Shown: piece after piece, positions 1 through 64,000 of the stretch | Layout: each line of letters begins with the position of its first letter | How positions within the stretch are numbered: position 1 is the first letter of the stretch | Origin: Macrostomum hystrix | Taxonomy: Eukaryota > Animalia > Platyhelminthes | Length of the DNA: 64,000 bases | Direction of reading: 5' to 3' | NCBI GenBank assembly: GCA_950097015.1 | Contig: CATNEN010000012.1 | Location: 2,728,001 to 2,792,000 of the forward strand | The notes under the pieces: generated by a model | What the model saw: only the letters and a program-made list of their open reading frames with translations | Databases searched by the model: none | What the model was told of the DNA's origin: nothing | Position numbers and translations under genes: made by a program

Positions 1-2
1 TG

Positions 3-818
3 GACCAGAGGATCGCCAGACAAGAGAAGCTGCTCCGCCTGAGAACGCTTCAGCGCCAAACAGCGGAGATTGAAGCCGAGCTTGGAAAGGACGGCCAGCG
101 CAGACAGAGTGGTAAGTCGACTAGCCCGATGCTGCTTAACCAAACCCTCAGTGCCCACGAGCCGGAGCAGCATCTGCCAGTGCCAGACTGGGAACTCCCC
201 GGCAGCTACACTAAGCCAGCTGCCACCTCGAGGCCTCTGCTGGTGAGAGACTTCATCGATCGTGACTTCGAGGAGCCTGCGCCCCAATTAGCGAAGACTA
301 GAGCCCGAACTGAGAACATCACGGCCGGTCAGTGGGTTGCAGGCAGCGGCCGCATCCTGCTGAGACTGCTTGACGACGGTGCCCTAGTCACAATGAGAAA
401 CGGCACCATGGATTTGAGTGAGCTGAAAGCCTATGTGCGGTACTGCGTACAGTTCGGCGAGTTCATGCATCAGGGCTTCAGCCAGGCCGCCCTCAACGAC
501 TACGACGAAGACTTCAGGATCCTGCAGCACCAGACCAGCGGCAACTGGGAGCGGGAGTCGTTGCAGCTGCTGTCCAAGCACATTCTGGCACCTAAACCCA
601 ATCCTGCTGGCAGTTCGACCTATTCGCGGCCTGGCTTCAAGTTCAGCAAAATGAGAAACCAGACAAGCGGCTTGGTCGGCCCAACCGACGCTGAAGGTCG
701 GGAGCTGTGCGTCAAATTCAACCGAAACAGCTGCCACAGACGCGACTGCAAGTTCAGACACGCGTGCTCTGCCTGCTACGCGGCGCACCCGCGCCAGCTC
801 TGCACGTCAAAAAACTAG
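3..818 (+). CDS. Gag-like ORF1 (5'-partial)
   Basis: The frame is open from base 3 (DQRIARQEKLLRLRTLQRQTAEIEAELG, coiled-coil-like), so the true start is outside the window. The C-terminal CVKFNRNSCHRRDCKFRHACSACYAAHPRQLC is C-x7-C-x4-C-x3-H plus C-x2-C-x3-H-x4-C zinc fingers, typical of DIRS/Ngaro Gag. Confidence 0.88.
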   Translation, partial: DQRIARQEKLLRLRTLQRQTAEIEAELGKDGQRRQSGKSTSPMLLNQTLSAHEPEQHLPVPDWELPGSYTKPAATSRPLLVRDFIDRDFEEPAPQLAKTRARTENITAGQWVAGSGRILLRLLDDGALVTMRNGTMDLSELKAYVRYCVQFGEFMHQGFSQAALNDYDEDFRILQHQTSGNWERESLQLLSKHILAPKPNPAGSSTYSRPGFKFSKMRNQTSGLVGPTDAEGRELCVKFNRNSCHRRDCKFRHACSACYAAHPRQLCTSKN

Positions 819-3292
819 ATTGCGGCCGGCCGGGGGACTTGACCGACGGCCCAGCTGCACCGGCCGATTCTGACAATGTCGATCACCCGCTCCCCCCTGG
901 CCGGCCTCAAGCTAAGCCCATCGAGTCCGTTGCCTTCTCTTCTGACCTTATCACCGCCGCCTGGGATGCCGAGCTGCTCGGCGATCCCGATCGTGACTTC
1001 CTGCTGAACGGTGTCCGCAACGGCTTCCGCCTCACCTGCCCCAGCGCCCCTGACAATCAGCCTAATAGCACTTTCTCTCAGAACTACTTCTCCGCTGACA
1101 GTAATCGGCTACTGGTCGAGCAGCAGGTGCGGGAAGAAGTGGCCAACGGCCGTTACGTGAAAGTTAGCAACAAGCCGGACGTCATCAGCGCCCTTGGTGC
1201 CATCCCGAAAGGAAACAACAAGATCCGGCTGATCCACGACTGCTCGCAACCTCCGGACCTCTCGCTGAACAGCCGTTTCTCCTCTGACTACCAGATCAAG
1301 TTTGAGACCGTCAGCCAGTTCACTGCCAAGCTGCAGCCAGGTTGGTTCATGGCGAAGGTCGACTTGGCCAATGCTTACCGCAGTGTCGGAATCAGTCCCC
1401 ACGACTTCCGCTACACTGGTCTACAGTGGAAGTTCAGCGATCAACCGAGCCCGACGTACCTGTGCGACACGCGCCTGCCATTCGGCGCGGCAGCTTCAGT
1501 GGAAGTCTTCCACCGCCTCAGCCAGTCCATCAAGCGCATGATGCAGCGACGCGGCTTCAGCAATATCGGGAGTTACCTCGATGACTTTGCCGTGGCGGCA
1601 GAAACTGAGATCGCCTGCCAGCAAGCTCTGGACACTCTACTTCATCTGCTGCGGCGTCTAGGCTTCTCCATCAACTGGAGCAAAGTAGCTCTGCCGTGCA
1701 CTAGGCTGGTGTACCTGGGCGTCATGATTGACACCAACAGCGGCCTGCTAGAGCTCCCAAAGGACAAGCTCGAGGTCACGAAAGCGCAGCTGCAATCCGC
1801 ACTCTCGCACAAGCGCATCACCAAGCGCCAGCTCCAATCTCTCTGTGGCCGCATCAACTGGGTTTGCCAGGTCGTCCATATCGGGAGGTGTTTCCTGAGG
1901 CCGCTCCTGCTGGAACTCAATAAGTTAAAGCAGCACTGCCACAAACTGCGCATGCACAACGATCTCCGCGAGACCATCCTCTGGTGGGTGGCCTGCCTGG
2001 CCAAGACCCCCAGCTGCCGCATCTGGAGGACCGCCGGGCCAGCCTGGGCAATCGAGTCGGACGCATCCAATTGGGGAGGCTGCGGCATCATCCGCGGCCC
2101 AGGCGTCACTAACTGGCTCATCATCGACTGGCAACGCGATAGTCCGGAGCTCGAAACTCTGCACATCAATTTTAAGGAGAGCCTCGCGCCCGTGTTCACG
2201 GCTCTGCACTTTCAACAAAAGCTGCAACCAGGAAGCAACCTGGTGATCTACTCGGACAGCACGGCCGCTGTCGGCGCCATCAACAAGGGCTCCTCGCCGA
2301 ACCCGATTGTCAACACAGCCCTGCAGCAGCTCGCGCTTCTCGCCGCTCACCGCGATCTCGTTATCCAAGCCTTCCACGTGCCTGGGACGTTCCAGATCTT
2401 TGCGGACAGCGGCAGTCGCGCAGATGACACCAGCGAGCTGGCAAATTTTCTGCTCCGGCTCTACGGCACAGTGGACATTGAAACTGACAACCTTCATGAG
2501 CACACCCTTTCGTCCGCCGCCCGCCAATTCCTTTCTTTGCAGATCGCTCGCCTACGGTCCCGGGTTCGCACCTCAGCCGCCGCTACCACGAGCTCTGCAG
2601 CCTGGCCTTCGCAGGCACGACAGCGCGCTCCTACCGCTGCCAGATTGCCTCCTGGCAACGCTTCTGTAAGCGAACGCGCATTGACAGCACCAGACCGTCA
2701 GCACAGCAGGTCGCGCACTACGTCATCGTGCTGGCCGACCGCCTCACATCGCATGCCAGCATTGGCGCATACCTTAACGCCGCCGACCTGTACTGCAAGC
2801 TGCAGACTGGCCGCGGCCTCCCAAGCGACCCTCGCATCGACCTGCTCCTCCGCGGCGTGCGACGCAAGCTGGCCAGGCCACCCGCGCGCAAGGCTCCAAT
2901 CAAGCCAAACCACCTGCTCAAAATGCGGGGAGTACTGCAGCTGCATATTCCGGAGGACGCAGCCTTCTGGGCGGCTGTCCTGGTCGGATTCTGGGGCCTG
3001 CTGCGCCGCGCAAACCTGTGCTGCCCGACCCCAATGCCGCCACCGGGAGAGGCCATCATCGTTGAAGACCTACGGCTGGGCTCGGACCTGGCAATCCTGC
3101 ATGTCCGCAAGTCCAAGACCAATCAGTTCCGTGAGCGAGTGCACCGCGTGGTCCTGCCACGCCTTCGACGCGAGGCGCAGCACCCGCTCTGTCCGGTGGC
3201 AGCGCTGCGACACCACCTGCACGCCAACCAGCCCGTCCCTGCTTCAGCCCATCTCTTCGCCTTCCGCCATTGCGGTGGTCTCGTGCCAATGA
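707..3292 (+). CDS. Pol ORF2: reverse transcriptase + RNase H (no ATG near its 5' end; probably reached by -1 frameshift)
   Basis: RT motifs KIRLIHDCS, MAKVDLANAYR, LPFGAAAS and YLDD (1574). RNase H motifs IESDASNWG, LHINFKES, IYSDSTAAVGAINKG and HVPGTFQIFADSGSR. No stops or frameshifts. Confidence 0.95.
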   Translation: MRQIQPKQLPQTRLQVQTRVLCLLRGAPAPALHVKKLDCGRPGDLTDGPAAPADSDNVDHPLPPGRPQAKPIESVAFSSDLITAAWDAELLGDPDRDFLLNGVRNGFRLTCPSAPDNQPNSTFSQNYFSADSNRLLVEQQVREEVANGRYVKVSNKPDVISALGAIPKGNNKIRLIHDCSQPPDLSLNSRFSSDYQIKFETVSQFTAKLQPGWFMAKVDLANAYRSVGISPHDFRYTGLQWKFSDQPSPTYLCDTRLPFGAAASVEVFHRLSQSIKRMMQRRGFSNIGSYLDDFAVAAETEIACQQALDTLLHLLRRLGFSINWSKVALPCTRLVYLGVMIDTNSGLLELPKDKLEVTKAQLQSALSHKRITKRQLQSLCGRINWVCQVVHIGRCFLRPLLLELNKLKQHCHKLRMHNDLRETILWWVACLAKTPSCRIWRTAGPAWAIESDASNWGGCGIIRGPGVTNWLIIDWQRDSPELETLHINFKESLAPVFTALHFQQKLQPGSNLVIYSDSTAAVGAINKGSSPNPIVNTALQQLALLAAHRDLVIQAFHVPGTFQIFADSGSRADDTSELANFLLRLYGTVDIETDNLHEHTLSSAARQFLSLQIARLRSRVRTSAAATTSSAAWPSQARQRAPTAARLPPGNASVSERALTAPDRQHSRSRTTSSCWPTASHRMPALAHTLTPPTCTASCRLAAASQATLASTCSSAACDASWPGHPRARLQSSQTTCSKCGEYCSCIFRRTQPSGRLSWSDSGACCAAQTCAARPQCRHRERPSSLKTYGWARTWQSCMSASPRPISSVSECTAWSCHAFDARRSTRSVRWQRCDTTCTPTSPSLLQPISSPSAIAVVSCQ

Positions 3293-3537
3293 CCGCCACC
3301 CGGTTCTGCCGCCTGTTTCGCCGCGCAGTCAACCTCGCCGGCCTGGGAGGACTATCGCTCTCACCGCACAGCCTCCGTCGCGGTGGTGCCTCCCTAGCCT
3401 TTCGGGAAGGCATCCCGCTGCCCGTCGTCAAGGCGCTGGGAGACTGGCGGAGTTCGGCGGTGGAGGCGTACCTTGGGTTGGAGTCGGGCCTCGACCTGCA
3501 ACTGGCTGCTGCTCAAAAACTATCAGCGTGCGTTTGA
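2500..3537 (+). CDS. Tyrosine recombinase ORF3
   Basis: The frame is open from 2500 and includes a SAM-like N-terminal domain (LAFAGTTARSYRCQIASWQRFC) upstream of the ORF-track start. Catalytic residues are intact: R (GLLRRANL), K (RKSKTNQ), HxxR (PHSLRRGGA), W (LGDWRS) and Y (AVEAYL). Confidence 0.95.
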   Translation, partial: AHPFVRRPPIPFFADRSPTVPGSHLSRRYHELCSLAFAGTTARSYRCQIASWQRFCKRTRIDSTRPSAQQVAHYVIVLADRLTSHASIGAYLNAADLYCKLQTGRGLPSDPRIDLLLRGVRRKLARPPARKAPIKPNHLLKMRGVLQLHIPEDAAFWAAVLVGFWGLLRRANLCCPTPMPPPGEAIIVEDLRLGSDLAILHVRKSKTNQFRERVHRVVLPRLRREAQHPLCPVAALRHHLHANQPVPASAHLFAFRHCGGLVPMTATRFCRLFRRAVNLAGLGGLSLSPHSLRRGGASLAFREGIPLPVVKALGDWRSSAVEAYLGLESGLDLQLAAAQKLSACV

Positions 3538-3802
3538 CCCTTGATCTGTCGCTCAAGCATTCTTTGTGACCTCTTTCTTTTGTACTCGCTGTGGACCAAG
3601 TGCCGGCGGCTTCTGTCTTCTGTATTTTTTTGCTTCACGTTTAGTTGTTGTGCTGCGCTCGCTGGTCTCGCTTGTAACTTCTTTACGCCTTCAACCATTT
3701 TGTGTTTTATGTTTTAGCTCTGTTTTAAGTGCGTACCGGCGTCACCCTATTTTGCATTTTATGTTGCGTGCCTCCCCCCTTCCTCTTCCTTTTTTTTGGG
3801 TT

Positions 3803-4239
3803 TGGGCCATAGACGGTGCCCTTCCCTCGTTCGCTCTCTGCTGTGTCGCATCTGCTGTCTCTGTCTGCCTTCGTGCCTGGGAGTGTGGTGTTTAGTGTCC
3901 AATCGGCGCTCGCTGATTGGGTGTAAACACCCACCCCAGGCACCCACCCCAGGCACCCACCCCTCCGCTTTTAGCTGGGTTGTATTTCAGCCGGCACCCC
4001 CGTGCTGCCCAGCCTTGTCTCTTCGCGCTGCGTGGTGTGAAATTTTTTTCTTTTTCCTTGCTTCCTTTTTTCTTTCTTGCTTTTGCCTTTTTGTGTGCAT
4101 TTTGAATACTTCCTTTGAAATAATTTATTTGCAAATATATCGTATGTGGGCCATAGACGGTGCCCTTCCCTCGTTCGCTCTCTGCTGTGTCGCATCTGCT
4201 GTCTCTGTCTGCCTTCGTGCCTGGGAGTGTGGTGTTTAG
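3803..4239 (+). repeat. Split direct repeats B1 (3803-3895), putative A2 (from 3896) and B2 (4147-4239)
   Basis: Two identical 93-bp copies, TGGGCCATAGACGG...GGTGTTTAG, with 251 bp between them. AT-rich host DNA follows 4239. Confidence 0.9.
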
Positions 4240-5376
4240 ATCGCAGTAGAAATGCTTAGATATCAACTAAAAAGGCTACGTTCTTGCATTTGCGGAGGTA
4301 ATATTTTACGTCTAGCACAGTAAAACCAATTCTGACAATATTATTACTAATTTACTTTTCTCAATGTACCGTTTTATTTGATGCTTTTTAAAATTTACAT
4401 TTGAATAAAATTGTTGTGTAAAAAGCAAAATCACAATGATTTTCTTTTTACTCCAAGGTAATCACTACGGTAACTGACTTTTCCGAGAAAATATTCAGTG
4501 TCAATAATTTTGTCATTTATTATCGGCGCGAAATACAGATCATATGCTTCACACCGTTATTTGAATTATTTAGTGCGAGGAATTTCATAAAATCGAGTTC
4601 TGAAACATCATGGAATAACTTTTAGACTTCAGCTATTTATAGGTTTATGTCTCTTTAAACGTTTTATCATTATTTATATTTTACTTTGCATAGCTCTTAG
4701 AATTTGTCCCTAAGAACTGTTAAAGTTAGTTAACTTTGTGCAAATATATGTTTAACATTATTTAAAATATAACAATATTTTTCTGTTTTCTTGCTTAAGA
4801 AGACATCGACTCACTAATTCATTGACTAGTTTTTAATAGTATTTTAAGCATTTCAACTATGTTAAAAGAGATCGTCTATTTTAGATTTTGAGTACTACTG
4901 CATAGTTTTGTTCTGATCTCTTAGTAAAAATTGTAGATGTGTAGTCATAGTAAAATAGTCATTTTGTGACTTTTTCGTACTATACTAGCTGCGAAAGTCT
5001 TAAATAACTATGCAAGCGCTAAAAAGCAAAGGGTTTTTAAAAATTTTTTGTTGATTTTCACATTTTTTACTTTTACTGCATATAAGCTGACAATATTTTG
5101 TTAATCGTTTGTTCTTGTTGTTAACAAACCAAAGTTAGAAAGTTGAAGTCATTGAAAATGAATTTACACTTTTTGTTGTCTAGCTTTTAGTTCAGTAATC
5201 AACAACAGAACTTACTATAACTAAGACTAGTCGACCTATTTAAGATATCTGTGCACAACTATTGGACTAAGTGTTTGTATCGCTTTAAATAAAAACTCAA
5301 ACAACTGAGACAAATGCAAACACTTGACATTAAAACAATGTTCTATTGCATTCCAGCAAATACCCTATTTGAAGCC

Positions 5377-5906
5377 ATGGCAGTGCCCTTCAGCAACACA
5401 AAACTGCGCGTTCCCCGCGGTTTCCAGTCCCTCCTAGAGGGCTTAGCTCGGGAGGTCCTCCGCTCGCAGCCGGCCGACATCTACACATTCGGCGCCATGT
5501 ACTTTGAGGAGCTGGTTAGACGCCGGGAAGAAACCGGCGACGACGATCCTGCACAGCTGGCAGCCAAGGTTGAGGATCGTTTCTACAACAACACGGCCTT
5601 CCAGCAGCCCACCATCGATCCGTCCGATCCACAGCAGCAGGACGCGTCCAAGGTCATCCAGACTAACTTCAGGCGACACGCGGCGCAGAAGGAGGCAGCC
5701 AAGCTGCGCGAGGACAAAGCCGCCAGCGAGATTCAGTCCGCCGTACGCGGCCACCAGGAGCGCGAGGCCATCAAGTGAGCTGCCAGACTGCCTGCCACCT
5801 GCCCGTCTGCCTGCCTGCCTGCCTGCCTGCCTGCCCGTCTGTCTGCCTGCCTGCCTGCCTGCCTGTCTGCCTGTCTGCCTGCCTGCCTGTCTGTCTGTCT
5901 GTCTGT

Positions 5907-5943
<37 letters not shown>

Positions 5944-8900
5944 TGCCTGCCTGCCTGTCTGTCTGTCTGTCTGTCTGCCTGCCTGCCTGCCTGTCTGCCT
6001 GTCTGTCTGTCTGTCTGTCGGTCATAGTGTCTGTCTGTCTGTCAGACTGTCTATCTGTGTCCGTGTCTGTATGTTATCCAGTCTATCTGTCTGTATTGTG
6101 AAATATTGAGTGCCCGGTTGTGAAGTCTCGATTCTTATTGTTAGATTTATTGCTTTCAATTTTTTAAAGCTTCTTGAATGATAACCCCCGGGATTATGAC
6201 TTGCTTCTTATTCTTGTGATCAGAGAGAAGCATCAACGACAGGACGGCAGAGAGAGAGAGAGGCGGACAGGGCAAGAAAGTGCAAGCCAGATTAAGACAG
6301 ATTTGAGCTTACGAGATTAACCGGAGGCCAATGCGTCCTCGTACCCTCTCCTCCTCATTCAGCCGCTGTCTTAACTCTCTCCCCGTCTCGTCTCCCCATC
6401 GATCTAACACAGCAGAAAGCATTCAGTGACTCCCCTCCCCGCCAAGCCAGAGCAGATATTTCCCATTATTGATTGATATCGAGGGAGCAATTTTCTCAAC
6501 TTGCTTGCTCTCTCTCTTTCTTCCCCACTCTCTCTCTCTCTGATGCATTTCTACAATATCCACATCTATCTGCACGGTTGGCATCAAAACTAGACGCTTT
6601 GAAAGGATGGTTATGAAATCGAAATATTCCTATCGATAATATTTTATACCCAAAAGTACACAGCTTTATTATTTTTAACAAAAATTAGTTTTCTAATTTA
6701 GCTCGTATGACTAAAGTTGATTATGTTTCTGTTTCAGGCACACGGCTCCGGGACAGAATTCTGCGGAGGAGGTGGTGAGTGTAATAAGTTTTGCACTCTG
6801 CCTGCTTCAACATCCGTACGTGCCTAGATTCTGAACACCCTAGATTAAAAAATCCCTAGATTCCCAAAATCCCTGTCTTCCAAAATCCCTGTCTTCCAAG
6901 ATCCCTGGATTCCCACAATCCCTGTCTTCCAAAATCCCTGTCTTCAAAAATCCCTGTCTTCCAAAATCCCTGTCTTCCAAGATCCCTGTCTTCCAAAATC
7001 CCTGTCTTCCAAAATCCCTGTCTTCCAAAATCCCTGTCTTCCAAAATCCCTGTCTTCCAAGATCTTAGATCCAAGATCCAAGATCTTCTTAAATCCCTAA
7101 ATTCCTTAAATCCCTAGATTCCTTAAATCCCTAGATTCCTTAAATCCCTAGATTCCTTAAATCCCTAGATTCCTTAAATCCCTAGATTCCTTAAATCCCT
7201 AGATTTCAAAGCTCCTAGATTCCGAAAATCTTTCGATTTCAAAGTCAACAATATTTCAGGAAGTCTTAATATTCCCTGAAGTGTCCAGATTCCCTGAAGT
7301 ATCCAGATTCCCTGAAGTCTCCAGATTCCCTGAAGTGTCCAGATTCCCTGAAGTGTCCAGATTCCCTGAAGTGTCCAGATTCCCTGAAGTGTCCAGATTC
7401 CCTGAAGTGTCCAGATTCCCTGAAGTGTCCAGATTCCCTGAAGTGTCCTCATTCCCTGAAGTGTCCTCATTCCCTGAAGTGTACTCATTCCCTGAAGTGT
7501 CCTCATTCCCTGAAGTGTCCTCATTCCCTGAAGTGTCCTCATTCCCTGAAGTGTACTCATTCCCTGAAGTGTCCTCATTCCCTGAAGTGTCCTCATTCCC
7601 TGAAGTGTCCTCATTCCCTGAAGTGTACTCATTACCTGAAGTGTACTCATTACCTGAAGTGTACTCATTCCCTGAAGTGTACTCATTCCCTGAAGTGTCC
7701 TCATTCTCTGAAGTTTACTCATTCCCTGAAGTGTACTCATTCCCTGAAGTGTACTCATTCCCTGAAGTATCCAGATTCCCTGAAGTGTCCTCATTCCCTG
7801 AAGTGTCCTGATTCCCTGAAGTGTACTCATTCCCTGAAGTGTCCAGATTCCCTGAAGTGTCCTCATTCCCTGAAGTGTACTCATTCCCTGAAGTGTACTC
7901 ATTCCCTGAAGTGTACTCATTCCCTGAAGTGTACTCATTCCCTGAAGTGTCCTCATTCCCTAAAGTTTACTCATTCCCTGAAGTGTACTCATTCCCTGAA
8001 GTGTACTCATTCCCTGAAGTATCCAGATTCCCTGAAGTGTCCAGATTCCCTGAAGTGTCCTCATTCCCTGAAGTGTCCAGATTCCCTGAAGTGTCCAGAT
8101 TCCCTGAAGTGTCCAGATTCCCTGAAGTGTCCAGATTCCCTGAAGTGTCCAGATTCCCTGAAGTGTCCTCATTCCCTGAAGTGTACTCATTCCCTGAAGT
8201 GTACTCATTCCCTGAAGTGTACTCATTCCCTGAAGTTTACTCATTCCCTGAAGTGTACTCATTCCCTGAAGTGTCCTCATTCCCTGAAGTGTACTCATTC
8301 CCTGAAGTGTCCTCATTCCCTGAAGTGTCCTCATTCCCTGAAGTGTACTCATTCCCTGAAGTGTCCTCATTCCCTGAAGTTTACTCATTCCCTGAAGTGT
8401 ACTCATTCCCTGAAGTGTACTCATTCCCTGAAGTGTCCTCATTCCCTGAAGTGTACTCATTCCCTGAAGTGTCCTCATTCCCTGAAGTTTACTCATTCCC
8501 TGAAGTGTCCTCATTCCCTGAAGTGTACTCATTCCCTGATGTGTCCTCATTCCCTGAAGTGTACTCATTCCCTGAAGTGTCCTCATTCCCTGAAGTGTAC
8601 TCATTCCCTGAAGTGTACTCATTCCCTGAAGTGTACTCATTCCCTGAAGCGTCCTGATTCCCTGAAGTGTCCTCATTCCCTGAAGTGTCCTGATTTCCTG
8701 AAGTGTCCAGATTCCCTGAAGTGTACACATTCCCTGAAGTGTCCTGATTCCCTGAAGTGTCCAGATTCCCTGAAGTGTCTTGATTCCCTGAAGTGTCCAG
8801 ATTCCCTGAAGTGTCCTGATTCCCTGAAGTGTCCAGATTCCCTGCAGTTTCAAGATCCCAAAATGCCATTTATTTCCGTCATCTTCCTCAAGGATATTGA

Positions 8901-11900
8901 TTTGAATGATCCCGAAGTCGAGGCGGCGGCCGCCAAAATCCAGGCTGGCTTCAAGGGCTACAAAACTCGCAAGGAGCTGCTGGAGAAGAAGCATGACCAG
9001 CCTGAGGCCTCAAATAAGGAGTCTGTGAGTACTTTGAGTGGCCTGTCGTTTCCTATTGAGAATAGCTGCTGATTGATCTGAGGATAGCTGTTTATTGATC
9101 TAAGTATAGCTACTGATTGATCTGAGGATAGCTGCTGATTGATCTGAGGATAGCTGCTGATTGATCTGAGGATAGCTGCTGATTGATCTGAGGATAGCTG
9201 CTGATCGATCTGAGAATATCTGCTGATCGATCTGAGAATAGCTGCTGGTTGATCTGAGAATATCTGCTGATCGATCTGAGAATAGCTGCTGATCGATCTG
9301 AGAATATCTGCTGATCGATCTGAGAATAGCTGCTGGTTGATCTGAGAATATCTGCTGATCGATCTGAGAATAGCTGCTGGTTGATCTGAGAATATCTGCT
9401 GATCGATCTGAGAATAGCTGCTGATCGATCTGAGAATATCTGCTGATCGATCTGAGAATAGCTGCTGGTTGATTATGTCATATTTTATGACATTTCGCAA
9501 AAGTGCAAAGCCAGTGAGCACCAAGTGTCCAAGAAATCTACACTGGTGTTCTGTTAGACGTCTTGTCTTTGAGGCGAGTGAATAAAAATAGAATATATTT
9601 CTAGAATGAAAACGACGTGACATATGTGCTAAATGTAAGGAAGATATTTCCCGAACTAAACTTTTTTCTAAGAAGTGCAATGAATTGATGCATTGCGTAC
9701 GCATTGCCAGCTGTAGCCGGTTTGCATTCGGTGTCTCCTCTTCAGTGGGACCGCACTTGGGTGAACACAGGAGAAGGAATATTGTGCGTATCCTCTCTCT
9801 GGCTCTCTTGCTTCTATCGGGAAAGCATTCTGGCCAACAACCGTATTTTCTACCCGTGACCAAAGCTTTGTACTTGAATCGCACGACACTTCTTTCGCCG
9901 TCCAATTGAGCCACTCGTTGATTGATTTGCTGATAGAAAAAACTGTGCTGCATTGTCAAAGTATCAGCCTACAAAGCCTTGACATTTCTTCTCAAATGAG
10001 CCTGACTTTCATAGACTTGAGAGTTTTCGATGCAGCGATTTGAAACTCTTGTCTTGGTCACCTATAGGCGAGAAGTTTGTCAGAAATCCTTGTCCCTTAT
10101 GCAATACTTGTAGAAGCGTTATAAAGTTGAAACATTATTCTAACTATTTAAATTAAAATATGATTCTTAAATGCAATTTTTTTACTTAGGGGGTGAAAAG
10201 GAGTCGCCGAAAAATTAATAATTCACAGCATAGCTATTTTTCAATTTCGTTTCTACTAACGACTACTTGTAAGTAGCGAGTAGCGAGTAGCGAGCTTTTC
10301 TTTTTGCTGGACTATTTTTTCTATATGAGAAAAAATATAGATGTTTCTACAATTGTTTGTTGCGATGATTGTGAGTAGCTTGGCCTTGAAAAAATTGACA
10401 GTTCTGACAATTTTTTATTAAATACACCTATGTAGTCAAAGGTAACTGAGTTGTGAGTGTAGTTATATTTTTATTTTTCTGCACCTCGTATTTTGGTGAG
10501 TGCTACAAGAGGTGAGTAAAAATAGTGCTGTCTCGCTTTCTACTAGTTTGCCAATTTCTTAAGTTCATCCATTCTTTCTGGCTGTGTGCGCTCGCGCTGT
10601 GAATTGTCATCATTGAATAGCTCACGCAGTGCCATGAGTGTACGCTCGTATGTTATTGCGTTTGTGAGAGGGGTGAAGCGTTGCTTGTTTAAATTGATGC
10701 ATTAAGGCTCATTAGACAAAATGGGCGCTCGCCACAGTCGGGGTGCCACAGGGCAGCGCTCAGAAAAGAGGACACAAAAATCAATAAAATTCTACTCTCT
10801 CTCCCCCTGGCTTTCCTGTCTGACCTTCCCGTCTCTCCCTACCGCAAGGGTTGAGGTTGCTTCGCCTCTCGGGGCAATGTACACTAATCTTAGGCTGAGG
10901 CAATGTACATTAGCCGAGGCTCGTTTTTATTATCTAAGTATCGCTATATGGTCCTGTGGCTTTGTGTCTGTGGATTTCCATTTTGTTTTAATATATTAAT
11001 GCACGCCAAGCAAAAAAGTTGCTTTATTGACATGGTGAACATGTTGTGCCGATTTTATTCTCGCAATAGAAGTAGCAAAGTAGTACTTACGCATATTTTT
11101 GGATATTTATCGTTTCGTTAAAAAATGTTTGTAGGAGAGACCCACTTCAGACGTTGGAGCTGATTAATTCTTGTTACACTATTATTTCCCACTGTACAAA
11201 ATTTCCATGCATGGTGTTGTCTTTGCGAGCGTATTGTGTAACTTGTTTGCGGCTTTAAATCAGTGACCTGTAATAATTCGCAGCTAGCCTACGACTGCAA
11301 TGATCTCGCTCATTGCGCTCATTAAAGTGTTCACCGTATGAACTGCCCGTATTAGGTGCAGGTCTAGCGAAGCTAGGAGTAGTGTAGAGTGTACAATTTG
11401 TAGCATTACGTATGCAGCTGAAGCAGAATCAGTTCACATTTGTATAAATAGTATCTGGCTTACAACATAAGTGTATGCATCGCCTCTCCTTGCCCTTACA
11501 GTAGAATTTGAATGCGAAATTAGCAGTCCCCTAAAAGCAACTGCAGTAATTACTTACGCGCAGTAATATGAAGAGTATAGGGGGGGGCAGAAACAGAGGT
11601 AACCACCAGAGAGCAGAGAGACTGAGTGCGGAGCACTGTGCGCTTGCGGCCCTCTGCCACCGCAGCCGCAAGAAAACAAAACCCCGCCGGTACCGTATTC
11701 CATTCTGCATGGGCCGGATCCAGCGAGCGAGCAAGAAAGGAAAGAGTGGGGAGGAAGAGAGAGAAGAGCAGAGCCGTACACCGCGGGTTTTTGCGCAAAC
11801 AAGCGCTTCGGAAAGCAGCGAGCGACAGCACAGCCCTGTCTCCTTTTAGACCAGACAAAAGTAAGAGCGACAGGACAGAAACCATGTGCTCGGCGGAGCC

Positions 11901-14900
11901 CTAGACGACAGAACTCTGCGACTCAAGTTTAAGCCTCACCGGCTGTAGCGCTTGCATTAATTGGCTCTGCTTTAAATAGCAGAAGACGAAACAGGAGCAC
12001 CAAGAGAGAAAACTAAAAGGGAAGAGGAGTTTTTCAATACAAAAAACCTGCCGACGCAGCTCAGCTCACAGAAGGGAAAGAATTGTTCGCTTGAAGTTGT
12101 GAAACACTTTTCCTACTGCTCCCTAGGCTACGGAAACCCTGGTGGCTGTCTGCTAAACTCGTCCGCAGTCTTAAGCCTTGAGCTCGCAGCGTTCGCCCGC
12201 ACTTGTCTGCAGCCTGGCAGTGCAGCGCCCTCGCAGCAGGGATCGCAGCTATTTCGCTTTCTGCGCTATCGGATTAAGAGCGTTGCTTTTCTTCTCATCT
12301 GCCGGCATAGGTTGCCTTGATGCGCATTTGTACACACTCTGAGGACTAACGCACTGAGAGCGGAAGGTAAACCACAGAAGTTTTCTCTTTTCCTTGCTGC
12401 TAAACTCCTGCGCAAACTCTGCGGCAAGTCGACGGCATTTAAACACATTATATCTCTTCCTCGGCAGCAGAGGTTCTAACTTGAATATTTCATTGTGAAA
12501 CGTCAGTAAGCACCGGCAAGCCATGTTGGGCTGTTTTGGTAGGCGCAAGAAGAAGAACAAGGACGCAGGAAAGTCGGGCGAAAAAAGCAGCGGAGGCAAC
12601 CCTCCCGTGTCGAAGACAAGCGCTTATAATGACAATGATCGCACACGCGCACCTACAGCTCCTGCGGAGTTAAAAGTCGCCGACAAACAGGTGAAACAAC
12701 AACAGCTGGTGACACCCCAGATCAATGCTTTCGAGCAGAATCAAATTCAGCCGGATGGCAGTCCAGCAGAAGTGGCTGAGACAATAACTGTGACCAGATC
12801 CCAGAGCATGCACAATGCTCCGCCGAAAGCTGGCAACATAAAGAAGGCAGCTACTATGAGTCGATACGATTTCCTGCGCAAGCAGGACAATATTAACTAC
12901 GCCGATAGGTGGGCGGCGCTTCGGCAGCGTTACCTGGCAGCAAAGCCTGAGAATGGGAGTGTCGTTAGCGGCGACGCTGGTGGCGGTGGCGGTGGCTCCG
13001 ACTTGCAGCCAGTTAATGGGCCGTTAAAATCGCCCCTGAGAGCTGCAGCAGCGCATTCGCTGCCGCGTCAATTCTCGCCATCATCGGACGGCACGCCATT
13101 GCCAGTGAAATTCTCCGACTGGTTTTACGACCGTCAGACCAGAGAAGCGGAGGCGCGGCGGGAGTTCCACGACAGGGAGGAGCGAATGCTGGTGAGACCG
13201 GATGGTCGATCGAGGTCTCTAGGGGAGAGCATTGGGAAGAGGGATAGACTGGTTGCGTAAAGATTCATTTTCTTGATTTACCTTTAAATAGAGGTTCCTC
13301 TGGTTTTTTTCTTTGATTTGTGTGTTCATGACGTTTTTCTGTCCTTATGACAGTATTTTCTAATGAATCGGGTCATTCGCTTCCACTATTTCGAAGCTAG
13401 AATACTTAACGTATTTAAGTTAAAGTTCCCTTAGCTTAGACATTAAAAAAATCATCCGTGTGTAATGTTGCTTTGTAATTGCTTCGTTAGCCACAATCCA
13501 GTGCATGCTAATGAGGGTCATGAACAGCAGAAAGATCACGCTATTTTTGCCTTGGGAAAACACGTCACGGGGGGGAATTTCAAATACCCACTGCCTACTA
13601 CACGCTAGCTCCCAAACTGAATGACCGATTTTCGTGAAAGTCCTCCATATGGATTAAAATTTTCTGCCCTTTACGATGAACTTTCAAAGCCGTCCGATGT
13701 CAGCATCGTCGAGATATTCAGCGATTCTAGTCGAAGACCCTGTGGGCAAGAACTAGTAACATAGTTATAAGTAAAAAACTTCGATATGGTGAATCCATAT
13801 TGGTTTCAAAAAACTAAAAAATGTACTATTAATCAAACCAAAATAGTCAACAATGATACGCTCGTAGCTGTAGTTTCGGGTTTCATTCAGAACTGCTCTT
13901 GCTCAGAGGACGTGTGCCGACTGTCATTTTGCGCATCTGGGGAGAGGGTCTAGGCATGAGAAAAATGCATTTATTTGAATAAACTGCGAGAAATATTGTA
14001 TTTTAGTTTATTTCGACTTCTAAATCTGCGTCTTTACAAGAGTGCTTTATGCATTAAACCTCCGTGCCTGTCATCTAAACTTTGTTTTCATTCAGCTGTG
14101 GACAAACATGCTAAGCAGAATTACTTTTCAAAATTAAGATTGCGCGGCTTAAAGTCTAACCACTTTTCGTCGCCTGGTCGTCTATCGAGCTGTCACGAAA
14201 ACAAGTTTAGTGGCATAGTTAGTAAACATTCCATATGAAACTTCGCGCACGGACGCACGTGCTGATATCCTCATAGCAACTTGTGTGAGGTATCCAGAGC
14301 TGCTCTGCGTGTAACTTATATCGATTCCTCCACCTTAGTCCTACCTTCGCTCTTGCCTATGATAAAAGGGGTGTGATCGGATTTGTTTAACAAAGCTGGT
14401 ACAACGAAAAACTACTAGTGACAGCTTGCGTTTAGCTTATCACTATACGGCCGGCCGGGCCAGTCGCTACAATCAACGAATTGTTTGCTTTGCACGCATG
14501 TTTTATTTGTCTAGCATAAGCATGGATTCACTGTAGATTCAATGTGAGTATGGATTCTTGCTGTGAAAATTCATTCTCACGAGCACGATCTTCAACATTC
14601 ATGTGTATACAGAAGAGCGTCTCTGTTAATCCATAAAATCATGAATTGTATTTTATACTATCTAAGAATATGCCTAGGTTCTTAGTATCTGAACTTGTTC
14701 AGAAATCTTCGATCTATGAATTGACTTATTTTATTCCCCCTGAATCCGCTCATTTGGACAGAAAATCATCGAGGGCCCCTCGCAGGAGGACCTGGAGGAG
14801 GCGGCAGTGAAGATCCAGGCTGGTTACAAGGGCTACCGGACGCGGAAGGAGATGAAGGCCAGGCGAGAGGTGAGTCTAACTGTCGGTGCTAATCATATTT

Positions 14901-17900
14901 ACTAAATATTTAGCATAAGCTGCTCAGACAACACCAGCTATCATGTTAACTACGCTTCGCTGCCGTATCTTAATTCATAATCTGTCTAACAGTGAAATCT
15001 GTCTAATCTGTCTGTCTATTCTATTCCAATCTGCGTTGCTTTCAGGCCATGAAGGCAGCTCAGGCAGCAGCTCAGGCTAAACAGCCTCTGCAGCCTGTTG
15101 ACAATGCCGCACCTCAGCCTGAGCCAGTCCAAACCGAGACAGGGGGTCAGGAGGGTCCCAATGAGGAGGTAGACATTGATCTAGAAGACCCAGAGGTACA
15201 GGCCGCTGCTGTTAAGATCCAGCGAGGCTGGAGCAGTCACAAGTCTAGGGCTAAGAAAACAGAGGAGCCAGATTCAGCTGAAATAGCCGAAGAGACTGCA
15301 CCTGGGCCTTTTGAAGACCAGAAGAGCAAAGAAGAAGAGGAAGTAGATATCGACTTAGAGGACCCAGAGGTACAGGCCGCTGCTGTTAAGATCCAGAGAG
15401 GTTGGAGCAGCCACAAGTCGAAGACTATGGCTAAGAAGACTGAGGAGACATCCAATGAACCCGTTGAAAGCGAGAAGAACAACGAAGAAGAAAAAGTAGA
15501 TATCGACTTAGAGGACCCGGAGGTGCAGGCTGCCGCAGTCAAGATCCAAAGGGGCTGGAGCAGCCACAAGTCTCGGGCTAAGAGCACTGAGGAGGCAGGT
15601 GCAGCCGAGACTGCCGATGACGTCCCTCAGGAGCCTGCTGATGTCAAGAAAGGGGACAGTGAACAGCAGGAAATAGACATAGATCTGAATGATCCAGAGG
15701 TGCAGGCGGCCGCCATTAAGATTCAGCGCGGCTGGAGTAGTCACAAGTCTCGAGCTGAGACGGAGGACTCAACTCAGTCAAAGGTATTATCCTCGTCATC
15801 AGGTTTACTCACGAACTTTATTTTGGTTTTGACACCGAATAGCTGTTCATTCCTCGATCGATATTAGCTAACAGGCACGAACCCACTAGGCCGAAATAGC
15901 AACCTCAGAAAAATTATCACAGAGTTTAGTCACCTTGCTTTTGATGTGTCATTACTCATAACTTTTGTTGCATTTACGTTTACCCGTCAAGTGCCATTGT
16001 ATGGTTGAAGGAACTCGCATTTATTTATCCGCCTTGCATGAAAATATTCAGTGATCGATGTTATGTAATGCTTTACTCACTATTTATTGCTTTCTTACCA
16101 ATACCGTGGGCAAGGCTGCATGTGGTTTGTACCTAGACCCGTTCGCAGTAACAAAGGAACGTTGAAACCGTGAAACGATTTCTGTTTTCTGGACAGATTT
16201 TCCCTTATTGTGATTGAACCGAGGAACAGTGCTTAATTACTTCAGGCAAATAGTTTAAAGAGATCTGAAATAATTGAAAACTTGTCGAGTCAACAAAAAA
16301 CCCAATCGCTTCACGACGTTAACAAACCATGCCTTTACTACCAAGCGCTCCCGGGTTCAACTCTATATATCGTGCCAGTCGCACAGGCCTCACTAACCTG
16401 GCTGTTACTTTCTGGTTCTCTTTTTAGGCGCAGCAGCTGCAATGAGAAACCCAATTAGTGCTGATTCAGCAAAGCCGCTTGTCAACATGCTCATAGACAT
16501 GCTCATAGATACTAACAATGCTTACTCAAAGCCTTTCCGCGGCAACCTTCTGTGTGTTGTCATTTTTTGGCACGCTTATATACTAAAACATCTCTATGCC
16601 TCATTTGTGCAAGACTTAAACCTATTCTTCCGTAAGCAGTTGAAAATGAGCCAACGGTTTCAGTGTTGGGCACTTGTGCAGTTACCGCCCGCAATGTCTG
16701 CGAAGAAGACAAAATACGATTTCAAATTTCACAATGGCCCAACGCTGTAACAGTTGATGTCTTTTTGTTTAAAATGCGCTATGAACTTAATATCTTCTTC
16801 TTTAACTTTATTTCACTTATGTGCACGTGCCGATATTATAAAGCATTAAGAAATTACTGGTGCACATTTTACACCTGATGAATGACGGACCTATATCAGC
16901 TTATCATTCTTAAATGTTGATTGGTTGGTTGGTCTGTCCACTAAAAGAGCTGGCATCGCTAGTAGACAATGTATTTTTGGACCGGTAATGTCAGTAATGA
17001 CAAATTGATTGTCAAATAAATAACACGAGATACCGATAGAAAGGAGCTAATGATTTTGAACACGCTCAAATTCACGCCAATCTTACATACGATTAAACTT
17101 CCAACACCAGCCAGCAGTAAAGATGTTTGGACACAGTTTCACTGGTTGCTAAATTTAAATCTGACAACTTTAGATGCCAAACCAAATTTCGCATTAACTC
17201 CTACACCAGCTATAACCTTCGGTGGTACAAGCCTTTGAAGTTTTAAAGCGCATATGCTGCAAAATCACGGAAGCCCTATTCGATTTTTATTTCCGGCACT
17301 AACAAGATGTTTCTAAGCGAAGGTGCAAGAACTTTGCCAGTCAGATTAAGTAGAAAATAATTAATATCAGGTGGCTGTGTGCACCTGGCCGCTTCAGCTA
17401 GTTAAATAAGGACTAAGGACCATACACCCGAATTCACGTAGCTGTCCTCATTCCTGTACCGTAGTGTGGCAGCGACCATTCCATCTGTTTTTCTCACCTT
17501 TCTAATACCTTGGCTGGCTAATAGCGTGCATTCGGATGCATAAATACCGTGTTAGTCGGTCCTGGCCTCTCTAATCTGAAGACATTTTATTTAAATAGCT
17601 TGTTTCCGGTGCGCAATTACTTACTGAGCCTGAGGCAGCACTCACGAGTATATAGTAGGCCTGTGCATCAGTCGCTTCTTTCGCAGTTTCGTTCAAACTT
17701 GCATTCGTCGCATTCAATCGACCATCATGAGCGCCTTTTTATGCTGCTTTGGCGACAGAAAGCCCGCCTCGGGCAGGGGGTTGATGGCGAAGCGGGATAA
17801 AAAGGTAAAACACCTTCTTCAAGGCGCGCCAAGCCAAACTCAAACTCAACGATATGCTGATCATCTTGGAATTTTTAATTCCTGTTTCTGAATTTTTGTT

Positions 17901-20900
17901 TAATTGCTAAGTTCAATTTCGAAAACGTTAATTTTAGCTTTTTATCTTTATTTCATTAGTTACTACTCCGGCTCACACCATCTATTAAAACACTAACGCT
18001 CCCCTATTATTGATTTGTGTTATAATTTTCTAAACCTTTTTTTCTCCTTTCAGGGTGACGACGAGGTGCCAGCGGGTGACGCCGAAGCGGCAACTGCCGA
18101 GAAGCCGCATGAGGAGGAGCCAAATGAGAAGCAGCTAGCCGAAAATGCTCAGGTGAATAGAGATCATAAGTACATTGAGTCTAAGATCGTAGAGTTCCAA
18201 ATCACGCTTGTGTTCCTCGTTGAGCCCAGCCAATCAGAAAATAGAAGAGACTAGAATAATCAATAGAGAGACCTGGGCGATACGCATTCGCACGGATTAG
18301 AAGCACTTTAATTTGCATGACTTGAGACGAGGAATAATATTGACTTTTAATTTTACGATTCTTTCAAATTTTATACAGTAACTAGAAAATAACTAGAAAG
18401 GCCCGTTCTATAAAGCTTGCCTATCGCTGTGTTCAAACTCCAATCGCTGAAATTTGCTCTGTCGAGAGAGGAACTTATTTCAAACTTTGCACCAAACCGC
18501 ACCGCAGCCGGAAGCCGCTCAGGACATTGACCTGAACGACCCGGAGCTGGCCCAGGCGGCCACCAAAATCCAGGCCGGCTTCAAGGGCTACCAGACACGC
18601 AAGAAGCTGAAGGATGAGCTGGGCCATCAGGAGGAGCAGCAGGTCGAGGAGCAGCATGAGACTGAGGAAGAGGTAGGTCAATGTTCTATTATCCGAGATG
18701 TTTGACACGAACTAGAGAAGTCTCGGATAGCCAATTAAGCGCTGTGATTTACGATTGTATTGATTGTATTGATTACCAGTTCACGGGGTATCAAAGTAGC
18801 ATGAGGATAAGCATTTGCAAGTAGAATAAATAAATATATCTCTTCTTATAAACCATATTCTAATTAGTGTTTTTCAACTAAAAACTATTTTGCTTACTAA
18901 TATTGCATTTGACGATTCACTGCGTGAATTCTTCATATTCACCTACTCCTCCCACACGCCCCCTTAGCAACAAGTTCCCACAATAGCAGTGCCCGATGCA
19001 TTGCTCAAATTCAATGCCGAGCCCGTCCCATCTCATGAGCAGCCAATTGACGCGAGGGAGACTTTTGGGGCTCAGCATTCACTGACTATTGGCGCCGTAA
19101 ATGAGACTGTGGAAGAGCAAACGGCTGCGTTTGCTGAGAGTTCTCCGGTTGAGAAGACTGAGGAGGATGAGACAACGACTAAAAAGACTATTAAAGAGGC
19201 CATATTAAAAAAACTGACAGTCGAAGAGGAAGCTACCGAGAAGGTCGAAACCTTGGAAGAGGAAGCCACCGAGATGGTCGAAAGCGTGGAAGAATCAGCA
19301 ACCGAGAAGGTCGAAAGCGTGGAAGAATCAGCTACCGAGATCGTCGAAAGCGTGGAAGAATCAGCTACCGAGAAGGTCGAAAGCGTGAAAGAATCAGCAA
19401 CCGAGAAGGTCGAAAGCGTGGAAGAATCAGCAACCGAGAAGGTCGAAAGCGTGGAAGAATCAGCTACCGAGATGGTCGAAAGCGTGGAAGAATCAGCAAC
19501 CGAGAAGGTCGAAAGCGTGGAAGAATCAGCAACCGAGATGGTCGAAAGCGTGAAAGAATCAGCTACCGAGATGGTCGAAAGCGTGAAAGAATCAGCTACC
19601 GAGATGGTCGAAAGCGTGGAAGAATCAGCCACCGAGATGGTCGAAAGCGTGGAAGAATCAGCAACCGAGAAGGTCGAAAGCGTGAAAGAATCAGCAACCG
19701 AGAAGGTCGAAAGCGTGAAAGAATCAGCTACCGAGATGGTCGAAAGCGTGGAAGAATCAGCTACCGAGATGGTCGAAAGCGTGGAAGAATCAGCCACCGA
19801 GATGGTCGAAAGCGTGGAAGAATCAGCCACCGAGATGGTCGAAAGCGTGGAAGAATCAGCCACCGAGATGGTCGAAAGCGTGGAAGAATCAGCCACCGAG
19901 ATGGTCGAAAGCGTGGAAGAATCAGCCACCGAGATGGTCGAAAGCGTGGAAGAATCAGCCACCGAGATGGTCGAAACCGTGAAAGAATCAGCTACCGAGA
20001 TGGTCGAAAGCTTAGAAGAATCAGCTACCGAGATGGTCGAAAGCGTGGAAGAATCAGCAACCGCGAAGGTCGAAAGCGTGGAAGAATTAGCTACCGAGAT
20101 GGTCGAAAGCGTGGAAGAATCAGCTACCGAGATGGTCGAAAGCGTGGAAGAATCAGCTACCGAGATGGTCGAAAGCGTGGAAGAATCAGCCACCGAGATG
20201 GTCGAAAGCGTGAAAGAATCAGCTACCGAGATGGTCGAAAGCTTAGAAGAATCAGCCACCGAGATGGTCGAAAGCGTGGAAGAATCAGCAACCGAGAAGG
20301 TCGAAAGCGTGAAAGAATCAGCAACCGAGAAGGTCGAAAGCGTGAAAGAATCAGCTACCGAGAAGGTCGAAAGCGTGGAAGAATCAGCCACCGAGATGGT
20401 CGAAAGCGTGGAAGAATCAGCCACCGAGATGGTCGAAAGCGTGGAAGAATCAGCCACCGAGATGGTCGAAAGCGTGGAAGAATCAGCCACCGAGATGGTC
20501 GAAAGCGTGGAAGAATCAGCCACCGAGATGGTCGAAACCGTGAAAGAATCAGCTACCGAGATGGTCGAAAGCTTAGAAGAATCAGCCACCGAGATGGTCG
20601 AAAGCGTGGAAGAATCAGCTACCGAGATGGTCGAAAGCGTGGAAGAATCAGCTACCGAGATGGTCGAAAGCGTGGAAGAATCAGCTACCGAGATGGTCGA
20701 AAGCGTAGAAGAATCAGCTACCGAGATGGTCGAAAGCGTGAAGAATCAGCTACCGAGATGGTCGAAAGCGTGAAGAATCAGCAACCGAGAAGGTCGAAAG
20801 CGTGAAAGAATCAGCTACCGAGAAGGTCGAAAGCGTGGAAGAATCAGCTACCGAGATGGTCGAAAGCGTGGAAGAATCAGCAACCGAGATGGTCGAAAGC

Positions 20901-22914
20901 GTGAAAGAATCAGCTACCGAGATGGTCGAAAGCGTGAAAGAATCAGCTACCGAGATGGTCGAAAGCGTGGAAGAATCAGCCACCGAGATGGTCGAAAGCG
21001 TAGAAGAATCAGCCACCGAGATGGTCGAAAGCGTGAAAGAATCAGCTACCGAGAAGGTCGAAAGCGTGAAAGAATCAGCAACCGAGAAGGTCGAAAGCGT
21101 GAAAGAATCAGCTACCGAGAAGGTCGAAAGCGTGGAAGAATCAGCTACCGAGATGGTCGAAAGCGTGGAAGAATCAGCTACCGAGATGGTCGAAAGCGTG
21201 GAAGAATCAGCAACCGAGAAGGTCGAAAGCGTGAAAGAATCAGCTACCGAGATGGTCGAAAGCGTGGAAGAATCAGCTACCGAGATGGTCGAAACGGTGG
21301 AAGAGGAAGCTACCGAGAAGGTCGACGCTTTGAAAGAAGAAGCTACCGATAAGGTTGTTGCCGGGTCTTCTTACGCTATCGAAGGTGGCTATGATGAAGC
21401 TGAGAACCTTCAAGCGAAGTCTGGCGCGACCGTTAATTTGGACGCAGCTGATGAGCTTTCGGTAGCTGATGAGCTTCTACTTGAGGCAAGAGCGGCTAGC
21501 ACTGAGTCTATCGGAGTTGCCTGATTATCAATTTTACGTTATCCCTGTACTCAACGCTTAATTTTTTTTTTTTAAATTTATTCGTTTTACCTTCAAAATC
21601 GATTATGGCCTGCCATTTTGCACGAGCTGCATGCCGTTCTGCGCTTTGCATTTCGCATTTTCTTAATTCCAGGATTTTATTTAAAATTTGGTGCCATGCC
21701 GGAATAATTTCTCGTTATTCCTCGTTGGTCGCAGCACCTGGCTCGATCTTGGTTTCCTAATTCCTGGCCCTAAGATCGGATTTCTGTCTCGAAATTGTAT
21801 TTTATTGCCTCCATAATTGAAAACATGCGTCATATCATTAAACTGCTCTGGTATTTAATTCATGAGCAGCTTTGACCAGCTGTCAGAACAACTCACTAAT
21901 TTTCAGGTCTTAGATAGAAATCAGCATTTTTTAGAGACATCAAAATTCCTAGTTAGATGACTAACGCATTCAGTTCCGCCAGTTCCCTTTGCAAGTTTAG
22001 GCGATAATTTTCAGGTCTAGGAATTTTTCTGATGCATGGTCACAGTTCATTGCTTGTTAACTAATTATAAACGGTAAACGATGTTAACAGAGCGCTTCCG
22101 GAGTTTTAATGTACTGTAAATGTAAACTTTCTCGCTCCTATACTATCATGCGACTGTATACTCGTAAAATCGCATAATCTTCAACTAGACAACATCATTT
22201 TTCTGCTCATGTCAAACTGAAATTCATTTTTCCATCTGCAAATCTAATCAACAGCAGCAGCAGCAGCAGCCAGCGGCAGACGAGGAGGAAAAGACTGAGG
22301 AGGCCGACAAGGCTGAGCCGGCGGAGGCCGAGGCAGCGGACGCAGCCATTGACCCCAATGACCCGACCAAGAACCTGGCGGCCGCCAAGATTCAGGCCGG
22401 TTTTCGCGGTGAGTCAAAATTATTAGGTGGTGCAGGTGGTGTCTGTAGTAACCATGACGGTGTGCCCGCTCGGTTTCGAACTCTAGGCATGCAAGCGCGC
22501 AAAGAGGTCGCCGAGATGCGCAAGCAACACAAACAAGACACAGCCGCCACCGAAGCCGCCGACGGCGAAGCTGCAGCAGAAGCTGAGCCTGAGGCCGAGC
22601 CTGAAGAAGTGGCTGAGGGTGATGCTGAGGCTGAACCGGAAGCGCGGCCAGAAACCGAGGCAGAGCCTGAGGCTGAACCTGAAGCGGAGTCTAAGCCAGA
22701 GCCTGAAGCTGAGGCTGAGCCTGAAGCTGAGGCTGAGCCTGAAGCTGAGGCTGAGCCTGAAGCTGAGGCTGAGCCTGAAGCTAAGGCTGAGCCTGAAGCT
22801 GAGGCTGAGGCGCCAACTGAATCAGCGGCGGCCGCTGCTGCCCCAGGTGAGGAAGCGGCAGTGGCGACAGACGCAGCGGGTGGCGACGAGGGAGAGGAGC
22901 AGCGCGACGAATAA
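5377..22914 (+). CDS. SPA17: Sperm surface protein Sp17-like RIIa dimerization/docking-domain protein with 10 IQ calmodulin-binding motifs (~752 aa, multi-exon)
   Basis: N-terminus MAVPFSNTKLRVPRGFQSLLEGLAREVLRSQPADIYTFGAMYFEEL matches the Sp17 RIIa domain. Phase-consistent GT-AG exons: 5377-5774, 6738-6774, 8893-9024, 14762-14869, 15046-15783, 18054-18152, 18508-18672, 22255-22408, 22487-22914. Motifs rejoin across introns (EEV|DIDLNDPEV, IQAGFRG|MQARK). Confidence 0.85.
5780..6060. repeat. (CCTG/TCTG)n microsatellite, intronic
   Basis: Tetranucleotide run starting just after the 5775 splice donor. Confidence 0.95.
6840..7205. repeat. 16-bp (AAATCCCTGTCTTCCA) and 17-bp (AAATCCCTAGATTCCTT) minisatellites
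   Basis: Tandem periodicity visible directly. Confidence 0.9.
7270..8845. repeat. 18-bp minisatellite (TCCCTGAAGTGTACTCAT / TCCCTGAAGTGTCCAGAT), roughly 85-90 copies
   Basis: Near-perfect 18-bp period. It generates the FPEVYS/TLQGMS pseudo-ORFs and ends about 45 bp before the 8893 exon. Confidence 0.95.
9065..9470. repeat. ~22-bp minisatellite (GATCTGAGAATAGCTGCTGATC)
   Basis: Tandem copies just after the 9025 donor. Confidence 0.9.
12523..13191 (+). CDS. Putative alternative first coding exon of the Sp17/IQ gene with a GAP-43-like Cys/polybasic N-terminus
   Basis: GCC-ATG with an in-frame upstream stop (12496) and N-terminus MLGCFGRRKKKNK. A phase-0 donor CTG|GTGAGA at 13192 matches the phase-0 acceptor at 14762. 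Unspliced, the ORF ends at 13260. Confidence 0.6.
18968..21524 (+). CDS. Putative alternative terminal exon encoding ~60-65 copies of an acidic 11-aa repeat (ESVEESATEMV), interrupted by two 1-nt deletions
   Basis: Phase-0 acceptor CCCTTAG|CAA at 18968, in frame with the preceding exon. A 33-bp repeat spans ~19240-21330, with unique coding-like sequence on both sides and a stop at 21524. Single bases are missing at ~20740 and ~20772. Confidence 0.6.
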
Positions 22915-24449
22915 GCCGCACACGTCCTCCCCACCGATTTCCTCACTCATCCCTCTCGAGTTTTGCAGTTCCCGCGCCTCACTAACTGAGCACCCTACTA
23001 TGAGTAGTTGACGCTGCTGTGAAAAAACCCTCCCGCTGAAGCACTCACTCCCCTCCATTAAACCCGCTAATTTTGATTCTCTGAGCAGAGACTAGCAGAA
23101 GAGCAAGCACTTGGAAATCTGCCTTGTGTTCACTAAATTTTTGTTGCCTTTTTCATTTATAAGATACGATGGATTTTTTTAGAAGCTAATTTTTTATTGA
23201 TGCTTTTTTTATTTTGGTTTATTAATCAACTAATACAGTCTTCACAAACTAATTAAGTTAATCAGCTTCCGTTGCTGCTTCCGCATAGGAATGGTAGAAA
23301 GGTGATAAAAAATCTAAGGAAATATTAATATTTGCACTCTTGATTTTCCTTAGAAACCCATTTCGCCTGTCTCTGCTTGTCTGCTTTGCTGCTAATAACA
23401 AAATTATTTTTTAGTACGCATATTTACTCTTAAATAAGTCTCCTGGGCTTCTACCGTTAAACATATCCTTCTAAGTAGCTAATTCAAGTTTGACACCAAG
23501 TCCAATCATAGTTGGCGCATATTGACGGCTGTAATTATATGATGTCATTTATTTAACTACTGTTACTGCTGAGTACTAATCCAAAATGCATGAAAACTTG
23601 TTTAAACTTGAAAAAAACGTGTACGCGCGGTAACTGTTATTTTGTTTGTCGTTGTTTTTTTTTGTTTGCGGCTCGTCCTTGCTGTGTTTGATAAGTGCGA
23701 AGTGCTTTTACAGATCTTTTAGATTTAGCTTTAGATTGGCAAAAATTAAAATCTGAACTTAATTAAAAATACAGACTGCGCGATCAATTCTATAACATAG
23801 TTCGATTTTAAAGTAATTAATCTTCGATCACGTAAACACTTCATTGCTACTTCAAGTAATAAAATTAGGACTCGAGAAGCTCTTTATCTAAACCCCTAAT
23901 TAGATGTTTAATGCACCAAATCGAAAACAAACGTTTTGCAGCTTTAAATAGACGAATATAATTTAGCATACGTACGCACAAATATATACTTGTACTTCGC
24001 TTACAACGGCCGAAACTAATTTTGTTTGTTCTAAAAAGCATAATTGAACGTTTTCCAAATGGAAAAATCTAAAAGTATTGACAGAACAGACTCACTCTGC
24101 CAGGAATTATGTCAGACTGCTTTCTATAAGTATGTTTTTAATGCACTGCTTAGACCATTCAACGTTGTCAACTGCACGCTAAAACTATTTAGAAGTCGTT
24201 GTATCGCATGCCACCAATCAAACCTTTGAGATTGCATTGCTGATGTAGTTTCTGAATTAGCTCATAAGTTATTTTAGTTATTTTTCGTTTGTTTTTGTGA
24301 TAGATGAAGATGAAACATAATAAGCATTTTTCGATTGCATTGCCAGCAAACTTCTTCTGCCAACAAAGTTTAACAAGCTTCTACAGGATGTAGATATCTC
24401 CACGAAAATTAATTGATGGCAGGACTATTAGCCTAAGCACAAAACAAAG

Positions 24450-24920
24450 AAGCGTGGAGTGAGGTGGGTGTAGACAAATGTGTGTGGGTGAGGGGAGTGA
24501 AGCCTTATAGGAGTGAAATGAGGTGGGTGTAGACAATTAAGTCCCGAATGGTGTGTGTGCATCTAAATCGTTTTGAAATGAACGAAGCTGTATCCTTATC
24601 GATAATGAGCTTGCTGGTTCCCAACGTCGGGTGGGTAAGGTGAATGCAAATGAGTGCGTGAATTATTGATGAACACCCCTCACCCTCTACGCCCATGTTC
24701 TACACCAAACTTACTCCACAGCACTCGGCTAAGCACCCACCTCCCTCCCTGCTCATTTTTTTCTACACCCTCCTCACTCACTCCTTACTCATTCGGCCCT
24801 CCTGGCTCCACGCCCATTGGCTGCACCCATCTCACTCCACTCTCATTTGGCTGCACCCATCTCACTCCACTCTCATTTAGCTGAACCCTCCTCACTCCAC
24901 TCTCATTTGGCTGCACTGAA
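24450..24920. repeat. Inverted arrays of a 30-bp unit (foldback-like)
   Basis: The left unit AGCGTGGAGTGAGGTGGGTGTAGACAAATG is the reverse complement (26/30) of the right unit CATTTGGCTGCACCCATCTCACTCCACTCT, which is tandemly repeated at ~24810-24920. Confidence 0.7.
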
Positions 24921-24964
24921 ACCCCCCAGGAGGCGTTCAGCTCTCGGCAAGGCAGCGCCAGATC

Positions 24965-26384
24965 ATGTTCAACGCACTGCAAGCCTTCCCAGGCTTTATG
25001 CGCGTGCCGAGCATGAACAGCACCGGCGACCAGCTGGGCCAGAGGAACCTTCGCCGCACAATTCGCTGGTTAAACGAGGCTCGCAGAACCATCGATGTGA
25101 GTAGTCCGGGACTGCCAAGGGTAAAATGGTCACAAATGGCACGATACACTCTGTTTCCAAAACTGTCCTCCAGGACAGCCCCAATGACCAGCAGGCGAAG
25201 AGCAGTCTCACCAACAGGCTCCATCACCTGTTCGACTCGCAAGAAGAGGACGAGGAAGAACCGCGGGAAGAGGAAGAGGAGCCGGAGCAGCTGGACACGC
25301 TTCTCGGTGAGTGAGTCGGTCATCAGTTTCCTGTATAGGTTTGATCACAACTTATCAAAGTTGGGTATTAATTAAGGCAGTGGGTATTTGAAATCTCCCG
25401 GTGGTCTTTCACCAGGGAGGAAAATAGTGTGGTCTTTCTACTGTTAGAGAGACTATCAGTCTATCTATCTATGCCCTGCTGTGATTGGCTTGCCCCTAAT
25501 CATCTTGATCCTTATCTCAGCTCTCTGATTGGTCCACAGCCAATAGTGCTGTGCGTTTTCTTTCTCATATTATTGTGAATTCAGAATCATCAGCTAAATA
25601 CTCACACACTGAAGGTCTAATGGGATCTCTGCTAGAAGAAATGGAGGACAGCGTGGGCGGCGAAATTTTGAACTCAGCTGGCAACCTCATCATGAGCTTC
25701 ATGATGCCCATCCTGGCCAAGAACCTGGCCAAGGAGGTTCAGTATCCGTTTGTATCGTTTCTGGCTAGAGCGGTGAGTCAGCTGATTTGACATTACAAAG
25801 ACCAGGCAATCAAGACCTCAAGCTCTCTCCAAAAAGCCCCTAACAAAATAAATCTACTTTAGCTGCCCGAGTACGCCGAGTCCAGAGCCGGCGAGCTGAC
25901 AGAGGAGGAGCGCAGCCGGTGTCATCGACTGGGCGAACTGTACGCCTCCATGACCGAGATCTACGATGCTGGCGAGGTGGGACCCAACGTCACCATTCAG
26001 CTGCTGAACCTGGCACAGGAGGCCAGCGCGATGGGCCAGCTGCCAGAGGAGATCGAAGACAGGCGGGTGAGAAGCCATAGAATTTGGCTCTGCTGAATTT
26101 TGATTGGCTGACGGGCCCAACCAATCAAAAGGCATCAACCGTGATTATTGTTAACAAATTTGCTTCCCTGATTGGCTGATAAGCTGCTCCAGCCAATCGT
26201 AGTGTCCCCACTGTCGCCTGCACTGTTCCTCCCTTTTGCCTACAATCAACAGAAACAAATTATGGACGAGCAGAGCGAAGTGCTGGAGAATCTCAACCAG
26301 GAGATCGTTGAAGCCTCGGCAAGCGGCCTGATGAACCTGCAGCACATGATCTCTGAGGAGCTGGAGGGCTGCGCAATTCTTTGA
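24965..26384 (+). CDS. PEX19: PEX19-like peroxisomal membrane protein import receptor (~240 aa from this ATG; further 5' exons possible)
   Basis: Exons 24965(24941)-25096, 25174-25306, 25615-25736, 25863-26066 and 26253-26384 are phase-consistent. KNLAKELPEYAESRAGELTEEERSRC and LLNLAQEASAMGQLPEEI align by eye with the Pex19 C-terminal domain (KEITEKYPEWLQSHRESLPPEQFEKY; VLDLMQQLQDLGHPPKEL). The protein ends in the CaaX motif CAIL*. Confidence 0.8.
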
Positions 26385-27069
26385 AAATCGAACCGAATTA
26401 CACTCGCCTGTTGAGGCTCTTCCTCATAATTTTCCTTGAAGTGCAAAATGCACGTTCTTTGCTTTCATTTCTAGACTATTTCCTTAAGTGTCATTTTTCA
26501 AAGTTTTTTTGCAAATCGTTCCTACTCAATGCTTTAAGCAGCTTCAGAAGGCTTTGCTAGTTGAGACAAAAACAATAAATAAATATTATTATGCTCTTTG
26601 ATATTTGCAGAGTTAAAAGTCTAAATTTTTATTCATAATGAGAAATATCTATTTATTTTGTAATGTATATTTATTATAGTTGTAGAACAGAATCTGTCAT
26701 TTGTTATTTACTGTAGCACAAAAAGCAAAAAAATTTGTAGAAGCAACAACAATGAAGAGCATTCCTGCCGGAGGGCAAAGTTATTATGAAAAAAGCACGC
26801 GAGCAGAAAATCAACAGGTTAATTAAAGCAATTGTCTAAAAATAGTTTCTTGTCTCTTAGAAATGTTTATTGCTCTAATATAATAGAGGGCCTCTGCAAC
26901 TCGTACATTTATAAATGGATTGTCAAATAAAAGAAACGATCAAACGCCTTTCCTTAGCACTTTTTTAAGGCTTGACTCATTCTTTCGATAACTAGATCAA
27001 TTTTGAGTTTTGCAAGAACGGTGCCTGCAATATTACAGAGGTACATTTTTCTGTACATTGCTGATTTCG

Positions 27070-27725
27070 ACAATGTTCTATATAAAGCACTGTAAGGTCA
27101 ATCAGCACGAGAAGTTTGCGTGGCTGACTGTACAGTGTTCTATTTTTAGCAATGTAAGGTCAATCAGCACGTGAAGTTTGCGTGGCTGACTGTACAGTGT
27201 TCTATTTTTAGCACTGTAAGGTCAATCAGCACGAGAAGTTTGCGTGGCTGACTGTACAGTGTTCTATTTTTAGCACTGTAAGGTCAATCAGCACGAGAAG
27301 TTTGCGTGGCTGACTGTACAGTGTTCTATTTTTAGCACTGTAAGGTCAATCAGCACGAGAAGTTTGCGTGGCTGACTGTACAGTGTTCTATTTTTAGCAC
27401 TGTAAGGTCAATCAGCACGTGAAGTTTGCGTGGCTGACTGTACAGTGTTCTATTTTTAGCAATGTAAGGTCAATCAGCACGAGAAGTTTGCGTGGCTGAC
27501 TGTATAGTGTTCTATTTTTAGCACTGTAAGGTCAATCAGTACGAGAAGTTTGCGTTGCTGACTTACAGTGATCTATTTTGAGCACTAAAGGGCAATCAGC
27601 ACGTGAAATTTGCGTGACTGACTTACAGTGATCTATTTTGAGCACTAAAGGGCAATCAGCACGTGAAATTTGCGTGACTGACTTACAGTGATCTATTTTG
27701 AGCACTAAAGGGCAATCAGCACCCG
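27070..27725. repeat. 62-bp tandem repeat (8 copies) followed by a 60-bp variant (3 copies)
   Basis: The AAGG anchor recurs at 27094, 27156, 27218, 27280, 27342, 27404, 27466 and 27528, then at 27588, 27648 and 27708. No spacers. Confidence 0.95.
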
Positions 27726-28770
27726 ACTGATTGTACAATGATCTATAAATTAATAGCTTGAAATGTGCAACAATCTTCATAGTAACATGGACTCAATGAT
27801 CTCAATAAATTCTCTAGTATTGCAACAAACAGAAACAGCAACTAAAACATAGGCCATGGTATACGACAGCGCAGTAACAGAACAAAGAGCGAAAAAAACC
27901 TACAGCTACATCAACAAGCAAAATCAACACTGAATAAGCGTATGTGGCAAGGTGATGACAATCTAGAAACTAATCAACATGCGAGTCATGAAAATTTAAA
28001 CAACTGTTGATTAAATTCGATATGAGAATGACCACTCATGCGCGGGTACTCATAGCAGGTGTGCATAAATGACAATAAATTAATGAAAATGTGACTACCT
28101 TATACTAATATTAACAAAATAAACAACTTAAACAAGAAAGCAACAAACTAACGAATGGAGACAGTTTTGTGCACCAGGAAGTACGCAGCTAACAAATAGT
28201 AAATGGAAGTCTGAGACCCTGTCATTAATAAAATAATAATAATAGGTCGTGATTATAGTCAATGGTAGAGCTGACCAAACTGGAAAAATCATTAATATTG
28301 CGCGGAAATATAGCAGAGACAGAAAATGTTGCATTTTGTATTGCGTTAAAAACTATTTGAACAAATATTAGAATACAGTAATAGAAACTTGCTTTGCATA
28401 ATCCCGCTTGCTCAAGACTCAGAATGTGTGGGCGGTAGCTGGGTGAGTAAGAGGGCGAAAAGGCGCTCTCAATACTGCATCTGGTATGATAGCGGATTAG
28501 CGGGATTGCATAGGTTGGCAATGGGAAAGTTGCTTATGGATAACAAGTTGACCGGCGGACAATACTACTTGTACACAATAGTAAATTGTATCAAGGATCA
28601 AGTAGTATTTAAAATAATATTTTTTCTTGTTAGTTTTCTACTAACTCGGCTTTAGGTCTTTAAATAAATAAAAAAACCGAGACAGTACATTTGAATTCAT
28701 GTTAATCCCTCAGATTAAAAGCATAACATTTTAATCCATAATCTGTTCTTACTATTCAGTGAAAATCTAC

Positions 28771-30899
28771 TCAGCGAGCGGCCGGCACCGCCACAGTTGA
28801 AGGATGCGACAGAGACGCTGACAAGTAGGCGGCAGTGACGTCACGAGACGCGGCGCCACCGTCGGCAGTAGAAACAGCCGGATCGTCCGAATAATTGTTA
28901 GCTAGCGGAGCCGCAGCCGAGGCAGATGCTTGGCCGCGAAAATACACGCTTAGCTGGCTTAGCTCGAAGTTCTGCTCGCGGAGAGCGGCCAGATCAATGA
29001 ACCGGCTGGACTCTGGCCCGCCGCCGACCTCGGTGCCAACCGCCTGCTGGCTCAGCGAATGCGACTGGGACAGCTGCTGTTCCAGGCTGCTGAACTGCAG
29101 AATCCGGGCGAGTGGGTGGCTTGCTTTTGAACAGTGGCAAAATTAGTGAATAAGCTGATGATCTGGGCGGGTGAATGAGCTCAAACTGAGCATCTGGGTG
29201 GGTGAGTACACGACTTAAATTATGATCTGAGTGGGTGAATACACGACTCAAACTGAGCATCTGGGTGGGTGAGTACGCGACTTAAACTGAGCATCTGGTT
29301 GGGTGAGTACGCGACTTAAACTGAGCATCTGGGTGGGTGAGTACGCGACTTAAACTGAGCATCTGGGTGGGTGAGTACACGACTCGAATTATGATCTGAG
29401 TGGGTGAATACACGACTCAAACTGAGCATCTGGGTGGGTGAGTACGCGACTTAAACTGAGCATCTGGGTGGGTGAGTACGCGACTTAAACTGAGCATCTG
29501 GGTGGGTGAGTACACGACTCGAATGATGATCTGAGTTGGTGAGTACACGACTTAAACTGAGGAACGATGCAGTTTAAGAGAGCAGAGAGCAGGCTCACAT
29601 CAACATTGGCAGCCGAGCCGCTGCCCATGTGTCCAGTGTGGCGGAAGCCAGTGGGTTCTCCAATAGCGCTCCGATCGATCAAGCGTCTCTGTAGATAGGC
29701 GGCAGAATTAGTTATAATTTATAATACTAATACACTGCCAACTGGGCATACTCACTACAGCTAGACCAGCTTAATTAAATTATGCATGCCAGAGGATTAT
29801 CAGCCTCCGAATAATCTTCACTACTACGGCTAATCAAACCGCCTCTTGTACTTTTTTAACGCTTGTCTGCACTCATCTTCATTGCTCTCCCTGGCTGTCA
29901 GAATGTTATTTTCAAGTGAATTTCACGCCTAAGTCGATGAGCTGCTTCACAACTATATAAGTATGTCTTACTAACGCCTTAATCATAGTCACTGCTCTAA
30001 CTTCTTTGCAAAACTCTTCATTGACAATTTATTAAATATTTTCCCTGCCTTCCGCTCTTCTGATCACTCTCTCCTGCCTTGATTGTCACACCCTTCCGCT
30101 CTTCTGATCACTCTATCCTGCCTTGACTGTCACACCCTTCCGCTCTTCTGATCACTCTATCCTGCCTTGATTGTCACACCCTTCCACTCTTCTGATCACT
30201 CTATCCTGCCTTGATTGTCACACCCTTCCGCTCTTCTGATCACTCTATCCTGCCTTGATTGTCACACCCTTCCGCTCTTCTGATCACTCTATCCTGCCTT
30301 GATTGTCACACCCTTCCGCTCTTCTGATCACTCTATCCTGCCTTGACTGTCACACCCTTCCGCTCTTCTGATCACTCTATCCTGCCTTGATTGTCACACC
30401 CTTCCGCTCTTCTGATCACTCTATCCTGCCTTGACTGTCACACCCTTCCGCTCTTCTGATCACTCTATCCTGCCTTGACTGTCACACCCTTCCGCTCTTC
30501 TGATCACTCTTTCCTGCCTTGATTGTCACACCCTTCCGCTCTTCTGATCACTCTATCCTGCCTTGACTGTCACACCCTTCCGCTCTTCTGATCACTCTAT
30601 CCTGCCTTGATTGTCACACCCTTTCACTCTTCTGATCACTCTATCCTGCCTTGATTGTCACACCCTTCCACTCTTCTGATCACTCTATCCTGCCTTGATT
30701 GTCTTGAATCCAATTTTCTTGTTTTAATTGTAACTCTATCAATCTGTGCTATCCTATCTAGTTTTCTCTGTTTACTCAAATAAATATTTAATTTGTCAAC
30801 AACACAGCAGAAGGGCTAGCTTACCTGATTTGAAACATTGTCCCGATTGCCAAAACAAGAAAGAAAGTCAATAGTTAACACGCGCCACCTGTTGGACAT
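28771..30899 (-). CDS. CDC42SE: CDC42 small effector (SPEC/CDC42SE)-like CRIB protein, 162 aa
   Basis: Exons complement(30825-30899, 29599-29688, 28771-29094), all phase 0. MSNRWRVLTIDFLSCFG...RRLIDRSAIGEPTGFRHTGHMGSG...FSSLEQQLSQS matches the SPEC pattern RRRIDRSMIGEPxNFVHxxHxGSG...VSSIQNQMQSK. Confidence 0.88.
29150..29545. repeat. 34-bp intronic minisatellite (ACGCGACTTAAACTGAGCATCTGGGTGGGTGAGT)
   Basis: 34-bp period, lying in CDC42SE intron 2. Confidence 0.9.
30045..30705. repeat. 44-bp intronic minisatellite, ~15 copies
   Basis: Unit CACACCCTTCCGCTCTTCTGATCACTCTATCCTGCCTTGATTGT, period 44. Confidence 0.95.
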
Positions 30900-31691
30900 T
30901 GGTGCACTAGTTGGTAGCAAAAGCAGTCTTATTACTGCTGCTAATTTCTTAGCTGCAATAATAACAAAAAGTGAATGAAAATCAAGTAAAAAAGTAGCCT
31001 GAAATATCTGCAATAGCTGCAACAAATAACAAATGGAATGTTTAATTCTATTTAAAGAGCATAAATGATTGCTGTTGTCATTGTTAACCCTAAGGTTATT
31101 GATCAGAGTTCCCACCTGCCTGCCACAGCTATTCTGCCTATCAAGTGCATCCAACTGCACCATTGATCCAATGTCCACTAGGACTGCCAGCTATTCTACA
31201 GCAAGGCTGAGCTGCTTGTATTCAGGGTCTTAGTGAAAAATATTCAATTTCAGATTTCATGCTAATTTATTGCTTTCTAAACAAACAAAAGTAACAAATA
31301 ATAATGACACAGATATCAAATTATTGTTGTCTAATAACTGCTATAGACTTTTACCTCAGCCTTATTGGAATTTTTGCATGAAGTTCATAGGCACATGCTA
31401 GGAACTATAAAATTTTGGCTCAAAAGAGTACCATGCCAAACAAACAACATCTTTAGCCTGTTCATTCATATAGGAAAAAATGACATTATGGCTTGTGCCA
31501 TGTCACACAAAGTCATGCTATTGAATTGACTGCTCTGTATCAAGCAGAGTTTTCAAAACCACACTAAGCATGTGTCCACAAAAAATATAATTTTATCCAA
31601 TAGGATACCTTAGCCAAAACTTAAGCTGAACTTGAGCTAAGTGAAAACAGGAAAAACAGAAGCAAAAAACTTGTTATATTAAAAAGGAAGT

Positions 31692-32364
31692 GCTTATTCC
31701 CACGGTCCCGTGCCGATAATTTCAATTTTATCCACACGGATCCATGCCAATAATTTTCTGCTTATCCACATGGCAGCTTGTATGAATAGGTCTACTTTCA
31801 AGTCCCTACCTATTCTTCTCTAAGCATAAAGCTTTTGCTTCAGAGTATAGTGTATAAGTGTACACTATCAATGCATAGTGTAAAATAATAACAATGATGT
31901 ATAATATGTGTGACAAGTTTGGTGCTGACTAGAATTCTACTGGTTGAATCATATGATTTTCTTTGATAGATTTCTTACTTTGTTGTAAGTCAATACAATT
32001 CGAATGAAAACACATAACTATGACAAAAGATTTAGTAAGTTGTTATTACAATAATTAAAAAGGATAACATTAGGCCTAATGTTGGTTAATGAATGTGTAG
32101 GTCAAAATGTAGAACACTGTCGTAACACACTGGCAACTTTGTCAATCTATTGGCTTGAGGGTTCAACAAAATGTTCAAACCCGAAAGGGCCTCGTTTCAA
32201 AGAACAGAACAGAGTGGATAAAATTGAAACTAACAGCACAACATATTTATATAAAGAGTTTTAGACCTATTCATACAAGCTGCCATGTGGATAAGCAGAA
32301 AATTATTGGCACAGATCCGTGTGGATAAAATTGAAATTATTGGCACGGGACTGTGGGAATAAGC
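31692..32364. mobile_element. MITE / non-autonomous DNA transposon with 103-bp terminal inverted repeats
   Basis: 31692-31794 is the near-perfect reverse complement of 32262-32364, with a non-coding AT-rich interior. No convincing TSD found. Confidence 0.8.
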
Positions 32365-32446
32365 CCTGCCTATTAAAAACTATGCTTGCTGCTATTTGAA
32401 AGCAAATGATTTTGGTTTACCCAAATTGCATACATTTTTATTCATA

Positions 32447-32501
32447 GGTACCGGATAAAACGCGGAAACGGACGTGGATCCGGACCGGACCTTACCTTAC
32501 C
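32447..32501. mobile_element. 55-bp miniature element with a 9-bp TSD (Merlin-like)
   Basis: GC-rich insert GGTACCGG...CCTTACC with GGTA/TACC termini, flanked by TTATTCATA (32438-32446 and 32502-32510) in AT-rich DNA. Confidence 0.65.
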
Positions 32502-33924
32502 TTATTCATATTAATTAAAATAGATATTACCTAAACATCAGCAGCTCTTCAAGCCATATTAAAAATATATAATATATAGGCCTACAGCTTTGGTCCAAAA
32601 AAGGCTGTAGTCTGTTGTGGTCCATTGTGGACTGGTCAATTTGATGTTACATGGACCCCTTTAAAACTATATAAAACAATCAGCTGTGCAAAGAAAAAAA
32701 CAATAAAAAATCTTGTTTCCTTGCAAACATTTAGTACAGGCCTTTAATATGCTTATGCTCTCTAATGTAATGTGTATTGGGTATCTCTTATGAAAATGAA
32801 TTTACATAATATAATTTAATATACATATCTGCTTGACAAGAAAACAAAAATTGTTTACTAGGCTACGACTACCAGGTGAAATCTATCACTTTTAATCACG
32901 ATATTTAAGATGCCTTAAATACAACAGTTCACAAAAGGACAACACCCTCAAACTCTTGAGCTGCCAAGAAACACAACGCAAAAGAGATTCACGGGAAACA
33001 AAATTACCGCTTCTGAAAAGTTTAATATTAGAAATAAAATTGTAAAAAATTATTCAACAATGAAAAGCATATTGAGTAATAATTATACGTCCGCCTTTGC
33101 ATTTATTCGCCTTAATATTCGTTTTAAATACTCTATCTTCTTGGCTCTAACTCAAGTTAGTAGCGTTTTATTTTTCACCCGATATGCAACCGTCTAGCCC
33201 TTAATACGGCACGTAGAAAAGGGGGCGACTAGACTGCGGTTCAGTCTAGTTCTTTGTTCTTTGCATGAAATATAAAAAATAATAGTGGGCGAGAAACTGA
33301 TGAATTAAAAGAAGACCTATCTAAGTAGACTTAGCTTATATCAGCTACTAAGCTTAAAATTGTTCGATAAAATGTGTCAAGTTACCAAGCAAGTCTCTGA
33401 ACGGAAGAATCGCAATTCTCAAAACCTGTGTTTTAATAATAAAATTCTGGAAATGCACAGATTTTTTAAAGTAAAAATAACACTTACTTCCATTGTCATC
33501 AATTAGAAAGACTAATCTGTTGCAGCTTTCTTGCGACATGCAGCTGCACTTCAGCTCTGGACGGCTGGGCGTCTTCTCGGTTGAGAACATTTCTCCCTAT
33601 TCAGATGTAATTGGTTAAGGCAGAAAAATCAAGTCGATTCTTTAATCAATATAAATAATAAATAATAGTAAATATTTCTGCAAGCAATTCTTACCTATTA
33701 CTGAAAAAAATTTTAAAATAGGTATATCACAGTCTGGGTTTTGTATCTTTGTTGGCATCTTTTTTTCGCAAAAAATACTTAAAATAAAATATTTTTTAAA
33801 CTTAATAAATTTATAAAACAATTAAAAATAGGGCCTTAAAAATCGCATCCAACCTTACAAAACGCATTCTGTAGTTAGTGAAAAAAACCCAGATCAAAAA
33901 AATAATGATGTGCAGAAAGCTTAC

Positions 33925-34385
33925 ATTCCATTCCAAAAAGCAATGCCATAGGAATTTCCCATGGGAAATGTCCTTGCAATTGTTGCAAAAATGTGCACTA
34001 CAATTGGAGCAGTACATGGTTCCAAGTTGCTCTTTGCACCTGATGCAGGTGAGGGGCATAAAATGCAACCTGTATGACTGGACGAGCACTGTTTGAGTGG
34101 TATGACACTCCCAAGGCTCTTGAACTGGGGCTGATTGAGTTTTGTCTTCTGGAGACTCAGAATTAAAATCAAAAGATGATTCTTCTTGAAGCTCCAACGT
34201 TGGCCCTTTTGGAGCAGAACCAAAAGATCCTATGCTGCTCAAATCAATTTGGCGAGCTGGACCTTCTCCTGGCATGCCCCTAACAAGCAATTTGGGCAAC
34301 CTTCGACGCATACACATGATAATTGCTGAAATTATGATCATATGATTGATGAGCAGATGATTGAAATCATATGAAATATATGATC
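33925..34385 (-). CDS. Exon encoding a B-box-type zinc finger
   Basis: CIRCKEQLGTMYCSNCSAHFCNNCKDISHGKFLWH has B-box Cys/His spacing. Acceptor TTTTACAG at 34386-87, donor GTAAGC at 33924 and an internal ATG at 34317. Confidence 0.6.
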
Positions 34386-34613
34386 CTGTAAAAGCAATAG
34401 TCAATAGAAAAAAAAAGATTTTTAATCATATGGATCAATCTCTCATTAGCTGCATCATAGGCCTATTTTAGGTCCAACTCTGATTCTAAATCGGCAATTT
34501 CTTAGTTTCCCGCGTTAAATTATTTTGTAAGTCCAAGCAATAAGCAATTAAGCAATAAGAAGTCCAAGTCCATATATAAAAGTCCAGGGGCCATAGATGG
34601 GATGTCAGGGATG

Positions 34614-35564
34614 TCAGACAGCTGGGTAGTAGTGCGCAATCCAGAACATGATGTTGCCAAACTGCTTGTGTGGAAACTGGCGGTGCCACATGTACTCTTG
34701 CAGGTACGTGTCAAAGAGCTTGTCACTCGTACCATGCATGGTGCGGAATTTCGCCTTGCAGCTCCCCCACATGCCTTCGACCAGGTTGGTGTGGATTTTT
34801 GGGTCATTGGGGTCGCGGAAGTGGAGCGAGTGGTTCACTGTGGCGTGGTTTCCGGGTAGTGCATTGTAGCAAGCCCACTGATCCATGATGATCCTCGTTC
34901 CAGGCAGCACATGTTGCGCAATCAGTGGCAGGAATGTTGCAGCTGATTGGCTATTGACTGGGATGAGGACACAATGACTGCTGCCTCGCTCAACCATGCC
35001 AAGCACCCAGTGGCCCTCGTGGTATGCACCGCAGTGGTACTTGCAGTGCATGAACTTGGATTCGTCAATCTTGATGTCAATTCTAGGTCCACCGAGCTCA
35101 GTTGGGTGGTCAATGAGCAACTGGGCACAGATGTCACGCACGAAATTGAACCAGTCCGTTATTATGTTCAGTGCAGTCCGCATCTCGTGAGCTGCATCTG
35201 TCTGACGTACATTGGCAGCCCAGAAGTATACAATGTCAATGAGCTGCACTAGAGTCAGGTGACTACCTTCAAAGAAGGAGCCCAGTCGAATTGACCGTTG
35301 CCTCCTGCAGGTCTTGCAGGCCCAGCAGACACCATCGACGTAGTCACGACCAGCTCAACGTTGGTAGCCACACTGTTCGCCTACGCAATGAGGGCACTCC
35401 ATTGAATTTCGCAGTAGGCCATACGTAGCGAGCCACTCCACTCCCATCTCACCAGTGAAGAGAGTCAGCTCCCGATGGTTCATGTTGAGGTCGCAGAGCT
35501 CAATGGTGGGCCTCAGAAGGTGTGGGTCAACGATGAAACGGCGTGCCTGAGGTTGTCTGGCCAT
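34614..35564 (-). pseudogene. Merlin (IS1595/ISXO2-like) DDE transposase with one in-frame stop
   Basis: Motifs KIDESKF, GHWVLGMVER, PGTRIIMDQWACY, TVNHSLHFRDP, HTNLVEGMWGSCK and YLQEYMW. An N-terminal Zn ribbon (CPHC...CWACKTC) is in the same frame, separated only by TGA at 35355-35357. ATG at 35564. Confidence 0.9.
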
Positions 35565-35667
35565 GATCAGCTGAAAAAAGCAAAAAAATAATTTAATGTG
35601 GGAAACTAAGAAATCACCTTCTAAATCTATATCTAGGTCCAAATGCAAACCAGTGCTATTTCAAATT

Positions 35668-35982
35668 GGTACCTGGACACTTTGTCATCTTACAACTTCG
35701 TCAGCCAGATGATGATCTGTCCAATATATCAGAGGGTAGATGACAAAGAGACTTAGACTTGTGGACACTTCATCATCTATAAAACAAAATTTTCAAAATT
35801 TGACAATTTAGAGTGTGAAGTGTGTTCATGCCTCTGCCCCACCATCCCACCCTCACTTTATTGATGACAAACTTGATTGCTTGTTATTAGTCAATGACAA
35901 ACTGACCAAACTTTAAAGCATGCCAATTGGTTGGATGACAAAGTGTCCTACCTTCCAAGTGGATGACAAAGTGTCTAGGATC
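35668..35982. mobile_element. Merlin-like MITE (315 bp) with a 9-bp TSD
   Basis: Imperfect TIRs GGTACCTGGACACTTTGTCATC / GATGACAAAGTGTCTAGGATC, flanked by TTTCAAATT at 35659-35667 and 35983-35991. Confidence 0.75.
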
Positions 35983-36294
35983 TTTCAAATTATAGCACCT
36001 TTAAGCTTTTCATGTAGCTTAAAACTGATTTGTTTTAAGCAAATGCTAGTATATGTAGTATATTTGTACATGCTAGTATTATTCTAGTATTATTCTAGTA
36101 TATATATATATATATATACAACTTCATCATCCAAACAAACGTCATATATATATATATATATGTCTAGCTAAACATTCATCTTATTAATGTAATCTATTTT
36201 CTTTAATTAGTATATACATTACTATCTATGTGACCCTTTTCTATAACTTCTATAACTAATATGTAATATTCCCCCTTGGTAATAATAAGTTATG

Positions 36295-36767
36295 GGCAAT
36301 GTTCTACTTCCGTTCGTTATATTATTTTTTGTTTGCAAACGACAGATAACGACAAAAAACAAGTTTAATGGTAACAAAAAGTCAGTAGTTTAATCAGACA
36401 GTTCTGAAAAGTCTTGGTTAGTATTTCTTCTTTCAAACCAGGTAAGTGCCTAATCCAGTAGAGGAGGGCACCAAAGCTATTCTTGGGGTATAGACAGCAC
36501 CATAAGAATTCTTCGAGGTGGCTTTCAAATAGAGCAGCACTCGTGCCATGCATTTGATGCAGCTTGGCCTTCGCGAAATCTTCAGCTGCAGAATTTCTAT
36601 GCCTTAGCTTCCTGTTCCCCCATATTTGCCAGATTTTGCCATAGACATAGATCCAAGTGTTAAGTCACGGCAAAGCCATGTCAGCACAACTTTTTCAAAC
36701 TCAGAATGCATGTGTGGCACGAATTCAAGCAAAAAAATAATATAACAAATGGAAGTAGAACATTGCC
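36295..36767 (-). mobile_element. Internally deleted Merlin element (473 bp) with an 8-bp TSD
   Basis: TIR GGCAATGTTCTACTTCC (17 bp perfect, ~40 bp imperfect). TSD AAGTTATG at 36287-36294 and 36768-36775. It carries a transposase C-terminal remnant, KAKLHQMHGTSAALFESHLEEFLW. Confidence 0.88.
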
Positions 36768-38429
36768 AAGTTATGTTGCCTTGGTCACCTATCTATGTAA
36801 AATTCTTAGTCATATAACCCTTTTCTTATTGCCAGTCATATTGCTATTAAGCTTATACCTCCCACTTCTACCATAGGTCATATTGCACTGTCCCCTTTCC
36901 TAGATATTTTTATCATCTCCTTCATACTAGCTTGTACTATTATATGCCACAGCTCATAAAACTTAAAACTAATAAGAAGCTTAAAGCTAAAGGGGTGAAA
37001 ACAAGAGGTAGAGGTAAGAAGGATAGGGAGAGGTAAGAATAAAAGATAAAAGATAAGAGGTGAGGAAGTGGCACCTGCCAGAAATTTTTCAAAATCTGAC
37101 AACATGGGGTTCAGAATCAAATATATTTAGAATCTAATTGAATATAGTGAATTCAACACCGGTCTTTGGATTTGTGCTGCATGGTACATGCAGTAGTAAG
37201 AGTAGCACATTTCTGCAGAGGCTTGTGGACACCCTACAAGAAGGCATGCAGAAGACTTCAGGGGCCCTGTTATTGAACCAATAGTCCACACTTCCACCAA
37301 ACCAGAGGAACCACCAGCCTTTCCAGGGTATGCTTAAGGGTGGGGAAATGGCACAAGAGCTCCTAATTCTGCAGTTCAACTCAAATGGCATCATCAGCTG
37401 TCTGATGAACTGAACTGGCCTACAGAACTGGCCTACTGTCTCAGCCTACGTCGTCCTACCGCAGTCTTTCCCCTGGTTGGGGTGTCTGATGCTCCCACCC
37501 CCTGCTGCCCACTGGCAGCATCGCGGGCATGTGGTGAAGTAAAGAAGAAGAAGCACATTTATGGACTGTCCTTAAAGCAACACCGACTGGTTGGGGACAC
37601 CTAGCCAGTTGACCCCAAGGAGGTGCGGCTCCTTGAGCCTCCTCAAGCTGGGACTTGTCCACGCATAGATCCACAGAAAGTTACATCCTGGCACATCCAA
37701 AAGCTCACCCACACCCAATGTGTAAAGGCACTGGAAGAGTGGACTTCTCACATCGCAAAGAAACTGCTGTAGATGCGACTGACTAGTTTCCCTGAGCGAC
37801 ACCCATCACTTTGACACCTGGTGATCTGGGGCAGCCAAATGGGCACCGCCTGCTTCCCCGCAGCACCCGCCAGCCCCTTGCAGCTAGATCCAAATCTAGC
37901 AAAGTGCACCCTTTGTGCCACTGCATCCCCATGGCACAGTGTAGCAACATCCACATACTTGTAGTGTACAAACCCCAGCGATAGTCCTGTTTGACTTTGT
38001 TAGTCCACCTCTAGCATCACATCATCCGACAGCCATATAACGGTGCCTGTCGGACGTGTGGCCTGGTGCACATTCAGCACGTGCTTGGCCTGGTAATGAG
38101 GTAGCGCACTCTTGGCCTGGTGTCAGTTCAGCGTGCGCTCAGCCTGGTGCTCAGTCAGCGCACGCTCGGCCTGGTAATGAGGTAGCACGCTCTCGGCCTG
38201 GCGTTGGTTCAGCACGCACTCTGAGTTTTGCTGCTGATGCGGGATGAAACGCAGCTGACTGCATCTCTTGTAAGCCTCTCGCCGAGCTGCGCCAGACAGC
38301 TTGCCGGGGTTGGGCAGAGGAGGGTGGAAACTGCCCTGTAGGCGTTCGTAGTGTACGCGTGAGCCCATGCCAGTGGTGGCCACAAAGCAAATATTTCAGC
38401 TTCACATGATTCTTACATAGTCACTTAAG

Positions 38430-40070
38430 GGTGGTGAAGTAAAAGTGCTGCAGATTCTCGAGTTGTTTAATAAAGGCTACAATATTTTTTTACAAGTAGA
38501 GGACACAGTACTGCCTGGGCACAGCATATCGCTGCCACGTCAGACCAAAATCCCGGTGCACAATCTCAAAGGCTTGTTTGCTAAACGTGCCTATTGCACT
38601 CCCAGTGACGGAACAGAATGTTCCCACGTGGTGCAACAGCACTAGCACTTTTGGGAAAATTGGCAAACCGAGCAGCTCGAATGTGGCCTTGAATCGGTCC
38701 TGGAAATCCGCGTGCAGTTTGGAGCCAAAGCAGCTGCTGACAACAGCTCACCAGACAGGAGCCGTAGTGCTTCAGTTGCTGCGGCAGGCAATTCTAAAGC
38801 TTGGCAGATCGTTGAAGCAGAGTGCGACATGCGTTTCCCTCTATGCTGCCGCTGCGGTATCCTACACGCACAATGCTATGATCATGCGCCTTCTGATAAG
38901 CGCAGTTGTCACCCCACAGTGTTCTAAGCATCGGAAATGCGATTTGTGATGCTAAGCATCAGCTGCAGCTCTGGTTTTGGCAGAATGAAGAGAAATTCTT
39001 CGTCATCATCTGCCTGAAGCAGAGAAGCCTCGACGCAGTTGAAAAAGTCCTTAGCAGTGTTTCGCACCTTGCCACTGCTTGCGAAATCCAGGGCCAGCTG
39101 CCGAATTCTGCTGATTGTCTGCACTGGACCGCAGGTGTCTAGCGGAACTGGAGCCTCGCAGTAGCAGCATGGATGCCTGGACGCATGCGATTGCAGTCCA
39201 CAGATGAGTTTGGCAACTTTCATATCGGCTGCTACTGCATTCACTGTGATGCCTCCAAGGCTTAACAGCTGGAAGAGTGCCTTTATATTGTCGTAGGACT
39301 CGGCCATTTCGGGCACAGCAGCAAGCAGCAGCAGCTTCTTGACTCCAGAATCGGCAAAAAAAATCGTGCTTGGTCGACTGATTTGGTTCGCTCTCACTTC
39401 GAGGTAGTAGGCTGACACAGATCTTGAAGAACTCGCCACCTCTGTCAAGTCCAAGCTTCACATCGATTCATGTCATGGCCTCTTTCAAAAGCAACCTTTT
39501 CGATGAAGCCTTTAACATAATTGCAAATGACAGCAATTTTTTTATCTTTGCTATCCACTTTTAGCAGACTGTGCACAAAGAAATCTTCCAGATTCCAGAC
39601 TTCTTACAGCAAGACTCGCTCCCAAGTTCGATTGTACAGCTCGCTTCCGCAAGATACTAGCCGCTCGTAGAGTTTGCCTGTTGCTCAGATTGAGTGCGAC
39701 TTTCAGTTGAAGCATCGTGGCTGGGGTCGCATAAGCCGATTTTCCTGAGCTGCTGGCTGCTTCAGGCTTACCCACAGTGACAGCCAGAGGCCTGCCTCCA
39801 TGTGCTCTTTTCAAAGTAACTGTGCTAGATCCGGCTGCTTGCAGCTTAGCTGCGATTTCGGTGCTGGCCACTTGCTCGGTTGTTCCAGGGCTCAGCTGGG
39901 TGCTTAAGTTAATCAGCTGCGTCGCCTTGTTGCAGCAATGAGACTTCCCTTTACCAATGGGCGAGTGACAGCCAGAACACAGCAGTTCAGGAGTCTGAGG
40001 TGCATCGCAATTTAGTGCAAGTTGTTTGGATTTGGAACAGCTGATGCCTTTAGTGCAAACATTCATACTC
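38430..40070 (-). pseudogene. Chapaev/Transib (RAG1-related) DDE transposase, central and C-terminal part, frameshifted
   Basis: Motifs spread across frames: KLGLDRGGEFFKIC, AADMKVAKLICGLQSHASRHPCCYC, PKPELQLMLSITN, GSIEGNACRTLL, FPKVLVLLHHV and FSKQAFEIVHRDF. These parallel the RAG1/Transib catalytic core blocks. Confidence 0.7.
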
Positions 40071-40278
40071 CCAAAGCTAAAGGCGGCAATAAAATTTGGC
40101 TATTTAGAGATAAGTTAGCAAGTTTTAGAAGCACTTAACTTCATAAATTAATTATAATATAGACAAATCAGTGCTAGTATTCAGAATAAAATACAGTCTG
40201 AAATCGTCTGTCTTGTGACATTATAAATTGTTCCTTACATCTATGCATAGCTCACATGTTCTATTCGAATTCAGAAAA

Positions 40279-40712
40279 ATGCCTAGCAGCCTAAAGAGCC
40301 ACGATGAGTGCCTTCGTAGTGCGTGCCTGCTTTACCTACGCAAGGCTGAGCGCTGTCTAAACGATGCAGCAGCGATTGAGCACTACATATCCTGCCAAAC
40401 TTCTTATCTGTGCAGCATTTTCTTCCTGTTGGAGTGTGTGAGGGCTGTCGCCGAATCGTGTCTTCGCTAGCCGGCCCATCGCCTCGTCCTTTGCCGCCAA
40501 GACTTCTCTACGAGCAAATACTTAAAGACTTTAGCAGCATCCCAGTCAGCAGAAGATCACAGCCTGACTGCCCATGTGAGATCTGCAGGATTGCTCGCAG
40601 CAACCTGCACAAAAACTCAGATCCATGCAGTATCTATGCAACTGGTTCGCTAAACTTTACGAGGGGCCGACCATCATCATCAGCTGTTCCAAATCCAAGC
40701 AACTTGCACTAA
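40279..40712 (+). pseudogene. N-terminal Zn-finger part of the same Chapaev-like transposase, in the opposite orientation
   Basis: H-x7-C (HDECLRSAC), PVGVCEGC and CPCEICRIAR resemble the Chapaev/RAG1 N-terminal Cys/His motif. One frameshift at ~40420. Shares a 48-bp inverted sequence with the minus-strand half. Confidence 0.6.
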
Positions 40713-40950
40713 AGGCATCAGCTGTTCCAAATCCAAACAACTTGCACTAAAGGCATCAGCTGTTAAAAACAACTTGGACCAAAGACATCAGCTGTTAAAA
40801 ACAACTTGCACTAAAGACATTAGTTGGAAAAAACAAGTTGGATTAAAGACATCAGCTGTTAACAACAACTTGCACTAAAGACATAGCTGAAAAAAACTAG
40901 TTGGACCAAAGTCATCCCATAGACAGCTCTTAAAAGCAACATGCACTCTC
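40680..40950. repeat. Degenerating ~38-bp tandem repeat (AACTTGCACTAAAGGCATCAGCTGTTCCAAATCCAAAC)
   Basis: About 7 copies with increasing divergence to the right. Confidence 0.8.
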
Positions 40951-40968
40951 GTTCCTTTGCAACTTCAG

Positions 40969-42528
40969 GCTGACTGGCCGCCAGTCCGACGACGCAGTGC
41001 CCGTGACTTTGGCGGTGGCGGAGTTCGCCGATCGCAGTCGTTCCAGCCCGGCTCTTCCCGACCGGTGGGCGCTGCAGCCACAGCCGACGACATTGCAGTC
41101 GATGCCCGCCTACTACTGGAGATTTTTCTACGCGATGCAGCCGCCACCTCTACCCCGCTAGCTACCATTGCCGAGCGAAGTGGCGACTGCCAGCAACAAC
41201 TGGAAGCAGAGGGTGCCCAAGCCCCGGCTACTCTGTCCGATCCTGGATGCGTTGCCTGCGCCGCGTGCATCGGCGATACTGTGCTCGAAGACATCGACAA
41301 TGGCGATGACGCCGTCGAGGTTGTCAGTTTCTCTAATCGGGTGCGCTCTTTCACCTTTAGCGAAGGAAATAACTGCGACGCAGACTGTGGCGACAATGTG
41401 CTCTGTAGGGGCGGCGGCGTTTCCCCAGCCGCCATCGCGGCCACTGTGGCAGCCGCCGCCATGCCGACATCGGCGTCGGCTAGTGGACGTCGGCGACGCC
41501 GGCCTATTGGTGGTGGCTTAGTAGAAATCGCATTCAATGTTGAGGCAGCGAAGCAGCGACACTCCAGTTTGCCAGGACGTGCGGGAGGGCGTCAGGTAAG
41601 TCGAATAGCATGACACACCAATCGCCGCTAATAGCTCAGAACCGTCGCTTCAGATATAATGATATAGCTGGATCTCCCTTTCACATTCGTTATCCTACAC
41701 TAAAGCTTAGCAAGTTTATCTCTAGCCAGTACTTAAACAACGAGATATTGAACCAAGCTTTAGTTAATCCCGCCCGTGCTTATCTTATTGTTTATTCAGT
41801 CGAATAGCTGCTGCCTGGAAGATGCTGCCAACGCTGTCTCGCGGGCCGCGGCTCGTCGACAGACTGCGGCTTACCCAATGCCGTTCGGTCACTCGCGTCA
41901 ACAGCAGCAGCGCCGGGCGAACGTTGTGCGCGATTTTCGCCGCGCCTGCTGGCATCATCAGCACAAGGTTCAGCATTATTGTCACCAGCATCAGCTCCAG
42001 CATCAACAACAGCAGAATTCTCAGCTGGTAATGCCGCTGCTGCCACCAGAAGACGACGAGGAGCAGCGCCTGGACCGGGTGGCCATGATGCTGGACCGCA
42101 TCGCTCGGGAGATTGGTCTAGGCAGTTTAGACAGCGCCGCCAGCAGCTCGGCCGCTGACGCTAATGCCGGATCCTTCAGCCTGGGCCGGGCTCTGCGCGC
42201 CAAATATCTGCGTTCGCGAGCTAAAACTAGTCCAGACGAGGAGGTTGTGTCTCCGGTGGACGTTGACGAACTGCTGGGCTCCCTGTCCAGTTATGAACAG
42301 TTTAGTCAGCAACTCACTCCAATGCTGTGCAACGGCCTCAAAGCCTGGCGCTGCGTCGCCGTGCTGTATCGCATCGCTCGCCTGCTGTGCAAGCGAAGGC
42401 CGGATTTGGCTGAGCTGGCCAAGTCAGTCTGTTTGCGCTACTTTGATGAGCACTACGCTATGTGGATTGTGCGCCGCGGTGGCTGGGAGGCCGTTGTGGA
42501 AGACACGGACGAGTCTGAACTAGACTAG
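40969..42528 (+). CDS. Bcl-2 family protein, Bcl-G/BCL2L14-like, no C-terminal TM; first exon not identified
   Basis: Exons 40969-41595 and 41800-42528 (phase 0, strong splice sites). BH4-like DARLLLEIFLRD, BH3-like RVAMMLDRIARE, BH1-like KAWRCVAVLYRIAR, and BH2 YFDEHYAMWIVRRGGWEAV with an acidic end ESELD*. Confidence 0.82.
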
Positions 42529-42759
42529 CCGGCTGTTCGGTGTTCCATTTGCTTTTAGAATATCTTGTATATTTGTCTAACATCAATCATTTTAACTTTA
42601 AATTCTTGTAACATAGATCATCTCAGATCATCGGATTGTAAAATCGATCCTCAAAAGATCCTCAGGATGTGAAAAATCCTCAATTATCTTTAGATTGGAA
42701 AATCGATTAACACAGCTCCTTAGATTGCAATATCTATGACCACAGATCCCCATAATGTT

Positions 42760-43500
42760 AAATCCCAGATCCCAGAATGTAATATCTCAGATACTCAAAA
42801 TGTTAAATCCAATATCTCAGATCCTCAGAATGTTAAATTCATTATCTCAAATCCTCAGAAAGTTAAATCCATTATCTCAAATCCTCAGAAAGTTAAATCC
42901 ATTATCTCAAATCCTCAAAATGATAGATCCATTATCTCAGATCCTCAGAATGTTAAATCCATTATCTCAGATCCTCAGAATGTTAAATCCATTATCTCAG
43001 ATCCTCAAAATGATAGATCCATTATCTCAGATCCTCAAAATGATAAATCCATTATCTCAGATCCTCAAAATGATAAATCCATTATCTCAGATCCTCAAAA
43101 TGATAGATCAATTATCTCAAATCCTCAAAATGATAAATACAATATCTCAGATCCTCAAAATGATAAATACATTATCTCAGATCCTCAAAATAATAAATAC
43201 ATTATCTCAAATCCTCAGAATGTTAAATCCATTATCTCAGATCCTCAGAATGTTAAATCCATTGTCCCAAATCCTCAGAAAGTTAAATCCATTATCTCAG
43301 ATCCTCAGAATGTTAAATCCATTATCTCAGATCCTCAGAATGTTAAATCCATTATCTCAGATCCTCAAAATGATAAATCCATTATCTCAGATCCTCAAAA
43401 TGATAGATCCATTATCTCAAATCCTCAAAATGATAAATACAATATCTCAGATCTTCAAAATGATAAATACATTATCTCAAATCCTCAAAATGCTAAATCT
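42760..43500. repeat. 30-bp minisatellite (TCCATTATCTCAGATCCTCAGAATGTTAAA), ~25 copies
   Basis: Direct periodicity; source of the ISDPQNVKSI pseudo-ORF. Confidence 0.95.
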
Positions 43501-44019
43501 ATTCTCAATGATAATCTAAGTGCTGTAATATTAAAGTTGTCAGACATTAAGAGCTTCTTATTTATTTATTTTTCCTGAAATGTTGTCAGTTGAATTTCAT
43601 ATTTTTCTTTATCTAAATCAAAAGCTAGCAGTGGCTACTTTGTTAGTTATTTTTGTGTGTTTTGTTTTACACTTTTATTTTGCTTGTGCTTTTTGGCCAG
43701 TGCCTTTGTTGTTGCATCAGGCGTTCAGGGTACACTCTGGGATTTTGATTTTTTTAATTTAGAAATTTATTGTTGATATAACTGTGTTAATTGCCTTTTC
43801 AGTACAACAGATTCCCATCCTAGATTCCAATGTTTAATTCCCATTTCCACATGTTAATATCCCCATCCCATGTATTCAAATCCTCATCCCGTATGTTCAG
43901 ATCCCTGTTTCATAGAACTCGATCCCTATCATATGTGCTTAGATCCCACCCAGTTAAAAAAAATTCAGATCCCATCCTACTTGAATCCCCATTCCATATG
44001 TTCAGATCCCATCTTACTT

Positions 44020-45405
44020 GGATCCCCATCCCATGGGCTTAGATCCCCATCCCATAGGCTTAGATCCCCATCCCATAGGCTTAGATCCCCATCCCATAGG
44101 CTTAGATCCCCATCTAATAGGCTTAGATCCCCATCCCATAGATAGGCTTAGATCCCCATCCCATAGGCTTAGATCCCCATCCCATAGGTTAGATACCCAT
44201 CCCATAGGCTTAGATCCCCATCCCATAGGCTTAGATCCCCATCCCATAGTCCTAGATCCCCATCCCATAGGCTTAGATCCCCATCCCATAGGCTTAGATC
44301 CCCATCCCATAGGCTTAGATCCCCATCCCATAGATAGGCTTAGATCCCCATCCCATAGGCTTAGATACCCATCCCATAGGCTTAGATCCCCATCCCATAG
44401 GTTTAGATCCCCATCCCATAGGCTTAGATACCCATCCCATAGGCTTAGATCCCCATCCCATAGATAGGCTTAGATCCCCATCCCATAAGCTTAGATCCCC
44501 ATCCCATAGGTTAGATACCCATCCCATAGGCTTAGATCCCCATCCCATAGGTTTAGATCCCCATCCCATAGTCCTAGATCCCCATCCCATAGGCTTAGAT
44601 ACCCATCCCATAGGTTAGATACCCATCCCATAGGCTTAGATCCCCATCCCATAGGTTTAGATCCCCATCCCATAGTCCTAGATCCCCATCCCATAGGCTT
44701 AGATACCCATCTCATAGGCTTAGATCCCCATCCCATAGTCTTAGATCCCCATCCCATCGGCTTAGATCCCCATCCCATAGGCTTAGATCCCCATCCCATA
44801 GTCTTAGATCCCCATCCCATAGTCTTAGATCTCCATCCAATAGGCTTAGATCCCCATCCCATCGGCTTAGATCCCCATCCCATAGGCTTAGATCCCCATC
44901 CCATCCCATCCCATCGTCTTAGATCCCCATCCCATCGGCTTTGATCCCCATCCAATAGGCTTAGATCCCCATCCCATAGTCTTAGATCCCCATCCCATAG
45001 TCTTAGATCCCCATCCCATAGTCTTAGATCTCCATCCAATAGGCTTAGATCCCCATCCCATCGGCTTAGATCCCCATCCCATAGTCTTAGATCCCCATCC
45101 CATAGTCTTAGATCTCCATCCAATAGTCTTAGATCCCCATCCCATAGTCTTAGATCTCCATCCAATAGGCTTAGATCCCCATCCCATCGGCTTAGATCCC
45201 CATCCAATAGGCTTAGATCCCCTTCCCATCGGCTTAGATCCCCATCCCATAGGCTTAGATCCCCATCCTATCGGCTTAGATCCCCATCCCATAGGCTTAG
45301 ATCCCCTTCCCATCGGCTTAGATCCCCTTCCCATCGGCTTAGATCCCCATCCCATCGGCTTAGATCCCCATCCTATCGGCTTAGATCCCCATCCTATCGG
45401 CTTAG
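44020..45405. repeat. 21-bp minisatellite (CCCCATCCCATAGGCTTAGAT), ~65 copies
   Basis: Direct periodicity. Confidence 0.95.
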
Positions 45406-45904
45406 ATGTTGGCCATGTATTTTTAGATGCCATTGCTCTCGTGGCTTACCTGTATTTTAATTTGGTTAAATGTATTGAGTAGTTTTGCAATTATAAAAGG
45501 CATTGAATAAATTTTACTTATTTGAAACGTCAAGGCCAGATTAGTATGTTCTGCCTAAAAAGGATCTGCATAGATGCTTCCTAAGAGTTCTGCATGGCTC
45601 AACCTAAACTGACAAATTTTTTTCATTCACATTTTCCCAGCTTATAACCTTTACATTGGCATTATATTTCAACGCATTTTCCTCGCCTTCTGTGCTATAT
45701 TCCCTTTTGCAATCGATATACACTTGCAGTCATCCTTAACCACCTTCTGTTGCTACACTTTTTGACAGCTAGAATTAGCTTTCCTGCTTTTATTAACCAA
45801 TAAACTGCTTGCCTGTATTGTCAACCTCTTCTAAAAATTGTCTTCCTGTCAAGGGCGAAGCATTTGATAAAATTAGACACAACTGTGTTTTCTGATCCCA
45901 AACA

Positions 45905-46350
45905 TGAAGATTCTCAGATCCCCATCCACCCCAAGTGATCTCAGATCCCCATCCACCCCAAGTGATCTCAGATCCCCATCCACCCCAAGTGATCTCAGAT
46001 CCCCATCCATCCCAAGTGATCTCAGATCCCCATCCATCCCAAGTGTTCTCAGGTCCCATCCACCCCAAGTGTTCTCAGATCCCCATCCACCCCAGGTGAT
46101 CTCAGATCCCCATCCATCCCAGGTGATCTCAGATCCCCATCCATCCCAGGTGATCTCAGATCCCCATCCATCCCAAGTGTTCTCAGGTCCCATCCACCCC
46201 AAGTGTTCTCAGGTCCCATCCACCCCAAGTGTTCTCAGATCCCCATCCACCCCAAGTGATCTCAGATCCCCATCAACCCCAAGTGTTCTCAGGTCCCATC
46301 CACCCCAACTGTTCTCAGATCCCCATCCACCCCAGGTGTTCTCAGATCCC
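45905..46350. repeat. 27-bp minisatellite (GATCTCAGATCCCCATCCACCCCAAGT), ~16 copies
   Basis: Direct periodicity. Confidence 0.95.
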
Positions 46351-46764
46351 CATTCCTTAATAAAGCGAGCCTTGGATGAATTCCTCTACAGAACGCTTGG
46401 TGTAAATCTAACCTTCACACAGCCATTTTATTTTCATTTGTTGGCTTCTACTTAGGTGGCTTATGCGTTTATTATCGGAGCATCAACTACGCAGTTGCTA
46501 GCTATAATTTACTCCAGTAAAAATCTTTCCTGTTTTCGTCGTTAAAATAAAAATGGTCAGCCATAAATTGTTGACACAATTTGCTAATTTTGATCTTGAT
46601 TTAAAATTTTGCCTTTCATTGGCGTGTCAAAACACAGTTGTTATTCGATTTCTGACTGCTACTTCATCAACGCGTAATTAATTAAGCAAAGATTGCATAA
46701 AAAATTAAAACACGATGAGAGAGACATGAAAAAGGAAGTGGGTTTCTTTTCATTATTGTTCTTC

Positions 46765-48165
46765 ATCCAATGTGGCTAGATTAGCAATCCATTCTATTCA
46801 TTCATCCAATGTGGCTAGATTAGCAATCCATTCTATTCATTCATCCAATGTGGCTAGATTAGCAATCCATTCTATTCATTCATCCAATGTGGTTAGATTA
46901 GCAATCCATTCTATTCATTGATCCAATGTAGCTGGATTAGCAATCCATTCTATTCATTCATCCAATGTGGCTAGATTAGCAATCCATTCTATTCATTCAT
47001 CCAATGTGGCTGGATTAGCAATCCATTCTATTCATTCATCAAATGTGGTCAGATTAGCAATCCATTCTATTCATTCATCCAATGTGGTTAGATTAGCAAT
47101 CCATTCTATTCATTCATCCAATGTGGTTAGATTAGCAATCCATTCTATTCATTCATCAAATGTGGCTAGATTAGCAATCCATTCTATTCATTCATCCAAT
47201 GTGGTTAGATTAGCAATCCATTCTATTCATTCATCCAATGTGGTTAGATTAGCAATCCATTCTATTCATTCATCAAATGTGGCTAGATTAGCAATCCATT
47301 CTATTCATTCATCCAATGTGGTTAGATTAGCAATCCATTCTATTCATTCATCCAATGTGGTTAGATTAGCAATCCATTCTATTCATTCATCCAATGTGGC
47401 TAGATTAGCAATCCATTCTATTCATTCATCAAATGTGGCTAGATTAGCAATCCATTCTATTCATTGATCCAATGTGGTTAGATTAGCAGTCCATTCTATT
47501 CATTCATCCAATGTGGTTAGATTAGCAATCCATTCTATTCATTCATCCAATGTGGTTAGATTAGCAATCCATTCTATTCATTCATCCAATGTGGTTAGAT
47601 TAGCAATCCATTCTATTCATTCATCCAATGTGGCTAGATTAGCAATCCATTCTATTCATTCATCCAATGTGGTTAGATTAGCAATCCATTCTATTCATTC
47701 ATCCAATGTGGTTAGATTAGCAATCCATTCTATTCATTCATCAAATGTGGCTAGATTAGCAATCCATTCTATTCATTCATCCAATGTGGTTAGATTAGCA
47801 ATCCATTCTATTCATTCATCCAATGTGGTTAGATTAGCAATCCATTCTATTCATTCATCCAATGTGGCTAGATTAGCAATCCATTCTATTCATTCATCAA
47901 ATGTGGCTAGATTAGCAATCCATTCTATTCATTCATCCAATGTGGTTAGATTAGCAGTCCATTCTATTCATTCATCCAATGTGGCTAGATTAGCAATCCA
48001 TTCTATTCATTCATCCAATGTGGTTAGATTAACAATCCATTCTATTCATTCATCCAATGTGGTTAGATTAGCAATCCATTCTATTCATTCATCCAATGTG
48101 GTTAGATTAGCAATCCATTCTATTCATTCATCCAATGTGGCTAGATTAGCAATCCATTCTATTCA
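46765..48165. repeat. 39-bp minisatellite (TTCATTCATCCAATGTGGTTAGATTAGCAATCCATTCTA), ~36 copies
   Basis: Highly homogeneous array with no spacers. Confidence 0.97.
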
Positions 48166-48631
48166 AGGTAAAGAACGGAACAAATGATAGCATGTGAAGC
48201 TGGTCTATTGTGGTTTAGCGGATTACATGTCCCTGATACGCATGTCTATGTATTAAAGAATCTCTGTTAAGGTACACACATTCTGTCGCTGCGAAAGAGA
48301 AGTGAAACTCATTGGAAAGTAAAAAGACAGCGCTAGACGATAATCAGCGAGCAAATAAAAGAGAAGTAATAAACGAAGGCACAATAAAAAGGTTTACTAC
48401 TACAAAATCAGTTCATTGTTAATGAAATGGCGTCAGATGCTATTGCGCTGCGTCTTGGAAACACAATGCTGCTGCTGCTGTGAAAGAGGGCGGATCAGCA
48501 AGCCGTCGATGCTGCTCAGCACTGAGGATCTGGACGATTTGACACTGCGACCTCGGCCAATTGTGGCGCGATTTCGTTGCCACGCAGTTGCTAACAGTCG
48601 GCTCCGGACATCCTCGCTGACTTCATCAATT

Positions 48632-51319
48632 TCACCAACAATTATTGACGTGATTGTAATTACAGTCGCTAGGTGGTTGCTTTAGTCTTCGTAGAATTAA
48701 TTGATCACTATCTGCTGGCACTACTGAGCTGTACAGAACAGTTAAAGCATCCGACATGGTCGCACCGCTGACTGTCACAGATTCGGAACCCGCGACCACT
48801 TCAAGGCGGAACTCATTCGGCCTGCAATCTATAGCCAATACCTCGGGAAGTGCAAACCAACCCACCATTGAGAGGCCGAATGCTTGGAACGGAGCGGCCA
48901 GGATGCGACCGACGATATCGCCAACGTCGAATAGCTCCGCGGGTGTCGCCGAGATGGTCGCGCGAACTGCTGATTCGTTTTCGAGAGGCACCAACGTCGG
49001 CTGCAGTTGGCCGGTTGACGGCGCCAACTGGAGCCACTGTCGCACAGGTCGCGCCGGCCAGAGAGCGTCTCCGCCTGGCGCCGGCCGGTCTGTCACAGAA
49101 GCCAAGGCGCGCTCCGGTGCCGGATGCTCGCGGCCAGAGTCGGCCGGTTGGAGCCCGAAGACGCCGCAATCGTCCATCGCGCAAAGCTGCTTCGACAGCG
49201 CCCGTGAATTAGTAGTCCAAGCGGCTGATACGCCAACTGTCGGAGAGCCAGTCGGCGATGGAACGGACACTGTCAGTCGAGTTGTCTGTGCCGGCGCGAA
49301 TTCCTGCGTCGCTGTTGCTGTCACGTGACTGGCACTAGCTCTGGGCGGCTGCGGCGAAGGCGGCGGCAGAAAGCACAGCGGGCAGCAGTGGCTGCGTGAC
49401 GGCCGGATCCCGGCGTGAACCGACCAAACGGCGGCGACGTTGTCCACTAAGCGTCGATCAGTTTCCACCTTGGCCCTCATCATCGGCGTCTGAGCGCGAT
49501 GGACAATCAGCGCCAGCTGCGGCACAACGTCCAGAAAGCGCAGGACGGTGCGGCAGCGAGCCAGGCGCATCACAGGCCGCGGCCGATGCAAGGACTCTGA
49601 AGATAAAATTGGCGCCATCGTCGGCCACGCGGCTACCTGAAACTCTGCAGTGGCCTCTTTATCACAATCAAAGCTGGCCGCAGAAGACACGAATGTGGAA
49701 GGCAGCGACAGAGCACGGGCAATGTCCTCGGCGATTACACTGCAAGCGTGCAGAAGCGCGCCGACTGTGGCGACGCTGGCGACAGTTGCACTGACATCGG
49801 TGTGGCCAGCTGATATTCCGCTGGCACATGACTTTGACTGAACATACTCTGTCAGAATCATTTCTTCCCTGGCGAGGGTGTCTTCGGAGTGTGTACAGCA
49901 GCAATTCCTGATTGAAGCTGCCAGAATCTCTGTCCGCTGCCAAGTGCCACATGGGTGATGCGAGTCAGCAGCCGGCACTCCACAGCTGGCGCTGATTCGC
50001 TGGAAGCGATGACAATCAACGTTGACGTTCGCCACCGTCTCGACGGCTTCAATGTCCAATGTCGAATAAGGTAGCGTTGACTCGGTCAGTACTCCCGCCT
50101 CAACCTCGACTGCTGCGGACAGCTTCATCGGCAGTGAGGTCTCGTTGATTCGTTCCAGCCGGTGCTTAAAGCGACGCTGAAATCGTGCCGAGCTCGAATT
50201 GTTTCTCGGCTGGGCTGCCGGCGTTGGCGAAGCCGATACCGCGGTCTCAGTCTCTGACGGCAGGCTCTCAAGGTCATCGGACGAGCTGCCTGCTGTCACG
50301 TCGAGAACGCAGGCTGGAATCACTGGCAAACCGACGTTGGCACCGCCGCTGCCGTGTCCACGCTGCGCTGTTTTATCAACCAGGCGAGTCAGCTGACTGC
50401 GCACTGCGCGCACGAATGCTCCCCGTGCGATGCCCAATAGTCGCCAGCCGTCGTTGTTCCCGCTGCTGACACAGCAGGCGCCGCCGTCCTCAGCCTCATT
50501 TCGCACCGCAGCCAGGAGGCCCGTCATGGCGTGATTAGCCCGTCGCGAGTCCGGATCCGCAACCGTGTCCACTACACAGTTGAAGAAGTTGTCGGCGACT
50601 CGCCCAGCGTCCAACCGTAGGCCTCCGCCGGGCGTGGCTAGCCGGCCCAGGGTCTGGTTGAATCTGGCCAGAGCTTTCACAATGCGATACTCGAACTGGG
50701 ACTTGGAGCGGCTGGATTTGTACAGCACCAGCACCAGGCGCTGTGAGACCAGCTCGACAAGCGTCTCCAGGCTGATCTCCTCCACGGCAGTCACGCACCA
50801 GCCGTTGAACAGGTGGTCCATGCCTTCGGCTATCGGGAGTTTGCGCAGCTCAGCCTCGGCCATCCGGCAGCCCTCGTAGTCGAGGTCCAGGTCGCAGTGA
50901 GTGGTGTCGTTATTGTCCGCGCGTCGGCAGCAGCTCCATTGGTTGTTGTTGGTCGATAGCCTGGCGGCAAATGGCCTGTCGACTGGGCCACCTCCGCCTG
51001 CGTCGGCGAATGCCGCCAGGCTGCCGGTGGTCACCAGCCCGCACAGCACCGTCTCGACGAGGCCGTCGGCGACTGCGGCTGCGCTAACGCGGCGTAGCTC
51101 GGCGCCAACTTCAATGACAACGGCGTCGAAGAACATCTCCTCTAGGACGAATTCGTAGTTATCGCAGGCGACGTCCTGCAGACAGTCTAGAGCCACCTCC
51201 AGACAGCTGAACTCCTCCAGGCTGGCTAGGCTGTCCTGCGATGCTGACCAGCAGTCTGCGGCGGTAGCACCTCGACCATCCAGCTTCTTGAAGAACCTGC
51301 TGGCTGACGAGTTTGACAT
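48632..51319 (-). CDS. Uncharacterised ~895-aa protein, apparently one long exon
   Basis: GC-rich, non-repetitive long ORF. First ATG at 51319, preceded by a pyrimidine-rich acceptor near 51376. No domain recognised; the 3' end is uncertain. Confidence 0.7.
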   Translation of the reverse strand: MSNSSASRFFKKLDGRGATAADCWSASQDSLASLEEFSCLEVALDCLQDVACDNYEFVLEEMFFDAVVIEVGAELRRVSAAAVADGLVETVLCGLVTTGSLAAFADAGGGGPVDRPFAARLSTNNNQWSCCRRADNNDTTHCDLDLDYEGCRMAEAELRKLPIAEGMDHLFNGWCVTAVEEISLETLVELVSQRLVLVLYKSSRSKSQFEYRIVKALARFNQTLGRLATPGGGLRLDAGRVADNFFNCVVDTVADPDSRRANHAMTGLLAAVRNEAEDGGACCVSSGNNDGWRLLGIARGAFVRAVRSQLTRLVDKTAQRGHGSGGANVGLPVIPACVLDVTAGSSSDDLESLPSETETAVSASPTPAAQPRNNSSSARFQRRFKHRLERINETSLPMKLSAAVEVEAGVLTESTLPYSTLDIEAVETVANVNVDCHRFQRISASCGVPAADSHHPCGTWQRTEILAASIRNCCCTHSEDTLAREEMILTEYVQSKSCASGISAGHTDVSATVASVATVGALLHACSVIAEDIARALSLPSTFVSSAASFDCDKEATAEFQVAAWPTMAPILSSESLHRPRPVMRLARCRTVLRFLDVVPQLALIVHRAQTPMMRAKVETDRRLVDNVAAVWSVHAGIRPSRSHCCPLCFLPPPSPQPPRASASHVTATATQEFAPAQTTRLTVSVPSPTGSPTVGVSAAWTTNSRALSKQLCAMDDCGVFGLQPADSGREHPAPERALASVTDRPAPGGDALWPARPVRQWLQLAPSTGQLQPTLVPLENESAVRATISATPAELFDVGDIVGRILAAPFQAFGLSMVGWFALPEVLAIDCRPNEFRLEVVAGSESVTVSGATMSDALTVLYSSVVPADSDQLILRRLKQPPSDCNYNHVNNCW

Positions 51320-52229
51320 TGATTGATTGTTGAGCCTATTGCGCACAGCAGCGTGTATCTGCCCAGCAGGTCCTGCTAGAAGAAGAACAACAACTGAAAT
51401 AGATTCATCTGAACTCGGTTCAAAATAGATAAAATAGTAATGCGCGCGTACGTACTCATGAAAATGGATGCATTTTTCAGCTTTAAGTAAGCTTTGTCTA
51501 TGGCCGCATGTTCCCGGCTGCTGTGAGAATTCGTAGAGCGCTAGCATCAGTCAATCTATCCATTATTTTCGCCGTTTGAATAAAACTTCGCAAGCATTTC
51601 GTATTCGCTGTACCCCTACTTGCAGTAGCCTGAGTAGCGTTTTAGTGCTGAGCATTTCACAAACACGCCTGGGGGTTTTGGCATTACGTAAGCTGTAATT
51701 GTTAAAGAGAGAATACATAAATAAATAGGCGGAACCGTGACTGGTGGGGAGGGGCTCAATTATGGGATAATCAATTCGCAGAGTCGCTAGTAATGACAAA
51801 GGCATTCGGCTCCAAGTCTCAAGTTTGAGACCTGCCCAACCGTTAACAATTGGCTTTCGCTGCATTGACTCCGAATAATACAAATAAGAGTCAAACTGAA
51901 TACTAAAGCGTTTAGTCCTAAACAGCATCTGAATTTGCTTGGGAAGCCATTGTTACCAGGGGTGGGATAAAGCTTTATTTCGAAAATCGCTATTAAATTG
52001 TATCCGTCATTCAAGTATAGATAGTCCGCTTCTACTATTATATAGATTTGCCAAGCCTTTAATTACACGCGTCCAATAGGAACTTACTAGGAATCATGGG
52101 GTCCAGTTTGTATTTGTATTTACATGACTTGTATTCAGCCATCTACGCAAATTACCGCTGGCGTTCCTGCTTTGTTTATCGGGTAACAGTTGTGCCTGTT
52201 CACTGCCATTCCTTCGATGAGATGGATGT

Positions 52230-54175
52230 GAGGTAGGTTGAGATGGATTTGAGGTAAGGTTGAGATGGATGTGAGGTAGGTTGAGATGGATTTGAGGTAG
52301 GTTGAGATGGATTTGAATTAAGGTTGTGATGGATGTGAGGTAGGTTGAGATGGATTGGAGTTAAGGTTGAGATGGATTTGAGGTAGGTTGAGATGGATTT
52401 GAGGTAAGGTTGAGATGGATGTGAGGTAGGTTGAGATGGATGTGAGGTAGGTTGAGATGGATGTGAGGTAAGGTTGAGATGGATGTGAGGTAAGGTTGAG
52501 ATGGATTTGAGGTAGGTTGAGATGGATTTGAGGTAGGTTGAGATGGATGTGAGGTAGATTGAGATGGATGTGAGGTAGGTTGAGATGGATTTGAGGTAGG
52601 TTGAGATGGATGTGAGGTAGGTTGAGATGGATTTGAGGTAGGTTGAGATGGATTTGAATTAAGGTTGTGATGGATGTGAGGTAGGTTGAGATGGATTTGA
52701 GGTAAGGTTGAGATGGATTTGAGGTAAGGTTGAGATGGATTTGAGGTAGGTTGAGATGGATGTGAGGTAGGTTGAGATGGATTTGAATTAAGGTTGTGAT
52801 GGATGTGAGGTAGGTTGAGATGGATTTGAGGTAGGTTGAGATGGATTTGAGGTAGGTTGAGATGGATGTGAGGTAGGTTGAGATGGATGTGAGGTAGGTT
52901 GAGATGGATTTGAGGTAGGTTGAGATGGATTTGAGGTAGATTTAGATGCATGTGACGTAGGTTGAGATGGATGTGAGGTAAGGTTGTGATGGATGTGAGG
53001 TAGGTTGAGATGGATTTGAGGTAAGGTTGTGATGGATGTGAGGTAGGTTGAGATGGATTTGAGATAGGTTGAGATGGATTTGAATTAAGGTTGTGATGGA
53101 TGTGGGGTAGGTTGAGATGGATTTGAGGTAAGGTTGAGATGGATTTGGGGTAAGGTTGAGATGGATGTGAGGTAGGTTGAGATGGATGTGAGGTAAGGTT
53201 GAGATGGATTTGAGGTAAGGTTGTGATGGATGTGACGTAGGTTGAGATGGATTTGAGGTAGGTTGAGATGGATTTGAATTAAGGTTGTGATGGATGTGAG
53301 GTAGGTTGAGATGGATTTGAGGTAAGGTTAAGATGAATGTGAGGTAGGTTGAGATGGATGTGAGGTAAATTTAGATGCATGTGAGGTAGGTTGAGATGGA
53401 TGTGAGGTAGGTTTAGAAGGATAGATGTAGATTGAGATAGATGTGACGTAGGTTGAGATGCATTTGATAGTGGGTGTAGTGTAGAGTGAGGGTAAGAGAG
53501 GTAGAGTGAGGGTAGGAGATGTAGAGTGAGGGTAGGAGATGTAGAGTGAGTGTAGGAGAGGTAGAGTGAGGGTAGGAGATGTAGAGTGAGGGTAAGAGAT
53601 GTGTAGTGAGGGTAAGAGAGGTAGAGTGAGGGTAAGAGAGGTAGAGTGAGGGTAGGAGATGTAGAGTGAGGGTAAGAGATGTGTAGTGAGGGTAAGAGAG
53701 GTAGAGTGAGGGTATGAGAGGTAGAGTGAGAGTAGGAGAGGTAGAGTGAGTGTAGGAGAGGTAGAGTGAGGGTAGGAGATGTAGGGTGAGGGTAGGAGAT
53801 GTAGAGTGAGTGTAAGAGATGTAGAGTGAGGGTAAGAGAGGTAGAGTGAGGGTAAGAGATGTAGAGTGAGGGTAAGAGAGGTAGAGTGAGGGTATGAGAG
53901 GTAGAGTGAGAGTAGGAGAGGTAGAGTGAGTGTAGGAGAGGTAGAGTGAGAGTATGAGAGGTAGAGTGAGTGTAGGAGAGGTAGAGTGAGGGTAAGAGAG
54001 GTAGAGTGAGGGTAAGAGAGGTAGAGTGAGGGTATGAGAGGTAGAGTGAGAGTAGGAGAGGTAGAGTGAGTGTAGGAGAGGTAGAGTGAGAGTATGAGAG
54101 ATAGAGTGAGTGTAGGAGAGGTAGAGTGAGGGTAAGAGAGGTAGAGTGAGGGTAAGAGAGGTAGAGTGAGGGTAC
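52230..54175. repeat. Adjacent purine-rich minisatellites: ~21-bp GAGGTAGGTTGAGATGGATTT (to ~53450) and 20-bp GTAGAGTGAGGGTAAGAGAG (from ~53480)
   Basis: Direct periodicity. Confidence 0.95.
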
Positions 54176-54246
54176 GAGTATATGAAAGGATTTTAGAGCG
54201 AGAAAAGAAGATAGTTGTGGAAGTGAATGATGGATGCGAGAAAGTA

Positions 54247-55055
54247 CGAGGGCTATCCCAAAAATAAGTTTCGCTTCATTATAAATTTTCTTAAGTACAT
54301 TTTTGGCAAACGCGGTTAGTCATTCCTGAATCTATCTACGTCTATGGCAAAAGGCACCAAAAGTTTTAAAGCGAATGCAGTCTCACAAGCTGCAGGGCAT
54401 CAAGTTAAACACAGCTTCGTTTGTAAAGATGGCCACTTCGGCTTCGTTCACACGATATGACGTCAGAAACATGATCAAGTTTTCAGTTTTGGCTGGCAAA
54501 TCAACATCAGAGATTCATGAAGAGCTCCATCAATACAAACGGTTCGGAAATGGGTCCGTGAAGTTCAAGGAGGCAGGCTGTCGATGGAAGACAAAGAGCG
54601 GTCTGGCAGGCCAAGAACAGCCACCACTGATGCAAATGCAGAGCGTGTCAAAGCTGCAGACACTGTTGACAGCAGATTGACTTGCAATGAGATCGAGTAC
54701 CTCCTGGACATTCCTCACAGCACAGTGCATCGCATTCTTACTGAGCAGCTGAACATGCAGAAGATCTTTGCAAAGTGGGTGCCTCATCTCCTGACTGAGG
54801 ACCAAATGAAGGAGAGTGTGACCCTGGCGCAAGAGCACCTTCGACGGTTTAATCGAGAGGGAAGCAACTTTCTCAGCAGAATTGTGACAGAGGACGAGAC
54901 ATGGGTCTACAAGTGGGATCCTGAGCTCAAGCGCCAGTCAGCACAGTGGCTTCCAAGGGGATCAGCGAGTCCTGAGAAGGTTCAACGGAAGCAGAGCTCC
55001 TTGAAGGTGATGCACATAGTCTTCTTTGACATCCATCGTATATAGATAGCCCTCG
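54247..55055 (+). mobile_element. Internally deleted mariner (Tc1/mariner) element with a transposase pseudogene
   Basis: TA|CGAGGGCTATC ... GATAGCCCTCG|TA termini. Transposase fragments from ATG 54429 and 54584-55045 include WVPHLLT and IVTEDETWVY. The C-terminal half of the catalytic domain is missing. Confidence 0.92.
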
Positions 55056-55649
55056 TATATAGGTGGAAAATGGTATTTTTGATCAATTTAAACACTAAAA
55101 TTGCTACCAAAATAGTCCTTGTGTGCTAAATTTTCTCGCTGACTTCAAAGAGAAAAGGCAGAGCATTGTTTGGCATTGATTACATGCAGAAGAGCACGGT
55201 ATAACAGCCGGCAATAATGTTGCGAGTCCGCATGCTAGGGAACATTGCTAGCCTGAGCGCTTGGTTGGAAAACTTTGTGAATGGGAAGCTCGCATTAAAG
55301 AGAATGTGTCTCTGAGCGGGAATATTTTCAAGCCTGACTGGAGTTAAGTCGGTGGCAAGCGTCGCAGAGTTTCTCGGAAGTGAATCCGAGGCCAACTTAA
55401 GCGCGCCCTGGCAACTCTGAATGGTCAAGAGCGCCTGTGAGTCTTGTCAGCCAGCGAGCTTTTCCTTCCTTCCTTATTTTCTCCCTCAAATTGCATGGCA
55501 GCTCAACTCTAAGAGGGACACTTTTCAGATTAAAGATAGCTGTAACTTCTTTTCGTCCGCACCGAAATTAGCCGCTTGACAAACTTTCCGGATATGTTGT
55601 TTACCAGGGACTCCTTCATTTGGAAATCCTCCGTGCACTGCCATTCTGC

Positions 55650-56210
55650 CAAATGTTCTTCTCCTACTGCCTACCTCCACTGCCTAACTCCGCTACCTAC
55701 CTCCACTGCCTAACTCCGCTACCTACCTCCGCTGCCTACCTCCGCTGCCTACCTCCGCTACCTACCTGCCTCCACTGTTCCACTTCCGCTGCCTACCTTC
55801 GCTGCCTACCTCCACTGCCTACCTCCACTGCCTACCGGCCTCCACTGTTCCACTTCCACTGCCTACCTCCGCTGCCTACCTCCTCTGTCTACCTTCGCTG
55901 TCTACCTCCTGTTTTTAACTTCACTGTCTACCTTCGCTGTCTACCTCCTGTTTTTAACTTCACTGTCTAACTTCGCTGTCTACCTCCTGTTTTTAACTTC
56001 ACTGTCTACCTTCGCTGTCTACCTCCTGTTTTTAACTTCACTGTCTACCTTCGCTGTCTACCTCCTGTTTTTAAATTCACTTTCTAACTTCGCTGTCTAC
56101 CTCCTGTTTTTAACTTCACTGTCTACCTTCGCTGTCTACCTCCTGTTTTTAACTTCACTGTCTACCTTCGCTGTCTACCTCCTGTTTTTAAATTCACTGT
56201 CTACCTTCAC
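55650..56210. repeat. CT-rich degenerate repeat merging into a 39-bp minisatellite (CTGTCTACCTTCGCTGTCTACCTCCTGTTTTTAACTTCA)
   Basis: About 7-8 regular copies from ~55900. Confidence 0.9.
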
Positions 56211-57118
56211 AGCCTCCACTGTCTCCCTTTCTGTCTCCCTTCGGGTCCTAATCCGTCAGCCCTTGTAATTGCCGCAATGTAGTTGCCTCTGTCATTCTGT
56301 GTCGCAGAGTAGCAGCAAAAAGAAGCAAAAAAACGGTTCGTTGCAGGCACACAACAGCGCAACAGAGACTATGCAATTGGAGCACGGACTCAGGGCGTAG
56401 AACAGCCGCTCTGCTCTAACACCCTCCCCCGCCTCCGCTCACCGATTCCAGCCAATGGGATCCCAGAGCGCCTCCCAGCGGTCCGGGGGTTGGCTGGTCC
56501 GGCGTGGGGCTTGTCCGACCACCCCACCCTCCTCACCGATCCACGGCACCTTCTACAGCTACTGAAGTATAATTTCCAGTTAGAAACTCGCTGTGGATTC
56601 CTGCTCAGCTTGCTAAACAATATCGAAAGTTTCTTTTTTCCAACTGAAAAAGCCAAAAAGTACAGGCCAGAAACTTCGCCGCATTGACCTGCGGTGCTAA
56701 ATGGTTGACGACTGGGTCATCAAGACAATGTACGCCACCAAGCGGCGACGCCGCGTCAGCAAAAAGTGAGTCCGCTTCTGGAGTTGATCATCTTTGTTGC
56801 CATTGTTCTGTCAATTGAGACTGTACTTGGGTATATAGATTTTTTATCCAAACTCGACATCAGGTCAACTGAACAGAATTGTCATGCAAACTTTGCTCTG
56901 CAATGCCAGACATTCAGGACAATGGCAACGATTTCGCCAACGAGTTGGGCAAATAGATTTTCTTTTCGAAAATGAGAAAATAATTGATTAAAGTTGCATA
57001 TCCGATGATGAAATTGATGGGCGGTGCTTCGTTGCATGACAGTCGAACAGGTCGGGCGTAAATCTGCTTTAATTAGGATTCTGCATTCTGCGTCTCTTTG
57101 GGTCTCATATTTTCAAAA

Positions 57119-57155
<37 letters not shown>

Positions 57156-58314
57156 ATGCTGAGCCCAATTGAAACCTAGTGAAAATTAAGACTCAAACCC
57201 GACTGCTGTTGCTTTCACCTGCATGGCTGTATATCTGAAAAGCCCCTCTGATTACACCTGGGACTAACTTTTCTTTTCTAGGAAATTTATTTCTATTATG
57301 CTTGTTTTCTTCCCTTTTTGGGGATTAAATTCCCGAGAGAAATCAATTCTTTTTCTAACAATATATGCAGTCACATTGGACAGGTGCGCCAATCATGGCA
57401 GTGACGCTTATTCGAACTGAAAGCCTAGCACAGGTTGCTATAGAAGATTACACAGTGTCCACAAGACAGCGAGTAAAGAAAATCTGAAATTGAAACTCCA
57501 CTTTTTCTGTTGTTGAGATTCAAAAGTATTAGCGATGATAGCATTGGCCACGTGCGATCGGTGGCATGTGTTTTGGTCGGGACAAGCGGATAAGGATCTG
57601 AAAATCTCCTTGGCTTCAGGTGGTCCGCGTTGGTTACTATACATGCGCGCATTTTGGGATAAAGAGGGTATTAAGTGAGGGACCAAGCATTCCAGTAGCC
57701 ATTCCCTGCAAAAGTGAAGATGTCTATCAGTGGGTGTGCATAATAGTCGTTATTATAAAAATCAGATATTCTATGATAGCGGTCTAGTAGTCCCACCGGC
57801 ACACCATCATGGCTTGCTGATCAGTTTTTAGTTTGTCTTATCAAGATTACCAATTGGTCTGATTCATCCTAAATCTGGGAATTCCTCTATCTATACTCAA
57901 TGCACTGCTCAAAATCATCTTCAACAAACTAGCTTCGTCACACAATTCACACGCTAACTTATAAAATAGCTACATAGAATGTGCGTGTTGTCAATAACAT
58001 GTGCTATTGTGCAATCACGGGGGATGCACTTAATTTAGACAATAATCGTTTTTAGATAAACTCTCTTCGTCGGTCTAACTGCAGATCATTTGGGAAATTC
58101 TGGTTGCGCAATACTTATTGACTTCAACTGTGGATTGCGCAACACCTTAACGGAATGGTCGGCTCCGCCCCAAACAGTCGCCTCTCTCACTGAATTTGTT
58201 GTCGATTCTTGTCGTCTATGGCCTAATCCGATTCAACAAGTGTTAAAGGCTTCTGTTCAAACATGATTTACCCATTTTTAGCTCAGTTTCGACATCCGCC
58301 TCCCTAACAGTCTA

Positions 58315-60830
58315 CCTCCGAACCCTACTGTCTACCTCCGCTACTCCTACTGTCCACCTCTGCTACTCCTATTGTCTACCTCCGCTGCTCCTATTGTCTA
58401 CCTCCGCTACTCCTACTGTCTACCTCCGCTACTCCTACTGTCCACCTCTGCTACTCCTATTGTCTACCTCCGCTGCTCCTATTGTCTACCTCCGCTACTC
58501 CTATTGTCTACCTCCGCTACTCCTACTGTCTACCTCCGCTACTCCTATTGTCTACCTCCGCTGCTCCTATTGTCTACCTCCGCTACTCCTATTGTCTACC
58601 TCCGCTACTCCTACTATCTACCTCCGCTACTCCTACTGTCTACCTCCGCTACTCCTACTGTCTACCTCCGCTACTCCTACTACTGTCTACCTCCGCTACT
58701 CCTACTACTGTCTACCTCCGCCACTCCTATTGTCTACCTCCGCTACTCCTACTGTCTACCTCCGCTACTCCTACTGTCTACCTCCGCTACTCCTACTACT
58801 GTCTACCTCCGCCACTCCTACTGTCTACCTCCGCTACTCCTACTGTCTACCTCCACTACTCCTACTGTCTACCTCCGCTACTCCTACTGTCCACCTCCGC
58901 TACTCCTACTGTCTACCTCCGCTACTCCTACTGTCTACCTCCGCTACTCCTACTACTGTCTACCTCCGCCACTCCTACTGTCTACCTCCGCTACTCCTAC
59001 TGTCTACCTCCGCTACTCCTACTGTCTACCTCCGCTACTCCTACTGTCTACCTCCGCTACTTCCGCTGCCCTCTCTCTCTGCCTCCACTGCCTCTTCTGT
59101 CTACCCTCTCCTTCTGTCTGTCTGCCTTTCTTGTATATAATTTCAACAAGCAAAAAAAGATCTATATTGGCAGAATGCTTCAAGCTGCAGGTGAGGTTGC
59201 TAAACAGAAAACTTTTGTCCGGTAGAGTCTCTGCCCACTCCTAAAGTCGACCTCACATGCGGATTGACGGGGCTTTAAAAAAATCAGTTGTGAACGGAAC
59301 GGGCTGGAATTAAGCTTGTAGGCTGATTCAGTTGTGGAAGTCGCTTACGGAAATTAACTTGCTAGTATAATCAGTGTCAGCAGAGCACCTCCTGCAGGTG
59401 TTAGGGGTCTGAGTTGCATTATAGATTTTGCATATTGTACACATGAATATGGCGAAAAAACTGTGCCAATAAGTGAATAACTTTTTTTTCTATTTCGGTC
59501 TGATAAAAAAGCAACAATCTTATTGTTTAATATCCAATATATCCTCTATGTCTACACGATTCTAAAACAGCTATGATCTGTTGCCATACTGCAACAGTCT
59601 TTGTTTTCTATTCTGCAGCATAAGTAGTGTTTGTGTCAAGTCTTTGTAGACAATAGGAGTAGACAGTAGGATTAGCGGAGGTAGACAGTAGGAGTGGCGG
59701 AGGTAGACAGTAGGAGTAGCGGAGGTAGACAGTAGGAGTAGCGGAGGTAGACAGTCAGTTAGAGTAGCGGAGGTAGACAGTCAGTTAGAGTAGCGGAGGT
59801 AGACAGTCAGTTAGAGTAGCGGAGGTAGACAGTAGGAGTAGCGGAGGTAGACAGTAGTAGGAGTGGCGGAGGTAGACAGTAGGAATGGCGGAGGTAGACA
59901 GTCAGTTAGAGTAGCGGAGGTAGTGGAGGTAGACAGTAGGAGTGGCGGAGGTAGACAGTAGGAGTGGCGGAGGTAGACAGTAGGAGTGGCGGAGGTAGAC
60001 AGTAGGAGTGGCGGAGGTAGACAGTAGGAGTGGCGGAGGTAGACAGTAGGAGTGGCGGAGGTAGACAGTAGGAGTGGCGGAGGTAGACAGTAGGAGTGGC
60101 GGAGGTAGACAGTAGGAGTGGCGGAGGTAGACAGTAGGAGTGGCGGAGGTAGACAGTAGGAGTGGCGGAGGTAGACAGTAGGAGTGGCGGAGGTAGACAG
60201 TAGGAGTGGCGGAGGTAGACAGTAGGAGTGGCGGAGGTAGACAGTAGGAGTGGCGGAGGTAGACAGTAGGAGTGGCGGAGGTAGACAGTAGGAGTGGCGG
60301 AGGTAGACAGTAGGAGTGGCGGAGGTAGACAGTAGGAGTGGCGGAGGTAGACAGTAGGAGTGGCGGAGGTAGACAGTAGGAGTAGCGGAGGTAGACAGTA
60401 GGAGTGGCGGAGGTAGACAGTAGGAGTGGCGGAGGTAGACAGTAGGAGTGGCGGAGGTAGACAGTAGGAGTGGCGGAGGTAGACAGTAGGAGTGGCGGAG
60501 GTAGACAGTAGGAGTGGCGGAGGTAGACAGTAGGAGTGGCGGAGGTAGACAGTAGGAGTGGCGGAGGTAGACAGTAGGAGTGGCGGAGGTAGACAGTAGG
60601 AGTGGCGGAGGTAGACAGTAGGAGTGGCGGAGGTAGACAGTAGGAGTGGCGGAGGTAGACAGTAGGAGTGGCGGAGGTAGACAGTAGGAGTGGCGGAGGT
60701 AGACAGTAGGAGTGGCGGAGGTAGACAGTAGGAGTGGCGGAGGTAGACAGTAGGAGTGGCGGAGGTAGACAGTAGGAGTGGCGGAGGTAGACAGTAGGAG
60801 TGGCGGAGGTAGCGAAGGTAGACAGTAGGA
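58315..60830. repeat. Two arrays of the same 22-bp unit in inverted orientation around a ~600-bp spacer (foldback structure)
   Basis: Left arm (CTACTCCTACTGTCTACCTCCG)n at 58315-59060. Right arm (GTAGACAGTAGGAGTGGCGGAG)n at 59655-60830 is its reverse complement. Confidence 0.92.
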
Positions 60831-62499
60831 GTGTGGTTCTACTGCAGAAGCGGCAGCATTGGTAGACCTGTGTTAACCAGAAAAGTTGAATGCGGAGTTC
60901 TTCTGAAAGAGTTCAACAGTTCCTAACAATTATCATTATCTATTAAGTGGAACGGGTGTACAGCTAACCATTGCATAATTAAATTCCGAAGCAGCTGGGG
61001 CGGAAATGACTTTAAGAATGCCTATTAGAGAACAGGACTCATGCACTGCTCTGAGCAGCTTTGTGTGGGCGTGGTGGACAAGTTAATTATAGACTGCGTT
61101 AGATTATTTAGTTGAGTGCTATTTAAAAACTGCGAATCCTTTTTCGACTTTTGACAAAGGAAGCCTTGTAGTAGGCGCAGTGTTAGACTCCAATGAAACC
61201 GTTCGGTATTGTTGCCAATTATTTAAAAATGATCTTTTCATCCCAAACTCATTGTGACATTCCGGAGCCTGCTCAGTGATGTGTGCAACACCGTGAAATA
61301 AAAAACACAATGAGGAACTACAAATTGAGAAGGGACAATTAGAATAAATTGATCGACTGAAGTTTTTTTTCGCTATCTTCGAATGACAGGTTTAAAAATA
61401 ACATTGACAATTGTGAGACAGAGGCCAAGTGAAAGTCAAGCATCGCTTATTTCTGCACTGACCCAGTTGCACTGCACATAGGCAGTTGAATAAATAGGTG
61501 ATGGACACAGACAGACACAAGGGGTTAGACATGCAGGGAAAACAATGCTCATATTTAAGGCGCATTTTTGACTGCTTTATCTGCACCCTCCATGGCTCTC
61601 AGTGGGAGGTGGCTGCGGCTGCAGCTGCGGTGACCCCAGACGCCATGATGTCGCCATCAAGTGGAAAAGGGAGCAGCAGCGGCAGCAGCAGCAGTTTTAG
61701 TAATAAGTAGTCAGATACGAGTGCCTCAAGTGTGTGTGTGTTTCTATGTCTGTCTGACAGTGATTTTGGCGACACAGGTTGGCTAATGTATGAACTCATT
61801 CTATTTTCTCTGAGCACAGCTAGCAGTGGAGTAGGGCGACGTTTGATCAATCTTTTATTCTTTGTTCTTTGTTATCATTGTCTCTTTGGCTTATTAATTC
61901 TCTTTCTTATGTAGATTTGGGTTTTACCTGTTTATGATATTTCGTCGAGAAATTATGTATCGTGCGTAGGAGGAGAAACGTGGTTTCTATCGTTTATTGT
62001 CGGTTCTGTCACAATGGACTACTTGAATAACAGGTTGACAATCAGGACTAGCCGCTTCATTAACCTCTTATAGGACTCAGTTCTGATTGCTGCTTGCGTG
62101 ACTTCTGAGATTTGCGATACTAAAGCAGACCTGTTTCTATTCCACTGTTCCCAATTTTTCCTGTCTTTGCCTCTTCTGAAAGGTGTAGCGAGAATTTAGC
62201 TAGATAGTGTGTGTGTTTGTGTCACTTCTTTGCTCATAAAAAAGCTGAACAGCAGTCAGAAATTCTTCCCGATTCGATTTGGGAAATCTCGGCCTCTGAC
62301 GCCTTTTGTGTGTAGGCAAGAATGCCGAACAATGTTTGCTCGTGTCGCTTTGAGCTGATTGCTTGCTTGAGCAGTGCGTGTTACTGCGCAGATCCTCAGA
62401 TCAGCGAGTCCAGATTCTGGGTCTTGTGGAAGGCTTACCTGCCGCATCAGAATGCTGTGCTTTCTGTCCCTGACTTTCTTCTGACTCCTATATCCCCCT

Positions 62500-62955
62500 A
62501 TATTTTCCCATATTCTCCCTTCATTCTCCCAACTCTCTCCATTCATTCTTCCGTCTCTATTCCTTCATTTTCCCATCTCTCTCCCTTCATTCTCCCAACT
62601 CTCTCCATTCATTCTTCCGTCTCTATCTCTTCATTTTCCCATCTCTCTCCCTTCATTCTCCCATCTCTATTCCTTCATTCTCCCATCTCTATCCCTTCAT
62701 TCTCCCAACTCTCTTCCTTCATTCTCCCATCTCTCTCCCTTCATTCTCCCATCTCTATCCCTTCAATTTCCTATCTCTATCCCTTCATTCTCCCATCTCT
62801 ATCCCTTCATTCTCCCATCTCTATCCCTTCATTCTCCCATCTCTATTCCTTCATTCTCCCATCTCTATTCCTTCATTCTCCCATATCTATTCCTTCATTC
62901 TCCCATATCTATCCCTTCATTCTCCCATCTCTCTCCCTTCATTCTCTCATCTCTC
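62500..62955. repeat. ~22-bp CT-rich minisatellite (CCCTTCATTCTCCCATCTCTAT)
   Basis: Direct periodicity. Confidence 0.9.
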
Positions 62956-63073
62956 TATTGCTATTGCATGCCAGTTATAACTATTGCTACACTTATTTAT
63001 TATAATAGACTCAAGTCTATAGTCAGTTAGGGAATTGCGTGCAAATAATAGTCTGTGTCTATTCAAGTAACCC

Positions 63074-63104
<31 letters not shown>

Positions 63105-63714
63105 TGGCGGCAGTGTTGTCCCTTACATAATCAATAGCGTGACATGTGGGCATTGTAGCAAATAGTATTAAAAAAACTTTAAAAAGTAAATTGAAATTTA
63201 TAGAATAGTCCAGCATAGATTAATTTTTTTCTTTAATTCATTTTCAGTCTCAATATGTCTATCAGGTAGACTTTCGCTCAGTTGTCAGTAGATAGCCAAC
63301 GCAAAGTTCTGTTCTGTTCCGCATAAAAAACGCTGTCATTATCTACTCCAAACGCCGCTGCGAAGGCCACGCCCCCCAGTCCATTGTTGAGTGTTATTTA
63401 TAAATGCCAACTCTGAATATATTGTGTTTTTATTTAAATCGGCTCGGACAATTATGGGATAATCTCCCTTCCCTTATTCTCCTACTTTTTTTACCGCTTA
63501 GCCTGCTTTGGTGTTTTGTTAACACAACAATGGGCTGAAGGATTTACAAATATACAGGGCATTGTTGGAATATCGCCCTTTTCTAGTTGGCTGGAGTTAA
63601 GCTTCAGACTAAATGTTTTCTCATTAGCAATTTGCTGGGATTTCCCTTTTGGCATAATGATACGTTGAACTGGGTGGTGCTTGACGAAGCTAGATTAATG
63701 TGCAGAAATACAGG

Positions 63715-64000
63715 GAAGGGCAAGAATCGGGAGAAAAGGAAGAATTGGGAGAAAGGGAAGAATTGGGAGAAAGGGAAGAATTGGGAGAAAGGGAAGAATT
63801 GGGAGAAAGGGAAGAATTGGGAGAAAGGGAAGAATCGGGAGAAATTGAAGAATTGGGAGAAAGGGAAGAATTGGGAGAAAGGGAAGAATCGGGAGAAATT
63901 GAAGAATTGGGAGAAAGGGAAGAATTGGGAGAAAGGGAAGAATTAAGAGAATGGGAAGAATTGGTAGAAAGGGATGAATTGGGAGAAAAGGAAGAATTGG
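63715..64000. repeat. 18-bp minisatellite (GAATTGGGAGAAAGGGAA), running off the window
   Basis: Direct periodicity; source of the WEKGKN pseudo-ORF. Confidence 0.92.

What the first reader, a model, noticed from the sequence alone, without database searches (positions are those of the whole stretch)
112..2542. Hidden intron that would fuse the Gag N-terminus in frame to the ATG-less tyrosine recombinase
Seen: the YR frame is open from 2500 but has no ATG before its SAM-like domain. Just upstream is a textbook acceptor (CCAATTCCTTTCTTTGCAG|AT, AG at 2541-42) with a CTGAC branch-like motif at ~2484. Inside gag is a perfect donor (AGTG|GTAAGT, 112-117). Both sites are phase 1, so removing 112-2542 gives G+AT = Asp and the fusion ...GQRRQS-D-RSPTVPGSHLSRRYHELCSLAFAG... 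Inference: the element makes its integrase from a spliced subgenomic mRNA that skips RT/RNase H. The Gag coiled-coil leader could act as a tether that loads the recombinase into the particle. Splicing to set protein ratios is established for copia-type elements; I cannot confirm whether it has been shown for Ngaro YR.
Basis: partly seen in the sequence, partly recalled or inferred. Interest (0 to 1): 0.85.

Follow-up and report, generated by a model that had tools for sequence, protein, structure and literature searches.

The report
Spliced gag-recombinase message of a Ngaro retrotransposon
A flatworm retrotransposon very probably makes its recombinase from a spliced message that joins the first third of its Gag protein (a DNA-binding SAP domain plus a coiled coil) in frame to a recombinase reading frame that has no start codon, and the same design recurs in molluscs and a hemichordate.

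Summary
GTG|GTAAGT lies at 112-117 and a pyrimidine tract plus CAG ends at 2542. Both sites are phase 1. The recombinase (YR) frame opens at 2500 and has no ATG before 2923.

The host is Macrostomum hystrix.
- At least eight Ngaro families in the genome have an ATG-less YR frame behind a pyrimidine-tract/CAG acceptor, phase 1 in all but one locus.
- Three M. hystrix families and one M. lignano element also have a consensus phase-1 donor just after the Gag coiled coil.
- One sister family has a complete 2.08-kb genomic copy that lacks exactly the GT..AG interval. It carries an intact 446-aa SAP/coiled-coil/YR frame.
- RefSeq gene models in Glandiceps, Patella and Saccostrea join the Gag N-terminus to the YR across gag-C/RT/RNase H, all in phase 1.
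- No productive frameshift site exists, and the flatworm spliced-leader AUG would be out of frame.

New here: in all four Macrostomum families a 43-46-bp RNA duplex pairs an exon-1 linker with the acceptor and the start of exon 2.

First readers noted the same splice idea on other DNA of this genome, and none of those notes carries a follow-up. I found no description of it in the papers searched.

The parts
1..4239 (+). Ngaro-type tyrosine-recombinase retrotransposon, cut at the window edge. The whole element is L001:1076-5739 (4,664 bp), which is window -424..4239.
   Evidence: Split direct repeats A1...B1-A2-B2. SAP, RVT_1 and Phage_integrase Pfam hits. About ten near-full copies at 95-100% identity in the genome.
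1..111 (+). 3' end of proposed exon 1. The full coding exon 1 is L001:1242-1611, 123 codons plus 1 nt, encoding SAP domain, acidic/Gly linker and coiled coil.
   Evidence: SAP at aa 7-38, E 1e-6.
112..117 (+). 5' splice site GTAAGT, phase 1, splitting a Gly codon as G|GT.
   Evidence: It is the only GTRAGT in the element. It is kept in all 16 copies that cover it, including the locus copies that diverge by about 9-10% around it. Donors lie in the homologous region and phase in families S, T and Mlig.
112..2542 (+). Proposed 2,431-nt intron. It holds the rest of gag with its zinc knuckle, the -1 frameshift site and RT/RNase H.
   Evidence: Equivalent introns measure 2,404 nt (S), 2,383 nt (T), 2,542 nt (M. 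lignano), 3,291 nt (Glandiceps), 2,248 nt (Patella) and 2,118 nt (Saccostrea).
809..815 (+). Slippery heptamer A_AAA_AAC in the gag frame, immediately before the gag stop TAG at 816-818. The pol frame is -1 relative to gag.
   Evidence: with frames. The downstream MFE fold is no better than shuffled sequence (z 0.13), and a pseudoknot was not tested.
839..2499 (+). RT/RNase H coding part of pol, in window frame 2. That frame stays open to 3292.
   Evidence: RVT_1 E 9e-15, ORF 707-3292. The length of the pol tail past the acceptor varies from 26 to 750 nt among families.
2484..2488 (+). Branch-point-like CTGAC, 54-58 nt before the AG.
   Evidence: Sequence motif only, not tested.
2520..2542 (+). 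Pyrimidine tract plus CAG 3' splice site, phase 1.
   Evidence: The same arrangement occurs in at least eight families. One truncated, diverged copy (L011) has AG changed to TG.
2529..2585 (+). 3' arm of a long-range RNA duplex, from -14 to +42 around the exon 2 start. Its partner is L001:1444-1493 (window -56..-7), 119-168 nt upstream of the donor.
   Evidence: 44 pairs, -71.9 kcal/mol. Rank 1 of 814 windows. The reciprocal best partner has z about -7.
2543..3537 (+). Proposed exon 2: tyrosine recombinase (core-binding/SAM-like domain plus catalytic domain) with no start codon of its own. Stop at 3535-3537.
   Evidence: The alignment keeps R169, K206, H290, R293, W316 and Y324.
3803..4239 (+). 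3' repeat block: B1 3803-3895, A2 3891-4048, B2 4147-4239. It is retained in the spliced RNA, as is A1.
   Evidence: L001 coordinates minus 1500.

Best explanation
The element is an intact Ngaro retrotransposon of Macrostomum hystrix that uses three expression routes. The unspliced RNA gives Gag. A -1 frameshift at A_AAA_AAC (809-815) gives Gag-Pol (RT/RNase H). Removal of a 2,431-nt GT-AG intron (112-2542) gives a subgenomic mRNA. On that mRNA the Gag start codon and the first 123 codons (SAP DNA-binding motif, linker, coiled coil) are read in frame into the start-less recombinase ORF, giving a protein of about 455 aa. Shown here: the signals, their matching phase, their conservation across distant families and phyla, and a genomic retrocopy of the spliced form in a sister family. 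Inferred: that the window's own family is spliced in vivo; that only a fraction of transcripts is spliced; that the leader gives the recombinase DNA tethering, oligomerisation or co-assembly with Gag; and that the 43-46-bp duplex between exon 1 and the 3' splice site tunes or protects this splice.
For: (1) Sites and phase were verified. (2) In 18 further loci from at least eight other families (YR 33-42% identical), the YR frame has no Met before the SAM-like domain and is preceded by a 14-18/20 pyrimidine tract plus CAG. It is phase 1 in all but L042. In L057 and L059 a TAA closes the YR frame only 7 nt before the AG, yet the 330-aa ORF is intact. (3) Phase-1 donors splitting a Gly codon right after the coiled coil are present in all four Macrostomum families whose gag could be read: W GTG|GTAAGT, S AAG|GTGAGC, T GGG|GTGAGT and M. 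lignano GCG|GTAAGC. Gag N-termini are only about 25% identical. (4) L056 (contig C1) is a 2,083-bp element with A1, B1, A2 and B2 repeats, inserted in a 21-bp satellite. It is 99.5-99.8% identical to the full-length S copy but lacks exactly GTGAGC...CACAG. It has an open 446-aa frame with SAP and SAM-like Pfam hits and a YR catalytic motif. (5) UniRef100_A0A1I8J2F9 (M. lignano) spans the same junction...SSQ|GRSRAPHR, at 66% identity. (6) RefSeq XP_077986280.1 (Glandiceps), XP_050388701.2 (Patella) and XP_062601811.1 (Saccostrea) are two-exon models. In each, exon 1 is the N-terminus of a gag ORF that reads on through the donor, the intron holds the gag zinc knuckle and RT/RH, exon 2 is the YR, the intron is GT-AG and the phase is 1. 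(7) Exon 1 and the acceptor region co-evolve as a duplex in the four Macrostomum families. This ties the two distant sites together functionally.
Against: No RNA evidence exists for this organism. The only runs found were Logan contigs that look like DNA, and they cross both sites unspliced. No intron-less copy of the window's own family was found. The duplex covers the pyrimidine tract and the AG, which on its own should hinder rather than help acceptor use. Gnomon models can rest partly on homology or ab initio prediction, and I could not see their RNA support. Many YR relatives from metagenomes are called with a Met of their own near the equivalent position, so the strategy may not be universal, or those calls may start inside the intron, as P0068 does.
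Confidence: 0.85

Rival explanations
1. The recombinase is made from unspliced RNA by a second -1 ribosomal frameshift (pol frame into YR frame), or by termination-reinitiation, as usually assumed for overlapping DIRS/Ngaro ORFs.
For: The YR frame is -1 relative to pol in most families and the two frames overlap. [quoted passage not shown] In one family (L047) pol and YR are in the same frame, so read-through is possible there.
Against: The only X_XXY_YYZ site in the pol frame near the junction (A_AAT_TTT, 2443) shifts into a frame with stops before 2500. The usable overlap is 43 nt here and 7 nt in L057/L059, and it consists of the pyrimidine tract. The constant frame relation follows from the intron being coding throughout, so its length modulo 3 is frozen. 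This rival does not explain the donors, the L056 copy or the two-exon RefSeq models.
Confidence: 0.04
2. The acceptor at 2542 is used for spliced-leader trans-splicing, and the leader's terminal AUG starts the recombinase.
For: About 30% of M. lignano genes are SL trans-spliced and the 35-nt leader ends in ...TTGCATG (PMC8629364). A strong acceptor far from its donor is a plausible SL target.
Against: The acceptor is phase 1 in every family but one locus. A leader AUG placed directly before 2543 reads the pol frame (an open but meaningless 250-codon frame), not the YR frame. The leader has no in-frame ATG for phase 1 (reasoned). The same phase-1 design occurs in the mollusc and hemichordate elements, and L056 carries gag exon 1, not a leader. 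The M. hystrix leader itself was not examined.
Confidence: 0.03
3. The motifs in this family are inert. The L056-type copy arose by DNA or reverse-transcriptase deletion between the 4-nt microhomology AGGT found at both ends, not by splicing.
For: AAG|GT and CAG|GT share AGGT, so a template switch could give the same product. Internally deleted non-autonomous copies are common in this genome.
Against: The other deletion derivatives do not end at splice consensus sequences. L056's ends coincide with GTGAGC and a pyrimidine-tract CAG and preserve the reading frame. A jump across the exon1/exon2 duplex would remove both arms, but L056 keeps both. The same junction appears in a 66%-identical M. 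lignano protein and in three RefSeq models.
Confidence: 0.05

Closest known systems
Avian sarcoma/leukosis virus env mRNA (my own knowledge, not tested here)
   Same: The splice donor lies inside gag downstream of the gag AUG. The downstream ORF therefore has no start of its own and borrows gag's start codon and first codons.
   Different: There only 6 gag codons are borrowed. Here 115-171 codons are borrowed, carrying folded modules (SAP, coiled coil), and the downstream product is the integration enzyme, not an envelope protein.
Foamy virus Pol and Drosophila copia Gag, both made from spliced subgenomic mRNAs; the Ogre plant retrotransposon intron (my own knowledge)
   Same: Splicing, rather than frameshifting, sets which retroelement protein is made and in what amount. 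Unspliced RNA must persist as the template.
   Different: These are LTR elements or retroviruses with DDE integrases. No Gag-enzyme fusion is created in foamy virus, and copia splicing removes pol to make more Gag.
Ngaro / DIRS-order tyrosine-recombinase retrotransposons as described (PMC4157794, PMC3783388, PMC7192593)
   Same: Gag, RT/RNase H and YR, with split direct repeats A1-B1A2-B2 and no methyltransferase. The YR ORF is out of frame with or overlaps pol.
   Different: The papers I could search say only that the YR ORF may be frameshifted or overlapping. None mentions a natural intron, a Gag-YR fusion, a SAP domain on the recombinase or a long-range duplex.
RefSeq 'integrase/recombinase xerD homolog' gene models (XP_077986280.1, XP_050388701.2, XP_062601811.1)
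   Same: Identical exon design: gag N-terminus, a phase-1 GT-AG intron holding gag-C plus RT/RH, then the YR.
   Different: They are annotated as host genes, not as products of a retrotransposon. The leaders lack a detectable SAP domain, and the Glandiceps and Patella elements lack the exon1/acceptor duplex. Saccostrea was not tested for the duplex.

Membership tests
Ngaro (DIRS-order YR retrotransposon) | Encodes reverse transcriptase/RNase H and a tyrosine recombinase, with no DDE integrase or protease | tested here: met
   RVT_1 E 9e-15 and Phage_integrase E 3e-6, with no other Pfam families. The YR alignment keeps the R-K-H-R-W-Y positions. RNase H itself was not detected by Pfam and is inferred from position.
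Ngaro (DIRS-order YR retrotransposon) | Split direct repeats A1 ... B1-A2-B2 with the internal repeats downstream of the YR | tested here: met
   A1 L001:1076-1233 and A2 5391-5548 (99%); B1 5303-5395 and B2 5647-5739 (100%).
Ngaro (DIRS-order YR retrotransposon) | No methyltransferase domain, which distinguishes it from DIRS1/PAT | tested here: met
   Pol holds only RVT_1 and a weak RVT_thumb hit. It ends about 40 nt before the acceptor, leaving no room for a further domain.
Retroelement with a spliced subgenomic mRNA | Consensus 5' and 3' splice sites on the sense strand that join two ORFs in frame | tested here: met
   Conserved in position and phase in seven families of five species.
Retroelement with a spliced subgenomic mRNA | The spliced RNA exists in vivo | tested here: inconclusive
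   No RNA run was available, and contigs of four runs show only the unspliced form. Indirect support comes from the exact intron-less retrocopy L056 in family S and from the protein and gene models in other species.
Retroelement with a spliced subgenomic mRNA | Spliced and unspliced RNAs coexist in a regulated ratio | not testable with these tools
   Needs quantitative RNA data.
Programmed -1 frameshift into the YR ORF | Slippery heptamer in the pol frame inside the open overlap with the YR frame | tested here: not met
   The only in-frame heptamer (2443) precedes three stops in the YR frame. There is none between 2500 and 2700.
SL trans-spliced mRNA using the leader's AUG | Acceptor in phase 0 relative to the ORF, so that the leader's terminal AUG is in frame | tested here: not met
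   The acceptor is phase 1. The leader sequence is from PMC8629364. It is the M. lignano leader, and the M. hystrix leader was not checked.

The most novel reading that the evidence does not exclude
Animal Ngaro retrotransposons in general express their recombinase as a Gag-leader fusion from a phase-1 spliced subgenomic mRNA. In Macrostomum an additional co-evolving 43-46-bp duplex between the exon-1 linker and the 3' splice site acts as an RNA switch. It would either set the spliced:unspliced ratio or shield this internal acceptor from spliced-leader trans-splicing, which would otherwise cut the genomic RNA. Because the spliced RNA keeps both repeat ends, it is itself retrotransposed and seeds recombinase-only elements such as L056.
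Probability: 0.4. Interest if true: 0.85.

Novelty: new variant of a known kind. Interest (0 to 1): 0.8.

Why it matters
How DIRS/Ngaro elements translate their recombinase has been left at 'the ORF may be frameshifted or overlap'. A conserved phase-1 intron that gives the recombinase Gag's start codon plus a DNA-binding and coiled-coil leader is a concrete, testable answer. It appears to hold from flatworms to molluscs and hemichordates.

It has three further consequences. It means that 'xerD-like integrase' genes in animal annotations can be retrotransposon products. It explains recombinase-only mini-elements as retrocopies of the spliced RNA. The co-evolving exon-1/acceptor duplex is a clean natural case of long-range RNA structure coupled to a splice site, in an animal with heavy trans-splicing.

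Tried and rejected
- RNA evidence. The look-up of sequencing runs listed six holders, none on record as RNA. Read laying on X1-X4 gave only Logan contigs that run into unique flanks, so they are probably DNA. They show no 1611|4043 joint in L001 coordinates and cross both sites unspliced. This is neither support nor refutation.
- Intron-less copy of the window's own family. None was found among the DNA or protein hits.
Donors could therefore be read in only three M. hystrix families.
- Complex prediction of the 123-aa leader as a homodimer gave no verdict (score 0.00). It is not evidence either way.
- RNA.duplexfold of the whole 5' parts against 140-nt acceptor regions gave uninterpretable whole-length duplexes. 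I replaced it with 40-nt sliding windows.
- MFE fold downstream of the gag slippery site was no better than shuffled sequence. A pseudoknot was not tested.
- A short pol-to-YR intron using the same acceptor was considered by eye. GT at 2471 keeps the pol frame and GT at 2415 is a poor donor, so I rejected it.
- P0067's contig is not on record, so I cannot tell whether that M. lignano protein comes from a spliced model or from an intron-less copy.
- Goodwin and Poulter 2004 (MBE) is not held in the library, so an earlier remark on this point cannot be excluded.

The exons were searched separately by reference, and the natural intron-less ORF of L056 was used by reference. For the three RefSeq models the exon borders were located inside a script by matching the public protein to its own two genomic exons, and nothing joined was sent to a search tool.
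Full report
WHAT IS THERE. The window is G000:C12:2728001-2792000. The genome has 220,453,370 bases in 42 contigs. That is exactly the Macrostomum hystrix assembly in Table 1 of PMC10468722, so the host is this free-living flatworm.

The finding lies in a 4,664-bp element, L001:1076-5739 (window -424..4239). It has the split direct repeats typical of Ngaro: A1, then B1-A2-B2.
- Gag starts at L001:1242 and carries an N-terminal SAP domain (Pfam E 1e-6), an acidic/Gly linker and a coiled coil. It ends with a zinc-knuckle-like motif at the TAG at 816-818.
- Pol (RVT_1, E 9e-15) is in the -1 frame. A_AAA_AAC lies at 809-815, directly before the gag stop.
- The recombinase frame is -1 relative to pol, opens at 2500 and ends at 3537.
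- About ten near-full copies exist, in one group about 99.5-100% identical and another about 95-96%, plus deleted derivatives.

GTG|GTAAGT lies at 112 and TTTCTTTGCAG|AT ends at 2542. CTGAC is at 2484-2488. Both sites are phase 1, and there is no ATG in the recombinase frame before 2923. GTRAGT occurs once in the element. One occurrence somewhere is about what base composition predicts, so the single element alone could not settle the matter.

COMPARATIVE TEST WITHIN THE GENOME. A six-frame search with exon 2 found at least eight further Ngaro families whose recombinases are 33-42% identical to this one.
- In 18 loci the recombinase frame again has no Met before its SAM-like domain. The frame upstream reads through a 14-18/20 pyrimidine tract ending in CAG.
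- Exon 2 starts two bases before the first full codon, which is phase 1, in all loci except L042. L042 has a short deletion there.
- In L057 and L059 a TAA closes the recombinase frame 7 nt before the AG although the 330-codon ORF is intact. Ribosomes therefore cannot enter from upstream in that frame.
- The pol stop lies 26 to 750 nt past the acceptor in different families. The long pol overhang in the window (to 3292) is therefore incidental.

- Family S (L062) has CACAAG|GTGAGC after codon 115 plus 1 nt.
- Family T (L030) has CCGGGG|GTGAGT in phase 1 just after its coiled coil.
- A M. lignano element reached through protein P0068 (L073) has CGCG|GTAAGC after codon 124 plus 1 nt, and a phase-1 acceptor 2,542 nt downstream.
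- These Gag N-termini are only about 25% identical. Each donor sits a few residues after the one invariant Arg at the end of the coiled coil and splits a Gly codon as G|GT.

A RETROCOPY OF THE SPLICED FORM. L056 (contig C1) and the full-length S copy on C39 (L062 plus L054) are 99.5-99.8% identical. L056 goes from ...CACCACAAG directly to GTCGCAGCC.... The full-length copy has AAG|GTGAGC ... 2,404 nt ... TTTCACAG|GTCGCAGCC.

L056 is a complete 2,083-bp element: A1 920-1088, ORF 1114-2454, B1, A2, B2 to 3002. It is inserted in a 21-bp satellite that continues on both sides. Its 446-codon frame is open. It carries SAP (E 1e-8) and SAM-like Pfam hits and the HSLRRGG...GDW recombinase motifs.

A 4-nt microhomology (AGGT) leaves a deletion formally possible. 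However, the ends are splice consensus sequences, the frame is kept, and both arms of the duplex described below are retained, which a jump across that stem would not do.

OTHER SPECIES. The natural L056 ORF finds UniRef100_A0A1I8J2F9 of M. lignano (66% identity), which runs through the same junction...SSQ|GRSRAPHR.

A full HMMER scan found longer recombinase proteins. Three of them are RefSeq models: Glandiceps talaboti XP_077986280.1, Patella vulgata XP_050388701.2 and Saccostrea cucullata XP_062601811.1. Their loci (L074, L075, L077) each show the following:
- Exon 1 (171, 124 and 121 codons, each plus 1 nt) is the start of a 334-383-aa gag ORF that reads on through the donor to a zinc knuckle.
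- A GT-AG intron of 3,291, 2,248 or 2,118 nt holds gag-C and RT/RNase H.
- Exon 2 is the recombinase.
- The intron is phase 1 every time.

The design is therefore shared by flatworms, a gastropod, a bivalve and a hemichordate. I could not see how much RNA evidence underlies these models.

RIVALS.
- A second -1 frameshift. The only heptamer in the pol frame (A_AAT_TTT at 2443) leads into stops, and none lies between 2500 and 2700.
- Spliced-leader trans-splicing. The M. lignano leader ends in ATG (PMC8629364). A phase-1 acceptor would put that ATG in the pol frame, not the recombinase frame.
- Own Met. Many metagenomic relatives are called with a Met near the equivalent position. At least one such call (P0068) starts inside the pyrimidine tract of the intron.

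A NEW FEATURE: A LONG-RANGE DUPLEX. A stray minus-strand hit led to this. In W, S, T and the M. lignano element, the 40-nt window at the acceptor is the best partner of exon 1 among 743-814 windows of the element, rank 1 each time with z about -4. Reciprocally, the acceptor window's best partner anywhere upstream starts 161-169 nt before the donor, with z about -6 to -7.

Each duplex has 43-46 pairs at -70 to -80 kcal/mol. It runs from about -15 in the pyrimidine tract to about +42 in exon 2. It pairs with the stretch encoding the poorly conserved linker between SAP and the coiled coil.

Each family's exon 1 pairs best with its own acceptor (diagonal of the matrix), so the arms co-evolve. The Glandiceps and Patella elements lack the duplex (ranks 207 and 41). 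That also serves as a negative control for the method.

What the duplex does is inference. Because it covers the tract and the AG, I think it most likely limits acceptor use, keeping most RNA full-length. Alternatively it may shield this internal acceptor from the abundant spliced-leader machinery while holding the cis exon nearby. A looping, splice-promoting role is also possible.

HOW IT PROBABLY WORKS. The unspliced RNA serves as template and as mRNA for Gag and, by frameshift, Gag-Pol. A spliced fraction gives SAP/coiled-coil/recombinase. The leader could tether the enzyme to DNA or chromatin through SAP. Through the coiled coil it shares with Gag, it could promote oligomerisation or co-assembly. 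Neither role was tested, and the one complex prediction gave no verdict. The spliced RNA keeps A1 and B1-A2-B2, which explains how L056 could be copied and inserted.

NOVELTY. Searches for Ngaro or DIRS combined with intron, splicing or subgenomic terms found no description of a natural intron or of a Gag-recombinase fusion. 'Spliced' in the DIRS-1 paper refers to an artificial marker intron. The founding Ngaro paper is not in the library. First readers of this scan noted the same idea on other pieces of this genome, and none of those notes carries a follow-up.

LIMITS. There are no RNA data. Donors were read in only three of the M. hystrix families. The window's family has no retrocopy.

Noticed in passing
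window 805-870: A_AAA_AAC at 809-815 lies directly before the gag stop (816-818), with pol in the -1 frame and a GC-rich stretch starting about 5 nt downstream. This is a likely gag-pol frameshift site. The simple MFE fold is no better than shuffled sequence.
   Followed up: partly
L056:347-919 and 3003-3848 (G000 contig C1, about 3.358-3.362 Mb): The intron-less element sits inside an array of a 21-bp satellite (unit CTACTCATTCCACTGTTAGAT) that continues on both sides.
   Followed up: partly
L062:1276-1503 and L054:2840-3067 (G000 contig C39, about 9.544-9.549 Mb): In the full-length S-family copy, 228 bp identical to its 5' flank follow the A2 repeat in place of a B2 repeat. This is an unusual 3' end or a local duplication.
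   Followed up: no
G000 contig C41, about 3.4016-3.4034 Mb and 3.4570-3.4587 Mb (L016-L018, L020, L022, L025, L028): These are diverged (85-91%) derivatives of the window's family with several internal deletions. In the 3.457 Mb copy one deletion removes the donor region (element 496-730) and another removes the acceptor (element 2865-2980). They look like non-autonomous relatives.
   Followed up: partly
window 2543-3292, frame 2: The pol frame stays open for 750 nt over the recombinase gene, reading as low-complexity S/T/A/R-rich text. Its length varies from 26 to 750 nt among families, so it is probably incidental.
   Followed up: partly
L076:3872-6600 (ENA assembly ERZ26168041): A contiguous 477-aa SAP-recombinase ORF (P0131) from an unknown organism is followed, not preceded, by RT-like fragments. 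It is either another intron-less form or a different gene order.
   Followed up: no
P0086 (UniRef100_A0A1I8G0Z6, M. lignano, 758 aa): This gene model holds SAP, further gag-like sequence and the first pol motif, then the recombinase. It could be a different deletion derivative or a mis-joined model.
   Followed up: no
L001:4764-5022 (window 3264-3522): Contigs of runs X3 and X4 carry a variant that skips 257 nt near the 3' end of the recombinase gene, with GCC inserted. Genome copies L013 and L015 have similar but not identical deletions.
   Followed up: no
window 5314-6110: A host ORF resembles sperm protein Sp17 (RIIa-like N-terminus plus an IQ-like motif) by eye. It is followed by a CTGCCTGCC-type repeat that is open in several frames.
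   Followed up: no
L047 (G000 contig C41, about 3.648-3.652 Mb): In this family pol and the recombinase are in one continuous 818-codon frame, yet the pyrimidine-tract/CAG acceptor is still present. Both read-through and splicing may be possible there.
   Followed up: no

Follow-up and report, generated by a model that had tools for sequence, protein, structure and literature searches.

A conserved slippery heptamer at the gag-pol junction of a Ngaro-type retrotransposon in Macrostomum hystrix

How does a retrotransposon express its pol when the pol frame lies at −1 relative to gag and has no ATG near its 5′ end? This question is raised by the element that stands at the beginning of the window, the 64,000-nucleotide stretch of M. 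hystrix DNA that we analysed. The original prediction was that a Gag-Pol protein is made there by −1 ribosomal frameshifting on an A_AAA_AAC heptamer right before the gag stop codon, with a stem a few nucleotides downstream as a stimulator. We examined the junction itself, the copies of the element in the genome, and more distant relatives inside and outside this genome.

The element and its gag-pol junction

The element at the window start is a Ngaro-type tyrosine-recombinase (YR) retrotransposon of ~4.7 kb, whose split direct repeats and gag/RT/YR layout indicate the Ngaro architecture. The window begins within the element, and the 5′ portion, including repeat A1, precedes the window. The following parts were recognized (negative positions lie upstream of the window):

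−432 to −267: repeat A1, upstream of the window, located by repeat comparison
1..818, + strand: 3′ part of the gag ORF, from the ORF and its translation
695..3292, + strand: pol frame, −1 relative to gag, with RVT_1 at ~1205-1730 followed by the RNase H region
2500..3537, + strand: tyrosine recombinase frame, −1 relative to pol, PF00589
3803..4239, + strand: 3′ split direct repeats, B1 at 3803-3895, A2 at 3884-4048 and B2 at 4147-4239

The two A repeats (−432 to −267 and 3884-4048) were 98% identical and the two B repeats (3803-3895 and 4147-4239) were 100% identical. The ATG of gag was located 258 nt upstream of the window start (L017:5742), and the complete Gag has 358 aa. Its N-terminus matched the SAP domain (PF02037, E = 1.1e-6), exceeding the curated cut-off, and its translated C-terminus contained a CCCH-type knuckle. 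In pol, the RVT_1 match had an E value of 1.9e-14, with YLDD at 1574, and the tail of this frame beyond ~2500 overlaps the YR frame. RVT_1 and Phage_integrase were the only enzymatic Pfam matches in the element; no protease, DDE integrase, or methyltransferase was present among its Pfam matches. RNase H received no Pfam call in the window copy, and homologues carry PF00078 and PF17917. The G+C content of the element was 59%, versus 46% for the window.

Protein searches were run with gag and pol as individual pieces. The best named protein matches were from Macrostomum lignano, and relatives of Pol were found in many animals. No homologue of Gag was found at E ≤ 1e-5 in a word-based search, whose sensitivity is low for a low-complexity protein such as Gag.

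Direct reading of the sequence showed that gag ends with TCA AAA AAC TAG at 807-818, which contains two features:

809..815, + strand: slippery heptamer A_AAA_AAC, in X_XXY_YYZ phase relative to the gag zero frame, the proposed slippage site
816..818, + strand: gag stop codon TAG, with no nucleotide between it and the heptamer

The pol frame, at −1 relative to gag, is open from 695, after a TGA at 692-694, and runs across the heptamer with no start codon of its own. According to the ORF list its first GTG is at 707. Its first ATG, at 1349, falls inside the RVT_1 match, which indicates that pol cannot be translated on its own. Both the phased heptamer right before the gag stop and a −1 pol frame lacking an ATG near its 5′ end were therefore confirmed as originally described.

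The gag portion at 1-818 contains one in-phase X_XXY_YYZ heptamer (Y = A or T), located at the last two sense codons, and pol contains two in ~820 codons, neither of them at a junction. From composition alone the heptamer is expected at ~7e-5 per site. The sole match of an Rfam scan of 700-1000 was a chance one, far under the threshold.

The YR frame also has no ATG near its 5′ end. A second canonical frameshift was considered for it and rejected, as no in-phase slippery heptamer was found in the pol/YR overlap (2500-3292). With neither an ATG nor a heptamer, YR seems to need splicing. A phase-1 GTRAGT was seen to recur in the gag of several lineages.

Conservation of the heptamer

Searching the 220-Mb genome (42 contigs) at the DNA level revealed 13 copies with 97-100% identity over 600-1100. 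The window family, with a copy number of at least 13, is young. Twelve of these copies have the heptamer intact. The remaining one (L007, the same copy as L021) has one extra A (A7C), which places gag and pol in a single frame of 1256 aa. Two further loci of ~86% identity, L014 and L015, have AAAAAGC instead of the heptamer; a large block of RT is missing from them and stops occur inside, so that both are decayed. A contig from a public sequencing run (Logan, L072) with 98% identity also kept the heptamer and was colinear over 637-3631, gap-free.

We then compared the ends of gag in a deeper set, which was obtained by an RT/RH protein search of the same genome together with outside loci and in which 15 lineages were examined. 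The genome contains many Ngaro families, whose RT/RH are only ~40-47% identical to the query, and in a tree the Ngaro lineages are placed on long separate branches of 0.6-1.0 changes per site. In nine deep lineages of the genome, gag ends with NCA AAA AAC followed by a stop, and pol is at −1. These nine lineages with A_AAA_AAC are:

the window family; L030/56/58; L031/33; L036/44; L045; L035/37; L059; L062; L063/66

Outside the genome, the gag of a hemichordate element (L050) ends with CCA AAA AAC TAG, and that of L073, a contig whose assembly bears the label of a bacterial MAG, ends with GAA AAA AAC TAG. Three other outside lineages (L051, L053, and L054) have G_GGA_AAC at the homologous place, where the preceding codon ends in G. 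The stop adjoins this G_GGA_AAC in L051 and L053 and comes four codons later in L054. Overall, a stop was adjacent to the heptamer in 14 of the 15 lineages, with all three stop codons being used.

Two exceptions were found. One lineage of the same genome (L040/42/43/46) has gag and pol in one continuous ORF with no heptamer, so that control of the ratio is dispensable for some Ngaro elements. In another lineage, L061 has an extra A (A7C) and its gag and pol frames are fused. Four outside loci (the coral L048, the scallop L049, L052, and L055) were uninformative, because their junctions are degenerate or cannot be read unambiguously.

With the heptamer as anchor, the flanks had pairwise identities of 0.27-0.31, which is about random, and could not be aligned. 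The information content per site was 1.75 bits within the heptamer versus 0.25-0.36 in the flanks. The codon that precedes AAA or GGA varies in its amino acid (Ser, Thr, Ala, Pro, Glu, or Gln). Its silent third base always matches: A where AAA follows, G where GGA follows. Of 40 database Pol ORFs with sufficient upstream extent, 11 show K-K-L or G-K-L, which mark the shifted frame. These comparisons show that diverged relatives keep the heptamer to a degree that coding need does not explain. Its conservation across Ngaro families, one of the checks named in the original prediction, was thus found in nine lineages of the genome and two outside it.

Expression of pol and the sequence downstream of the heptamer

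A_AAA_AAC, like G_GGA_AAC, ranks among the shiftiest heptamers for eukaryotic ribosomes (PMC5009743). The element very probably expresses Gag together with a minor amount of Gag-Pol through tandem −1 tRNA slippage on X_XXA_AAC. Most ribosomes translating the full-length RNA would stop at the TAG at 816-818 and produce Gag. In a minority of ribosomes, the P- and A-site tRNAs on the AAA and AAC of A_AAA_AAC would slip back by 1 nt, re-pair on AAA AAA, and read on in the −1 frame. The product would be a fusion of Gag with Pol (RT/RNase H) that reads ...SKKLDCGRPG... across the junction. The conserved module consists of a C, then X_XXA_AAC (X = A or G), and then an adjoining stop. A heptamer kept across unalignable flanks, with a matching wobble base before it, fits tandem tRNA slippage. 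The claim of Gag-Pol production by −1 ribosomal frameshifting is strongly supported by this conservation, with nine plus two lineages keeping the heptamer, three having G_GGA_AAC, and the wobble base covarying. The junction is a well-supported, ordinary −1 frameshift signal. Its anatomy, phase, and conservation were observed in the sequences, whereas the occurrence and efficiency of slippage, and any contribution by a stem, are inferred.

Other routes to pol were also considered. Pol might be translated from a separate spliced mRNA or from an internal start, the heptamer playing no part. A strong donor-like GTAAGT does exist at 112-117 in gag, in-phase AG sites are available for the pol frame (for example before 912), and splicing seems to be needed for YR in any case. 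However, set against the textbook tract that precedes 2543, the acceptors proposed for pol are weak, and the location of the first pol ATG (1349) inside RT speaks against an internal start. The colinear, gap-free L072 contig also argues against a spliced pol, its library type being unspecified. Moreover, the conserved heptamer, its phase, and its adjacent stop across unalignable lineages would be left unexplained. We therefore regard this route as improbable.

Slippage of the transcribing polymerase or of the reverse transcriptase on the run of six A is more improbable still. In this case an A would be added in some RNAs, bringing gag and pol into frame, and the effect on the reading frame would equal that of a −1 shift. 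Two genomic copies of two lineages (L007/L021 and L061) indeed have A7C and a fused gag-pol ORF, which indicates that polymerase slippage on the A run does occur on an evolutionary scale. However, six A are short for efficient polymerase slippage, and the G_GGA_AAC of three related lineages has no homopolymer at all. Furthermore, the codon phase of the run is fixed, the C at its 3′ end is fixed, and there is covariation between the P-site codon and the wobble base before it; these are needs of tRNA re-pairing and not of polymerase slippage. The homologous DNA sites did not show the pattern of a transcriptional slippage site, namely a homopolymer alone with no dependence on phase.

The idea that the motif is kept solely for a Lys-Asn at the C-terminus of Gag, its overlap with pol being incidental, is hardly credible: a K-N terminus of Gag is found in 12 of 15 lineages, but AAA is the only Lys codon used and AAG does not occur, Asn is encoded throughout by AAC and in no case by AAT, the variable codon before them invariably has A (with AAA) or G (with GGA) as its silent third base, and Gly replaces Lys in three lineages. 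G_GGA_AAC, the fixed phase, and the wobble covariation thus argue against both transcriptional slippage and simple amino-acid conservation, and tandem slippage of tRNAs is the reading that we prefer.

As for stimulation of the tRNA slippage, the following candidate pairings were identified downstream of the heptamer:

823..829, + strand: 5′ arm of the candidate stem, 7 nt after the heptamer (spacer 816-822)
860..866, + strand: 3′ arm of the candidate stem, the perfect complement of 823-829
894..905, + strand: alternative 3′ partner of 825-836, a 12-bp pairing that dominates the predicted ensemble in a 90-nt context, with pair probabilities of 0.5-0.96

A perfect stem of at least 7 bp at such spacing occurs at ~2% of positions in the element. 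The fold energy was not better than that of dinucleotide shuffles (z = −0.45 and −1.13; −0.9 to −1.4). In a 57-nt context, the stem between 823-829 and 860-866 had a pair probability of 0.3-0.7 and was no more than 1 kcal/mol from the optimum. Extending the context to 90 nt lowered this probability to ~0, because 825-836 then pairs with 894-905. The arms are part of a CCGG-type repeat that is able to pair in several registers and that recurs at 898-907. Simple enumeration at the gag-pol junction found no H-type pseudoknot having stems of at least 5 bp and a short middle loop. No covariation was found in the stem, both arms being invariant in the young copies; covariation cannot inform on it, as the copies differ too little and the nearest relatives beyond them do not align. 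The arms are thus perfectly complementary at a spacer of 7 as originally claimed, but support for the claimed role of stimulator does not go past plausibility, given the competing pairings and the lack of covariation. The RNA folding check also did not favour the stem, with energies like those of shuffles and several related lineages lacking structure. A stimulatory role for the 823-829/860-866 stem is plausible, and a GC-rich structure beginning 7-9 nt downstream may boost the efficiency in the window family.

Strong hairpins at suitable spacing were predicted in L031, L035, L045, L059, and L062. Essentially no downstream structure was predicted in L030, L036/44, L063, and L050 despite the heptamer. 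Perfect stems of at least 7 bp with a spacer of 3-10 were found in 3 of ~10 lineages, against ~3% expected per lineage. Downstream structures are therefore enriched across lineages, yet with several lineages lacking them they do not belong to the conserved signal. What is conserved is where the stop lies. In some lineages the sequence downstream of the heptamer is very C-rich.

The adjacent stop in 14 of 15 lineages, the interchange of stop codons, and the several lineages with no foldable downstream sequence would be compatible with a variant of the frameshifting mechanism, in which the abutting stop, and not RNA structure, would be the conserved 3′ element of the signal in the Ngaro clade. 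In this variant, which we hold to be possible but rather doubtful, slow termination or a trans-acting factor could stimulate frameshifting instead of a stem or pseudoknot.

Comparison with known systems

A_AAA_AAC is the gag-pro site of MMTV, HTLV-1/2, BLV, and IAP (PMC3835772). At the Ngaro junction, gag closes with this very heptamer and in identical phase; a spacer of ~7 nt and then GC-rich pairing potential follow, and the junction would likewise yield a fusion of Gag with an enzyme. It differs from these viruses and elements in that the downstream ORF encodes RT/RNase H, with no protease or DDE integrase. In addition, no compact H-type pseudoknot was found at the Ngaro junction, the stop abuts the heptamer in nearly all Ngaro lineages, and several of these have no predicted 3′ structure.

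G_GGA_AAC is the gag-pro site of SRV-1, MPMV, and HERV-K10 (PMC3835772) as well as of JSRV, and exactly this heptamer is located at the homologous place in the three outside Ngaro lineages. However, nothing resembling the defined 12-bp SRV-1 pseudoknot could be recognised in the Ngaro lineages.

The M. hystrix element is similar to the described Ngaro and DIRS-order elements of zebrafish, Xenopus, fungi, and Cafeteria in the order of gag, RT/RH, and YR and in its split direct repeats (A1...B1-A2-B2). Overlapping ORFs have been reported previously in YR retrotransposons (PMC9210276, PMC3783388, PMC8547959). In the open literature that we searched, which speaks only of overlapping or frameshifted ORFs, no slippery heptamer or ribosomal frameshifting was tied to Ngaro or DIRS elements; Goodwin and Poulter 2004 lay outside the scope of this search, and a prior mention is possible.

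No general concept is altered by the Ngaro signal. What the Ngaro-type YR retrotransposons gain is an explicit, conserved recoding signal where the searched literature notes only overlapping ORFs. This enables correct annotation of Gag-Pol in flatworms, hemichordates, and other animals. The same heptamer, with or without downstream structure, also provides a natural series on what else sets the efficiency of frameshifting.

Sequence flanking the slippery heptamer

Analysis of the aligned lineage representatives revealed a C directly 5′ of the slippery heptamer (window position 808 and its equivalents) in 12 out of 14, and where this base is C, the codon ahead of the heptamer is NCA or NCG. This C may reflect an E-site or context effect. 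On the 3′ side, the 60–90 nt following the stop codon in three other Ngaro loci (L036, L044, and L065) start out AU-rich and turn extremely C-rich, and their folding potential is nearly absent. C-rich protein-binding stimulators are found in some RNA viruses, and the C-rich stretch of these loci resembles them.

The donor-like site and the YR frame

A donor-like GTRAGT was found at the following positions:
Window 112–117, within gag
gag of L030, L033, L062, and L045 (deep lineages of the same genome) and of L051 (an outside lineage)

The motif lies in codon phase 1 and is recurrent in three deep lineages at about 120–133 codons 3′ of the gag ATG. The tyrosine recombinase (YR) frame has no ATG, and a textbook pyrimidine tract and CAG precede it at window 2523–2542. 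Judged from sequence, these features would fit the proposed gag-to-YR splice.

Further downstream, 3′ of the Ngaro element, a long tandem-repeat array occupies window 6850–8860, with many self-matches of 83–93% identity whose offsets step by 18 nt.

Complete animal-type Ngaro elements were also present on two contigs filed under bacterial MAG names:
GCA_040793965.1 (L073)
GCA_023146315.1 (L055)

These contigs are probably host DNA binned together with a symbiont.

Copies with gag and pol in one frame

In one copy from each of two Ngaro lineages of the window's genome, the C follows a run of seven A, not six:
G000:C7:8654398-8658798, around locus position 1209, window-family copy (L021)
G000:C1:10096000-10100500, around locus position 2443, minus strand (L061)

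The extra A places gag and pol in a single frame; it is the frameshift in hard-wired form. Its probable origin is slippage of a polymerase or of RT on the A run.

Another Ngaro lineage of this genome has SAP-Gag and Pol as one uninterrupted ORF with no slippery site:
L040, L042, L043, and L046 (example, G000:C38:23303777-23308138)

The Gag:Pol ratio in this lineage is not set by recoding.

Follow-up and report, generated by a model that had tools for sequence, protein, structure and literature searches.

Nested within an intron of an Sp17-type gene of the flatworm Macrostomum hystrix is an open reading frame that begins with a cysteine followed by basic residues, which raises the question of whether one locus can provide the same IQ exons with different N-terminal addresses. 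The window considered here is the whole 64,000-nucleotide stretch analyzed (GCA_950097015.1, contig CATNEN010000012.1), and all features discussed lie on its plus strand. We consider it probable, with some reserve, that mutually exclusive 5' exons give the proteins of this locus, which share putative calmodulin-binding IQ exons, different N-terminal addresses, one of them, starting with MLGCFG, a membrane anchor like that of GAP-43.

Alternative 5' exons and a shared IQ exon

The first address is that of Sp17. The upstream first coding exon (5377..5774, donor GT at 5775) encodes an N-terminal RIIa docking/dimerization domain, the VEDRFYNN block, and two IQ-like motifs, i.e., the combination that characterizes Sp17 (SPA17), and it is a clear Sp17 homolog. 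Positions 5377-5775 match residues 1 to 134 of 151 of the solved human Sp17 (phmmer, E=5e-31), and the exon shares 95.6% identity with the M. lignano protein A0A1I8GWL3. A TTTAAATA motif is found ahead of it, at 5284. Together with the following IQ exon (8893..9024, DIDLNDPE...KIQAGFKGYKTRK, phase 0-0, with a Pfam IQ match), it encodes an almost complete Sp17. Through the RIIa domain of this module, the protein would dock onto partners with an amphipathic helix, e.g., in axonemes. Long forms combining RIIa with an IQ array are common in invertebrates.

The next intron (9025-14761) is 5,737 nt long, in keeping with the 5.7 kb of the initial annotation, and its splicing is real because the 30 unaligned letters before position 14762 in RNA-derived contigs of runs X1, X4, X5, and X6 are those of 8995-9024. 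The acceptor AG at 14760-14761 sets the limits of the IQ exon that follows (KIIEGPSQEDLEEAAVKIQAGYKGYRTRK...) at 14762..14869 (36 codons, phase 0-0, Pfam IQ E=1.6e-6). In the contigs, this exon is joined to either of two exons on its upstream side and to either of two on its downstream side. Its other upstream partner is the nested exon, which is covered by contigs up to 13191, with the intron behind it uncovered; in X5 and X6, contigs run from 13191 straight on to 14762 over a GT..AG joint that removes 1,570 nt (13192..14761). A high-copy repeat is located at ca. 13500-13800 within this intron. Both 5' modules, the Sp17/RIIa side and the MLGCFG exon, meet at the IQ exon 14762 and are mutually exclusive. 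The junction check proposed for 13191-14762 thus found the phase-0 donor at 13192 (223 codons before it) joined to the IQ exon as predicted, but the weaker donor proposed at 12691, although its GT is present, is used by no joint in the RNA-derived contigs.

In the main path, 14869 is joined directly to a common acidic exon (18054..18152, 33 codons), since the unaligned letters after 14870 are those of 18055-18081 in all four runs; this joint and that from 9024 to 14762 were each seen in X1, X4, X5, and X6, which come from two studies. What is skipped is an optional cassette exon (15046..15783, 246 codons) with four DIDLEDPEVQAAAVKIQRGWSSHKSR repeats; M. lignano has two repeats of this kind. 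The joint from 14869 to 15046 is present only in X4, and contigs over the cassette were found in X4 to X6, with their match ending at 15784 and extra letters in X6. A probable third alternative first coding exon (17727..17804, 26 codons, starting with MSAFLCCFGDRK, donor GT at 17805) is covered by contigs of X4, X5, and X6 that leave the genome at 17805 with ca. 25 further letters. From the sequence and these contig ends, we infer a junction from 17804 to 18054, by which this Cys-rich start probably feeds the same downstream exons. The common IQ exon 18508..18672 (DIDLNDPELAQAATKIQAGFKGYQTRKKLK, Pfam IQ) has 68% identity to residues 645-701 of the M. lignano protein P0004; its splice sites and those of the cassette were read from the sequence. 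Homology to P0004 residues 699-898 (tblastn) and splice consensus place the two final coding exons at 22255-22408 and 22487-22914, the stop codon being 22912-22914; the 78-nt intron between them splits an IQ, and an acidic EAEPEA repeat tail follows. Pfam IQ hits were obtained for the exon at 14762, from 15049 onward, and from 18454 onward. An isoform of 786 aa with 7 IQs had been modeled for the nested start; its exons (223+36+246+33+55+193 codons) could be retained, but the four-IQ exon 15046-15783 turned out to be an optional cassette, and the nested-exon isoform has three IQ motifs, or seven with the cassette.

Transcription of the nested exon and its 5' end

The nested ORF (12523-13260) and the upstream in-frame stop described for it are both present, the latter a TGA at 12496, 27 nt 5' of the ATG. 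As an exon, its coding part is 12523..13191 (223 codons), for which we have the ORF, RNA contigs, paralogs, and dN/dS. It begins with MLGCFGRRKKKNK (Cys4 and a basic cluster), continues with a disordered middle and the conserved motifs RYDFLRK, DRWAAL..YL, SLPRQFSP, and VKFSDWFYDR, and ends in a helix that reaches the donor. The AF2 model has a mean pLDDT of 54, with helices at residues 126-138 and 197-222. The exon is transcribed, and RNA contigs match it at 99.8% identity, with a 5' leader (11871..12522) of at least 650 nt that contains one or two short uORFs and the in-frame TGA. Contigs begin at ca. 11871 (X5), 11891 (X6), and 11968 (X4), and no joint was reported at these starts; for X5 and X6, comparison of the contigs with the genome began at 11900. 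It should be noted that all read evidence consists of assembled contigs, which cannot show transcript start, full-length connectivity, or isoform ratios. From the ragged starts between 11871 and 11968, with no upstream joint, we infer a promoter within the intron, and the nested exon (leader from ca. 11871, ATG at 12523, donor at 13191) would open the coding sequence of its own class of mRNAs.

Alternative promoters had been proposed partly on the basis of CCAAT- and TATA-like motifs. These exist (ATTGG at 11960-11964 and TTTAAATAG at 11971-11979), but the contigs begin ca. 80-100 nt upstream of the TATA-like motif, so that it lies inside the transcribed region and cannot be the -30 box of those transcripts. 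The two N-terminal isoforms of one locus are retained on their junctions, 9024 to 14762 and 13191 to 14762, and not on these motifs. A TATA-like motif inside the transcript, and not ahead of it, would also suit a 5' end made without a promoter of its own, by SL trans-splicing or other processing of a long primary transcript from the Sp17 promoter, and in that case the choice of address would be a matter of RNA processing and not of transcription. This could happen since SL trans-splicing affects 10-20% of M. hystrix genes, some of which have several SL sites (PMC10468722), and there are good acceptor-like sites just 5' of the contig starts, e.g., a pyrimidine run with AG at 11841-11849. However, a single junction would not give such ragged starts, and the depth of RNA-derived contigs is zero at 13300-13500 and 13900-14700 of the intron, so that a long primary transcript is not abundant. 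The contigs have no reported SL letters, although with the comparison starting at 11900 such letters would not have shown up in any case. We consider this origin unlikely and regard a separate promoter as the more probable.

A family of nested start exons in Macrostomum

The nested exon is not the only one of its kind but belongs to a set of four to five paralogous copies in the M. hystrix genome with the same layout. Every copy starts with M-x(1-2)-GCFG-x-RK and is preceded, at a distance of 7-22 kb, by an Sp17/RIIa exon of like orientation, and IQ exons lie downstream in three of the four paralogous loci examined. Behind the paralogous start exon on C39, and likewise in M. lignano P0005, comes the ortholog of exon 14762. 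Family members have in common RYDFL, DRW..L..YL, SLPRQF.P, and V.FS.WF, with the donor right after REE(R/K)xx. The N-terminal M, G, C, F, G, R, and K are invariant in the four to five paralogs, in which residues 14-80 are unalignable, and in the alignment of the family the N-terminal motif is invariant (6/6 members). No part of this exon, which is otherwise disordered, is better conserved than MLGCFG. The pattern G-C-F-G-x-R-K-K gave four hits in 220 Mb, solely at these loci, and the control gave none. Against an ortholog, dN/dS was ca. 0.12, and the exon is under purifying selection, a constraint at the protein level. A profile search of 1.84 billion proteins returned six clusters, the named ones (P0003-P0006) being M. 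lignano, and two Logan contigs were taken to be Macrostomum from their sequence; the family thus appears to be known only from this genus.

This conserved block might be thought to lie inside a longer protein. Two M. lignano UniProt entries, A0A1I8GWL3 (898 aa) and A0A1I8GUB1 (930 aa), place MLGCFG in frame behind the Sp17 exons and a 32-residue linker, as if the nested exon were an internal cassette of the Sp17 mRNA, with the Cys motif internal and no N-terminal anchor. In M. hystrix, in-frame inclusion behind the Sp17 exons is impossible because the TGA 27 nt before the ATG breaks the frame, and in the species of SRR28338166 a TAA 15 nt 5' of the ATG does likewise. Ortholog similarity sets in precisely at the ATG and ends with the donor, the leaders are not conserved, and every paralog keeps the ATG and the motif behind it unchanged. 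The nested exon is also where independent mRNA and gene models begin: a 2,671-nt spliced mRNA contig of another Macrostomum has its ORF start, MPFGCFG, after a 989-nt leader that contains no Sp17 sequence, and the M. lignano model BOX15_Mlig019204g1 starts with MLGCFGRRKKK and then runs into the IQ exon. As no upstream joint into the exon is reported in the RNA-derived contigs either, an internal cassette seems hardly credible, and we treat the nested exon as a first coding exon.

The proposed N-terminal anchor and its possible origin

The first 10-20 residues of GAP-43 (Cys3/Cys4 and basic residues) are enough for palmitoylation and membrane binding. In the nested-exon protein, Cys4 may be S-palmitoylated, and the lipid would act jointly with the hydrophobic residues next to it and the basic cluster to hold a disordered protein with IQ motifs on the membrane, where it would act like GAP-43 as a membrane-bound calmodulin reservoir. 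Against this reading, there is one Cys and not two, and the IQ exons are closer to a ciliary radial-spoke IQ than to that of GAP-43 (for exon 18508..18672, the PDB matches include the radial spoke protein 23 IQ at E=1.6e-6 and the neuromodulin IQ at E=0.032). The isoform could be real and yet soluble, its N-terminus being a binding or degradation motif or a metal/redox site; the Gly-Cys-Phe-Gly core, with its single Cys, is not known as a palmitoylation consensus, and the nested exon had no Pfam, ESM Atlas, or structural match giving a function. On the other hand, a strictly kept N-terminal position followed by four to six basic residues is the pattern of N-terminally S-acylated proteins such as GAP-43 and PSD-95, the probable third start exon has CC in the same CFG-x-RK context, and molluscs place a myristoylation-type exon at the equivalent site, which argues for membrane anchoring as the selected function. 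A soluble isoform is, in our view, quite improbable, and we retain the membrane anchor as the more probable reading.

In the Sp17-like genes of molluscs (Mytilus, Haliotis, Ruditapes, and Lymnaea), RefSeq isoforms exchange the RIIa exon for one of the MGGKLS/MGGKFS type, which in Mytilus edulis is nested in the first intron; they are known as RefSeq isoforms only, and we found no paper on them. The logic is the same, i.e., an acylation-type first exon in the intron of a gene with RIIa and an IQ array replaces the RIIa address. However, the mollusc exon is short (22-34 residues), of the myristoylation type (Gly2, Ser6, and basic residues) and not the Cys type, joins before the EDRFYNN block, and has no sequence kinship with the flatworm exon. 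We take it to resemble the N-termini of BASP1 and MARCKS.

GAP-43 has been described as vertebrate-specific (PMC8034164). The nested-exon isoform resembles it in the Cys within the first five residues followed by a basic cluster, in the long disordered acidic body, and in an IQ of the AATKIQA-F-G--TRKKLK type in exon 18508-18672 that aligns to the neuromodulin IQ (PDB 4e53). In contrast, GAP-43 has two Cys and one IQ (KIQASFRGH, with the PKC Ser), whereas here there are three to seven IQs, which read KIQAGYKGY, KIQAGFKGY, KIQRGWSSH, and KIQAGFRGM, with Gly or Arg at the Ser position, on exons common to the Sp17-type isoform. Relatives of the 223-residue exon appear only in Macrostomum, and exons 12523-13257 and 17727-17888 had no match to Pfam Neuromodulin or Neuromodulin_N (hmmscan, E up to 1). 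By sequence, the exon does not belong to the GAP-43 family. Kinship with Sp17 is also partial, as the nested-exon isoform does not contain the Sp17-specific part, and what it has in common with the Sp17 form is limited to the downstream IQ and acidic exons. Drosophila igloo has alternative N-termini, and it is grouped with neurogranin and PEP-19 among the calpacitins, IQ proteins that bind apo-calmodulin; the acidic DIDL-DPE stretch followed by a Pfam IQ is found here as in neurogranin and PEP-19, and the PDB matches include the IQs of PEP-19 and neuromodulin. Alternative first exons also give AKAP18 isoforms N-termini that differ in lipidation. Igloo has been listed as an invertebrate calpacitin akin to GAP-43 (PMC9618489), and KChIP alternative first exons encode myristoylated, palmitoylated, or non-lipidated N-termini (PMC3973911). 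KChIP and AKAP18 thus place different N-terminal targeting signals before one functional core, as here, but they are unrelated protein families, and at the Sp17 locus the lipid anchor alternates with the RIIa docking domain.

Neurogranin and SPA17 are neighbors in one small locus. Much more speculatively, and with little probability in our opinion, the exchange of RIIa for a lipid anchor in front of common IQ exons might be an old design of Sp17-type genes, at least spiralian since the exon is of the Cys type in flatworms and of the myristoyl type in molluscs. The Cys-N-terminal or acylated IQ proteins at present regarded as vertebrate-specific, namely neurogranin and perhaps GAP-43 and BASP1, would then have arisen by gene fission from the lipid-anchored promoter of such a locus. 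Sp17 has been regarded as belonging to cilia and sperm, and proteins of the GAP-43 type as neuronal inventions of the vertebrates. In this invertebrate, one locus makes an Sp17-type and what would be a GAP-43-like product from shared, presumably calmodulin-binding exons, in a layout kept in four paralogous copies and with a counterpart in molluscs. Macrostomum is tractable for transgenesis, and the locus would be a testable case of one calmodulin-buffering scaffold directed to two places, as well as a lead on the origin of acylated IQ proteins.

Transcription and splicing of the nested exon

An open reading frame at 12523-13260, which opens with MLGCFGRRKKKNK, lies inside the 5737-nt intron (9025-14761) of the Sp17 gene. 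It runs for exactly 223 codons before a GT at 13192, with an in-frame TGA at 12496 (27 nt 5' of the ATG), a start context of GCCATGT and only one or two short uORFs in its leader. The exon at 14762-14869 (36 codons, phase 0-0, acceptor AG at 14760-14761) matches the Pfam IQ model (E=1.6e-6). On the upstream side, 5377-5774 encodes nearly the whole of Sp17 (E=5e-31 against solved human Sp17, residues 1-134 of 151), and the donor of an IQ exon at 8893-9024 begins the intron that contains the reading frame. All the coordinates of the initial annotation are correct. The IQ exon at 8893-9024 is flanked by an 18-bp minisatellite (7271-8848, 88 copies, several frames open) and by a 22-bp tandem repeat (9057-9473, 19 copies); there is a CTGC/GTCT microsatellite (5780-6070) after the Sp17 exon and, at 1-3540, a DIRS-like retroelement that has both reverse transcriptase and a tyrosine-recombinase-like ORF.

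A stretch of 6000 letters (11900-17899) was compared with sequencing runs stored as assembled contigs, with library type unrecorded. Three of the runs, X4 to X6 from one study, behave as RNA: the exons are covered, depth is zero at 13300-13500 and 13900-14700, and the joints are GT..AG. Contigs with 99.8% identity reach the donor from about 11871 (X5), 11891 (X6) or 11968 (X4), and those of X5 and X6 carry 31 letters past the joint 13191->14762, skipping 1570 nt. The weaker donor proposed at 12691 had no joint in any run. Checked against these RNA contigs, the reading frame is neither silent nor transcribed only in unspliced form; an independent unspliced gene is ruled out, as coverage halts at the donor and resumes in exon 14762. 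A high-copy repeat at 13500-13800, inside the intron, matched many contigs at 90-95% identity (summed depth ca. 130-900, varied loose ends), so that its expression is from numerous genomic copies.

The Sp17 side uses the same acceptor at 14762, because the 30 loose letters 5' of this position are exactly window 8995-9024 in all four runs, which come from two studies. On the other flank, the letters loose 3' of 14870 are exactly 18055-18081 (again four of four), so that the common path, 14869->18054, leaves out the four-IQ exon at 15046-15783 (246 codons). Contigs of this exon, which terminates at GT 15784, were present in X4-X6, and only X4 had its joint to 14869; the exon is thus an optional cassette. 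One contig of the fourth run, X1 (1377 nt), extends 609 letters 5' and 659 letters 3' of exon 14762, its Sp17-side letters lying directly before the exon, and would fit a single mRNA that begins at the Sp17 start and reaches the downstream exons. The initial observation is confirmed. The splicing and layout originally proposed, two isoforms from one locus, were largely right, and the promoter motifs and an obligatory cassette were wrong in detail; acylation of the nested exon and a promoter of its own are putative.

Start exons and downstream exons

Homology to P0004, an M. lignano protein, and splice consensus place the remaining shared exons at 18054-18152, 18508-18672 (IQ), 22255-22408 and 22487-22914. 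The last pair has an IQ motif split by a 78-nt intron, an acidic EAEPEA tail and a stop at 22912. The predicted isoform starting at the nested exon has 540 aa and 3 IQ motifs; inclusion of the cassette raises this to 786 aa and 7 IQ, which reproduces the size first proposed, now as a product of optional splicing. The Sp17 exon ends two bases into a codon (donor GT 5775) and the one at 8893 begins in phase 0; the two must therefore be separated by a small exon, 3n+1 bases long, equivalent to QSAPEQGSAEEV of M. lignano. The region 18968-21524 contains a tandem array of 33-bp units (19231-21325, 63.5 copies). Its open frame of >800 aa, with VESVEESATEM repeats, is in frame with the AG at 18966-18967 and is interrupted at 20773. 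This array, absent from the M. lignano ortholog, could be read as exon, intronic minisatellite or assembly problem.

The exons of the window are colinear with UniProt A0A1I8GWL3 (P0004, 898 aa), which carries the ortholog of the nested exon in frame behind its Sp17 part, i.e., as an internal exon. Such read-through is barred in M. hystrix by the TGA at 12496 and in a second species (locus L016) by a TAA 15 nt 5' of the ATG. Another M. lignano model, BOX15_Mlig019204g1 (P0005), starts with MLGCFGRRKKK and continues into the IQ exon, and P0007, from a 2671-nt spliced mRNA contig of a further species (L032), follows a 989-nt leader free of Sp17 sequence with MPFGCFG... and three IQ motifs. Given the stops before the ATG and these two proteins starting there, we read the nested exon as a first coding exon. 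The one-ORF models A0A1I8GWL3 and A0A1I8GUB1 (P0031) probably merge two isoforms, because two other Macrostomum species have a stop immediately 5' of the ATG.

The uneven 5' ends of the contigs point to a transcript end around 11870, but assembled contigs do not establish a start and the compared stretch begins only at 11900. Spliced-leader trans-splicing affects 10-20% of M. hystrix genes (PMC10468722). The ATTGG/TTTAAATAG pair (11960-11979), previously described as CCAAT/TATA-like, is itself transcribed in X5 and X6, and we reject it as core promoter of those contigs whose starts lie upstream. A bacterial-type promoter scan was discarded as irrelevant to an animal genome. The TTTAAATAG 9-mer is more frequent in the window than expected (7 sites versus 0.7), and TTTAAATA(G) is found upstream of all three start exons (5284, 11971 and 17590), with other sites at 13283 and 23943 and, on the reverse strand, at 10144, 31048 and 61119. 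Contigs of X4 start 1-3 nt before two of the TTTAAATA(G) sites; the motif might serve as a promoter element or trans-splice context, or have some other role.

The third of these start exons is a probable alternative first coding exon at 17727-17804 (leader from about 17540), which opens with MSAFLCCFGDRK and ends at the donor GT 17805, where contigs of X4, X5 and X6 lose their match and go on for some 25 further letters. It has CFG-x-RK in common with the nested exon. With a junction partner that we infer, it would yield a short protein resembling GAP-43, with a CC N terminus, an acidic exon and AATKIQAGFKGYQTRKKLK. Low-depth contigs of one run cover 15784-17805 continuously and may represent a long leader or a retained intron.

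A Macrostomum family of nested exons

All similarity searches were made exon by exon. A relative of the nested exon is P0001, encoded at L016 (a Logan contig of another Macrostomum species), with 63% protein identity by BLASTP and 68% in a multiple alignment (A1). The alignment of this locus to the window extends from the ATG through the GGTGAGA donor, with nothing aligned before or after, and dN/dS is 0.12 over 206 codons, with dS near saturation. In the M. hystrix genome (220,453,370 bases, 42 contigs), paralogs were found on contigs C39, C13 and C38, plus a near-duplicate of the C13 copy on C24. Their identity is 42-48% in A1 and 47-56% in the local genome-search matches. Every copy has M-x(1-2)-GCFG-x-RK at the start and REE(R/K)xx followed by GT at the end, and M1, G3, C4, F5, G6, R8 and K9 are invariant, though residues 14-80 are unalignable. 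A back-translated G-C-F-G-x-R-K-K pattern occurred four times in 220 Mb, only at loci of this family, and never in the control. The start of C24 (1-10000) repeats the acyl exon and one IQ exon of C13:689000-695000 with identical motif DNA, either as an uncollapsed haplotype or as a recent duplication.

A word-based protein search gave matches in Macrostomum only. Profile searching, carried out exhaustively over 1.84 billion representatives, confirmed this and returned six clusters, P0003-P0006 being named M. lignano proteins; P0001 and P0007, both from Logan contigs, are taken as Macrostomum by similarity. Exact look-ups of three proteins (P0004, P0091 and P0146) found no contig. A Pfam scan of the nested exon gave a sub-threshold chance match only, and the ESM Atlas search no usable match. 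AlphaFold2, with a six-sequence alignment, predicts it to be mostly disordered, with helices at 126-138 and 197-222. Judged by sequence, this is a new, Macrostomum-restricted exon family.

An Sp17/RIIa exon lies 7-22 kb upstream of every paralogous exon, on the same strand. IQ exons follow the acyl exon on C12, C13 and C39, the C39 copy being succeeded by a KIIEGP...KIQAGFKGY exon orthologous to 14762, and eight IQ exons separate the RIIa and acyl exons on C13. The nested arrangement, present at each paralog, has therefore survived several old duplications.

Relation to GAP-43 and to Sp17 genes of other animals

The Neuromodulin Pfam model had no match in the nested exon. It has one Cys, and a Gly stands at the position of the PKC serine of GAP-43; by sequence, the exon falls outside the GAP-43 family. 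IQ exon 18508 matched the neuromodulin IQ (PDB 4e53, E=0.032) and that of PEP-19; the IQ region of radial spoke protein 23 (Chlamydomonas) was a better match (E=1.6e-6). The initial comparison may still apply to function: that the isoform works like GAP-43 is a reasonable inference from its N-terminal Cys, basic cluster and IQ motifs. An alternative first exon that swaps an N-terminal targeting signal is an already known kind of arrangement.

In the human genome, SPA17 and NRGN are taken to be adjacent and in the same orientation. Published lists of loci and genes place both within the same ca. 1-1.3 Mb intervals in human, chicken and cattle, and zebrafish nrgnb has been named spa17 (PMC9415131). 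The lizard (Lacerta) locus confirmed the SIAE/SPA17 head-to-head pair; as no second IQ exon was found in the 10 kb downstream of its SPA17, the linkage is drawn from the published lists and the human map. An origin of neurogranin-type genes by fission, from the lipid-anchored half of an Sp17-type locus, seems unlikely, and we offer it as a lead and not as a test result.

Searching with the Sp17 part of P0004 recovered long proteins with RIIa and IQ arrays in molluscs, a nemertean, echinoderms, a hemichordate and a copepod. Among the RefSeq isoforms of five mollusc species are some in which the RIIa exon is replaced by MGGKFSRLKNF..., MGGKLSRLADIV..., MGNNFS... or MGAKFSKF..., which fit the N-myristoylation consensus and are followed by basic residues. 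Beyond the junction (ETGHDP..EDRFYNN), these isoforms do not differ from the RIIa forms that the same genes encode. In Mytilus edulis (L033, OY782960.1), the MGGKFS exon (17548-17640, donor GT) is located in a 9-kb intron, with the RIIa exon (10001-10153) on one side and exon 2, at 19141, on the other. At 52660-58544, the RefSeq-type model of this Sp17-like gene runs on into a Pex19-domain C terminus, which may be read-through into, or a merge with, a neighbouring PEX19 gene. M. hystrix is thus not alone in exchanging an RIIa address for a lipid anchor on a scaffold of Sp17-type IQ motifs. A literature search found no paper on Sp17 with acylated isoforms or on such an address swap. The unexpected parallel in molluscs raises the interest of the flatworm locus.
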